A DNA stretch of 64,000 bases from Octopus vulgaris (lineage: Eukaryota), in NCBI GenBank assembly GCA_951406725.2, contig OX597814.1, positions 207,080,001 to 207,144,000 of the forward strand. Reading direction: 5' to 3'. A program made the translations under genes and the position numbers. Shown here piece after piece: positions 1-64,000 of this stretch. Each line of letters begins with the position of its first letter. Position 1 is the stretch's first letter. The notes under the pieces are model-generated. The model had not been told where the DNA came from. It did no database searches and saw nothing but the letters and a program-made list of their open reading frames with translations.

Positions 1-244
1 GTAATAAATCGAAATGACTTGGCCTTATCAGCATTCACAAGGATTACTTTGATATTGATGACGTCTACCATCCCTCAATTATTGTCAATAATCAATGCTA
101 ACATTCATCTTGACAGTTCCCTTTTAGATAAAATTATTGAAACAATTAATGTGTTTAAAGAATGAAATAAATAACGAAGGATTTTTTTAATTAATCAATA
201 AAAAATAAATAAATAATATTTTACTATTATTCTTTTTTTTTTTT

Positions 245-622
245 TATTTGTTTCAGTCATTTGATTGCGGCCGTGCTTGAGCACCGCCTCTTAGACAAAG
301 AAATCGACTTTGGGACTTATTCTTTGTAAGCCTGGTACTTCTTCTGTCTGTCTCTTTTACCGAACCACTAAGTAACGGGGACGTAAACACGCCAACATAG
401 GTTACCAGGCCATAGTGGTGAGGGGACAAACAGAAACACATAAATATATACATATTCATATACGACAGGTTTCTTTCAGTTTCCGTCTACCAAATCCACT
501 CATAAGGCTTTAGTCGGCCCGAGGCTACAGTAGAAGACACTTGCCCTAAGTGCGACACAGTGGGACTGAACCCGGAATTATGCGCACCGTTGGGAAGAAA
601 GCTTCTTACCACACAGCCAAAC
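245..622 (-). mobile_element. tRNA-derived SINE, family A (CR1-like 3' tail)
   Basis: Box-B-like GGTTCAGTCCC on the minus strand near 560-575. The body (aaatccactc..aggcttt.gtcggcccgaggcta) recurs at 17445, 38845, 47700, 48110 and 49435. The 3' stem-loop tail resembles the 3' end of the LINE at 49670. Confidence 0.85.
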
Positions 623-699
623 CTAGAAATTATTTCATCTTTTTTAAATACATTGTAAAATTTTAATAAAGCCGATGTCCATTGATATATATATATCTC

Positions 700-1030
700 T
701 TTTTACTTTTACTCCGCCGGTTACGACGACGAGGGTCCCAGCTGATACGATCAACGGAACAGCTTGCTCGTGAAATTAACGTGCAAATGGCTGAGCATTC
801 CACAGACACGTGTACCCTTAACGTAGTTCTCGGGGATAATCAGCATGACACAGAGAGTGACAAGGCTGACCCTTTGAAATACAAGTACAGCTCATTTTTG
901 CCAGCTGAGTGGACTGGAGCAACATGAAATAAAGTGTCTTGCTCAAGGACACAACGCGTCGCCAGGAATCGAACTCACAACCTTACGATCATGAGCCGAA
1001 TGCCCTAACCACTAAGCCACGCGCCCTCAC
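700..1030 (-). mobile_element. tRNA-derived SINE, family C
   Basis: Minus strand begins GTGAGGGCGCGTGGCTTAGTGGTTAGGG (box A) ... GAGTTCGATTCC (box B). The body is homologous to the plus-strand copies at 41833-42468. Confidence 0.85.
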
Positions 1031-1149
1031 TTATATATATATACAGAAACACAAAAAGCTTGACTGAAATATATGTAAAGTGTTACACATACCCAGCATC
1101 ATAAACATGTACATGCATATGTATGATACATATACATGCGTAAATATAC

Positions 1150-1217
<68 letters not shown>

Positions 1218-1243
1218 ATGTATACGACGCCATTCACCACAAG

Positions 1244-1297
1244 ATATGTTCTCAGATCAAACTCAACACAAAAGTGTAGTTTGATCTGAGAACATAT
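1244..1297. repeat. 20-bp perfect inverted repeat (hairpin)
   Basis: atatgttctcagatcaaact (1244-1263) and agtttgatctgagaacatat (1278-1297). Confidence 0.9.
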
Positions 1298-1674
1298 GTA
1301 TGTATGTATGCTTTCACGGCGCCGTTTTTACAATCCTTCTTTTTTAATATGCTAACCACTGGTCTTAATTGATAAATATCAATAATTAATTATATATATA
1401 TATATATATGTACATATGTATGTATGTAGCTTTCACGGCGCCGTTTTACAATCAGAGCTTATGTCGATCACCGTGCAATGACTAGGAAAATAGTCTAATA
1501 AAGGGGCATCTAAGCCCTCGACAGAAAAAAGAAGGCTTTCCTATCTGCGTGGGGGTCGAACCCATATCCCTACTCCCATGCCAATAGGAAAACCTTTTTT
1601 TCTGTCGAGAGCTTATATGTCCCTTTATTAGACTATTTTCCTTAGTCACTGCACGGTGATCGTCATCGTCAATA

Positions 1675-1718
<44 letters not shown>

Positions 1719-1758
1719 CCTGAGCGCCATACTAATACAATTGTTCGTTTGTTTTCCA

Positions 1759-1859
<101 letters not shown>

Positions 1860-2810
1860 GTATGTATATATATATACATCTATATATGCATATATACATA
1901 AGTATATGTACATACTTACATCTATACGTATATACATATGAATATGTGGGAACAGGATGTCACGGAATGTAAACATAACAAACGAAATACGAATACATGG
2001 AATATGAACTTTCTTTGCAAAAACTAAAGAAACAAATGGAAAACAAAACAAGTAACATAACGAACGACACTTCATCAGTTGTCGGCTGTTTTTCCAATCC
2101 GTATTTCGAGCAATTCAACGACAAGATACGCCTTCGATAGAACACTTGCTCCCGCGAAGCAAATTTAATAAAATTTGGGGTTTTGCGGAGGGTCAAATTT
2201 GGTAACAAAAACAGGACAGTGAAAACAAACAGGAAGGGCTGCTAAGTCTAAATGTGGTGAAATGGTGAACGCGGAGAAACAAGCTTGGACAGGAGACAGA
2301 CAGGAATGCGTCTGATTCCTTCAGCTGCAACAGAAAGAAAGAAAGAGAAAGAAAAAATATATGAGTGTGTGTATACACATATACATAGATATGCATGTTA
2401 TTTATAAGAAACAAAAATTTCTGTTAAAATCCCAGGAGGATAACTTTACCACGACGACTATTATCATTACTGCTGCTAGTTATTGAACTGCTCCAGCCAC
2501 TGCTATAGAAATCAGTCTTGACCACACTACTTAATTTACCATCACGGACAGTAGTAATTTGCCATCACAGACAGTGCCACTAGTAATGCCATGAAAATTA
2601 AAGGAAATTACCTGCTCTTGCATGAAAAAAGAAAGTACACTATGAATGCTTATTTTAATAATTTTATTAATAACTTTTTTCTCTACATCTTCCAATTTTT
2701 TTATAAGGTTTTTCAAAAACAGAAACATGTAAAACAAAAACACTTTTCTTTTAATGTATTTGTAAAAAGAAATACAAATGTATCTAATTTTCGTTCTTCT
2801 TTTCCATATA

Positions 2811-2854
<44 letters not shown>

Positions 2855-2996
2855 TAAAAAATGGAGTTAACGCAGGTGTAAACAAATATTTTTACTTTCG
2901 ACACATGTTTCGAAAATTCCACTGATACTATTCAAAAGAATAAATGGTATAAACAATGCAATCTTCTCCTCAGGAAAGTGAAAAAAACGGAACTCG

Positions 2997-5229
2997 TCAA
3001 TAAGACATTTTAGCAAAAAATGATGGATTTGTATAGCGATAGACAGAACGCTATTAATATTGTTTAAAAAAAAACGTCATATGATATAACGTCATAAGTA
3101 GCTAACAGAAAGAGTAAGGATATTAATAGTGAATGTTAAATATAAAGGAAATTAAAGTTTAAATTATATATAATGATAGACTACTTATATGCACTAAATG
3201 TATGTTTTTGCTAATGCTTACATCTGTATGCTCGTTCTATAACCGTGTTTACTAGAGTATTTTTAGAAAAAATAATGAAAAATAATGAAAAAAATTTTTT
3301 ACTAACCCACCATTAAGGCTTATCTGCCCTTCTAGCTCTGACATCGGTATCCTTAGTAAAAATATACTAGATAAATATATTCTTAATTTAATCAAAACAT
3401 TAAAACTTAGTTTATGGACTAATTCATTTGAAGTAGTTGACTGGTTTAGGTCTATTAACATTAAGGTGAGTACAAAGTTTATCCAGTTTGATATTTCCAA
3501 TTTTTATTCATCTATTAATCCAATAGTACTTAATAAGGCACTTTGGCTTGCTCATAACAAAGCTGGTCTCACCCAAGAATAAATTAATGTTGTGTTGGCA
3601 GCCAGAAGATCTATTATTAAATTTGATGATAAGTTGTGGGTCCGTAAAGACACACCAGATAGTTTCGATATACCAATGGGAAGTTCTGATTCAGCACAGA
3701 TAGCTGATTTGGTCTGTATAGATATTCTTTTTGAAATGGCTGAAGAATTCCCTAACATTTATGGAGGTCTATATCGTGATGATTGTTTACTTTACCTCCA
3801 AAATGTTTCCAACCAAAAGGTACAAAAAGTTAAGAATAGTTTAGTTAATTTTTTCAGTAGAATGGGCTTAAAAATCGTTTTTGATGACGATCTGACGAAG
3901 GCCAACTTTTTAGATATTACGCTTAATTTACACAGTGACTCTTACTTCCCATATCATAAACCGTTGATCAATCTTAAGTCCATTAGCAAATTTAGTAATC
4001 ATCCTGGAGCAAGTACTAAGAACTTAGTTAAGAATATTTCATTTAGATTATCTAAATTATCTGCTAATGTTGATATTTTCAATAATAACGCTGAATTCTA
4101 TAACTCTGCCTTAATCAAAGCAGGTTATACAGAAAAAATTTTCTACATTGATTCTGCTCAGTCTAATTGTAAATTCAATAATGTAGATAAGATTTCTAGT
4201 CGTAAAAGAATTATTGATAACAAACATTACTTACGCACCGATACAAAGCGAATGAAGGCAGATAACCCTTATTTTATCCCCTATTATCGATCTAAAAGTA
4301 AATATAACACCTTCAAAAGTAATTACGCTATGAATACTAGTAAAAATATTTGGTTAATAATTCCTTACGGGAGACAAATTAAATCTAATCTCCCACTGCT
4401 GTTTCGTCAAGCTATTGCCAGGAATTTTCCAAACAATTCTAGATATTACTCTATAATTAATTCACATAAGGTTAGGATAGGGTTTTCAAACACAAAAAAT
4501 CTCTTGCAAATTATATCTTCTCATAATAACAAACTGTTAAATATTAATACATTTACTAATACTAACATTAATTTAGCTAATACCATCCAACCCTCTAGAA
4601 ATATTAATAACAAGGTTATTGTATCTGAAGTCAATTCCAATAGAATTAAATTTATGCCAAGTAACTCTAAGATTAAAAATTCTATATACCAGTGTATAAT
4701 CAGTACTCGTAATAAAGTACGATTTTACATTGGAAGCACATCGTTAGAGTTATCTAAAAGAATTTCTATCCATTACTCAACATTTAGGGATAGAAATAAA
4801 CGGAATAGTACCGATCTCAGCAAACTGATTTGGGATTTAAAAGACCACAACGAACAATTTCATTTAGAATGGTTGATCCTCTCAATTTCGATACCATATG
4901 ACAAAGGCAAGAAATTCTGTCTTCTCTGCAATTCTGAGCTATTTTTCATTATTTTTTCTAAAAATACTCTAGTAAACACGGTTATAGAACGAGCATACAG
5001 ATGTAAGCATTGGCAAAAACATACATTTAGTGCATATAAGTAGTCTCTATCATTATATATAATTTAAACTTTAATTTCCTTTATATTTAACATTCACTAT
5101 TAATATCCTTATTCTTTCTGTTAGCTACTTATGACGTTATATCATATAACGTTTTTTTTAAAACAATATTAATAGCGTTCTGTCTATCGCTATACAAATC
5201 CATCATTTTTTGCTAAAATGTCTTATTGA
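2997..5229 (+). mobile_element. Penelope-like retroelement (Naiad-like), 5'-truncated, with inverted terminal repeat
   Basis: RT and GIY-YIG ORF. 2997-3283 is the reverse complement of 4942-5229 (~290 bp), the inverted pseudo-LTR arrangement known for Penelope-like elements. Confidence 0.9.
3301..5043 (+). pseudogene. Penelope RT + GIY-YIG endonuclease with one premature stop (3580-3582)
   Basis: RT motifs RLICP, FIQFDISNFY, FDIPMGS, LYRDD, FLDITL. Endonuclease motifs IYQC..FYIGST..KRISIH..LSKLIWDLK..CLLCNSE. The frame from 3301 is continuous with the 3592 ORF apart from TAA at 3580. Confidence 0.9.
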
Positions 5230-5231
5230 AC

Positions 5232-5805
5232 ATAAAGATATCTTGAAAAACTAAAGAGTAAATATATTCAATAAAATCACAATTGGTTTCGACCACTGCC
5301 TTCAAGTGACTTCGGAATCTCCTGCAACTCTTCTGTACGGTCTCCTTGTTTAAGTTGGCGAATGCTGCCATAATCTTTGCCTTCATTTCATACTTGGTAA
5401 TACAATTGTTTGGCAGCCTCATGAGGCTGCTAGACAATTCCTGCGACCACATCACTCCTAAGGTCTGGCCACCTAGTTCCCCAGATTGCCATCCACTTGG
5501 CTATTATGTGTGGGGCTCAGTTGAGCGAGAAGCCAGCAAAACTCCTTGTAGTACCAAGTATGAACTGAAGGCAAGGATTATGGCAGCATTCGCCAACTTA
5601 AACAAGGAGACCGTACAGAAGAGTTGCAGGAGATTCCGAAGTCACTTGAAGGCAGTGGTTGAAACCAATTGTGATTTTATTGAATACATTTACTCTTTAG
5701 TATTTCAAGATATCTTTATGTAATTTTGGTAAATATATCTGTTAAAATGAGATGTCAGTGTTATTTTAATTTTTGCGTAATTTAGATAACAGTTTATTCA
5801 CTACA

Positions 5806-5812
<7 letters not shown>
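5232..5812 (+). mobile_element. Tc1/mariner transposase C-terminal remnant with an inverted partial duplicate
   Basis: WPPSSPDCHPLGYYVWG is the SPDLNP-type motif (5460-5515). 5232-5400 is an inverted copy of ~5550-5720. Confidence 0.8.
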
Positions 5813-5854
<42 letters not shown>

Positions 5855-5855
<1 letters not shown>

Positions 5856-6300
5856 CAAGACGTCAAGCATAAAGGCAAGGCAAACATTTCAAGTCATATA
5901 CAATATTATTACAGGAAGAAATTCATGGTCTTACAGCCGTTTCTGAGATATCCCCAAGTATGGGATATTCTGTCATCAGAGATGAATAGGAGAAAAAAAT
6001 ATGGAAAATGCGAATGGGATATATCAATAAGATGACAACAGTTAGCCACTACACACATTTTTTCTCTCCATTTCTGTCTCCCTTTCAGTAGAAGAGCGTA
6101 GGCTCGAAATGTAAAAGACTTTTTCTATTTATGGAAGCCAAAGCAGGAGTCCTTAGGTGCAATCCTGCGTAGATCCATAAGCGTAAGTCTTTAGGTTCAA
6201 TCCTGCATACATCCATGTGGGTTAAAGTCCTCATATAGTAGACATCCCAAGAAAAAGATTCGAATATATCAACGTTCAATATAACAGAATGTCAACTGTG
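5855..6300 (-). mobile_element. Hammerhead-bearing Penelope pLTR-like element with two 38-bp units; a second pLTR fragment is nested at ~6040-6135
   Basis: 5855-6040 matches 33265-33440, 6148-6218 is two satellite units, and 6218-6290 matches 37168-37240. Confidence 0.7.
5929..5982 (-). ncRNA. Minimal type I hammerhead ribozyme motif
   Basis: Minus strand reads TCT-CTGATGA-(stem II containing ATATCCC/GGGATAT)-GAAAC-GGCT-GTA-AGA. Confidence 0.75.
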
Positions 6301-6314
6301 AACAAAACCACCGT

Positions 6315-6489
<175 letters not shown>

Positions 6490-6513
6490 ATATGTATATA
6501 TATATAGAAAGTC

Positions 6514-6590
<77 letters not shown>

Positions 6591-6646
6591 AACAACGTGG
6601 GCACGTAGTACATGCAAAGTATTAATAAGAGAAGTAAATAAAGGAT

Positions 6647-6681
6647 GTTTTGCGTTTCGAGCAAAGCTCTTCTTCAGAAAC
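6647..6681 (-). ncRNA. Minimal hammerhead motif (degenerate cleavage site)
   Basis: GTTT-CTGAAGA-A-GAGC-TTT-GCTC-GAAAC-GCA-AAAC, with GCA in place of GTA. Confidence 0.6.
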
Positions 6682-7406
6682 AGGAGACAGAGGAAAGTCC
6701 AAGAGAAAAGGAAAGTGAAAGCAAAAAAATCGCCAATAGTCTACATGTGGTTGTATCACCCCCACTCTCTCTCTCTCTTTGTATATCTTAATATATAAAA
6801 TCCGTTCCGTCTATCTGTTTGTGCACTTATAACTCGAGTATTGTTCATCCGGTCGCAGTGTAATTTTAAACGTGGATATATGAGAGACTTGGGCGTCCCG
6901 TAATCTAAAAAGATTTTCAAAATCCTTAGTTTCAAAGTGAGAATCGCTATTTTTGTAATCTTTATGGCCTGTTTGTTCCACCATTAAAACAACCAGTTGC
7001 TCAGACAGCTAGCTCATGCCATTTCGCTAGCAACAAGGGGAGTACAGGATGACAGTCAGCCAAAACCGTCGCTATGCTGTCTCTATTCTTTCGCCTCTCT
7101 GTAGGGTTAATATTCTTAATCTTTAGTTTCAGTTTCTCATTAAACTACATAATAGGCAGAATTGTAGGATTGAGACAGTAGGGTTTTTTGAGGGAAATTT
7201 GGCTGCTATTTCTACCAGCTCTAGCTACCGTGTACAGGTCTGCCTCATCTTTGACATTATATATTCCTTATGCTTTTGACGTATGGGGTATCAAAAGATT
7301 CAATACTGTTTTCGCTACAAATTTAACTTAATTTTTATTCACATATTTGCATTTCAAAAGTTTAACATAAATCAACTATCGTAAACACACGCACGCACAC
7401 ACGCAT

Positions 7407-7489
<83 letters not shown>

Positions 7490-7779
7490 CATTTCGGATA
7501 GACGTACATACATCTTTCGCTTTCTTTCTCTGTTCTTTTCGCTTATCTTCTTTCAATTTCTGCTCTCTTGAAATAAACTTTTTACGGATACAACTGCTTA
7601 CAAAAATAGGGATTAATGTATAGTTTCTTTCTATGTTCATAATATTTTGTTTACAATATTGGAAAAATATGTCACTAAAGAAAATGCGTAATCTATCCAG
7701 AAACAAGTATAAAGCAAAGAAGGATTGTAGAATACTGAAGGCGAGAGTCCGAAGAAACTAGATGAGATTTTCTCAACAT

Positions 7780-8182
7780 CAGCAAAAACGTTAGCGCGCC
7801 GGGCGAAATTCTTAGAGGTATTTCGTCTGACGCTACGTTCTGAGTTCAAATTCCGCCGAGGTCGACTTTGCCTTTCATCCTCTCGGGGTCGATTAAATGA
7901 GTACCCGTTACACACTGGAGTCGATATAATCGACTTAATCCGTTTGTCTGTCCTTGTTTGTCCTCTGTGTTTAGCTCCTTGTGGGTAGTAAAGAAATAGG
8001 TATTTCTTCTGTCGTTACGTTCTGAGTTCAAATTCCGCCGAGGTCGACTTTGCCCTTCATCCTTTCGGGGTCGATAAACAAAGTACCAGTTATGCACTGG
8101 GGCCGATGTAATCGACTTAATTCGTTTGTCTGTCCTTGTTTGTCCCCTTTATGTTTAGCCCCTTGTGGGAAATAAAGAAATA
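7780..8182 (+). mobile_element. SINE family B (tRNA head, Meta-domain-like core), internally duplicated
   Basis: ttctgagttcaaattccgccgaggtcgactttgcc(t/c)ttcatcct..cggggtcgat occurs twice. Further copies at 9120, 20715, 22403, 28815, 56385 and 58800. Confidence 0.85.
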
Positions 8183-9112
8183 TATATGAAACGACAAAAA
8201 TATTTGTACAAGACCGCATACCATTGGGTTATTGCACCTTAATATTAGGAATCCCAGAAAGTTATGAAAAGGTATCCCTTTTTGTGGTTCACCTCTACAT
8301 ATTTTTCAACTTTATCCTCTTCGTTCTTTCCAGTCGTTTAAGTGAGACTATCGCTTATAATACATTACATCAAAGATCCACTTTCACGTTTCTCATTCAA
8401 AATAAGAGATTATTCGAGAAGTATGGCAGTTTAAATGTTTCTACACTACAGGATTATGATCTACTCTATGCAATAATAAAAGCTAATATTTCTACTGCTT
8501 TATTTCAAAATTTCTGGCACTTAACAATTCATAAGTGGATTAAAGAAAATTTGGTTATATTACTACGAGAAAATATGTCAAACCAATTCACTTTACTACT
8601 TTGTTTTTTATTATCGTTACAGTTTTTTCTGCTGTATTATTTCTGTGCCTCTTTTATTACAGAACCTTAATTCTTTACCTGATTTTATGTTTGACACCAA
8701 GTTATTTCAGCGGTCATATTTTTTCAATTATATTTTAAAGATTATCACTGTATTTTCAACTTTTGTATCATTGCCGTTTTATATATTACGAGGATATGCT
8801 TCAATCTTTATATTTCTAATAAGTTTTGAAGTCATGTGCATTTATACATTCAATGCATCTTTCGCAATGCTTGCTAAACCTGGTATTGCAGGCGATATAC
8901 GGTGTGTTGCCATGTTTTTTGTCTATGGTATTGCCGATTACAAAAGTTGTTCAGAAACAGTATGACACTATAATAGTTTAATCCATAAATTTAGCCAAAA
9001 ATATTTGTCCAAACTTTGTCCAGGCATATTAAAGAGAAGTCATACGTGTCAATTTGTTCAAAGCAATTTTTAGCCATGATTTTTCAATGAGATACGAGAT
9101 TGGGAAATCATT
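8183..9112 (+). pseudogene. Inverted, frameshifted fragment of the multi-pass membrane protein family
   Basis: Translates to YETTKIFVQDRIPLGY..LILGIPESYE..LSETIAYNTLHQRST..EKYGSLN..QDYDLLYAI.KANISTAL..LAKP..AMFFVYGI..RYEIGKS, matching the 13404-15611 ORF with deletions and frameshifts. Confidence 0.9.
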
Positions 9113-9119
9113 TTCTACT

Positions 9120-9265
9120 ATAGGCTTGAAATTTTGGGGGAAGGAACAAGTGATTACATAGACCTCAGTACTTAACTGGTACTTAATTTATCGACGCCGA
9201 AAGAATGAAAGGCAAAGTCGACCACAGTGGAATTTGAACTCAGAATGTAGCGGCAGATGAAATCT
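9120..9265 (-). mobile_element. SINE family B fragment
   Basis: Reverse complement of the core (actggtacttaatttatcgacgccgaaagaatgaaaggcaaagtcgacc). Confidence 0.8.
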
Positions 9266-9335
9266 AGGCTGTCCAACAAGTCCCCTTGGTGTGTTATAGT
9301 CCCCTTGTATTATAATCAAATGAATAATAACAGAC

Positions 9336-9418
9336 GATTACAGCTGTTTCTTACGCATTTTGTTAATAGAAGAATGAGAACATTACTCACTTACAAAAAA
9401 ACCCGTAATCATCAGATG
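9336..9418 (-). ncRNA. Hammerhead ribozyme motif at the end of a probable decayed Penelope remnant (~9300-10190)
   Basis: CTGATGA-TTACG...CGTAA-GAAAC-AGCT-GTA with palindromic stem III (ACAGCTGT). Confidence 0.7.
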
Positions 9419-10207
9419 AAACGTAATTTTACAGACAACAGAAAATTTCGAGAATAAAGCAGAGGCCAACTATGAAATGGGAGAAAGAATAATAAAGCTG
9501 GCCGTTGAGGTTAAGAAGATAGTTTGTGAAAGGGTGTAATATGATATCTGAGGTCATTGATCTGGTTGAGATAGGAGTCTGCTGGGCTGGTTCTTAGAGA
9601 GGCTGGAGTGGAGCGTAGTTGATATTTCATTATAATAGGCTTAGAGCAGGGGGTAGCTGGGAGAGTACCTAGGATAGATTAAAGATAGGAGGAAGAAAGA
9701 AAGCCAAAGTAAAGAGAAAAATATCTTAATTTAATTTGTGTGTATTTCCAGATCTTTGTATTTTGAAAGTTTCTCCGTTTCTTTTAGAGAGACGTTGGCT
9801 CAGGTTCGGTCTTATTGGGTAGAGATGGAGGCACTGCCTTCCAGTGTGTCTATCCAAAGGTGGTCGACAGTGGCAAGACTGGTGAGACTGAATGGATCTA
9901 CTCTGAATAGGATTTTCTAAGCAAGAGGAAAGCAACTGGAAGAGGGCACTTACCCATGCCTTAGAAATGGCGAAGTAATCCGGGATTACTCTTAGTGGAC
10001 TTCCTCGCTATTGAGGATTCCATTTATTTATTTATTATTCATTTCTCTTTCAAACATATATCCTCTGTTATATCCTTTAATGTGGTAGTATCTCCCCTTG
10101 ATTGATATTACGCCCACATGATTTTCACATGATTTTGTAATTTTTCTTTGTGCTATAACACATCCTTTAATATTGTCCTTCATGTCACTACCGAGCGCAG
10201 CTCTGTG

Positions 10208-10228
10208 TTATTATTATTATTATAATTA

Positions 10229-10311
<83 letters not shown>
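10208..10311. repeat. (TTA)n microsatellite
   Basis: Direct inspection. Confidence 0.95.
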
Positions 10312-10312
<1 letters not shown>

Positions 10313-10669
10313 GGATCCGGCTATCAGCTGAAACCATTGTGAAGATTACCCCCCCTCTCTTGACCAGGAGAGGAAAGCAAGTTTTATTTGTCTAGTGGCT
10401 GTAACTAAAGAGGTAGTATGGTGGATCCGTTTGAAAGGTCTAATCCCACATTAACTTTAAGCCCATATTAGCCAAGCCCACATAAACTTTTTCAAGTTTC
10501 ACTTGAAAAGGAAACTGAGGGTGGAGAACGAAGTATTGCCTTGTGACATATTTGTTGAAAGGTGGGTGAAAGGTGGAATTATGACCAGTGTGAAAGGACC
10601 AATTCTGAGCGTGGACCTGTAAACAAAAGAAGGGCTCTTTCTTGTTGTTCAGGTACCCGTAACTATTGT

Positions 10670-11860
10670 GGGTTTACTTTGTCATGTCTGTATATATATT
10701 CAGACATGGCAAGTATTGGGCAGTCCGAGATGATGTGGTCAACCGTATCTGTGTTGATTGCACATTCAGCATTTGGTTGAGGCCTGTTTTCAGTATTTTG
10801 TTTTATAATTGTTTGTAGTTAGGCATTGGTCTTCTGCAGCGAGAATCAGTCCTACCGTTTCGGCTTTTAGTACAGAGCTTTTGAGCCATTGTTGGATTTT
10901 ACTTAGGCTCACTTCCTCTCTGTCAAGCCTTGCAGGGTATTGGACATGAAGTCATTTTTCTCTCCATTGACAATACTTGCCACATTGTCATGATGTCTCT
11001 TATATTCTTTCCGGGCTAGTGGCGTACACTGACTGGTAATATGCCATACGGTTTCACCATTTTGTCTACAAACTCTGTACTTATCACTTTCTGATGTGTT
11101 GTCTATTCTGTATTTGATATAATTGGTTCTTAATGCTTGATCTTAGGCAGCACAGATTAGAGTCTCCGTTTCTGGTTATAAATCACATTTAGTCATCCAT
11201 AGCCATCGTTTTTCTCTGTCTGTCTTATCTTCAACATCTCTATGAAATTTTTCATTCATTCTTTTCTTTATCCACCTATTTTCAGTTACATTCATTCTCA
11301 AGTGCTTGTACAATACTTTATCTTTGCAATCTTCCATCCTACACAAGTCTGACCTTCTTACGGAGACACTTGTTCATTCCTAAGGTTGACCCTCCAGTTC
11401 GTGGCCAAAGCTTGGTCTTGTGCTGCTGGTCTCGTTTTTTGGGGTTCCTTTCATCAACCAATACCACCTCCTTTCCCAGCAACTTCTGTGTCTGGCTACA
11501 TGGAATTGATTGTGTAGTCCCTTCTTGCGTAATTCTTCCTCATGTCCCTTTTTGTACTTCTTCCTTTGTTTTCCCATTTCTCACTGCCATCAATACTCAC
11601 TCGCTCCTAACTGTCGCTATGAAGGTTTCCTTACTTTGGGCTTAATATCTCATTAAGCTCTCGCGTTCGATACGTACGCAGTCTTCCATAACTATCAGTC
11701 CCTTTCCTCCATTTGCTCTCTTCATGTATAGACGATCAATGTCTTCACGTTGATGATGGGCTCCATGCATCATCAGGAGCTTTCTTGACTTCCTGTCCAT
11801 CTCCTTTAGCTCCTCCTCTGCTCACTTCAGGATTCCAGCGCCATACTGAACTACTGTGAC
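10670..11860 (-). mobile_element. R4/Dong-clade non-LTR retrotransposon fragments
   Basis: DTVDHIISDCPILAMSEYIYRHD zinc-knuckle region, ETETLICAA-like motif, KKGLHNQF. 11363-11860 is nearly identical to 23770-24260. Confidence 0.75.
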
Positions 11861-12109
11861 TGCGGGCAAGTTTATTTTTCTACCTGTCCGACGCGTCGGG
11901 TTTTTCTTCCTGAACAAAAATAACACCCGATGGAGGCCTCACTTCCACTCATGTTCATTTCTTCAACTCTACTCACTTTTTTGTTCCACACGCACACACA
12001 TATTATACATACATATATATATATATATAAATACATATACATTTCAAAATAACATATATGCGAATTTGCATATATATATATATAAAATATGTGTGTGCCT
12101 GTTGTATGG

Positions 12110-12289
12110 TACCCGCGCGAGCGAAAATACCACCGGAAGACCTCCACGACGGTGGAGTTACGATTTCAGGAGGACGATTGGGATCACGTGGATGAGAAAG
12201 GCGCGATCCAGAGAGGAGTGGACAGCGTGCTGTGACCAGCAGTGTCAAATGGACGCCTGACGGACTGGTCGGTCAAGGTGATCAAGGTG

Positions 12290-12290
<1 letters not shown>
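12110..12290 (+). mobile_element. RTE-clade LINE 3' end fragment
   Basis: GRPPRRWS...WMRKARSREEW followed by a short GGTGATCAA-type repeat tail. Confidence 0.6.
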
Positions 12291-12340
<50 letters not shown>

Positions 12341-12619
12341 TGTATGTATGTATGTATGTATGTATGCATATATATGTGTGTGTGTGTATGTATGTATGTG
12401 TGTGTGTATGTATGTATATATGTATACCTTGAAGACAGCTGCTGCTCGTGAAGTGAGAGATTCCACGCTATGTTGTCTATGGACTAATGCTGCTCCGTTT
12501 GTGCTTGCTTTTCAGAGTGTCCTTATACTTCAGTTAAGGCCTTCTTTGTTTGTGTGAACTGTACGTGAGCTCGCCATATACATTTATTTTTTTTACAATA
12601 GGACAATTTATATTATTTA

Positions 12620-13260
12620 ATCTCAACCGAAGCAATTAATCTGATAACATGGCCAGTGCAGCGTCGCTGTGCCTTCAGTAGTATGGACTCAAAGCTTCAT
12701 GAGCGAGTTCCTTGCAGCACTTCGTGGTTTGCCATCCTGACCTATCAGCGAATGCCTATGGTCCTGCGTAGTGCCCTTGTGCGAAAATGTCCTGGCTGTT
12801 TGACGTGCCGGCGGCGTGGGTTCTATGCTTCTCACCGAAAGAGCAGTTTAGAGACAACTACAACCTCGGAGACCTTAGACTTTGTTGACAGTCTGATGCC
12901 TTTCTGCTGGAGTACTTTCACTTTCAGTCTGCTAAATACCTGGCTGGCCTTGTGGATTTTGGGTGAGATTTCTATGTCAAGTGATCCATCGGGGGAGATT
13001 GTACTGCCAAGGTACTCGTAATTCTCCACACACTTCAGCTGAACTCCCCCAATGGTGATGCTTGGCTAGGATAAAATAGTGTTCGGGGCTGCTTGGGCTT
13101 GAACCTCCGTTTTCCCAAGGTTGTTGGTCAGTCTAAAAAGCCTTGATTCTTCTACAAAGCGAACGACCACGATCTGCACGTGATTTCCCTTGTGTACCAC
13201 TAGGTGCAAAGTTATCCGCAAATAGGGATTCAGCGATGAGCTTCGCCACCGATATGGTCG
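12620..13260 (-). mobile_element. RTE (BovB-like) LINE RT fragment
   Basis: ENYEYLGSTISPDGSLDIEI..KASQVFSRL...TKSKV; LFAD-like motif near 13215. Confidence 0.75.
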
Positions 13261-13403
13261 AGCCTGTGTGATTCTTTATAGGTATTTATATCCGTTTTTC
13301 GTATAGACTAATGCAGATCACTATTATTAAAATTATACAATGTGATTAAATAATTCGAACAAATTACTAAAAAGGCTTAAACAGTTTTATTTTACCACAA
13401 ATA

Positions 13404-15611
13404 TTAGTAAATTAACACACTGGTCTGTGGCGCATTCTCTTCTTCGAATATATTAATTGTATCAATAAGTTTGTCTGAGAGTGAAATGGCAAAATCAAAT
13501 TTAATATTAATTATTGACAATAATTTAGGTATCATAGAAGTCATCAATATCAAAGTAATCTTTGTGAAAACTGATAAGTCGAGATCATTTCGATTTATTA
13601 TATTGTTGCAAGCAAAGAAGAAAGATACGATTAGAAACAGTTTCACAATGGATTTACCAATCTCGTATCTCAAAGGAAAATGATGGTTAACAATTGTCTT
13701 GAGCAATTTAGCATTTATGAATTCCTCTCCGTATTTTTCCTGAACTAAATTTGGACGGAACATTTTAGTGAATTTTATAGACTGAAATATTATTGACTGA
13801 TACTGCTTTAGAAAGGCGTTCACAATTGCAATGCCATAAACGAAAAACATGGCAAGAAACCATATGTAACCTACACAATCGGGTTTAGCAAGTACTACGA
13901 TAGCTATGGTGAATATGTAGTTGCTTAAGATTTGAAAACTTACAAGAAATACGTAGATTGAACAAATCGCCCATGATATATAAAATGGCAACGATAGAAA
14001 TGTTAAAGGTACAGCAACTATCTTGAAAATATAATTGGGACTCAGATAGAGTGGGAAAATATAAACTTTGGAATAACTTAATGGTAAAGTTAAAATCCAG
14101 TAAACAATTGGGATTCCGTAATAAACGAGGCACAGAAATAATTCACAGACAGAAAATATAGCAAATAAAATTGTGATCGCAATAAAAAACCAAAGCAATA
14201 GGAATTTCCAGAAAATATTTCTGTTGTAGTAATATAACCAAATTTTCTTTATACGGTTAATCCAAGTATAAACTATTAAATGCCAGAAATTTGGGTTTAA
14301 AGCAGTAGAAATATTAGCTTTCATTATTGCATAGAGTAGATCATAATCCTGTTCTGTAGAAATATTTAAGCTGCCATACTTCTCTAATAATCTGATATTT
14401 TGAATGAGAAACGTGCAAGTGGATCTTTGATGTAATGTATTATAAGCGATAGTCTCACTTAAACGACTGGGAAGAACGAAGAGAATAAAGCTAAAAAATA
14501 TATAGCCGATGAACCACAAAAAGGGACCCCCGAGGAAGCCACCTGTATTTTCATAACTTTCTGGAATTCCTAATATTAGGGCGCGATAGCCCAATGGTAT
14601 GCGGTCTTGTATAAATATTTTTGTTGTTTCATATAAAAAGAAGTAATACATCAAAAGATCCAGGAGAATTACTAAAGGAAAAAACATAATGCAAAAGAAT
14701 CTTCTTAGTCTTGAGGCAAAGAAAGAAGAATAATGGAAACAAAATAAGCAAGACAGAAAATGAGAGAAGCTGTAAATACTATGTTTTCCATTGATCCATT
14801 CTGATTCGTATGGCATTGTGTTTCGATAGTAATATGAAGGTAATTTGGCTTTTGAAACAAAACTAATAAGCAATGGGAAAAATATCCACAAAACTGTTCC
14901 AACAATATTTTCATAATTGATAAACATACTATTTTCAATATTATTTCCTAAACAAATAGATTTGGGATGATAAAGATTACTTTCGTTTTTATAGAGTTTA
15001 CAGCAATAGTTCTTCACTATCTCCCGATTTATACCAATTCTTCTGCAAGCTTCATATGCGTGAGGGCTGTTCTTCTTCATGCCTTGAGACAAATTTACAA
15101 AAAAACACATGTATCCTGATTTTCCCATTTGCAATTTATCGATAAATACGAGTTTCTTCAATTCCTTGAAAATCAAATATATTATATCGCGTCTGTGAAT
15201 ATTTTGTTTTCTACATTTTATATCGATATTAATTCTTGGATAAGCAATATAGACATCTAACAAATTCAAAGAGTAAATTGAAAAATCATAGTAGAAATTT
15301 TTATATGCTATTAAACCGTCTGGTTCATCTGGAATCCAGGTAAAGTGTCTCGCGTTTGCAAAATAATCCAATGGTACAGGATTAAGAAGGTCATCAAGTG
15401 TCTTGTTTGATAAATGGAATTCAAAATTGAAAACCTTTTTTTCCAATTTTACTAAACGAGATAAAATCTCACTGACATTGGGAGGGATTTTAATTTGGCA
15501 ATCATTGTCGAGTTCCTTCGCTTCGATGTTTAGTGATGTCAGTGTGATAATAAGAATGATTGAAACAATAAGAGAACTGGTTGCTGTTGTTGTCGTCTGC
15601 ATGGCAGCCAT
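13404..15611 (-). CDS. Uncharacterised multi-pass membrane protein, paralogue 1 (735 aa, single coding exon)
   Basis: Uninterrupted 2.2-kb ORF in AT-rich DNA. Signal-peptide-like start ending IEA-KEL, ~200-aa Cys-containing ectodomain, about 9-10 hydrophobic segments. Full-length paralogue at 29611. Splice acceptor 10 nt upstream of the ATG and AATAAA just past the stop. Confidence 0.9.
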   Translation of the reverse strand: MAAMQTTTTATSSLIVSIILIITLTSLNIEAKELDNDCQIKIPPNVSEILSRLVKLEKKVFNFEFHLSNKTLDDLLNPVPLDYFANARHFTWIPDEPDGLIAYKNFYYDFSIYSLNLLDVYIAYPRINIDIKCRKQNIHRRDIIYLIFKELKKLVFIDKLQMGKSGYMCFFVNLSQGMKKNSPHAYEACRRIGINREIVKNYCCKLYKNESNLYHPKSICLGNNIENSMFINYENIVGTVLWIFFPLLISFVSKAKLPSYYYRNTMPYESEWINGKHSIYSFSHFLSCLFCFHYSSFFASRLRRFFCIMFFPLVILLDLLMYYFFLYETTKIFIQDRIPLGYRALILGIPESYENTGGFLGGPFLWFIGYIFFSFILFVLPSRLSETIAYNTLHQRSTCTFLIQNIRLLEKYGSLNISTEQDYDLLYAIMKANISTALNPNFWHLIVYTWINRIKKIWLYYYNRNIFWKFLLLWFFIAITILFAIFSVCELFLCLVYYGIPIVYWILTLPLSYSKVYIFPLYLSPNYIFKIVAVPLTFLSLPFYISWAICSIYVFLVSFQILSNYIFTIAIVVLAKPDCVGYIWFLAMFFVYGIAIVNAFLKQYQSIIFQSIKFTKMFRPNLVQEKYGEEFINAKLLKTIVNHHFPLRYEIGKSIVKLFLIVSFFFACNNIINRNDLDLSVFTKITLILMTSMIPKLLSIINIKFDFAISLSDKLIDTINIFEEENAPQTSVLIY

Positions 15612-15621
15612 ATTTAATTAT

Positions 15622-15645
15622 CTGTAATAATAACAGAAAAGAACA
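15622..15645 (-). promoter_or_regulatory. Putative 5'-UTR intron splice acceptor, paralogue 1
   Basis: Minus strand ttcttttctgttattattacAG|ataattaaat ATG; same spacing in paralogue 2. Confidence 0.65.
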
Positions 15646-15832
15646 TAAGATAATGAAGATTCGTTTTAGGTTCATTATTCCATAGATATTTCAAACAGAA
15701 AATATTCATTATAAACCTGAAAGTAAACTTTTTGTTTTTTTTTTTAGTATTAAATATAAATATTAATGTCCGGACAGGTGGTGTACAAAGCAAACACATG
15801 TATTAGTATAACGGTCAGGAATAGAAAAAGAT

Positions 15833-15915
15833 TTGTACGTTTCGAGCCTACGCTCTTCTACAGGAAGGGACATAGAAATAACAAGGAGAGAAAAAATGTG
15901 TGCAGTGGCTAACGA
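15833..15915 (-). mobile_element. Penelope pLTR fragment with hammerhead-like motif
   Basis: ctgtagaagagcgtaggctcgaaacgta; the same element occurs at 6040, 41088 and 44875. Confidence 0.7.
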
Positions 15916-15922
15916 TATATAT

Positions 15923-15965
<43 letters not shown>

Positions 15966-15968
15966 CGC

Positions 15969-16021
<53 letters not shown>

Positions 16022-16369
16022 GTATATATTTGAATAATGTGGGAAAACGAATTTCCAAATCGACCAGGTACACACCCTTTAACATTATATGCATTTTAAT
16101 CTGGAGAATATATACCGTGTATTCAACATCACCATATCGTGCAGTGGCGTCATGATTATAATATATTTATATATATATATTTATATAGAAATATACAAAA
16201 TATATAATAATATAAATTAATAATAGTTCAGTTATTGGGATTTCAATCAATAAGATTTGTGGGTATTCCATTTGAAATAATGCAAAAATAACATAACGTG
16301 TATTTATGTCGGAGCCTATCTCTGTCACGAATGGGGTAAAACATTATGATATACATTAAACACATCAGC

Positions 16370-17285
16370 GAATCTTGATGATGAAGTGTCACTACGCATT
16401 CAGAAACTCAGTTTTGCTTTCGGCAAATTAGAAGACCGCCTATGGTCTAGACATGCGACAAAGATTAAGGTATACAATACATGTATCTTAACCTCTTTGT
16501 TGAATGCTTGCGAAACCTGGACTGTGTATCGTAAGCACTTAAAACTTATGGAACGTTTTCATCAACAATGTCTGAGAAGGATTTTGAGGATCATCTGGAA
16601 AATGTTTGTGAGTGACGATGAAGAGGCTTGAAAGAGGGAAATGCTTCGGTATTGAAGCTTTGCTATTGCAGTACAGATTGAGATGGAGTGGACGCTTAGT
16701 GAGAATGACAACCAACAGAATGCCTAAACAGCTTTTTTTACGGAGAATTGGTGACAGGTAAGCGTCCGTCCCACAAACCAAAGACGTGGTACAGAGATTG
16801 TCTGAAGTCAGGATTGAATAAGATAAACGTTCCAATTGACAACTGTGAAGATTTAGCACATTGCCAAGAAAAATGGAAAAAAATTTCGTATGAAGGCAAA
16901 AATGGATTTGAAAGAAAGAGAATGGAGCATGGCAAGATCAAAAGAAAGATGAAACAAAGTGACAGGAATGATATTCAACAAACATTGATGAACGTGGTCA
17001 TCATACATGGGATGAATGTGGAAAGATTTGCCTTAGTAAGGCTGGGTTAAAGAGCCACATGAAATCCCACATGGCACAACCGCGCATTGATTATAGATGG
17101 ACAAAAGATTTCGAATGCATCCTCTGTCATAAAGTATGCAGATTGAAAAGTGGCTTGAAGAGGCACAGTAAAGTTCATGGAGCTGTAAACTATACAATTA
17201 CCAAGTTTTCTTGCGCTAATTGTTAAAAAGCATGCAAGTCTTTGGCAGGCCTCAAAGATCACATTCGTGCCGCTCATTGATGATA
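16370..17285 (+). mobile_element. RTE-clade LINE 3' remnant with C-terminal C2H2 zinc fingers
   Basis: RIQKLSFAFGKL..TKIKVY...CETWT...FHQQCLRRIL, RWSG, RMPKQL, then three CxxC-x12-HxxxH-like units at 17005-17280. Confidence 0.8.
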
Positions 17286-17371
17286 TTCTAGGGCATAATT
17301 AAGTCAAGAAATGGCTCTACTTGAAATCGAGTCGGCTACTATCATATATGTAAGTATGTGTGTGCGTGTGA

Positions 17372-17444
<73 letters not shown>

Positions 17445-17596
17445 TGGCTGTGTGTTAAGAAGCTTGCTTCCCAACAACATGGTTCCAGATTCAGTCCCAC
17501 TTCGTGGCACCTTGGGCAAGTATCTTCTACTATAGCCTCGGGCCGACCAAAGTCTTCTGAGTGGATTTGGTAGACGGAAACAGAAAGAAACCCGTC

Positions 17597-17600
<4 letters not shown>
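17445..17600 (+). mobile_element. SINE family A, 5' part (3' part resumes at ~19362-19482)
   Basis: Head and body match the other family A copies; interrupted within its internal (TA)n by the Penelope element. Confidence 0.8.
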
Positions 17601-17665
<65 letters not shown>

Positions 17666-17729
17666 AAACGGTAAGATAACAAAAGAAAGAAAGAGACCTC
17701 AATATTATGTAAATAGAGGAAATTTATCT

Positions 17730-19254
17730 ATACAATAATATGTTACATTACTCAATAGTCAAGATAAAACTCTGAGTTTCAGATGCCGAAGTGGAAATCC
17801 ACAACACCATCTCTTCGGTTATCTGGCTATTTGAAAACGCTATGAAAAAATACCGTTATACAAAGGGAAATTACTGTGTTATAACTCTGCTTGCCTGCGT
17901 ACTTATACATCGCTCGCATTTTTCGTCATAAAAATTATATAAAAATACATAAAAAATATATAAAAAATATATAAAAATATATAAAATCTTCTTGGGACAT
18001 AACATAGAAAGCATGTTCTATCTGTTTTCTTTAGGGGATCAAAAACGTAACAGAAATTTAGTCATATGTGGGCATGATCCGAAAAGTTCTGTCCTTGTGT
18101 TTAGACATGTAGTAGGGTCTAAGCTGCTTTTCCAGATAAGCCATCTCTCCATATCGCATAGACCGCACCTTCCGCTGCCGTTGGTAAAGGGCTTACATCT
18201 GGCCAAAATCTTCCATTGTATGTTATAATCGATACCTTTATCTCTTAAAGACCAAATATGATTAGATAATTGTGTCGCTTTTCTTTTGTTTCAGTGCCTA
18301 AAGCTCAAAGTGTGGTTATTGAACCTGGCCTTGAAATTACCCTCTGTAAGGCCCACGTATTTCTTCGTCGAAACGGTGTCTTTAGTGGTTATAGAGTTTA
18401 CGGTAGCTTCATATATGATGGTCTTGGACATGCAAGCTCCATTTAGCGGGCACAATTCTTTATTCCTGCATGAACAGCTGTTTTCTTGTTGTGTTTTTTG
18501 TATGTTATGTTTGATTATGTTTTTAAAATTGGTAGTGGAACTAAAACTAATTTTTAAATTGTGTCTATTGAAGAGTTTCCTATAAGTATGGTTAACTGGA
18601 AAATGTCTATCTATCAGTGCTAGGAAATATTTACCTATATTGAAGGCCACCTCGGGTGAGTAAGGGAGCGTAAACCAGATGACCTTCCTATTTCTATTAT
18701 TCCTTTTCCTTACTGTTGGGCTAGTAATGGGTGTATATTTTATTTTTTCGCTAAAACCACTATCTTTTAAAGCCTTATTATAAACTGGGGCAACGCTATT
18801 GAAGATGTCCTTATCAGAGGAGAGGCTAGAAATCCTCTTACTAATATTTTAAACTAAATTTTTGAAAACTATAGGGGGATGGCATGAACCTACATTAATA
18901 TAACTTAGTCTATCATTGGGCTTCCTATAAGGCTTATAAATATTCTTTTTAAGATCTAAGGAAACGTTTTTGGTCCCCTAAAGAAAACAGATAGAACATG
19001 CTTTCTATGTTATGTCCCAAGAAGATTTTATATAATTTTTATGTATTTTTATATAATTTTTATGACGAAAAATGCGAGCGATGTATAAGTACGCAGGCAA
19101 GCAGAGTTATAACACAGTAATTTCCCTTTGTATAACGGTATTTTTTCATAGCGTTTTCAAATAGCCAGATAACCGAAGAGATGGTGTTGTGGATTTCCAC
19201 TTCGGCATCTGAAACTCAGAGTTTTATCTTGACTATTGAGTAATGTAACATATT

Positions 19255-19262
<8 letters not shown>
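17730..19262 (-). mobile_element. Penelope-like element (Naiad-like) 3' fragment with ~300-bp inverted terminal repeat
   Basis: VIWFTLPY, CSCRNKELCPLNGAC, IIYEATV, KKYVGLTEGNFKARFNNH, LSNHIWSL, CGLC. 17730-18049 is inverted at 18962-19262, and each arm carries a hammerhead-like motif. Confidence 0.88.
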
Positions 19263-19306
<44 letters not shown>

Positions 19307-19846
19307 ACATATATATCATATATATATATATATACATACATACATACACATATATATGTATGTGTGTGTGTGTGTAAATGTTTATGTGTCTGTGTTTGTC
19401 CCCCCCAACATCGCTTGACAACCGATGCTGGTGTGTTTACGGTTCTCCAGCATGGCCTTAGTCATATTTACTGAAACAAGTAATATATATATATATATAT
19501 ATATATATCCTAATATAATAATGAGCGAAGTGTTTTGTATATTTGTCCAGAATCACGTGGGACGCGGAGGAGGAGAGAAAATAGTAATTCAGTGAAGGAG
19601 AAGTAGTGGGAGTAATAGCTCTGACTGAGAGGGAGTGAGAGAAAGTAATAGCAATGAGAGAAAGGAAGGAGTGATTGTTGAATAAGGAAGGAAGGGGTGA
19701 AAAAAATTAGCCTTCATCTCTGTATGAATATGTGTGTGTGTGTTTGTGTGTGTACAAAGGGAGTTTGTATGTGTGATTATTATGTACCGTATTTGTATAT
19801 AAAATACTACAATTAGCCATCATTATGGACGGCATGTGGTCATCCA

Positions 19847-20385
<539 letters not shown>

Positions 20386-20714
20386 GGAAAGAAGAGGTGT
20401 ATTTCTTGCAGGAAGCAATAGAAGAGAAGATGTTTGCGAAAAGGCACCAGAATTTGAAAAACTTGTAATTGTTTTTAAATAAATTTATTTATTTAAAATT
20501 TATTTATTTATTCCAAACTAATTTCAGCAATATTTTGTTTATCAATGATACAAATGTATAGAAAACAAAGCGATTTTAACAGGGTTTAAAATTACGAAGC
20601 AGAGAACGATGTTTAAATGATTAAATGTTGACAAAATTCAATGTCAGGGATAAATAATATCAAAAATGAACGGTGCGCGCACACGCACATATGCATTAAT
20701 AATTTAGGGTGCTT

Positions 20715-21112
20715 AGGCGGCGAGCTGGCAGAAACGATAGCACGCCGGGCGAAATGCTTAGCGGTATTTCGTCCGCCGTTACGTTTCTGAGTTCAAATTC
20801 CGCCGAGGTCGACTTTGCCTTTCGTCCTTTCGGGGTCGATTAAATAAGTACCAGTTACGCACTGGAGGTCGATATAATCGACTTAATCCGTTTGACCTTG
20901 TTTGTCCTCATTGTGTTTAGCCCCTTGTGGGTAGTAAAGAAATAGGTATTTCGTCTGCCGTTACGTTCTGAGTTCAAATTCCTCCGAGGTCGACTTCACC
21001 TTTCATCCTTTCAGGGTCTATGAATTAAGTACCAGTTGCATGGTGGGGTCAATCTAATCCACTGGCCGCCTCCCCCAAAATTTCGGTCCTTGTGCCTAGA
21101 GTAGAAAAGAAT
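20715..21112 (+). mobile_element. SINE family B, full-length dimeric copy
   Basis: ggcggcgagctggcagaaacg head with the core repeated at ~20785 and ~20965. Confidence 0.88.
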
Positions 21113-21472
21113 AATTAAGAGTGCCAAGAGCAATACGACTACAACCAAAAAATTTCTCTGACAAATATTAATTGAAATCGGGGTAATGAGTCGCCGTCCC
21201 AATAACGAAATAATTGTTTTGTGGTTATAGTTGTCTTCTGACTGCCATTTCTAGCGTGCTGGTGATACTTGTAGCATTCTTAATTATTAATTATGGTATT
21301 AATTATGGTATTTTCTTACGCCTGGTATGTCACTTGAAATGACCCGTCCTTTTATTCTTGTCTCTTTTTCGTATCATCTGTCTCGATGTTTTGCGTCCTT
21401 GTCCCACTTTTTGTATTCCTTTATATACATACATACATACATACATATATACATACATGCATGCATATATAT

Positions 21473-21510
<38 letters not shown>

Positions 21511-21573
21511 ATACATACATACACACATACATACATATATATGTTATATATATACACATATACACTTATATGC

Positions 21574-21642
<69 letters not shown>

Positions 21643-21711
21643 TTGAGGGAATATTATTCCTAACTTACAGGGAAAAACTCAATTTAGAAATACTAAATCA
21701 AATTTCACAAA

Positions 21712-21777
<66 letters not shown>

Positions 21778-21782
21778 ATAAT

Positions 21783-21932
21783 TAGAAAACAAAACACCTT
21801 TTATCAATTCAAAATAAAAAATTAACAATTAAATTACATCATCTAGAAAATTACATATATTATATGTATTTTTCGAGTTGGTGTAATTTAATTGTTCATT
21901 TTTAATTGATAAAAGGTGATTTTGTTTCAAAT
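21783..21932. repeat. Imperfect fold-back palindrome
   Basis: caccttttatcaatt..aacaattaaattaca.. mirrored by ..tgtaatttaattgtt..aattgataaaaggtg around ~21860. Confidence 0.75.
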
Positions 21933-21954
21933 TTATATATATATATATATATAT

Positions 21955-22108
<154 letters not shown>

Positions 22109-22402
22109 GGGTGCTAATGAAGCGGAGAGTGAAAGCAATGGATAGTGCGAAAAGGTAATTTTACCTTGAAACATTCAGATTAGTAGATTTATAAAATGTA
22201 ACACTCTGCGCAGTTGAACCGGGATCGACATAAGCTTTTATAAGATGAAAAGTTACATTGGACACTGACTTTGGTATATGTGAGAAGCAGGAATCAGAAT
22301 GTGAAATGAAGCAGGAATCAGAATGTTTTGGGACAAGGATGCTTATCGTTAACTAATTATTATTATTATTATTATTAATAATAATAATTACTTGTATTAT
22401 TA

Positions 22403-22590
22403 AGGCGGCGAGCTAGCAGAATCGTTAGCACGCCGGGCAAAGTGCTTAGCGTTATTTCATCTACTGTTACGTTCTGAGTTCACATTCCACCGAGGTTGAC
22501 TTTGCCTTTCATCCTTTCGGGCATGATAAAATTAGTACCAGTTACGCACTGGTACTAATTTGAAGCCTTGTACTTCCAGTAGAAAGGATT
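22403..22590 (+). mobile_element. SINE family B, truncated
   Basis: Head and core motifs present. Confidence 0.8.
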
Positions 22591-23129
22591 ATTATTAATT
22601 TTCTGTATTTAGAAATATTTTGTATCCATTTAACCCAAATTTTTATCTTGTATCCTATATAAGTTCCAGTTTTCGTAATTTCCTAATTGATGCATTCCCA
22701 TGATTGTTGATGTAATTAAAATGATTAAAGTGTTGACTGATGTTGCTATTTCTGATAATCGCATAATTATTTCTAGTAAATCGTGTAATATTTGCTGACA
22801 TAATTATGTGAAAATATAACCTCACCTAAAGCCGAATTTGCAGTTGTAAACAAATTGATGTCCGTGTGTTATAAATAAATATACCTAAAATTTACTTTTA
22901 TAAATTTCATAATACAGCCGAATGAATACTACTGCAATAACATCGAGAGGAATTTACGTAATATATATGAGGTCACTATGTGTATGGTCATTTGTGATTC
23001 GCTTACTTTAGGATTCCAGGAATTAAGGCTACAAATTTGTTTGCTCCCTATTGGTATTATCATTATTATTTGCTCATTGTCACAGGTTTTGTTGGAGTCT
23101 TGCATGCGTAGCGGCCTTATTACCTGCAA

Positions 23130-23360
23130 CCTACGCTACCATGCTATTCGTTCTTTTCAGCTAATAATTTTCCTGATTATTCTGGTCATGCCAAGGAGGC
23201 AAACCTTTTGTAACAGTTCTACTGGACACTCTATTCCAATTTCCTTTATATTCATCTTCATGTCTTCTGATACTGTTCCCAAGGAACCAACAATAATTGG
23301 CACTATCTTCACCATCTTCATTTTCCAAGGCCGAGCTATTTCGTACTTACAAGACATGAT

Positions 23361-23434
<74 letters not shown>

Positions 23435-24560
23435 CATCTATCTATCTATCTATCTATCTATCTGTTCACCTTCCTTATTGACTATTCGTGACTACAGCAT
23501 ATGTGGAGCACCTTGTCTACCACCACTAGGTCCCGGTCTATTATGCAGTAGTGCCTGATCTGTTTGGATTGGGAAATCCCAAAGGGTTTTGCTAGTCTCC
23601 GTCTCCGCCACTCCCTGCGGTTTGTGCTCATACCACGTCTTTCCTCTCTCTAGCCCCCACTTTTCGCACACTTTCCAATATAGCACTTTCGCTACCTGGT
23701 AATATCGCCACGACTTCTAGTGGTTTGTGGTCAAATCTTAAGCATTCCTTCTCTGTTGCAGATTCGACACAACGGAGACACTTGCTCATTCCTAAGGTTG
23801 ACCCTCCAGTTCGTGGCCAAAGCTGGTCTCTTTTTTTAGGGTTCCTTTCATCAACCAATGCCACCTCCCTTTCCCAGCAACTTCTGTGTCTGGCTACATG
23901 GAATTGATTGTGTAGTCCCTTCTTGCGTAATTCTTCCTCATGTCCCTTTTTGTACTTCTTCCTTTGTTTTCCCATTTCTCACTGCCATCAATACTCACTC
24001 GCTCCTAACTGTCGCTATGAAGGTTTCCGTACTTTGGGCTTAATATCTCATTAAGCTCTCGAGTTCGATACGCACGCAGTCTTCCATAACTATCAGTCCT
24101 CTTCCTCCATTTGCTCTCTTCATGTATAGACGATCAATGTCTGCACGTTGATGATGGGCTCCATGCATCGTCAGGAGCTTTCTTGACTTCCTGTCCATCT
24201 CCTTTAGCTCCTCCTCTGCTCACTTCAGGATTCCAGCGCCATACCGAACTACTGTGACTACGCGTGAGTTTATTGCCGAAGTTATGTTTCTGGTATGCAG
24301 TTTTGAGGCCAATAGTTTTCTCACTCACCGCATGTACTCTCTTTTTGTCTTTTCCTTCATGTCGTGGTATTTGAGTCCATCCGCATCAAGTATTCTCGGG
24401 TATTTATAGTTGGACTGAGGTTGAACTGCGTTCATCGTTTCACCACTTGGTAGCCATATGCCTTCTGTTCTGGCAAGCCTTCCTCGTCTCATCGCCATCG
24501 CAGCACATTTTGATAGTCTGAACTACATCTTTATATCATCGAAGAGGTGAAAATCAGGAG
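23130..24560 (-). mobile_element. R4/Dong LINE fragment (RT end, zinc knuckle, restriction-like endonuclease)
   Basis: YKYPRI, LYWKVCEKWG..WYEHKP...LWDFPIQTD...HNRP, KIVPIIVGSLG...LLQKVCLLG. Confidence 0.82.
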
Positions 24561-25099
24561 AAGAATCTTCCAGGAGAAAAGTGTCCCCCCACTGATATTC
24601 CCTTGAGTGAAATACTACAGAAGACAAAGTTGGGTTATGATCTGTGGAAAGGTAAAGGCGAGAGAGAGGAGACGAAGGGGCAGCAGGCAGCTAAGCTAGC
24701 CAAAATTCTAGTGTGTGGGGGGGGGGGCGAATTTATGTATAGAAATCTAAATTTTGGGGAGGACCTAGCATAACTAAGATATATAAATTTACGAAATACG
24801 ACAGGACGGCAATTTAACAGCTCTCCCCCAAAATCTGTACGCCTTTTCTATTACTTTCTATGATTACTAAAACTTTGAGATGTTTATAGATATTTTTGCT
24901 TTGTCTTTGTACAAGTTGACTCCAAGTCTCACCCAGAGATTTCAAGAGACAACAAGTTTGAAGTATTATGCTTAGGGTGTCACATATTTGGTTTTGCACA
25001 AAGTATTGTTCTAGAGAATGTTTAAGAAAACATAAGAAAATTATGAGTTTGTTTTAACATTTGAGATTACATAGACAGTACCTTATGTAGGATATGGGC

Positions 25100-27115
25100 T
25101 GTTCCCATGGGCACTATCATTTGAATTTCTGCTATTTTGGGGTTTCCTGATATCAGAGCTAGGTAGGAATCAGCCCATTATGCTATCATTTCTAGGACAT
25201 CTATGTCAACAGGTATTGTTTTAGTCTTAAGGTTCCACATTTTGCCAATTTCTGTTTCAAGATCTTTATACCTGCTGAGTTGCTGGTAAGCCATGACATA
25301 CCTATATGTCGATTGGAACATGATTCCAGCGCCATACCGAACTACTGTGACTACGCGTGAGTTTATTGCCGAACATGATTTTTTGTCTGACGTCTTTCAA
25401 TATGATGTCTGGCCTATTCGCATCTATCTTTCTGTCAGTTTGAACGGTGACTTTCCTGAGGAGTGAGATGTGGTCATTTTCAAGTATTGGAGGTGGTTTG
25501 TGTCCCTATCAGTTTTTATCCTGGGGCAGGTCCAGGTTTTGAAAATTACCCAGTGAATATACTGTGCTGCTCTATTATGCCTGTTGAGATACTCTGTAGG
25601 CGCAAGAAGACTGGACATAGATCAATGGTTTCATTTTGTTGTTTACATACACGACATGTTGGGCTACTGCTATTCTTTAATATGTTGGCCTGGTAGTTCC
25701 TTTCAGGTAGACATTGATCTTGGGCTGCTATGATAAAGCCTTCTGTTTCTGATTTTAAGCCAGAAGACACTAACCATTCATGAGTAATGGCTTTGTCAAT
25801 ACTGGCATTATTAGCTCCCTTGTGGTATTTACCACTGAGAGGCCATTTATCCGTAAGAATATCTAAGAAAGCAGTTTTAGCACGGGTCTTCATATGCTTA
25901 GCTTTTTCTGTGCTTGTTTCTGGGATTTGTTGTACTAGGAATTCACTTCGACAATCCTTTGCCTGTTTTGTTACTCAGTATGATGCTTTCTTGTTTTCAT
26001 GCTTTAAGACAAGTTTTAACATCCAGTCATCAGAGTTTCCAGGTAGGTGTTGAGGCCAATTGTGGCAATTTTCATTGCTAATTCCAGCTGTAAAAGTCTA
26101 CGGCATCTTTCTTTTCTTGGCAGCTAAAGTTGTTCTATATCTTCCTTAGTGTGGTGCATTCTATGCATTGTCAACAATTTTCAGATTTTTCTGTCAAGAT
26201 TACAGATTTCAGTGATTGACCAGTTAATGATATTGAAACTATAAGTCACGACCGGTATGGCTAAAGTATTGATCGCTTTGATCCTGTTTCTTGCATTCAG
26301 CTCTGTCTTGAGTATTGCTTTTACCCTGCGATAACATTCTCTTCTGTTCATTTCCCTCATCATTGAATGTTTTATTCCATCACCTTCAAATATCCCTAAG
26401 TATTTTTAGCTCTCCGCTGACTCTAACTCCTTTATGATATTCTGCTGGTGAAGATTAACGTTGGATGTTTCTGTCATTTTGCCTTTCATAAAAGTAGCTT
26501 TTGCACATCTATCGAAGCCAAATTGAATCCTGACGTCATCACTGAATTGTTTAACAATTGCTAGTAAACCTTGTAGTTGTTAGTAAGTTTTTCAAAAGAA
26601 CTTTAAATCAACCATGTAAAAGAGATGATTTATATTTTTATCAAACATTTTATATCCATATTGTACATCATTGAGCAATTTAGAGAGAGGTATAAAGGCT
26701 AGACACAAGAGGAGTGGTGATAGTGAGTAACCCTGGAAAATGCCACATGAAATTCTTACAACTCCAGCATTGAGAAATTCATTGTCACTGTTCAAAGTCA
26801 GTGTTATTCTCTATGATCTCATACTTACAGACAAGAGGTTTTGCAGAGTCGGTGCTATTTTATACATTTCCAGTCATTTCTTTAATCCATCTATGTTGTA
26901 GAATATCAAAAGCATTTTTATAATCTACCTAGGCTTTCGACAAGTTCATGTGTCGTTTGTGATAATATCTTGAGGTTCCACATTTTGCCAGTTTCTGTTT
27001 CAAGATCTTTATACTTGCTGAGTTGTTGGTAGGTCTTGACAGATACGTTTATGTCGATTGAGACAATCATATCAAAGAGGAGGCATGATTTTAAACTGAA
27101 GTCTATCCATACAAT
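25100..27115 (-). mobile_element. R4/Dong LINE fragments (second subfamily)
   Basis: GIFQGYSLSPLL, INHLFYMVDLK, NRIKAINTLAIPVVTYSF, LKSETEGFIIAAQDQ, CRVC, YLNRHN, RPNI..KYKDLE. Confidence 0.85.
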
Positions 27116-27126
27116 GTTTGGCCTAT

Positions 27127-27253
27127 TCTTCTTCTTCTTCTTCTTCTTCTTCTTCTTCTTCTTCTTCTTCTTCTTCTCCTCCTCCTCATCATCATCATCA
27201 TCATCATCACCATCACCACCACCACCACCACCATCGTCATCGTCATCGTCATG

Positions 27254-27287
<34 letters not shown>

Positions 27288-27293
27288 CCATTA

Positions 27294-27355
<62 letters not shown>
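27127..27355. repeat. Compound trinucleotide microsatellite (TTC/TCC/TCA/CCA/TTA)
   Basis: Direct inspection. Confidence 0.95.
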
Positions 27356-27399
27356 TTGTTGTCTTTGCACAGCTTCTAATGCTGGAGATGTACTACGGT

Positions 27400-28400
27400 G
27401 TCAGCTGTCCACTACCACTGAACTAAGGTAACACCCCTTATTTTTTTGAGCACCATCCGGAATATTCGATCGGTTCCAAGCAGTGCTGTTTTCTACAAGT
27501 GCTCCGCCCTTATTGCAGCCCGATTTGTTTCATATATTTCTCAAGATTTTTACTCACTTTTCCCAGGGTTCCAACAATTATTGGTACTACTACCACCGTT
27601 TTCATCGACCACAATAGCTTAACCTCCCAAGCTAACCTGTTACATCTATCGACTTTTCTTTCTTTTTTATCGCATTACTTCTTGTCAGCTGGGCACGCTA
27701 TATTTATGATCCAGCATCGTTTCCTTTCTTTCTCAATTAAGACTATTTCTGGTTTCCTATCCTCTATCTCTTGTCGCACTCAATCATAAAATCCCACTGG
27801 ATCTTTGCATTATCATTTTCGATGATGATTTCGGGTTTATGTTTATACTACTGTTTTACTTTGTCGAGTTTATACTTGTTGCAAAGTGTCCAATGGACAA
27901 TCTTTGCTCTATTTTCATGAATTCTCTTATATTCTTTCTGGGTTACTGGTGCACTTTGACTGGTAATACGCCATACGGTTTCCCCATTTTGTCTACAATC
28001 TTTGTACTTATCACTTTCTGCAGTGTTGTCTATTCTGTATTTGATGTAATTGGTTCTTAATGCTTGCTCTTAGGCAGCACAGATTATAGTCTCTGTTCTC
28101 GGTTTTAAATCACTTTTAGTCATCCATAGCCATCTTTTTTCTCTGTCTGTCTTATTTTCAATATCTCTATGAAATTGCCCATGCATTCTTTTCTTTATCC
28201 ACCTATTTTCAGTTTCATTCATTTTCGATTTCTTGTATAGTGCTTTATCTTTGCAATCTTTCATCCTACACAAGCCTAGCCTTCTTACGTCCCCCTCTTT
28301 TTCTTACTACATTAAGTCTGTCTGTACCACTTTCTGGGTAGAGTATCCCATATCTCGTCAACAACTTCCTTGCCTTTCTGTCCAAGCTGTTTAGTTCGTC
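27400..28400 (-). mobile_element. R4/Dong LINE 3' fragment (third subfamily)
   Basis: KRMHGQFHR..WLWMTKSDLKPRTETIICAA and KIQWDF; homologous to 10900-11350; abuts (TTA)n. Confidence 0.8.
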
Positions 28401-28814
28401 CGGTAGCCGCATACCAACCGATATGTTGTATTTCAGTGACGTCTTAGGCACTGATGTCGCAAATAGCCAGTAGGCTTGTGAAAGAATAATTATTAACGAC
28501 AAAAGTATTATTAGTACCAGAAGGCAATGTTTACATCTACCCGAACGTATCAGACGATTCTCTTTTGCGAACGACGTGAATATGTGCGCCCCATGTGTCA
28601 ATATGAGAAGTCCTCTCAAGGTAAATAACTCAGTATTGGGTGTTCTAACAAATCATTCACGTTAAGTTGGATATAAAGATTGTTTTTTGGTACTAATACT
28701 GCTTCTGTCGTTAATAATTATGATTTAAGTGAAGTTAAACAGTTTTTGTGTTTTGCTATATCTAAATTCTCTTCACACTGCAATCGTCTTTCTTTCAATA
28801 TACGGCTTCAGAAA

Positions 28815-29212
28815 AGGCGGCGAGCTGGCAGAAATGTTAGCACACCGGGCGAAATGCCTTGCGGTATTTTGTCTGCTGCTACGTTCTGAGTTCAAATCCC
28901 GCCGAGGTCGACTTTGCCGTTCATCCTTTCGGGGTCCATTAAATAAGTACCAGTTACGCACTGCGGCCGATATGATCGATATATTCCGTTTGTCTGTCCT
29001 TGTTTGTCCCCTCTGTGTTTAGCCCCTTGTGGGTAGTAAAGAAATAGGTATTTCGTCTGTCTTTATGTTCTGAGTTCAAATTCCGCCGAGGTCGACTTTA
29101 CCTTTCATCCTTTCGGGGTCGATTAATTAAGTACCAGTTGCGTACTGAGGTCGATCTAATCAACGTGCCCTCTGCAACAAAATTTCAGGCCTTGTGCCTA
29201 GAGTAGAAACGA
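28815..29212 (+). mobile_element. SINE family B, dimeric copy
   Basis: Same structure as 20715-21112. Confidence 0.88.
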
Positions 29213-29610
29213 ATATACGGCCTCAGATAAAAACATTTAACTCCTATACATGTGCGTGCGCGTGTTTAGGAGTTACATCCGCACACACATGCAACGTCGC
29301 AAATTACACGGACACACACTCATACACACACATACATACATATACATACACATTTAATTTACATTTATGTATATGTGTGTACATGTCTGCCTACATGTTT
29401 GCTTGTCTGTTTGTCTGTCTATCTGTCTGTATTTATGTATGTATGTATGTATGTATGTATGTATGTATGCATGTATGTATATAATGGGATATTGTAAGTG
29501 TACGTGATTCTGTGATTTCTACATACGTCAATACAGATTTCTTTTATTCGAATTATACAACGTATTTAGAGAACAGAATATACCTTCTGAAAATTTCAAA
29601 GCATTTTTAT

Positions 29611-31821
29611 TTAATAAGAAATTGATAAACTGGAATGTGATGCATTGCCATCTTCAAATGTACTTATTGTTTCGATAATTGTATGTGTCATGGATGTAAA
29701 AAAACTCAATTTAGAATTAATTATTGCCAAAAATTTAGGTATCATAGACGTCATCAATATCAGAGTAAACCTTGTGAACGCTGATAAGTCCAAGTCTTCT
29801 CGACTTATTATATTGTTGCAAGCAAAGAAAAAAGATACGATTAGAAACAGTTTTATAATGGATTTACCAATCTCGTATCTCAATGGAAAATGATGGTTAA
29901 CAATTGTCTTGAACAGCTTGGCATTTATGAATTCCTCTCCATATTTTACCTGAACAAATCTTGGACAAACGGTTTTGGTGAGTTTTATAGACTGAACTAT
30001 AACTAATTGATTCTGCTTGATAATGGCTTTCGCAATTGCAACGGTATACACGAAAAACATGGCAACAAACCATACGTCCCCGACATTATCAGGTTTAGCA
30101 AGAACCGTAACAGCTATCGTAAATATGTAATTGCAAAGAATTTGGAAACTTGAAAGAAATATATAGATTGAATAAAGAGCCCACAATATATAAAATGGAA
30201 ACGATAGAATAGTAAAAAGTACTGCAACAATCTCAAAAATATGATTATTATTCCTATAGAGTGGGAAAATATAAACATTGGAATAGCTGAAAGGTAAACT
30301 TGAAATCAAATAAACAATTGGTATTCCATAATAAACGAGGCACAGAAATAATTCACAGACAGAAAATACAGCAAATAAAATTGTAATGGAAACAAAGAGC
30401 CAAAGTGTAATGAATTTCCAGAAAATATTTCTCCTGTAGTAATATAACCAAATTTTCTTGATACGGTTAAACCAAGTATGGATTATTAAATACCAGAAAT
30501 TTGGGTTTAAAGCAGTAGAAATATTAGCTTTCATTATTGCATAGAGTAGATCATAATCCTGTTGTGTAGAAACATTTAAACTGCCATACTTCTCTAATAA
30601 TGTGATATTTTGAATGAGAAATGTGCAAGTGGAACTTCGATGTAATGTATTATAAGCGATAGACTCACTTAAACAACTGGGAAGAACGAAGAGGATAAAG
30701 TTGAAAGATACGTAACAGATTAACCATACAAAGGGACCACCAAAAAAGCCATCAGTATTCTCATAACTTTCTGGGATTCCTAATATTAGGGCGCGATAGC
30801 CCAATGGTATACCATCTCGGTAAAGAATTTCTACTGTTTCATATAAAAAGAAGTAATGCATCAAAAGATCCAGGAAAATTACTGACAGAGAAAATAGAAT
30901 ACAAAGGAATCTTCTTAGTCTTGAGGCAAAGAAAGAGGAATTATGGAAACAAAATAACCAAGACAGAAAATGAGAGAAACTGTAAGTATTATGGTTTTTG
31001 TTGATCCATTCTGATTTGTATGGCAATGTGTTTTGATGCGGAAATGAAGGCAATTTAGCTTGTGAAAGAAGACTAACGATTAACGGAAAAAATATCCACA
31101 CAATTGCTCCGACGATATTTGCATAATTGAGAAACATACTATTTTCCATGATATTTCCAGAACAAATTGATTTTGAGTGATAAACATAGCTTTCATTTTT
31201 ATAGAGTTTACAGCAATAGTTCTTCACCAACTCTCGATTTATACCCAATCTTCTGTTAGCTTTCAATGACTCAGGGCTGTTCTTCTTCATGTCTTGAGAC
31301 AAATTTACAATAAAACACATGTAACCAGATTCTCCCATTTTTAATGTATCGATCACTGCGATTTTCTTCAATTCCTGGAAAATCAAATGTATTAAATCAT
31401 ATCTCTGAATATTTTCTTTCCCACAATTTATATCGACATCAACTCTTGGAGTAGCAATGTAAGCTCCTAATAAATTCAAAGAGTAAATTGAAAAATCATA
31501 ATAGAAATTCTTATACGCTATTAAACCATCTGGTTCGTCTGGAATCCAGGTAAATTGTCTCGCGTTTGCGAAATAATCCATTCGTACGGGTTTCAGAAGT
31601 TCATCAAGCCTTTTATCGGATAAATGGACATCGAAATTGAAAACCTTTTTGTCTGATCTTACTAAACGAGATAAAATCTTATGGACATTGGGAGAAATCT
31701 TAATTTCACAGTTATTTCCAAGTTCCTTCGCTTCTATGTTTAGTGATATTTGAACGACAATAAAAGTAATCACAAGGAAAAGTGAACTGCTTGTTGTTAT
31801 CGTCATCTGCATGGCAGCCAT
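29611..31821 (-). CDS. Uncharacterised multi-pass membrane protein, paralogue 2 (736 aa from ATG 31821)
   Basis: Colinear with paralogue 1 along its length (MAAMQ start, DYFANAR.FTWIPDEPDGLIAYKNFYYDFSIYSLNLL, KNYCCKLYKNES, HHFPLRYEIGKS). The track's TTG start at 31848 lies upstream of a splice acceptor. Confidence 0.9.
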   Translation of the reverse strand: MAAMQMTITTSSSLFLVITFIVVQISLNIEAKELGNNCEIKISPNVHKILSRLVRSDKKVFNFDVHLSDKRLDELLKPVRMDYFANARQFTWIPDEPDGLIAYKNFYYDFSIYSLNLLGAYIATPRVDVDINCGKENIQRYDLIHLIFQELKKIAVIDTLKMGESGYMCFIVNLSQDMKKNSPESLKANRRLGINRELVKNYCCKLYKNESYVYHSKSICSGNIMENSMFLNYANIVGAIVWIFFPLIVSLLSQAKLPSFPHQNTLPYKSEWINKNHNTYSFSHFLSWLFCFHNSSFFASRLRRFLCILFSLSVIFLDLLMHYFFLYETVEILYRDGIPLGYRALILGIPESYENTDGFFGGPFVWLICYVSFNFILFVLPSCLSESIAYNTLHRSSTCTFLIQNITLLEKYGSLNVSTQQDYDLLYAIMKANISTALNPNFWYLIIHTWFNRIKKIWLYYYRRNIFWKFITLWLFVSITILFAVFSVCELFLCLVYYGIPIVYLISSLPFSYSNVYIFPLYRNNNHIFEIVAVLFTILSFPFYILWALYSIYIFLSSFQILCNYIFTIAVTVLAKPDNVGDVWFVAMFFVYTVAIAKAIIKQNQLVIVQSIKLTKTVCPRFVQVKYGEEFINAKLFKTIVNHHFPLRYEIGKSIIKLFLIVSFFFACNNIISREDLDLSAFTRFTLILMTSMIPKFLAIINSKLSFFTSMTHTIIETISTFEDGNASHSSLSISY

Positions 31822-31831
31822 ATTTCGTTTT

Positions 31832-31855
31832 CTGTAAGAGAAAAACAAGATAGAT
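31832..31855 (-). promoter_or_regulatory. Putative 5'-UTR intron splice acceptor, paralogue 2
   Basis: Minus strand cttgtttttctcttacAG|aaaacgaaat ATG. Confidence 0.65.
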
Positions 31856-32596
31856 AGAAGTCATAAAATATTGAAGATTCATTTTAGTTTCGTTATTTTA
31901 TAAATATTTGAAAATAAAGAGTATTTAATTAAAAATGAATGTAAATCTATTTTATTATTTATTTACTAGAAAGACAAATGTTGTGGCCAGCGGAGCAGAG
32001 GTCATATTGTATTTTGTGCTTTGCAAGTTCCTATTTTAGTTGTAATATTTCTTAATTTAAATTTTGATGAAGGAAGTACCGCAGAAGTACCATTTGGTTT
32101 GCCACCCCACCATCTCTCTTAACACAAAAAACTCCTGTAGGTAGAATATTCCTTAAATTAATAGTAAACATTTCACTAGCTCCCATAGGTACGGTTACAT
32201 TTTTAACAGGCTCAAAGTTAGAGCCTCTTTTACATGTCGGCCAATATTAAGAGCATTCTAGTTAGCGGCCCCGGGCCACGGGACGAGGAAGGATGTTCCT
32301 GCAAGGACTGCAAAAGGTGCAACATGGGAGGCCACTGCAAAACCAAAGGGGCCTTCTACTAAGTTGAAGTACTAGCAAACCCTGGCAATACGACCGGTAG
32401 AACCAGTAGCAGCAGCCGTAGATAGAGGAACAGAACCGGCAATGCCACCACCATCTCCACAGTTACCAACATTGACAACACCAGCGACAGCCATGGGCAG
32501 TTCCCCCGACGGCATCGACGACAACAACAACAGCCACATCGCCATATATATGTGTGCATGCGTGTGTGTGTGTGTGTGTGTGTAACAAATAATACA

Positions 32597-32658
<62 letters not shown>

Positions 32659-32797
32659 TATATAGATACAGGACGTCACCAACGGTGCAAATAACATGAA
32701 ATACGTAAACAACGAGAAAAATGGAAAACAGGGCAAGTAAATACTGAGAAAAGACCCTTCATCAGGGTTGAGTGCTCGAAATGAGAAGATAGACTGC

Positions 32798-32985
<188 letters not shown>

Positions 32986-33333
32986 AGAAAATATCTTTAT
33001 CTTAGATCACCCTTTAAAAAGCGAACAAGTATGCCATCTACATTAACATATACATAGATACACACGCACACACACACATATAATATATATATACACACAC
33101 AAAGCATGGGGGGAGGGGTAGTTCACAGGTAATCTTGATCTAAACGATTAGGTAGGCTAGGTAAATGCTGTAACGATTATTTGGTCTCCATGGTTATAGC
33201 CGAGACGGCAGTTATGGAGCCATTGCAGATTTCCGATACAGCAGATGTATAATTGTTAAAAAGGACAACAAGCATTAAGGCAAGGCAAACATCTCAAGTC
33301 GTATACAATATTATTACAGGAAGAAATTCAAAG

Positions 33334-33387
33334 TCTTACAACTGTTTCTGGGATATCCCCGAGTATGGGATATTCCGTCGTCAGAGA
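33334..33387 (-). ncRNA. Minimal type I hammerhead ribozyme motif
   Basis: TCT-CTGACGA-(stem II containing ATATCCC/GGGATAT)-GAAAC-AGTT-GTA-AGA; homologue of 5929-5982. Confidence 0.75.
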
Positions 33388-33534
33388 CATCTAGGGAAAA
33401 ATACGAAAAATGAGAATGGTATGTATTAATGAGATGACGAAAGAGAGGCAGAATAAGGAGACGGAAAGAAAGAAGAAAACAGAAGTATATAATTCATAGT
33501 TTAACTTTCGGAAGTTGTAGAAACAAGAGCATGA

Positions 33535-36500
33535 GTCCTTAGGTGCAACGCTGCGTAGATCCATGAGGGTACGTCCTTAGGTGCAACCCTGCGTAGATCC
33601 ATGAGCGTAAGTCCTTAGGTGCAACACTGCGTAGATCCATGAGCGTACGTCCTTAGGTGCAACCCTGCGTAGATCCATGAGCGTAAGTCCTTAGGTGCAA
33701 CCCTGCGTAGATCCATGAGCGTAAGTCCTTAGGTGCAAACCTGCGTAGATCCATGAGCGTAAGTCCTTAGGTGCAACCCTGCGTAGATCCATGAGCGTAA
33801 GTCGTTAGGTGCAACTCTGCGTAGATCCATGAGCGTAAGTCCTTAGGTGCAACCCTGCGTAGATCCATGAGAGTAAGTCCTTAGGTGCAACACTGCGTAG
33901 ATCCATGAGCGTACGTACTTAGGTGCAACCCTGCGTAGATCCATGAGCGTAAGTCCTTAGGTGCAACCCTGCGTAGATCCATGAGCGTAAGTCCTTAGGT
34001 GCAACCCTGCGTAGATCCATGAGCGTAAGTCCTTAGAAGCAACCCTGCGTAGATCCATGAGCGTAAATCCGTAGGTGCAACCCTGCGTAGATCCATGAAC
34101 GTAAGTCCTTAGGTGCAAACCTGAGTAGATCCATGAGCGTACGTCCTTAGGTGCAAACCTGCGTAGATCCATGAGCGTACGTCCTTAAGTGCAAACCTGC
34201 GGAGATCCATGAGCGTAAGTCCTTAGGTGCAACCCTGCGTAGATCCATGAGCGTAAGTCCTTAGGTGCAAACCTGCGTAGATCCATGAGCGTAAGTCCTT
34301 AGGTGCAACCCTGCGTAGATCTATGAGCGTAAGTCCTTAGGTGCAACTCTGCGTAGATCCATGAGCGTAAGTCCTTAGGTGCAACCTAGCGTAGATCCAT
34401 GAGCGTAAGTCCTTAGGTGCAACACTGCGTAGATCCATGAGCGTAAGTCCTTAGGTGCAACCTGCGTAGATCCATGAGCGTAAGTCCTTAGGTGCAACCC
34501 TGCGTAGATCCATGAGCGTAAGTTCCTTAGGTGCAACCCTGCGTAGATCCATGAGCGTAAGTCCTTAGGTGCAACCCTGCGTAGATCCATGAGCGTAAAT
34601 CCGTAGGTGCAACCCTGCGTAGATCCATGAACGTAAGTCCTTAGGTGCAACCCTGCGTAGATCCATGAGCGTAAGTCCTTAGGTGCAACCCTGCGTAGAT
34701 CCATGAGCGTAAGTCCTTAGGTGCAACCCTGCGTAGATCCATGAGAGTAAGTCCTTAGGTGCAACCCTGCGTAGATCCATGAGCGTACGTACTTAGGTGC
34801 AACCCTGCGTAGATCCATGAGCGTAAGTCCTTAGGTGCAACCCTGCGTAGATCCATGAGCGTAAGTCCTTAGATGCCACCCTGCGTAGATCCATGAGCGT
34901 AAGTCCTTAGGTGTAAACCTGCGTAGATCCATGAGCGTAAGTCCTTAGGTGCAACCCCGCGTAGATCCATGATCGTAAGTCCTTAGGTGTAACACTGCGT
35001 AGATCCATGAGCGTACGTCGTTAGGTGCAACCCTGCGTAGATCCATGAGCGTAAGTCCTTAGGTGCAACACTGCGTAGATCCATGAGCGTAAGTCCTTAG
35101 GTGCAACCCTGCGTAGATCCATGAGCGTAAGTCCCTAGGTGCAACCCTGCGTAGATCCATGAGCGTAAGTCCTTAGGTGCAACTCTGCGTAGATCCATGA
35201 GCGTAAGTCCTTAGGTGCAAAACTGCGTAGATCCATGAGCGTAAGTCCTTAGGTGCAACCCTGCGTAGATCCATGAGCGTAAGTCCTTAGATGCAACCCT
35301 GCGTAGATCCATGAGCGTAAGTCCTTAGGTGCAACCCTGCGTAGATCCATGAGCGTAAGTCCTTAGGTGCAACCCTGCGTAGATCCATGAGCGTAAGTCC
35401 TTAGGTGCAACCCTGCGTAGATCCATGAGCGTAAGTCCTTAGGTGCAACCCTGCGTAGATCCATGAGCGTAAGTCCTTAGGTGCAACCCTGCGTAGATCC
35501 ATGTGCGTACGTCGTTAGGTCAACCCTGCAGATCCATGAGCGTAAGTCCTTGGTGCAACCCTGCGTAGATCCATGAGCGTAAGTCCTTAGGTGCAACCCT
35601 GCGTAGATCCATGAGCGTAAGTCCTTAGGTGCCTTAGGTGCAAACCTGCGTAGATCCATGAGCGTAAGTCGCTTAGGTGCAACCCTGCGTAGATCCATGA
35701 GCGTAATTCCTTAGGTGCAACCCTGCGTAGATCCATGATCGTAAGTCCTTAGGTGCAACCCTGCGTAGATCCATGAGCGTAAGTCCTTAGGTGCAACCCT
35801 GCGTAGATCCATGAGCGTAAGTCCTTAGGTGCAACCCTGCGTAGATCCATGATCGTAAGTCCTTAGGTGCAACCCTGCGTAGATCCATGAGCGTAAGTCC
35901 TTAGGTGCAACCCTGCGTAGATCCATGAGCGTAAGTCCTTAGGTGCAACCCTGCGTAGATCCATGAGCGTAAGTCCTTAGGTGCAACCCTGCGTAGATCC
36001 ATGAGCGTACGTCGTTAGGTGCAACCCTGCGTAGATCCATGAGCGTAAGTCCTTAGGTGCAACCCTGTGTAGATCCATGAGAGTAAGTCCTTAGGTGCAA
36101 CCCTGCGTAGATCCATGAGCGTACGTACTTAGGTGCAACCCTGCGTAGATCCATGAGCGTAAGTCCTTAGGTGCAACCCTGCGTAGATCCATGAGCGTAA
36201 GTCCTTAGGTGCAACCCTGCGTAGATCCATGAGCGTAATTCCTTAGGTTCCTTAAGTCCTTAGGTGCAACCCTAAGCGTAGATCCATGACGTAGCGGGCA
36301 ACCTGCGTAAGTAGTCCTTAGGTGCAACCCTGCGTAGATCCATGAGCGTAAGTCCTGTGCAACCTGGATGCAACCGTGCGCGTAGATCCATGAGCGTAAG
36401 TCCTTAGGTGCAACCCTGCGTAGATCCATGAGCGTAAGTCCTTAGGTGCAACCCTGCGTAGATCCATGAGCGTAAGTCCTTAGGTGCAACCCTGCGTAGA

Positions 36501-37168
36501 TCCATGAGCGTAAGTCCTTAGGTGCAACCCTGCGTAGATCCATGAGCGTAAGTCCTTAGGTGCAATCCTGCGTAGATCCATGAGCGTCCTTAGTACGTCC
36601 TTAGGTGCAACCTGCGTAGATCCATGAGCGTAAGTCCTTAGGTACAACCTGCGTAGATCCATGAGCGTAAGTCCTTAGGTGCAACCCTGCGTAGATCCAT
36701 GAGCGTAAGTCCTTAGGTGCAACCCTGCGTAGATCCTTGAGCGTAAGTCCTTAGGTGCAACCCTGCGTAGATCCATGAGCGTAAGTCCTTAGGTGCAACC
36801 CTGCGTAGATCCATGAGCGTACGTCCAGGTGCAACCCTGCGTAGATCCATGAGCGTCCGTCGTTAGGTGCAACCCTGCGTAGATCCGAGTCCGTCGTTAG
36901 GAGCGTAAGTCCTTAGGTGCAACCCTGCGTAGATCCATGAGCGTAAGCAACCCTGCGTAGATCCATGAGCGTCCGTCGTTAGGTGCAACCCTGCGTAGAT
37001 CCATGAGCGTCCGGTGCAACCCTGTTATGAGTGTAGACCCTGCGTAGATCCATGAGCGTAAGTCCTTAGGTGCAACCCTGCGTAGATCCATGAGCGTAAG
37101 TCCTTAGGTGCAACCCTGCGTAGATCCATGAGCGTACGTCCTTAGGTGCAACCCTGCGTAGATCCATG
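33535..37168. repeat. 38-bp minisatellite array, ~95 units
   Basis: Unit GTCCTTAGGTGCAACCCTGCGTAGATCCATGAGCGTAA, head-to-tail with no spacers; copy number estimated as length/38. Confidence 0.97.
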
Positions 37169-37366
37169 TGGGTTAAAATTCTGATACGGTAGACATCCAG
37201 AGAAAAAAGTTGCGAACATATCAACGTTCAATAACAGAATGGTAGCGTGGGGGGTATTAAGCAGTAAAAGGAAAGAAGTGAAGCTAAATGGAAAGAGAGG
37301 TAGATAGAGTGTGAGTGTGCGTGGGTGAATTGAAGTTCTATGATGGATAATTGGAGAGAGAGAGAG

Positions 37367-37399
<33 letters not shown>

Positions 37400-37403
37400 T
37401 TAG

Positions 37404-37455
<52 letters not shown>

Positions 37456-37551
37456 TAGTGATCAGGTAATTTGGCTCCCGATCCTAAGGATATATTTTGT
37501 GTCGTTAGTTCTAATTTCCTTTGGTAAAATTGAAAAACGTTGGCTGCCTTA

Positions 37552-37612
<61 letters not shown>

Positions 37613-37925
37613 GCCAAGAATAACCCGTCATTTTTTGCCTGTTTGTTTTAATTGTCATTTCTCCTGTCCGCCTTTTCATCGTCTGTCTGTTCGAATATTT
37701 TATTGTCCTCTGTTGCATTTTTGTTCCATTTTTATATTTATATATACATATATATTTCTTTACCAGATCGAATTGTCTCAAGTGTAACTGCCCGAAACAG
37801 TAAGGACATCTGGTAACTTGACTGAGGATGAAGGCCTGTCCTTCTGATTGTTGTTTCTCCTGTCCGCCTTTGTATCGTCTCTCTGTCCGAATGTTTTATT
37901 GTCCTCCTTTGCATTTTTCTTCCAT

Positions 37926-37981
<56 letters not shown>

Positions 37982-38218
37982 TGTAAGATCCAGTTATCGT
38001 GGCATAGGAAGAAAGTTAGGCTCAAACAATCAGTAGTAAATATAAAAAAAGCAAATTTCAGGGTCAATAGATGTTTATTGAAACAGAAGATCGCCGATTT
38101 TTCTCGTATTTTATATTTCACGGTAGGCGACCAGTGTTGCCGGGTGTCCCAATAAGGATCAAATGCTTACTGAATGGAGTAGATATCTGGATCTTATATA
38201 CTACATTCTCTCTGTCAT

Positions 38219-38261
<43 letters not shown>

Positions 38262-38325
38262 GTTATACACACACACACATATATATTTATATATATAGAC
38301 ATATATATATATATATATACATATA

Positions 38326-38387
<62 letters not shown>

Positions 38388-38406
38388 TATATACATATAT
38401 ATATAC

Positions 38407-38515
<109 letters not shown>

Positions 38516-38844
38516 TTAGACTTTTATATTTCCGCTAATGAACTGGAATACCTATGATTCGAATTTAATCAAAATTTGGAATGAAGAATTTTAATTAGAG
38601 CTCTTTCCCTCTTTACACAACCTAACAAAAATTCTAATCATGACACATTTATCCCATACTACTCATGTTTATGCCCAGATTCCAAAATCCTAATCTTATG
38701 GAACCTATTCCAAGGGCTTTTGCTCCTGAAAAATGGAGCTGATGGAGCTCTAAAATGTGGGAGTTAAGGCCCTTATTGGAGGAGTGGGGGTGTCTGAAAG
38801 TCAACTAGAGTAGTTAAATTGTTAGGAATCTTTTAACTTACTTT

Positions 38845-39245
38845 TTACTCTTTTACTTGTTTCAGTCATTTGACTGCGGCCTTGCTGGAGCACCGCCTTT
38901 TTAGTCGAAGAAATCGACCCTCAGGACTTATTCTTTGTAAGCCTAGTACTTATTCTATCGGTCTCTTTTGCCGAACCGCTAAGTTACGGGGACGTAAACA
39001 CACCACCATCGGTTGTCAAGTGATGTTGGGGGACAGACACAGACACACAAACACACACACACACATAAATATACATATATACGACGGGCTTCTTTCAGTT
39101 TCCGTCTACCAAATCCACTCACAAGGCTTTGGTCGGCCTGGGGCTATAGTAGAAGACACTTGCCCAAGGTGCCACGCAGTGGGACTGAACCCGGAACCAT
39201 GTGGTTCTTTAACAAGCTACTTACCACACAGCCACTCCTACGCCT
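38845..39245 (-). mobile_element. SINE family A, full-length
   Basis: tRNA-like head at 39245-39180, internal microsatellite, stem-loop tail and (GTAAAA)n-like end. Confidence 0.9.
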
Positions 39246-39862
39246 ATGGGTCTTATATCTATTGAATGTTCACTGGGTTTGTAAAAGAGAGCAAAGCTAT
39301 AGGAAACCAAAAGACGAATGATCACAATAAGCAGTCAGCTACCCTACCCTCATCGTTACTACTCCCCAATGTAGGATTCCTCACCATTCAGGTGACGGGC
39401 ACAACCATAAGATGCATTCCGGATCTATAGCAATTGGAAGGATGTGGGGAAAGTGTCACCTCTGGAGTTTGCCAATTATCACTATGCCGATAAGTAACTA
39501 GACAAAATAAATTTGAAATCTATAAATCTCTTTGAATAACCAGTCACTTATCTGCGAAGGCCTTGAAATCAATGTTCACATCTGAGGACTATCTCTGACC
39601 CAGTGAAAATAAAAAGACCCAAAGGAGATCTGCAACCAAATAACTTTACTCAACTCTTTGGAGGCAAAGATTCTCCTCCTTTACTTGACAATTTATTCAC
39701 CACATTGCAGAAATCACAATCTAAGTATATCCCAAAGCAAACTCTTACACTGTTGTACCATTGAATTACAAATAACGGTCATCTTTTATGCTCGGGTGAC
39801 CCTACAGCTTCCAAATGTACAATTGTATTCATCTTGGCTTTAAATAAATGAGTAAATTGTTG

Positions 39863-39907
<45 letters not shown>

Positions 39908-40081
39908 AAACAGTTGCGGAATGGATCAGATAAGACCCGGATTTTAGCTATTCCATTCCGTAAATCTATATTTCGCATATATGTAGAAGATATGTAGAAG
40001 GTTGAAAAGAACACACGACTTGATATATATGGAAAAAAAGTCAAAGTAGAAAATGCTAAAATAATCTTATAAAAAACATTT

Positions 40082-40117
40082 CAGTACCGGTTTCAGTCAT
40101 TGAGACTTTTTCAACTG
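40082..40117 (-). ncRNA. Hammerhead motif with U3-A8 core variant
   Basis: CAG-TTGAAAA-AGTC-TCAAT-GACT-GAAAC-CG-GTA-CTG. Confidence 0.6.
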
Positions 40118-40794
40118 TAAGTATGGAAAACAATTAAATTTTGGAAAAATTAAATGAAAAGTTTTTGAAAGAATTTTTGCATAGAATTCAAATACAAGGG
40201 ACATTTTCCTTGTTTCTGTCTGTCTCTGTCTCTCTTGTTTACTCTTGTGGGTTCGAGGTCGTTGTGAATTCATGGCAGGGAAGAAGAAGAAGAAGAAGAA
40301 GAAGAAGAAGAAGAAGAAGAAGAAGAAGGAGAAGAAGAAGAAGAGAGGATGAGGAGGGGGAGGAAGAGAAGGAGAAGAATGAAGGAGTGTCGTGATTGTA
40401 GTAGGATGTTAAATGGTCAAGTGCCCTGAAAGTGACTTGTTGTGGATGGTAGTAGTGATTGAATTATTGAGACATCTCTTTTGAATGTATTGTTTATAAA
40501 ATTGGCGTTGGTGTTATTCTAACCAGCAACAGTGGTAAAGTTAGGAAGGAGGTGGCGGAGGGGAATAAGACGAAGAAGAAGAAGGAGAAAGGGAAGGAAG
40601 AATAAGAAGGAATGTAGGTGGTATGATTGCAGTAGGATGTTAAATGGTAAAGTGACCTAAAAGTGACTCGTTATGGATTATAGCAGTGATTGGAACTGTT
40701 TTTTAATGAATTCTTGGGAATCTCTTAAGTGTATCATTTTTAATATTTGCGTGTGATGAAGACAAATATCCGTCAAATGTAAATAATATATATG

Positions 40795-40838
<44 letters not shown>

Positions 40839-40897
40839 CATAGTAGAAATGTGTTACAAAAAGAAAATATAAAATATAAAATACACGTGGAAATGTA

Positions 40898-41073
40898 AGG
40901 GGAAAATAAGAGAAATCAACGAAAATGCATATTGTAAATAAAAATAGAAAAGGCTTTTTATGAAGAGTAACGACAGATATATACATGTATATATCTGTCG
41001 TTACCTTTCATAAAAAGCCTTTTCTTCTTTTATTTACAATGTGCATTTTCGTTGATTTTCCTTATTTTCCCCC
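40898..41073. repeat. Spacerless ~88-bp-arm fold-back palindrome
   Basis: Centre ..gtaacgacagatatatacatgtatatatctgtcgttac.. at 40985/40986; the arms pair with few mismatches. Confidence 0.9.
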
Positions 41074-41087
41074 TATATATATATAGA

Positions 41088-41260
41088 TCGTTAGCCACTA
41101 CACACATTTTTTCTCTCCTTGTTTTTTCTGTCTCCCTTTCTGTAGAAGAGCGTAGGTTCGAAATGTAAAAGACTTTTTCTATTCCTGAGCGTTATACTAG
41201 TACATCTGTTTGTTTTGTACACCACCTGCCTTCGTCTTTTGTTTTTCGTAAACTCTCCCT
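41088..41260 (+). mobile_element. Penelope pLTR solo fragment
   Basis: Homologous to the reverse complement of 44775-44975. Confidence 0.75.
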
Positions 41261-41261
41261 A

Positions 41262-41433
<172 letters not shown>

Positions 41434-41490
41434 GTATGTATGTATGTATGTATGTATGTATGTATGTATGTATGTATGTATATATATATA

Positions 41491-41550
<60 letters not shown>

Positions 41551-41832
41551 CTATGATCCAGGGATTGAGGTGCAAGAAGAAAGTATTCTTCATGCAATCC
41601 ATAGTAGATATAAAACAACAATTTATAGGGACTGTAGTGGTTTATTGAGACAGAAGGTTGTGGATTTCTTTTGTATCGAAGTACGATAAACAGAAAACGT
41701 TCCTTTTATATTTCACGGTATGTGAACAGGGTTGCCAGCTGTCCGTGTACGGATTCAAGAGTTACTGAATGGAGTAGATTAGATCCTAGCTGTAACCCTG
41801 ATCATGTCTGCACCATTCTGTAACTCTTGCCT

Positions 41833-42465
41833 GTGGAGGCGCAATGGCCCAGTGGTTAGGGCAGCGGACTCGCGGTCGTAAGATCGCGGTTTCGATTCCC
41901 AGACCGGGCGTTGTGAGTGTACTTAAGGCTACACGAGGCTCCGGCAGGGATGGTGGTGATCCCTGCTGTATTCTTTCACCACAACTTTCTCTCACTCTTA
42001 CTTCCTGTTTCTGTTGTACCTGTATTTCAAAGAGCCGGCCTTGTCACTCTCTGTGTCACGCTGAATATCCCCGAGAACTACGTTAAGGGTACACGCGTCT
42101 GTGGAGTGCTCAGCCACTTACACGTTAATTTGTGAAGGCGCATGGCTCAGTGGTTAGAGCGTCGAGCTTACGATCGTGAGGTTGTGAGCTCGAATCCCGG
42201 ACCGGGCTGCGTGTTGTGTTCTTGAGCAAGGCACTTTATTTCACGTTGCTCCAGTTCACTCAGCTGTAGAAATGAGTTGTCAATGGTGCGAAGCTGTATC
42301 GACCTTTGTCTTTCCCTTGGATAACACTGGTGGTATGGAGAGGGGAGGCTGGTATGCATGGGCGACTGCTGGTCTTCCATAAACAACCTTGCCCGGACTT
42401 GTGTCTAGGAGAGTAACTTTCTAGGTGCAATCCCATGGTCATTCATGACCGAAGGGGGTCTTTAC

Positions 42466-42468
<3 letters not shown>
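41833..42468 (+). mobile_element. Two adjacent/nested tRNA-derived SINEs (family C and a relative)
   Basis: Box A/B heads at 41836-41910 and 42132-42210; bodies share blocks with 700-1030. Confidence 0.85.
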
Positions 42469-42506
<38 letters not shown>

Positions 42507-42603
42507 TAAAAAAGATAAGACAACAAAAGAAAGATTCCTCGATATTATGTAGATAGAGGAATTTATCTGTAAATGTAATATGTGATAATTATTCGGTTGC
42601 CCT

Positions 42604-42664
42604 GATAATACTCCGAGTTTCGGATGCCGAGGTGGAAAACCACGCCTCCATCTCTTCAGTTATC
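42604..42664 (-). ncRNA. Hammerhead motif in a Penelope pLTR (with short inverted duplicate to ~42715)
   Basis: GATAA-CTGAAGA-GATG...CATC-CGAAA-CTCGGAG-TA-TTATC; related to 17763-17823 and 19168-19228. Confidence 0.7.
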
Positions 42665-43383
42665 CGGCCATTTTTCCGATGGCCGAAGAGATGGCGGTGT
42701 GGTTTTCCACCTCGGATAGATATATCACTGAGAGCAATAGATTTAGTTGGCGGTCTTGTTATCTCTATTCTAGCTTTTGTTGAAGTAGAAGAGGTTAGAA
42801 AGGGTCAAGTAGTGAAAACATTATTTCGGCCTAGCTAAAGGCATCTGGAAAACGTAAAATTGCTGTCAGAGAAGAACCATTGTTCCACCGTGGGAAAAGT
42901 TCTGGAGCAGTGTTAATTTAAATTTGGCTATAGTGGATCATTTTGGCCGCTATGGGCTTTGCACTAAATCACTAAATCATCCATAACTTTTGTATTATCC
43001 TCTCAAATTACACCAAAATCTCAGACAATAACAATTAATATCGTATTTATTGTGTGTGAAAATTATAGAAACTAAAACAACTTTGATAAAAACTTATACC
43101 TACTTTTTTGACAAAAACAATGCCGTTCTGAACATTTTGGCCGCAACTGTATATAAATCTAAGATCCAGTGACCGAGGTCTAAGAATAAAGTTATCTTCA
43201 AGCAATCCGTAGTCAATATTACAAAAAAAAATCTTTCAGAGATAGCGCTTTATTGAGACGGAAGTTTGTGGATTTTTCTCGTATCGAAGTAAGATAAGCT
43301 GAAGAAGTTGTTTTTATATTTCACGGTAGGCGACCAGGTTTGACGGGTGTCCGAATAAAAACACAGGGTTTACTCCATAACTC

Positions 43384-43476
<93 letters not shown>

Positions 43477-43504
43477 TGTGTGTATGTGTGCGTGCGTGTA
43501 TAAA

Positions 43505-44461
<957 letters not shown>

Positions 44462-44468
44462 GACATAT

Positions 44469-44505
<37 letters not shown>

Positions 44506-44654
44506 ACATATATATATACATATAAATACACACATATATGTATGTATGTGTATGTATATATACATAGATAGATATATGTAACAACAAACAATGCACAATC
44601 TTATCTTTATTTCAGGTCACACCAAAAAACCAGCCATTGTTTTAATTGCAGTAA

Positions 44655-44714
<60 letters not shown>

Positions 44715-44724
44715 AACATATGCA

Positions 44725-44774
<50 letters not shown>

Positions 44775-44777
<3 letters not shown>

Positions 44778-47676
44778 CGGGAAGCTTTATGAAAATAAAC
44801 AAAAGACGAAGGCAGGTGGAAAACAAACGAACAATTGTATTAGTATGGCGCTCAGGAAATATAAATAAAACAAGTCTTTAACGTTTCGAGCCTACGCTCT
44901 TCAACAGAAAGATACACAGAGAGAGAAAAACACAGAAAGAAGGAGAGAAAAAAAATGCGTGCAGTAGCTAACGAATCAACATGGCGATCTGATTTCGGCC
45001 AGAGGTCAAAGATCAAACATGAGACGCGAGAGCGAAATAAGGGGAGATAATAGGGTTGATAAATGGGTTGAGGGACCAGCTAAAAGTGCGTGGGAGGGGT
45101 CTGGATGTGTGTATGTATAGGGTTGGTGTATGTATTAGTATGTATAAGGGTGTGTGTGTGTGTGTGTGTATGAGAGAGTATTAGTGCGTAAGATTGGTCT
45201 GGACGTGCGTATGTATGGGGTTGGTGTATGTATTAGTATGTATTAGTATGTATTAGTACGTATTGGTATGTATAGGTGTGTGTGTGTGAGAGAGAGTATA
45301 AGTGCGTATGCGGGGTCTGGACGTGTGTATGTATAGGGTTGGTGTAAGTATTAGTATGTACTAGTATGTACTAGTACGTATTAGTATGTATTAGTTGGTG
45401 TGTGTATTAGTATGGCACATCATATGTGATGTGATGTGTAAAGTCATGTGGTGTAGTGAGGAGAAGAGGGGGAGGGGAGAAGAGGGGGAGAGAAGGGGAG
45501 GGGAAGAAGAGGGGGAGGAGAAGGGGGAGAGGAGAGGATGGGGGAGAAGGAAGGGGATGAGGGGGATGAAGGAGGAAAGAGGGAGAGGGGGAGAGAGAAG
45601 GGGAGAGAGGGAGTGAGGGAGCAGAGGGAAGGGGAAGAGGGTGGGGAGAAAGAGGGAAGAAGGGAAGGGGAGTAGGGGTGAAAGGATGAAGGACTGAAGA
45701 AGTAGGGGTCGGGGGAGAAAGGATAGGTGAGGAGGGGGAGAGGGGGGTTAGATGAGGAGGGGGGAGAGTTGAGACCAAATGGCGTATAAGAGCGAAGAGA
45801 GAAGATTAATTCCTGTTCACGGCGCAAACGGGAATCCGGATGGCCTCTGTGTAAGGACAAACCGAACACAGATAGGTGTTGCAAGGAGTGACCGGTGGAG
45901 CGGAAATGGCGTGAGACCGGTGTGTCGTTCGCAAGGTGGATGTCACGAAGGTGTTCCGCGAACCGGTCAGCCAAGCGGCGTCCCGTTTGTCCGATGTACA
46001 AGGAATTGCAGAGAGAGCAAGAGATGCAATAGATAATATTGCTGGAGGTGCAGGTGAAGGAGTGGATGATGGGATAGGGTCGATAGTGGGTGCTAGTGAG
46101 GCGGGTGGTGTTGGAGAGGTAAGGGCAAGTGCGGCAACGTGGGCGGGAGCAGGGGAACGAGCCGGGTTGGGAGGTAGGGTCAGGGAAGGAGCTATGGACC
46201 AAAAGGTCTCGAAGGTTGTGGGCTCGTTTGAAAGAGGGGAGGGGTCGGTTAGGGAAGAGGTGTGAAGTGGACGGGTCGGACTGGAGATGACGGAAAGCTC
46301 GAAGAATGGTGCGTTGGAGACGTAGGGTCGTGGGGTGGTAAGTGAGGGGAAAAGGGAGGCGGGAGACTACAGGGCGGGTTCGGGGAGAGAGAGCAGATAC
46401 ACGGTCCACGGACCGTGCTCTGGCAAGGGCGGTGTGGATAGTGGTGAGGGGGGTATCCACGTAGGGTGAAGTGGTGAGCCATACGTTGAGACTGAGTCTC
46501 AAAGTCATGGTCGTCACTACAGAGCCTACGTAGACGGAGGAATTGGGAATAGGGGATGGAAAGCTTGGTGTGTTCTGGGTGGGAGGAAGAGAAGTTGAGG
46601 TATGAGTGTGAGTCTGTGTGTTTGTAGTGAATGGAGGTGGTAAGAGTGGAGTGAAGAATGCTAACCGAAATGTCGAGGAAGGAGACAGAGGTGTTGGAGA
46701 TAGTGGAAGTGAAGTGGAGGGCTGGATGGAAAGATTGGACGAAAGAGAGGAAGGAATCTAGATGTTCGCGGGAGAGTGAGGTGGCACCGATAATGTCGTC
46801 AATATAACGACCATATAGTTCAGGAGTGGGACCAGTGAAATTAGAGAATATTTGGGCCTCAACATAGCCAACGAACAGGTTCGCATAGTTGGGGCCCATT
46901 CGCGTTCCCATGGCCACTCCCGAGACCTGATGGTAGAACTCGCCCGCGAACGAGAAGCAGTTCAGAGTAAGGACAAGTTCGGCCAGACGAATGAGTGTGG
47001 AGGTGTCAGGTACAGGGTTAGAGCGGAGGTCAAGAAAGTGTCGAAGGGCCTGCAGTCCTTCGTGGTGAGGGATAACAGTATAGAGGCTTTGGATGTCCAT
47101 AGTAAAAAGGATTTTGGAGGAGCCGGGAGGAAAGGAGAAAGAGTTGAAAAGCCGGAGAGCATGGTTGGTATCGTGGATGTGGGAGGGAAGAGATGCCACT
47201 AGGGGGGCAAGGACACGGTCGAGGTATTTAGAGATGAGCTCCGTGGGGCAGTTACAGGCGGAGACGATGGGGCGGCCAGGGTTGTTGGGTTTGTGGATTT
47301 TGGGGAGGAAGTAAATGGTGGGGGTACGTGGGGTTCGCACAATTAGGTTGGATGCGGTGCGGGGGAGACGGGAGGACGAGATGAGGTCTTGGACAGTAGA
47401 GGATACCGTCTGTTGGTAGCTACGTGTGGGGTTAGAGGGCAGAGGGGAATAGAAGGAGGTGTCATTGAGTTGGCGGAAAGCCTCGGCCCTATAGAGGTCC
47501 GCGCGCCACACCACTACAGCTCCACCCTTGTCAGCCGGTTTGATGATAATGTCAGCGCGCCGTTGGAGGGAACGAAGAGCCAAGAGCTCAGCCGGGGAGA
47601 TGTTGAGGCGGCGTTGGCGCCTGGAGAAGTTGAACCGCTCCAATGCACGCTGACAAGCGCCCGCGAAAAGATCCAC
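44775..47676 (-). mobile_element. Penelope-like element (Neptune-like), 5'-truncated, with 3' pLTR and hammerhead motif (~44875-44910)
   Basis: IIKPADKGGAVVV, YFLPKIHK, RPIVS, FTMDIQSLYT, GVAMGT, RYIDD, FLDI, then CSRPRCRTC, FTCTSSNIIYCISC, LYIGQTGRRLADRFAEH. Confidence 0.92.
45444..47676 (-). pseudogene. Penelope RT + GIY-YIG ORF split by one frameshift at ~46450
   Basis: ORFs 46249-47676 and 45444-46517 join (LRGYP|LTTIHTAL) if one G of the G6 run at 46448-46453 is removed. Confidence 0.85.
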
Positions 47677-47699
47677 TGCTACACGTGTATATATATTCT

Positions 47700-48000
47700 T
47701 TTATTCTTTTATATGTTTGAGATGACTGCGGCCAAGCTGCAGCACAGCCTTTAGTCGAAAACTCCAAAACTTATTCTTTGTAAGCCTGGTACTTATTCTA
47801 TCGATATCTTTTACAGAACCGCTAGGTTACGGAGACATAAACACACCAACGTCGGTTGTGAAGCGATGGTGGGGGTATAACTCCCGACACACAGGCACAC
47901 ACGCGCAAACACACACATAAACAACAGGCTTCTTTCAGTTTCGCTCTACCAAATCCACTCACAAGGCGTTGGTCAGCCCGAGGCTATAGTGGAAGACACT
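47700..48000 (-). mobile_element. SINE family A, 5'-truncated
   Basis: Body and tail match 38845-39245. Confidence 0.8.
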
Positions 48001-48109
48001 AATAACTAGGAAAATATGTGTGTGTGTCCACGTGTGTTTTTGCGCGCGCACGCATGTGTGTGTATGTGTGTGTGTGCGTACCATATATATACATATATAT
48101 ATATTCTTT

Positions 48110-48329
48110 TACTATTTTACTCTTTTACTTGTTTCACTGATCTGATTGCGGCAATGCTGGATCACCAGCTTTAATCGAATAAATCGATACAGGACTTATT
48201 CTTTGCACTCCTGGTACTTATTCTATCCCAATGTTTTTGCCGAACTGCTAAGTGTCGGGGACATAAATACACCAACAACGGTTGTCAAGCGAAGGGGGAC
48301 GGGGGACAAACACTGGCGCAAACAACAAA

Positions 48330-48375
<46 letters not shown>

Positions 48376-48537
48376 AGGGGATTCTTTCAGTTTCCATCTA
48401 CCAAATCCACTCTCAGGGCTTTGGTCGATCCGAGGCTACAGTGGGAGACACTTGCCCAAAGTACCACGTAGTAGGACTGAATCCAGAACTATGTGGTTGG
48501 TAAGCAAGGTTCTTACGAAACAGCCACTCCTGCGCCT
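48110..48537 (-). mobile_element. SINE family A
   Basis: Full-length match to 38845-39245. Confidence 0.85.
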
Positions 48538-48604
<67 letters not shown>

Positions 48605-48777
48605 GCAAATAAGAAAATGGAGTGGATACCAAACGGCAAGCATCATCCGGTAGACATTCCAGTGTGTCTGTTTATTCGAAAGCATTAGAAAGTATTAGAA
48701 GAAAACATACACATGTAGTAACCATGTGTTACACACACATGTATTAATATTACAGGAAAGAGCAAAAGATCAGTTCC

Positions 48778-48838
48778 TTACGGCCGTTTCTGCTAAGAGG
48801 CAACGAAATCCTACATGCCATCTCCATCTCTTCAGTGT
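48778..48838 (-). ncRNA. Hammerhead-like motif in a probable Penelope remnant (~48690-49400)
   Basis: CTGAAGA...GAAAC-GGCC-GTA; stem II is poorly paired. Confidence 0.5.
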
Positions 48839-49434
48839 TCTGTAGGGATGGGCAGATAAGTTTTGGATCATGAGTGTGCCTCTAGGCTGCTTCAGAGGGT
48901 CTAAGTGGTTAGGAGGGCTAATACATATAATTAACAATTAACAATAGGTGCAGTGTATTTGTCATTATAGAAAAGAGCAGAAAAACAATAGGAGCAAACA
49001 TGAGACTGTGAGAGCAGGACAACTTATTGAAATGAATTAGGTACAGAAAGGGGAAATAAGCTACGAACTTCCCTTGGTGTAATCCAGGATCCATGTTATT
49101 CCATCCAATGGTGGATAGATGAGTATAGTCGTTCTTGGGAGGAGTTTTTAGGAAGGGCGAATTTAGGCATTAGTTCGCATTATGTTTGCATAGAAATTCA
49201 CATTATGTTTACATAGAAATAAAGTGGTGGATTTGAAGGAACCGTCCGTGTTACAGAGGTGAAAGTTCATATGTAAAGTGCCAGCTAGTAGGTTCGAATT
49301 TGCGGATGGAATGGCATAAGCAGCCTATGATGGTGAACCCACCATGGGAAAATTTGGTATATCAGCGTACTAATGAGAGTAAGGAACCAGATGGTGACTA
49401 AAAGGCACTATATATATGTATATGTATGTATGTA

Positions 49435-49597
49435 TGCGACGGGATTCTTTTAGTTTCCATCTACCAAATCCACTCACAAGGCTTTGGTCAGTCCGAGGCT
49501 ATAGTGGAAGACACTTGCTCAAGATGCCACGTAGTAGGACTGAACCTAGAACCATGTGGTTGATAAGCAAGCTACTTACCACACAGCCACTCCTGCG

Positions 49598-49598
<1 letters not shown>
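49435..49598 (-). mobile_element. SINE family A, 5' part
   Basis: Close match to 48375-48537. Confidence 0.8.
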
Positions 49599-49646
<48 letters not shown>

Positions 49647-49737
49647 ATTGATTGATTGATTGATTGATTCTAGTTTCAGCTTATGAGCTGTGGCCATGCT
49701 GGGGCACCGCCATTTGGTGTTGCTACTTGGTTTCACT

Positions 49738-52734
49738 TCATGGAAGCTTTCTAGCAACTGCTATTTGGTGCATGAGAGAGTTCGATGCAGCTGCCATCAT
49801 CTGCCCCTCCTGCCGTGAAGTTGGTTCATCTGGGACACCTGACAGGAAGAGATCCAGCTTCATTTTAAAGACATCTGTATCCACCCCATGCAGGTCTCTC
49901 AGGTTCTTCGGGAGGATATTGAAGAGCTGTGGGCCTCGGAAGCCCAGGCTATCACAGAATCTTGTCCTACATCTTGATGGCAGGTTTGGAGTCCTAGGCA
50001 CCACGCAGTGGCGCCCAGTTCTGGCATTTGCGTAACTCTCGATGCCAAAGTTCAGGACACTTCCCTCCAGGATCTTCCAGATGTATATTATGGCATATCT
50101 TTCCCGCCTACGCTCCAGGGAATATAATTTTAATCTCTTGAGTCTTTCCCAGTAGCTTACATTCTGCATAGAGGCTATCTTCTTTGTGTAGCTTCGTTGG
50201 ATCGCCTCAAGTTCTGTGATCAACTTGACACTGGATGGTGACCATAGCTGAGAGCAATAGTCAAAGTGGCTTAGGACAAGTGTCTTCCAGAGGACCATCA
50301 TGGTTTCTTGTTCTCTTGTTCTAAAGGTTCTAAGAATCCATCCAGCCAGCCGTCTACATTTCATTGTCAGTTTAGCAACATGTACATGAAAGGTCGCGTC
50401 ATCACTCATGTGAATACCCAGGTCACGCACTGATTGTGCCTCTGGGATTGCAATCCCTCCGGGTCCAGTGTATTCATTGGGTATTGCATTCAGTTTTGCA
50501 TGCTGATAGTATAAAGCTTGAAACTTTCCAGCATTGAACTGCATGCTATTCTTTTCAGCCCACTTGTATATTTCGTCCAGCTCACATTGCAGGTGTTTAG
50601 TGTCCTCAGGGTTCTGTATTGCCTGTGAAACTTTTGTATCATCTGCATAACTTGTGATCGTGGCTCTCTGCGTGGCTGAGGGCATGTCTGAGAGGGCCAT
50701 TATGAACAGTAGTGGTCCCAGAACAGTGCCCTGCGGAACACCGCTCACTATTTGTGTGTTAATGGAGGTGGCCCCATTGGCTACTACCATCTGACTTCTA
50801 TCCTTCAGAAAGTCATGAAGCCATTCTCCCAGTTTTCCAACTATGTTGAGATCACGCAGTTTGTGACATATCATTCCATGATCGACTTTATCAAAGGCCT
50901 TTGCAAAGTCGAGATATATCACTTCCACATTTGAGTGGTTGAGCAGCCGTTTCAGCACCCAGTCATAGTGTTGTAGGAGCTGAGTTAAACAGCTTCTCCC
51001 TGGTCGGAAACCATGTTGGGTGTCGGGCAGCAAGTCATTCTCTTCAAGGAAGGTGATCAGCTTCCTTCTGACTATTCGTTCCATGACCTTGCTGATGTGT
51101 GAGGTCAGAGAGATAGGTCTATAGTTCTTGGCTTCCGCTCTGCTACCTCCTTTATGAATGGGGCATATTTTACCTTCCTTCAGTTTTCCTGGAAGTTTGC
51201 CAGCTGCAAGGAAGCTCTGAAAGAGGAACTGCAGTGGTCTTGCTAGGACTCTCTTACATGCTTTTAGGAGGATTGCCGGGAATCCATCGGGGCCAGTAGC
51301 TGAGTCTGTTTTCATTTCATCTATAGCCTTCGTTACATCGTCTTCCTTTATATCGATGTAATCTATCGTCGCCGCCTCTGATTTTATATCTGCAGTGGTA
51401 AAAAAGTCAGTTGGATTGGTGATTTGGAGATGCCCAAGGGGTGGAGTGAAAACACTCTTGAATTGCTCATTCAGTATTTCACTTACCCTCATTGGTTTTC
51501 CTGTAAGTGTGCCATCCTTTTCGAGGAGTGGCCCTATTCTACAGTGCACTGTAGCTGTTTCTTTGGCATACCTGTAGAAAGCTCTGGGGTTAGATTTTAT
51601 GTTTTCTATAGCCCAGGCTTCTTTGTCTGTTCTTTCTTTTTCATGGGAGAGTTGCAGACATTTTTCGATTTCCAACAGTTTTATTTTTAGGCGGGACTTT
51701 TCACTGCTTTCAATCTGTTTGTTTAGGCGATTTGAAAATTTCGTACGCCGTCTCATTAAAATTTTCCTCTCTCTGGGGATTTTGTTCTTGTGTACAGTGG
51801 CCTTTCTCTCTGGGACACATTTGTAGCATATGGCTTGCATTACAGACATGAATTGTTGAAGTTTCACGTCGATGTCTGGCGAGGAGAGACATTTAGGCCA
51901 GTTTTGTTTGAGGATCTCTTTCTCAATTTGTTTCCAGTTTGCCTTATGGTAGTTCAAGCTGGAAAGATTTTGAGGGTTTCTTGTAGGCTGCATGTCCGTG
52001 CTCTCTTTTGGCCCGTACATGGTCAGCTCTATCATGTTGTGATCCGAGAGTAGTGTCGGTGTCACTTTCACATTATGGATGAGATCCATGTCATTTGTGA
52101 AGCAGAGATCCAGTGTGTTACCTGCCCTGGTTGGTTGGAGTATTACCTGCTCCATGTACAGGGTGTTGGTGAGGTTCAGGAGGGACCTCGCCTGTCCTCG
52201 TTCACATCTTGTCATTCCTGGGAGAGAAAGGCCCTCGGGCCATCTGACATTGGGCAGATTGAAGTCTCCCATAAGAAGCACACCTATGTGTTGTTCTAAT
52301 GTGGTTAGAATTTCTTCTATTTTTATAAGGCAGTCTTCAAACTTGCCCACATGGCTTGGGGCATCTGGAGGGCGATATGTAGCACACACAACTACATCAA
52401 GTTGCCTAATATGTACAATTAGTGTGTCACACACCGAGTTTGAGTATGACAAGAGGACCTGGGGTGTGAGGTCCTCACGGATGTACATAGCAACACCTCC
52501 ATGACTCCTTTCTTTCCTGTCGGTCCGTAGTACAGCATACTGTGGTATGTGTAACTCCGCATCTGCTATGTCCGGTTTCAGGTGCGTTTCTGTAAGTGCT
52601 ATGCATATGGCTTGATTGCATGCAACAAAGTCTCTCAGGAACGGGATCTTTGTCCTGTTACTGAGTGTTTGCAGTCCTCTGATGTTCAGTAGGAGTATCG
52701 AGGTGAGGTGTACGTTGTTGCCGGCGGTGTCCAT
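49738..52734 (-). CDS. LINE ORF2: AP endonuclease + reverse transcriptase (first ATG 52734; frame open from 52881)
   Basis: LLNIRGL, ALTETHL, YRPP, MGDFN, NTLDL, SDH (APE). GPDG, NYRPISL, QHGFR, YLDFAKAFDKV, SGVPQGTVLGP, YADD, RDLG, LERRR (RT, CR1-type C-terminus). Confidence 0.95.
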   Translation of the reverse strand: MDTAGNNVHLTSILLLNIRGLQTLSNRTKIPFLRDFVACNQAICIALTETHLKPDIADAELHIPQYAVLRTDRKERSHGGVAMYIREDLTPQVLLSYSNSVCDTLIVHIRQLDVVVCATYRPPDAPSHVGKFEDCLIKIEEILTTLEQHIGVLLMGDFNLPNVRWPEGLSLPGMTRCERGQARSLLNLTNTLYMEQVILQPTRAGNTLDLCFTNDMDLIHNVKVTPTLLSDHNMIELTMYGPKESTDMQPTRNPQNLSSLNYHKANWKQIEKEILKQNWPKCLSSPDIDVKLQQFMSVMQAICYKCVPERKATVHKNKIPRERKILMRRRTKFSNRLNKQIESSEKSRLKIKLLEIEKCLQLSHEKERTDKEAWAIENIKSNPRAFYRYAKETATVHCRIGPLLEKDGTLTGKPMRVSEILNEQFKSVFTPPLGHLQITNPTDFFTTADIKSEAATIDYIDIKEDDVTKAIDEMKTDSATGPDGFPAILLKACKRVLARPLQFLFQSFLAAGKLPGKLKEGKICPIHKGGSRAEAKNYRPISLTSHISKVMERIVRRKLITFLEENDLLPDTQHGFRPGRSCLTQLLQHYDWVLKRLLNHSNVEVIYLDFAKAFDKVDHGMICHKLRDLNIVGKLGEWLHDFLKDRSQMVVANGATSINTQIVSGVPQGTVLGPLLFIMALSDMPSATQRATITSYADDTKVSQAIQNPEDTKHLQCELDEIYKWAEKNSMQFNAGKFQALYYQHAKLNAIPNEYTGPGGIAIPEAQSVRDLGIHMSDDATFHVHVAKLTMKCRRLAGWILRTFRTREQETMMVLWKTLVLSHFDYCSQLWSPSSVKLITELEAIQRSYTKKIASMQNVSYWERLKRLKLYSLERRRERYAIIYIWKILEGSVLNFGIESYANARTGRHCVVPRTPNLPSRCRTRFCDSLGFRGPQLFNILPKNLRDLHGVDTDVFKMKLDLFLSGVPDEPTSRQEGQMMAAASNSLMHQIAVARKLP

Positions 52735-53597
52735 CCTGTGTCTGTTTGCTGTGGTGGTCTGGTATATAGTGGGTAGTCCCACCTGCGGGCTTGGGTTTGA
52801 TGAAGCCAGGTCAGCTGCTGTACAATCTTTTGTGCCATGCACAAAAAAGATTGTTGCTCAGCAGCTGCTCTTTCGACAACATCATGTTGGCTGTTTGTGG
52901 CGCGCACAACATCTGCGTACCTCCGCTTTGGGGCAGGTGGTGCGTGGTCCATCCCTTTTCTTTGTGTTGATGGTTTGTCCATCTGCCTCGTGTCTCTGTG
53001 GCAGGGTCCCCGATGTGCAAAGCGGCAGCCTGCACCTTCCTTTCCATGCCAGCAGGAACCTCTCAGGTAGAACATACACACCCGTGTGCGCTGTTTGGTT
53101 CCATCCTTTGCGGTTCCACTTCTATTTCTGGTTGTTTCACTCTTTGGTCCTGCTTGAGCTTTTTCTTTTCCTTTAGCTCTTCCAGTCCTTCTTTTAGTTC
53201 TTCTTCCTCCCTCTACCTCTTCACCGGGTTCTCCGTCTCCATGGCCCTTGCTGCCGGTTGGAGAACTTGCACCTGGGTTCACTTCCCGGGCAGGTTTCTC
53301 ATTCAAAACCTCCTCCCGGGCGTCCACCAGGTGGGGGTGACTTCTTTCATCGTCTCCATTCTTGCCATCTTTGCCCCGCTCGTTCTCAAAGATGGCATCA
53401 AGTGCGCCAATGTGCGACCGTACAAGCGCATATGAGCGCACGAATTCCTGTCTCTTTCGCTCCATTTGAGCCGCTGTCCTCTTGTAGCCTCTGCTCTTCA
53501 GCGCAGCCGCAATCACCTCCCTAGGGCTATCTCCGCCGGCGCACTCCCATGCTCGTACGAATAAATCCAGCTCGTCACGTCTCCATGCTCTGGACAT
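52686..53597 (-). CDS. LINE ORF1 with Myb/SANT(trihelix)-like N-terminus and CCCH zinc finger
   Basis: AWRRDELDLFVRAW...IAAALKSRGYKRTAAQMERKRQEF resembles trihelix Myb/SANT domains; CMFYLRGSCWHGKEGAGCRFAH is a CCCH pattern. Confidence 0.8.
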   Translation of the reverse strand: MSRAWRRDELDLFVRAWECAGGDSPREVIAAALKSRGYKRTAAQMERKRQEFVRSYALVRSHIGALDAIFENERGKDGKNGDDERSHPHLVDAREEVLNEKPAREVNPGASSPTGSKGHGDGEPGEEVEGGRRTKRRTGRAKGKEKAQAGPKSETTRNRSGTAKDGTKQRTRVCMFYLRGSCWHGKEGAGCRFAHRGPCHRDTRQMDKPSTQRKGMDHAPPAPKRRYADVVRATNSQHDVVERAAAEQQSFLCMAQKIVQQLTWLHQTQARRWDYPLYTRPPQQTDTGWTPPATTYTSPRYSY

Positions 53598-53659
53598 GCT
53601 GGATAATCCGTCTATCCGTTTATCTATCTAATTATGTTCGAGAGAAGACAGGAAGATAT

Positions 53660-55180
53660 TAAGGCTAATTAGAAGATAGAGTACTTGAAAAAGAAATATT
53701 AACAATATTAAAGTTTGTGTAAAAACGTTATTTGGGTAAAAACGTTATTTAATCTTAAGGCTAATTAGGGGATAGAGTATCTGAAAATGTATTAGCAATA
53801 TTAATATTATGTTAGAGTGTGGATAAAAACGTTGTTTAATCTTAAGGCTAATTAGGAGATAGAGTATCTGAAAATATATTAGCAATATTAATATTATATT
53901 AGAGTGTGGGTAAAAAAAAACGTTATTTAATCTTAAGGCTAATTTGGAGATAGAGTATCTGAAAATATATTAGCAATATTAATATTATATTAGAGTGTGG
54001 GTAATATTAAACGTTATTTAATTTAATCTTAAGGCTAATTAGAAGACAGAGTATCTGAAAAATTATATATACAATATTAAGCAATATTAACCGTTATTTA
54101 ATTTAATCTTAAGGCTAATTAGAAGATAGAGTATCTGAAAATATATTAGCAATATTAATATTATATTAGAGTGTGGATAAAAACGTTATTTAATCTTAAG
54201 GCTAATCAGGAGATAGAGTATCTGAAAATATATTAGCAATGTAAATATTATATTAGAGTGTGGGTAATATTAAACGTTATTTAATTTAATCTTAAGGCTA
54301 ATTAGAAGATAGAGTATCTGAAGAATTATTAACAATATTAAACGTTATTTAATTTAATCTTAAGGCTAATTAGAAGATAGAGTATCTGAAAATATATTAG
54401 CAATATTAATATTATATTAGAGTGTGGATAAAAACGTTATTTAATCTTAAGGCTAATCAGGAGATAGAGTATCTGAAAATATATTAGCAATGTAAATATT
54501 ATATTAGAGTGTGGGTAATATTAAACGTTATTTAATTTAATCTTAAGGCTAATTAGAAGATAGAGTATCTGAAGAATTATTAACAATATTAAACGTTATT
54601 TAATTTAATCTTAAGGCTAATTAACAATAATTATTAACAATATTAAACAATATTAAACGTTATTTAATTTAATCCTAAGGCTAATTAACAATAATTATTA
54701 ACAATATTAAACAATATTAAACGTTATTTAATTTAATCTTAAGGCTAATTAACAGTAATTATTAACAATATTAAACAATATTAAACGTTATTTAATTTAA
54801 TCCTAAGGCTAATTAACAATAATTATTAACAATATTAAACGTTATTTAATTTAATCCTAAGGCTAATTAACGTAATTATTAACAATATTAAACGTTATTT
54901 AATTTAATCTTAGGGCTAATTAGAAGTTATTAATATTAAACGTTATTTAATTTAATCTTAGGGCTAATTAGAAGATAGAGTATCTGAAAGATTATTAACA
55001 ATATTAAACGTTATTTAATTTAATCTTAAGGCTAATTAACAATAATTATTAACAATATTAAACAATATTAAACGTTATTTAATTTAATCCTAAGGCTAAT
55101 TTGACGGTATCAATATTAAACGTTATTTAATTTAATCTTAAGGCTAATTAGAAGATAGAGTATCTGGAAAATTATTATAT
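53660..55180. repeat. Complex tandem array (~45-85-bp related monomers) upstream of LINE ORF1
   Basis: Recurrent aaacgttatttaat(ttaat)cttaaggctaatt followed by agaagatagagtatctgaa or aacaataattattaacaatatt; higher-order repeat visible at 54100-54600. Confidence 0.92.
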
Positions 55181-55610
55181 CGAGAACAGATATTGAAAAT
55201 GTAAACAAACAAAATGACGATCGCAACTTTAACTAAGATGTGGGCCTAAGTGAAAGATAAAATAGAATAATAAATAAAATATGAAATAGATGAAATTGAT
55301 ACTTAATCCAACAATGTGGTCAGGATTATTTTTCTTGGTTTACGGGAGAGATACTTCTTTTTCTTTCTTGCAGGAGATAACTTGATTCAGTTATTTTTGC
55401 ACCATGTGCGTTTCGGCGAAAATGAAAATTACTGTGTATATGTATATATTTATATATATATTTTTTAAAAATATTTTTAACCAAAGTGTTGTAGTGATCT
55501 CTATGACTTAGAGTTTTACGTTTTGCAACTACAGTGGGTTATTTCGCCGTTCTATGCAAACTTTTTCACAGAGCAAAGGCAATCACGTCTTTCTCTGCGG
55601 AAAACGGAAC

Positions 55611-55668
<58 letters not shown>

Positions 55669-56197
55669 AACTATAATATTAAAATTAATAATTTAACGGC
55701 GGTGCATCAGCATGGCCGCAGCTCTGACCTGAAACTAAAAAAAAAACATATCATCGAAAATATATTTGTTTGTGTGTATGAGTGTGTGTGCGTGTGTGTG
55801 CATATGTGCGTGCGTGTGTGATATATATATATACACACAATATTAAAATTTATAATATCTACGAAACTATGTTTGTGTGTGTGTGTGTTTGTGTGTGCGT
55901 GTGTGTGTGTTTTTGTGTGTTTATGTGTGTTTGTGTGTGTTTGTGTGTGTTTATGTGTGTATGTGCGTATGTTCGTGCGCGCGTGTGTGTGTGAAAGCGC
56001 TTGGCTTAGTGGTCAGTTTATTCGGCTCCCGATCATAAGGATATATTGTCGGTCGCGAGATCTACCTGGATTTTTGCAGAAGATCAGCCTGGAGGAAAAA
56101 GAAAAGAAGGAAAAAATCCTAATATCCTTAGATGCCGAGAACTTTCCTAAGAATCTTAGCTGTCCCTAATAACACTGATTTCTGGAGAGAGGGGGAC

Positions 56198-56237
<40 letters not shown>

Positions 56238-56384
56238 GCAGAAATAGAATAGTTGTCAGCCATAATTTATGCATAAATTAAAACTTACAGCTTAATTGAC
56301 AGGGAAGTCGTCACGCTGTTTACTTTCGGTCTGGGTAAATATCCTAAACCAGCGAAGCAGTAATAAAAGTGATTGTAATTATTA

Positions 56385-56575
56385 TATCGGTTTTAAAATT
56401 TGGCACAAGGCCAGCAACTTCGGGCGAGGCTGTCACTCGTTTGTAACGACCACAGTGCTTGACTGATCGACCTTGAAATGATGAAAGGCAAATTTGAACT
56501 CCTGACGTACAGACAGATGAAACGCCGCAAAACATTTCACCAGACGTGCAAACGATTCCGCCAGCTCGACGCCTC
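56385..56575 (-). mobile_element. SINE family B, diverged
   Basis: Degenerate head and core on the minus strand. Confidence 0.6.
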
Positions 56576-57155
56576 ACACTCGATTAATATCAAGTATTGC
56601 TCACAGTAAAACTCACAGAGACTTTGAAATTATACTGCAACCTCTCTCCTCTCTCTGGTGTAAAGAGGAATAAGAAAGTTTTTAATATTTGTTTATCTAA
56701 ACAAGGATGTGTATGAACTATAATTATAGTTTTTGGGGTTTTCTGCACTTAGTTATTTGAAGTGCTGGTCAAGTAACTCTGTTAATTGTTAATTATATGT
56801 ATTAGCCCTCCTAACCAATATGAGCCAGAAAAATACGAGATGGCTACTTAAATGAAAGAACTTAAATGAAAGAGAAGAGCAGTACTTCAGATAATGTTAT
56901 TCAATAAATGTCTCTTTTATATTAGGTTATTCTTATTGTTATCGGAGCATTGGTTTCAATATCGCCCAATCTGAAAAAAATATCTGAAAACTTTAGGAAT
57001 AGCCTACAATCTAGAGGTATTGCAAAAGTCGGCATTAGCTGGAACTGCATGCCTATTGCGTAAAATGCTGTCTGTCTGAGGTTCTTGTTGTGACAAGACA
57101 AATAGTACGATATCTTCAATGAACAACTTCACAATATTGTATACTGTGCGTCATG

Positions 57156-57216
<61 letters not shown>

Positions 57217-57500
57217 GGAAACCCAAAAATGGCAGAAATTCAAAAGATAGTGCTCATGGGAACTGCTCATATCCTACGCAAAATACTTTCTATGTAATCT
57301 CAAGGTTTAAAACAAACATAATTTTCGGTTTAAAAAAAAAAAAACCTTTTTTTAGACATTCATTAGTACAACACCCCCACCCCCAAATATATGGCACACT
57401 AGGCATAACAACAACATGAACTTCCAACCCTGTTGTCTCTTGAGGTCTCTGGGTGAGACTTGGAGCCAACTTGTACAAATATAAAGCAAAAGTCAAACAT

Positions 57501-58409
<909 letters not shown>

Positions 58410-58795
58410 TAATAGGGGCAATTAAAAAAGAAACAGAGAGGCTAACAGTAGCAGCCCAAGATCATGCAATAAAACAAACAACTTGAGAAAAATATATATG
58501 GAGAGAAGGTGTAAGAAAAGTGATGAGGTTGTGGAACTTGGAACGGGGCAATGGCGCATATTGTGAGAAGAATATAAGAAATTGTGGAACGACCAGTTTG
58601 TAAAATTTATGCACTGAAAACTGTGCCAGAAATGGGTGAAGCTGGAAACACATGGTACAATTATCGAGTCGAAAGAGTACTAGAGTTGGAGAAATGTAAG
58701 ATTTTGCGGGACTTTCCTATTCAAACATACAAGAAAACAATAGATAAGATATTACAGTCATTGATAAGGAAAAGAGAAGCTGCTTACTTATCGAC
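58410..58795 (+). mobile_element. R4/Dong LINE fragment
   Basis: KKETE...AAQD, WYNYRVERVLE.EKCKILRDFPIQT; starts directly after (AAT)n. Confidence 0.7.
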
Positions 58796-58799
58796 CCAT

Positions 58800-59165
58800 T
58801 ATGGGGGAGAAGACTACTCGATTACATCGGTCCCAGTGTTTCACTGGTACTTAATTTATGAATCCGGAAAGGATGAAAAGCAAGGTCGACCTCGGCGGAA
58901 TTTGAACGCAGAACGTAACGACTGGCGAAATACCTATTTCTTTACTATCCACAAGGGGCTAAACACAGGGAGGACAAACAAGGACAATCGGATTAAGTCG
59001 ATTATATCGAGCCCCAGTGCGTAACTGGTACTTAATTTAATCGACGCCGAAAGGATAAAAGGCAAAGTCGACATCGGCGGAATTTGAACTCAGAACGTAG
59101 CGGCAGATGAAATACCTCTAAGCATTTCGCCCGGCGTGCTAACGGTTTTGCCAGCTCGCTGCCTT
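58800..59165 (-). mobile_element. SINE family B, dimeric copy
   Basis: Reverse complement of the 20715-21112 structure. Confidence 0.85.
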
Positions 59166-59567
59166 CGATGTTCTAAATAATACATGTAATTCCTACTATA
59201 TTCCGGTCGCCACCTTCCAAGTCTTGAATTTATCTATATGGCAATGGAAAGCATGAAAGAGACGAGTTTCTGTTAGAGGCTTACGGAACTTTAAGTCACA
59301 TAGAATTGAATAAATTTTCTTCTAATAATATATGTAACTCTTACTGAATGTGTTGAATGCTCCTTCTCGTTCGTTTGTCCACTCAATTGAGGAGGAGCTG
59401 AAAAGCTCCATCGCAGAAGGTCTGGTTAGAGGCCCAAGCATTCAAGTTCACTTAGAAAAACTGAAGAATTATTACGATAATTGAACCTGAGAGGGGTTGA
59501 ATAAAATCTTAACTAATTGGCCCTCATGTATTTTTTTTACCCAAAACATTTCAGCCCCTCTCGGACG

Positions 59568-60068
59568 TATGTATGTATGTATGTATGTATGTATGTATGT
59601 ATGTATGTATGTATGTGTGTATGTATGTATGTATGTATGTATGTATGTATGTATGTATGTATGTATGTATGCATGCATGTATGTATGTATGCATGCATGT
59701 ATGTATGTATGTATGTATGTATGTATGTATGTATGTATGTATGTATGTTATGTATGTATGTATGTATGTATGTATGTATGTATGTATGTTATGTATGTAT
59801 GTATGTTATGTATGTACGTATGTATGCATGTATGTATGCATGTATGTATGTATGTATGTATGTATGTATGTATGTATGTATGTATGTATGTATGTATGTA
59901 TGTATGTATGTATGTATACATGTATGTATGTATGTATGTATGTATGTATGTATGTATGTATGTATGTATGTATGCATGTATGTATGTATGTATGTATGTA
60001 TGTATGTATGTATGTATGTATGTATGTAGGTATGTATGTATGTATGTATGTATGTATGTATGTATGTA

Positions 60069-60104
<36 letters not shown>

Positions 60105-60234
60105 TGTATGTATGTATGTCTGTATGTATGTATGTATGTATGTATGTATGTATGTATGTATGTATGTATGTATGTATGTATGTATGTATGTATGTCTGTA
60201 TGTATGTATGTATACATGTATGCATGTATGTATG

Positions 60235-60268
<34 letters not shown>

Positions 60269-60504
60269 TGTATGTATGTTATGTATGTATGTATGTTATG
60301 TATGTATGTATGTATGTATGTATGTATGTATGTATGTATGTATGTATGTATGTATGTATGTATGTATGTATGTATGTATGTATGTATGTATGTATGTATG
60401 TATGTATGTATGTATGTATGTATGTATGTATGTATGCATGTATGTATGTATGTATGTATGTCTGTATGTATGTATGTATACATGTATGCATGTATGTATG
60501 TATG

Positions 60505-60538
<34 letters not shown>

Positions 60539-60928
60539 TGGATGGATGGATGGATGGATGTATGCATGTATGTATGTATGTATGTATGTATGTATGCATG
60601 TATGTATCTATGCATGTATGCATGTATGTATGTATGTATGTATGTATGTATGTATGTATGTATGTATGTATGTATGCATGCATGTATGTATGTATGTATG
60701 TATGTATGTATGTATGCATGTATGCATGTATGCATGTATGTTTGTATGTATGTATGTATGTATGTATGTATGCATGCATGTATGTATGTATGTATGTATA
60801 CATGTATGCATGTATGTATGTATGTATATATGCTTGTATGTATGTATGTATGTATGGATGGATGGATGGATGGATGGATGTATGCATGTATGTATGTATG
60901 TATGTATGTATGTATGTATGTATGTATG

Positions 60929-60959
<31 letters not shown>

Positions 60960-61151
60960 GTATGTATGTATGTATGTATGTATGTATGTATGTATGTATG
61001 GATGGATGCATGTATGTATGTATGTATGTATGTATGTATGTATGTATGTTATGTATGTATGTATGTATGTATGTATGTTATGTATGTATGTTATGTATGT
61101 ATGTATGTATGTATGTATGTATGCATGTATATATGTATGTATGTATGCATG

Positions 61152-61185
<34 letters not shown>

Positions 61186-61706
61186 TGTATGTATGTATGT
61201 ATGTTATGTATGTATGTTATGTATGTATGTATGTATGTATGTATGTATGTTATGTATGTATGTATGTATGTATGTTATGTATGTATGTTATGTATGTATG
61301 TATGTATGTATGTTATGTATGTATGTATGTACGTATGTATGTACGTATGTATGTACGTAAGTATGTATGTATGTTATGTATGTATGTATGTATGTATGTA
61401 TGTATGTATGTATGTTATGTATGTATGTTATGTATGTATGTATGTATGTATGTATGTACGTATGTATGTACGTATGTATGTACGTAAGTATGTATGTATG
61501 TTATGTATGTATGTATGTATGTATGTATGTTATGTATGTATGTATGTATGTATGATGTATGTACGTATGTATGTATGTAAGTATGTATGTATGTATGTAA
61601 GTATGTATGTATGTATGTATGTATGTATGTATGTATGTAGGTATGTATGTATGTATGTATGTATGCATGTATGTATGTAGGTATGTAGGTATGTATGTAT
61701 GTATGT
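59568..61706. repeat. ~2.1-kb (TATG)n microsatellite with variant units
   Basis: Direct inspection; source of the MYVC ORFs. Confidence 0.97.
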
Positions 61707-62279
61707 CATTTTTCAGTTTTATTTCAAAATTTCTTGCCAATAGAGAAAGATCCAGTTTCTAACCTAGATCCAAGACTCCTTTTTTGCAATTTCAACATCA
61801 ACAACGGTATTTTAATTTGTATGTATGTATGTATGCATGTATGTATGTATGTATGTATGTATGTATGTATGTATGTATGTATGTATGTATGTATGTATGT
61901 ATGTATGTATATTTGTGAGAATTCAGCATCTCATTTTCCAATGTATTAACTTTTGGCCGGCAGGTTGTGACATGAAGGAAATTTCTCAGCTACTTCTTGT
62001 GAGTAAAGCTTTCTTTTGGCACTTGGGTCCTTTCATTGTTTTACGTCTGTGAAAAGAAACTCGTTTGTCAAGTTTTCTTTAGAAACAAAAATTGCAGTTT
62101 TGACATGTGCACTCCCATATCCATAAGTATGTATGTATGCATGTATGCATGTATGTATGCTTGTACATATGCATGCCTATGCACACATATATATATTTAT
62201 ATATTACCGGAGTCATTCTTGTTGCTTATTTTGATAGGTCTCTTTCTTTCTTTTGTTATCTTACCGTTTTATCAATATA

Positions 62280-64000
62280 TCATCATCATCATCATCATCA
62301 TCGTTTAACGTCCGCTTTCCGCGCTAGCACGGGTTGGACGGTTTGACCGGGTCTGGGAAGCCAGGGGCCGCTCCAGGCTCCAGTCTGAATCTGGCAGAGT
62401 TTCTACGGCTGGATGCCCTTCCTAACGCCAACCACTCCGTGAGTGGATTGGGTGCTTTTTACGTGCCACCTGCACAGGGGCCGGAGGGTCCGGCATCGTC
62501 ACGATCGGATTCGAGCATTTTAACGTGTCAGCGGCACGGGGGCAACGAGGTCCGGGGTACTTTGGGGATCGGGGTATTTTGGGGATCCAGGGTACTTTGG
62601 GGATCCGGGGTACTTTGGGGATCCGGGGTACTTAGAATGGGTAGGGGGTACTTAGCATGGGTAGGGGGTATGTGGAATTGCTGCAGAAAGCAGCCCGGGT
62701 CTTTGTAGTCACAGCATATCTCCAGAGATCTCGGTCCTTCGCCATTGCCTCAGTGAGGCCCAATGCTCTGAGGTCATGCTTGACCACCTCATCCCATGTC
62801 TTCCTGGGTCTACCTCTCCCCCTGATACCTTCAACTGTTTGGGAGTGGCACTTCTTCACACATCTCTCTTCATCCATCCGCAGCACATGACCATACCATC
62901 GCAAGCGTCGCTCTTGCACACCACATCTGATGCTTCTTATATCCAGCATTTCTCTCAGGATACTTACACTCTGTTTTGCGTGCACACTGACACTACACAT
63001 CCAGCGGATCATGCTAGCTTCATTTCTTTCAAGTCTACGCATGTCTTCTGCAGTCACAGCCCATGTTTCATTACCGTGAAGCATGGCAGTTCGCACACAT
63101 GCATCATATAATCTACCTTTTGCTCTGAGGGAGAGGCCTTTTGTTGCCAGTAGGGGTAGGAGCTTTCTGAACTTTGCCCAGGCTATTCGTATTCTAGTGG
63201 TGATACTCTCTGTGCATCCACCTCCGCTACTAACTTGGTCTCCCAGGTAGCGGAAACTATCAACTACTTCTAGTTTCTCTCCCTGGAGTGTGATGGAATC
63301 TGTTTTCTGAGTGTCTGTTGTGTCTATTGTCCCTGTGCATCTGCCGCACATGAAAGCTATCTTATCTGTTAATTTCCCTTTAATGTTGCTGCACCTCTTA
63401 TGTGTCCATAACTTACATTGGGTGCATCTTATGGAGTTTCTACCTGTACCTTTCCTACAGGTTGAGCAGGGCCACCTACCCGAGGGGATGTGTGTTGAGT
63501 ACCTCTTGCTGCTTACTAATACTTTGGTCTTTGCTACATTTATTCTAAGGCCCTTTGATTCCAACCCTTGCTTCCATACCCGAAATTTCTCTTCTAGTTC
63601 CGGTAGTGATTCTGCTATGAGAGCTAGGTCATCGGCATAGAGGAGCTCCCAGGGGCATCCCGTTTTGAATTCCTCTGTTATTGCTTGAAGGACTATGATG
63701 AACAAAAGGGGACTGAGGGCTGAGCCCTGGTGCACACCTACTTCTACTCGGAATTCTTCACTATATTCGTTGCCAATCCTAACCTTGCTAACAGCCTCTC
63801 TGTATAGAGCCTGTACAGCCCTTATTAGCCATTCTTCAATCTCCAGTTTCCGCATCGACCACCAGATAAGGGAACGGGGAACCCTGTCAAAGGCTTTCTC
63901 CAAGTCTACAAAAGCTATGTAGAGGGGTTTATCTTTAGCTAGGTACTTCTCCTGCAGTTGTCGGACCAGGAATATAGCATCAGTGGTGCTTCTACCTGGT
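62280..64000 (-). mobile_element. RTE-clade LINE, 3' part (continues past the window end), (GAT)n tail at 62280-62302
   Basis: Open RT frame, 3' UTR with ggatgcccttcctaacgccaacc and short ~18-bp tandem repeats at 62550-62630, trinucleotide tail. Confidence 0.9.
62632..64000 (-). CDS. RTE reverse transcriptase (partial) with an inserted PHD-like Cys/His finger
   Basis: FVDLEKAFDRV, GVHQGSALSPLLF, LLYADD, KTK, FRYLG, RLRWYGHV, GRPRKTW; insert CSTC...CTQC..WTHKRC...CGRC. Confidence 0.88.
   Translation of the reverse strand, partial: PGRSTTDAIFLVRQLQEKYLAKDKPLYIAFVDLEKAFDRVPRSLIWWSMRKLEIEEWLIRAVQALYREAVSKVRIGNEYSEEFRVEVGVHQGSALSPLLFIIVLQAITEEFKTGCPWELLYADDLALIAESLPELEEKFRVWKQGLESKGLRINVAKTKVLVSSKRYSTHIPSGRWPCSTCRKGTGRNSIRCTQCKLWTHKRCSNIKGKLTDKIAFMCGRCTGTIDTTDTQKTDSITLQGEKLEVVDSFRYLGDQVSSGGGCTESITTRIRIAWAKFRKLLPLLATKGLSLRAKGRLYDACVRTAMLHGNETWAVTAEDMRRLERNEASMIRWMCSVSVHAKQSVSILREMLDIRSIRCGVQERRLRWYGHVLRMDEERCVKKCHSQTVEGIRGRGRPRKTWDEVVKHDLRALGLTEAMAKDRDLWRYAVTTKTRAAFCSNSTYPLPMLSTPYPF

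Follow-up and report, generated by a model that had tools for sequence, protein, structure and literature searches.

Two neighbouring genes in the 64,000-nucleotide stretch of Octopus vulgaris DNA that we analysed (contig OX597814.1; the window) belong to an octopod-expanded tandem family of predicted multi-pass membrane proteins; we tentatively read the family as diversified surface receptors for outside chemicals, which may open a polar path through the membrane, a reading that draws on sequence and on a predicted structure. The two genes, copies A and B (Table 1), are intact, colinear reading frames on the minus strand that are separated by 14.0 kb and identical at 535 of 734 residues; the coordinates and sizes in the original prediction (735 and 736 aa, same orientation, 14 kb apart) were thereby reproduced. 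Each gene has its own counterpart in other octopus species: A is 97% identical to a full-length protein of O. sinensis and 90% identical over 574 aa to one of O. bimaculoides, and B is 85% identical to a full-length protein of O. bimaculoides and 93% identical over 512 aa to one of O. sinensis. These separate counterparts, and purifying selection on the intact copies (dN/dS 0.43 over 14 octopus representatives), argue that A and B persist as distinct genes.

Two further claims about the locus stood in part. The genes had been described as intron-free; this holds for the coding region but probably not for the whole gene: a pyrimidine tract ending in YAG lies directly 5' of the start codon in all 30 loci examined, mostly 10–11 nt upstream, so genes of this family are likely to carry a 5' UTR intron. 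A third, decayed copy had also been reported, and it exists, but it lies outside the interval spanned by A and B, and on the plus strand.

Table 1. Features of the window (positions counted from its first nucleotide)
Feature	Position	Strand	Remarks
Fourth copy, 3' end	1..168	+	frameshifted near codon 520; start about 2 kb before the window (G000:C1:207077942)
Decayed third copy	8182..9112	+	covers only residues 326-654; carries frameshifts and stop codons; runs opposite to A and B
Copy A, intact single-coding-exon gene, 735 aa	13404..15611	-	signal peptide, six-cysteine ectodomain, likely nine membrane helices
Copy A, membrane domain, residues 229-701	13509..14927	-	predicted nine crossings, C-terminus inside the cell; count taken from loop charge parity
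Copy A, long membrane helix 6, residues 531-575	13887..14021	-	most variable membrane segment among octopus paralogues
Copy A, loop 386-462, likely cytosolic	14226..14456	-	homogenised among paralogues
Copy A, ectodomain, residues 32-228 (about 200), alpha/beta	14928..15518	-	model pLDDT mostly 87-96; conservation
Copy A, putative signal peptide, residues 1-31	15519..15611	-	hydropathy peak 1.98; helix 5-27; cleavage presumed
Pyrimidine tract and AG splice acceptor of copy A	15622..15650	-	10 nt 5' of the ATG; likely 5' UTR intron
Copy B, intact single-coding-exon gene, 736 aa	29611..31821	-	73% identical to A
Pyrimidine tract and AG splice acceptor of copy B (locus L008)	31832..31860	-	10 nt 5' of the ATG

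The suggestion that these genes arise and decay in tandem arrays was borne out genome-wide: at least 54 octopod loci fall into six clusters, with 26 copies intact, 27 broken and one cut by a contig end, and in a tree the array members form a single octopod clade apart from the bivalve and coral expansions. Single-exon tandem arrays with birth and death are a genomic pattern typical of chemoreceptor families. The A-B cassette sits inside a recent segmental duplication that matches two other places at 95–99% identity across tens of kb, and many octopus copies are 93–99% identical to each other; among 24 long octopus ORFs there are nevertheless 14 lineages that are <90% identical, each of them constrained. 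One cluster lies within the first 106 kb of a contig. We rejected assembly duplication alone, given that three A-B cassettes and a fourth A exceed two haplotypes and given the 14 diverged lineages; chance or repeat-derived ORFs, given purifying selection and the presence of homologues; and viral or transposon cargo, given no viral fold or phage match and a tree that follows animal groups where these are named. The family array is among the larger tandem arrays of this octopus genome.

The family is not an octopus invention. Homology searching, which had been proposed with the original prediction, recovered full-length homologues in Mytilus, Haliotis, Owenia and a large coral branch in addition to the octopod loci, a reach that takes in bivalves, a gastropod, an annelid and corals. 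Octopus-mollusc and coral-branch profiles gave reciprocal E values down to 7e-48 and 1e-28, and the two groups have six cysteines and several prolines in common. Among the matches listed, 114 of 120 coral-branch proteins bear the accession PF28478, for which the octopus proteins have no precomputed Pfam domain; a coral protein bearing it aligned to the octopus-mollusc profile over 667 columns with an hhalign probability of 99.4%. We found no mention of PF28478 in the literature searched. Elsewhere in the octopus genome (contig C5) lies a deeply diverged, apparently single-copy paralogue, which was found by a genome search with one distant relative, two other distant relatives having recovered the array only; in metagenome contigs, none of 54 pattern matches to this paralogue was confirmed.

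Searches for a characterised family came back blank. In a Pfam copy that lacked PF28478, A and B matched no family at E<=1 and a coral query had no match; at E<0.01 no family was assigned to 15 octopod members (best E 0.092; two of them named 'STRA6'), to 59 relatives (best E 0.017) or to the single-copy paralogue. PDB sequences gave no match to A, three profiles or the single-copy paralogue (best E 0.16), the ESM Atlas gave no usable match and phage records gave none. An AlphaFold model built from a deep alignment reached pLDDT 87, against 45.6 from a shallow alignment of 15 octopod sequences; this confident model found no whole-fold match to a characterised family, a comparison that had also been proposed. 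With all 735 residues, a Foldseek search of the PDB gave 0 of 424 rows at E<=0.001 (best E 0.58, TM-scores up to 0.11) and a viral fold search 0 of 42; a wide VIA fold search placed one of 48,161 rows at Z>=8, and a second VIA look none of 423.

Particular membrane families were also considered. No seven-helix bundle of a GPCR (class A, B, C or adhesion) was matched in Pfam or by fold, the best listed rows being the VIP1 receptor (Z 5.3, rmsd 8.5, 154 residues) and GLP-1R (Z 5.2, rmsd 8.3). Neither the 59 relatives nor the 15 octopod members nor the single-copy paralogue had a Pfam match at E<0.01 to TMC/OSCA/TMEM16, otopetrin, 7TM ion channels or TM9SF; these families, and innexin, are also not among the listed fold rows, which for a whole-model search is no exclusion. 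The earlier observation that GPCR and Cys-loop signatures are lacking accords with these results, with about nine predicted helices and with an alpha/beta ectodomain, and the proposal of a separate family is supported by the blank Pfam, PDB-sequence and fold searches, with the caveat that the coral branch already has PF28478. The literature searched for the family, accession or gene identifiers held no description, and 12 gene identifiers did not occur in it. Nor was there a match in the supplementary files searched for PMC9712504, PMC9815951, PMC13230822 and PMC9068888; the complete expression tables of these papers may bear on expression and novelty, as may the unnamed squid gene arrays in Supplementary Table 4 of PMC9068888. 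Any novelty concerns the protein class; intronless tandem arrays with birth and death are familiar.

Architecture and topology are predicted, from AlphaFold and from hydropathy. Both A and B begin with an N-terminal hydrophobic helix, in keeping with the signal peptide claimed for them, and the shared cysteines noted in the ectodomain proved to be six (38, 133, 169, 203, 204 and 220), present in 65–69 of 69 diverse relatives. The ectodomain also has the consensus motifs WxW and P-x-D-x-x-x-x-S-x-G-L-L, and in spiralian relatives it holds 2.1 N-glycosylation sequons per 100 aa, against 0.5–0.6 in long loops. Of the 9-10 hydrophobic segments first counted, about 10 hydropathy peaks were recovered after the N-terminal helix, but loop charge and the model appear to agree better with nine membrane crossings than with ten. 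Helix-breaking prolines are present in nearly all relatives. Position E490 is acidic in 69/69 spiralian relatives and 14/14 octopus representatives; neither the coral branch nor the single-copy paralogue conserves it as aligned. No histidine is conserved in >=45% of the 69 relatives, and D109 and R453 are the only charged residues kept in >70%, which argues against an enzyme.

Another observation to emerge from the comparison of paralogues concerns loop 386-462, part of which had been singled out as nearly invariant. Its divergence is indeed low, replacement differences included, but silent differences are reduced as well (pS 0.157 vs 0.30 in the mature protein; none of 1000 scan-corrected shuffles was as low), which weakens its reading as a functional signature and suggests that gene conversion among paralogues has likely homogenised it; in distant relatives, conservation in >=90% is limited to a few of its residues (F442, W443, R453). 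The ectodomain (dN/dS 0.41) is not hypervariable, and its divergence does not greatly exceed that of the membrane domain (dN 0.18 vs 0.09–0.25). Among octopus paralogues helix 6 is more variable than the ectodomain (1.02 vs 0.77 bits), and its most variable site listed is position 564 (2.69 bits), hypervariable in octopus and occupied by R/K in 42 of 69 spiralian relatives and by R in 13 of 28 coral-branch relatives. Helical-moment tests on helix 6 detected no significant polar face (p 0.5–0.85) or variable face (p 0.23–0.5). Site models prefer a few positively selected sites in four of five segments (e.g., H184, I231 and N564); this signal, from our own simplified code, is weak, with one segment lacking it and another giving a degenerate fit, and it can also be produced by recombination between paralogues.

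If these proteins are chemical-sensing receptors, the ligand would bind either at the ectodomain or where the helix 6/7 region ends on the outside, what each paralogue senses would be tuned by residues specific to it (184, 231, 548, 550, 564), and membrane-embedded charges (E490, and in relatives D/E557 and R/K564) would line a conducting or ligand-holding cavity. What points this way is the chemoreceptor-like genomic pattern, together with the persisting paralogues, the site models, the variability of helix 6 and position 564, the conservation of E490 and the lack of enzyme-like residues. The reading is weakened in that the genomic pattern fits immune receptors too and sessile corals and mussels likewise have many members of the family; in that helix 6 has no significant polar or variable face, the site-model signal is weak and the ectodomain is little more variable than the membrane domain; and in that the conservation of E490 extends, as aligned, neither to the coral branch nor to the single-copy paralogue, and no solved homologue lends a mechanism. 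We further speculate, considering it unlikely as a whole, that the family could consist of ligand-gated sensory channels of a structurally new class, as old as the divergence of cnidarians and bilaterians, with independent radiations in corals, bivalves and octopods: octopus would then have, in addition to its chemotactile receptors, another chemosensory repertoire of some 50 paralogues whose tuning lies in the ectodomain and in position 564 of helix 6, and these paralogues would share the single-copy C5 paralogue as co-receptor.

The genomic pattern would also suit innate-immune or self/non-self receptors, and we weighed such a role: binding of microbial or foreign surfaces would fall to the ectodomain, and signalling or permeabilisation of the cell to the membrane domain. 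Separate expansions in octopods, bivalves and corals, the breakage of half of the loci, the cluster at the start of a contig and the gene conversion signal are all consistent with it; we count it as a serious rival but think it rather improbable: no Ig, LRR, lectin or TIR domain was found in the 59 relatives or 15 octopod members scanned and the ectodomain is not hypervariable. Solute or lipid transport in the manner of STRA6, whereby the ectodomain captures a carrier or substrate that the membrane domain moves and paralogues differ in substrate or tissue, is another serious rival but seems to us unlikely. It would account for about nine helices, one of them unusually long (about 527-575), for conserved helix-breaking prolines and for buried charges, and UniRef automatically names two octopus members 'STRA6'. 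We rejected that label, there being no Pfam match and only a poor direct comparison with the STRA6 structure (Foldseek to 5sy1_A: E 2.4, TM 0.11/0.13, rmsd 33.9); no transporter fold appears in any fold-search list, and nutrient transporters do not usually turn over as rapidly as this family, with its 27 broken loci.

The near-identity of many copies and the duplicated A-B cassette could instead reflect an array grown mainly by segmental duplication, through dosage benefit or drift, in proteins whose role is epithelial or structural rather than sensory (handling of ions or water, adhesion, gamete surface); the 14 constrained lineages and the separate counterparts of A and B in other species make this quite improbable. 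We give still less credence to the idea that these proteins are a highly divergent offshoot of some characterised membrane family whose kinship escaped the searches. A single domain can escape fold searches made with the whole 735-residue model, the coral branch carries PF28478, and the top VIA row is SIDT2 (Z 8.4, rmsd 2.7); yet the membrane domain makes up two thirds of a confident model that found nothing better in Foldseek than the values given above, and the SIDT2 row covers only 78 residues, a three-helix bundle within helices 577-710, tied with unrelated generic helical bundles.

It is rare for animals to yield a new class of multi-pass membrane receptor or channel. This family, which spans corals to octopus, has a structure that is predicted with confidence and for which our searches gave no solved counterpart. 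Should the chemical-sensing reading be right, marine invertebrates, in which the receptors for many cues (prey, microbes, settlement signals) have yet to be found, would gain a chemoreceptor class; an immune or transport role would still leave a family that defines a new membrane fold with lineage-specific expansions. The one-exon coding regions can be cloned directly from genomic DNA for screening.

The octopus chemotactile receptors are a clustered expansion with 26 genes expressed in suckers, according to PMC9068888. Our family is like them in its clustered octopus expansion and in its succession of signal peptide, ectodomain and membrane domain. Chemotactile receptors, which are acetylcholine-receptor-like (Cys-loop) proteins with, as here, a single coding exon, have a beta-sandwich ligand-binding ectodomain followed by four membrane helices, whereas the present family has an alpha/beta ectodomain, about nine predicted helices and no Pfam or fold match. 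STRA6, a retinol-uptake receptor, has about nine membrane helices, as predicted here; we know of no comparable 200-residue six-cysteine N-terminal ectodomain in it. SID-1/SIDT proteins of the CREST superfamily also have a signal peptide, an ectodomain and many membrane helices in about 800 aa, and a conserved His/His/His-Ser-Asp metal site in the membrane; the octopus family, unlike them, lacks conserved histidines for such a zinc site, and has no Pfam match. Although no sequence or fold link to insect odorant/gustatory or ionotropic receptors was found, the family resembles those repertoires, by analogy only, in pairing fast-turnover paralogues with one deeply diverged single-copy relative.

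The searches and models describe a genuine family of multi-pass membrane proteins, old, under constraint and expanded more than once, which none of the searches matched to anything characterised; that the protein class is new is well supported and, in our judgement, highly probable. The two intact, colinear genes of the original prediction, copies A and B, are present on the minus strand (see table) and are identical at 535 of 734 residues. The decayed third copy also exists, but it lies on the plus strand outside the interval first proposed, and the window's edge holds the tail of a second broken copy. The named proteins nearest to A and B are ‘uncharacterized’ octopus proteins, including one from Octopus sinensis that is 97% identical to A over 735 aa. 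The genes had been described as intron-free. This holds for the coding region, a single exon, but a pyrimidine tract and YAG directly precede the start in 30/30 loci examined, mostly 10-11 nt before the ATG, so a non-coding first exon is likely. The upstream DNA of A and B has few short stretches in common, which are probably repeats.

Another key observation is the scale of the expansion. A genome search gave 68 matches with 61 of 98 candidates scored, so that all counts are lower bounds: the octopod tandem loci, or array, number at least 54 (51 from merged matches and three found additionally), in six clusters. An ORF of at least 728 aa is found in 24 of the 30 top loci, although one of the loci (L018) was removed from the intact set as its usual ATG is out of frame; 20 further loci include three intact and one cut by a contig end, and the last four of the 54 are all broken. 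The resulting tally (26 intact, 27 broken, one cut) bears out the proposed tandem family with birth and death; part of the frameshifts may be assembly errors. Most of the window (positions 1-57100) repeats, in inverted orientation, C1:206.17-206.23 Mb of the main cluster some 0.9 Mb distant; this segmental duplicate is 91-99% identical over tens of kb. The A-B cassette has three occurrences, one of them at C1:206.04-206.07 Mb. Some near-identical copies could be alleles; 14 array lineages are <90% identical to one another. The window's other long ORFs are retroelement genes or simple repeats. One database protein (P0019), in which part of a family member is fused with a gelsolin/villin-like protein, is likely a gene-model chimera of neighbours.

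Features of the window, the array clusters and paralogue (C1 and C5, contigs of the same genome, G000), and the AlphaFold2 model (residues of copy A)
Feature	Position	Strand	Remarks
Copy A, intact ORF, 735 aa	13404-15611	-	ORF scan
Copy B, intact ORF, 736 aa	29611-31821	-	ORF scan
Broken copy, residues 326-654	8182-9112	+	family match
Tail of further broken copy	1-168	+	gene starts ~2 kb before window; frameshift near codon 520
Penelope-like remnant (reverse transcriptase/GIY-YIG pieces)	3676-5043	+	no Pfam match
38-bp G+C-rich unit array	33527-37168		about 90 copies, 94% alike in first part; 1.7 kb upstream of copy B
Penelope-like remnant (reverse transcriptase/GIY-YIG pieces)	45444-47100	-	weak Pfam matches
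LINE, apparently intact, 998 aa	49738-52734	-	endonuclease + reverse transcriptase
303-aa ORF, CCCH-like motif	52686-53597	-	upstream of LINE ORF
A+T-rich 87/64-bp satellite	53733-55150		
Perfect AAT run	57608-58408		800 bp
GTAT array	59567-61706		2.1 kb
Second reverse transcriptase ORF	62632-63855	-	with PHD finger
Cluster, 30 loci	C1:205.66-206.41 Mb		within 747 kb
Cluster, 12 loci	C5		within 241 kb
Cluster, 4 loci	window		
Cluster, 4 loci	first 106 kb of C1		
Cluster, 3 loci	C1:7.5 Mb		
Cluster, 1 locus	C1:216 Mb		
Repeat-bearing copies L074, L076, L079, L072	G000:C5:16.30-16.49 Mb		tandem repeat number variable
Apparently single-copy paralogue, 966-codon open frame	G000:C5:116,790,395-116,793,295 (L056:4395-7295)	+	search with distant query
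N-terminal helix	5-27		AlphaFold2
Alpha/beta ectodomain	38-225		AlphaFold2
Helices	229-252, 297-325, 363-379, 466-499, 501-523		AlphaFold2
Helices	527-575, 577-618, 647-674, 681-701 + C-terminal helix		AlphaFold2

Relatives extend well beyond octopus. A search of 1.84 billion representatives returned 99 matches at E<=0.001, mostly of 750-860 aa and 21-29% identical; six of 23 non-octopus clusters looked up bear a species name: four are from Mytilus and one each from Haliotis and Owenia. One further protein, which has the precomputed Pfam accession PF28478, came from a profile search; its alignment to the family spans 667 columns (probability 99.4%), and through it 165 relatives were reached, with PF28478 on 114 of the 120 listed; reciprocal profile scores confirm the link. 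We call this the coral branch, a label that rests on the single name Porites lutea. We found no mention of PF28478 in the literature searched. In a tree of 96 rows, 63 of them without a group label, 15 octopod rows, 12 coral-branch rows and a large Mytilus-containing clade are all separate. No vertebrate, arthropod or nematode name occurs among the few relatives that are named.

A deeply diverged paralogue on C5 aligns with the family across 630 columns (99.6%) and retains six of six cysteines together with P246, P501, Y604, P646 and P695. A splice acceptor lies close to the 5' end of its frame, and its start is probably in an upstream exon. It is apparently single-copy, its own genome search returning only itself (one of 11 candidates, at a strict first look). 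The tree places it, on a long branch and unsurely, outside the mollusc-annelid group containing the array; it is a candidate for an ancestral form or a shared subunit.

AlphaFold2, run with 87 sequences, gave a confident model (pLDDT 87.0, pTM 0.83). Because the ectodomain is rich in sequons (2.1 per 100 aa in the two branches alike, versus 0.5-0.6 in spiralian long loops; 1.2 in coral loop 253-300), and loops 381-465, 513-530 and 601-652 and the tail are Lys/Arg-rich, we infer that the ectodomain is extracellular and that the chain crosses the membrane nine times, 527-575 forming a single long, tilted helix (helix 6); of the 9-10 hydrophobic segments first noted, ten fits less well. In three C5 copies, loop 253-300, the first of the predicted cytosolic loops, is extended by Ser/Pro/Asn/Gln/Glu repeats of up to about 210 residues, as would be expected in the cytosol. 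Database models P0016-P0018 splice across these repeat-bearing single-exon genes. In a Foldseek search of the PDB none of 424 hits reached E<=0.001 (best E 0.58; TM-scores up to 0.11 for the whole model), and a viral fold library gave no match. STRA6 was rejected as a fold match (Foldseek E 2.4, TM 0.11). Among 48,161 chains VIA ranked SIDT2 highest, at Z 8.4 for a match of 78 residues within the final three helices, and unrelated bundles tie with it; a second look gave Z 5.3 at rmsd 8.5. A known ectodomain fold may have been missed, since these searches used the whole model, ectodomain and membrane domain together.

Over 14 representatives of the lineages, dN/dS is 0.43 for the mature protein, 0.41 for the ectodomain, 0.74 for the tail and 0.79 for the signal peptide. 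The loop originally called nearly invariant does show low divergence, but its silent differences are also few (pS 0.157 versus 0.30; 0/1000 scan-corrected shuffles as low), which points to gene conversion or nucleotide-level constraint beyond protein constraint; the shuffles demonstrate regional heterogeneity rather than prove conversion. Codons 381-460 and 641-680 of copy A (pS 0.15-0.18 among paralogues, versus about 0.30) likewise suggest conversion tracts or such constraint. Our own implementation of M1a/M2a, a test that recombination can inflate, favoured a positively selected class in four of five segments (p 8e-5 to 0.0075; the fifth gave no signal and one fit was degenerate); we treat the sites named, H184, I231, I406 and N564, as leads only.

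What might these proteins do? Residues kept family-wide are cysteines, prolines, aromatics, R453, G571/572 and Y604, with an ectodomain motif around D109-S114-G116-L118 (consensus letters), and no histidine is kept in >=45% of relatives; an enzyme is therefore unlikely. Within predicted membrane helices, E490 is acidic in 69/69 spiralian relatives, 557 is D/E in 36/69, and 564 is R/K in 42/69 and R in 13/28 coral-branch rows. No membrane segment varies more among octopus paralogues than helix 6, where eight different residues occur at 564; a helical test for a polar face over this helix was not significant. A position charged in relatives and diversified in paralogues would fit a pore or ligand pocket. 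Given the genomic pattern and these membrane charges, we hypothesize that the array may encode a receptor repertoire at the cell surface that would sense external chemicals and signal by way of a polar path across the membrane. This is the likeliest reading, tentatively held, and its sensory mechanism is a reasoned guess. The alternatives are each less likely, immune recognition ranking slightly ahead of transport; a non-sensory epithelial role seems improbable, and a known family missed by our searches more improbable still.

Comparisons with Cys-loop, STRA6, SID-1 and insect receptor families draw on their generally known defining features. No description of the family was found in the literature searched, most subscription papers lying outside its reach, which agrees with its having been predicted as undescribed. 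The part of one study covered treats protocadherin, GPCR and zinc-finger expansions and no others (PMC9795677), and the portion consulted of another gives a few uncharacterised markers by identifiers, none of which could be linked to this family (PMC9815951). The sections consulted of a third report 26 acetylcholine-receptor-like genes that are clustered and have expression in octopus suckers, and mention additional squid arrays (supplementary table) that resemble no known proteins (PMC9068888).
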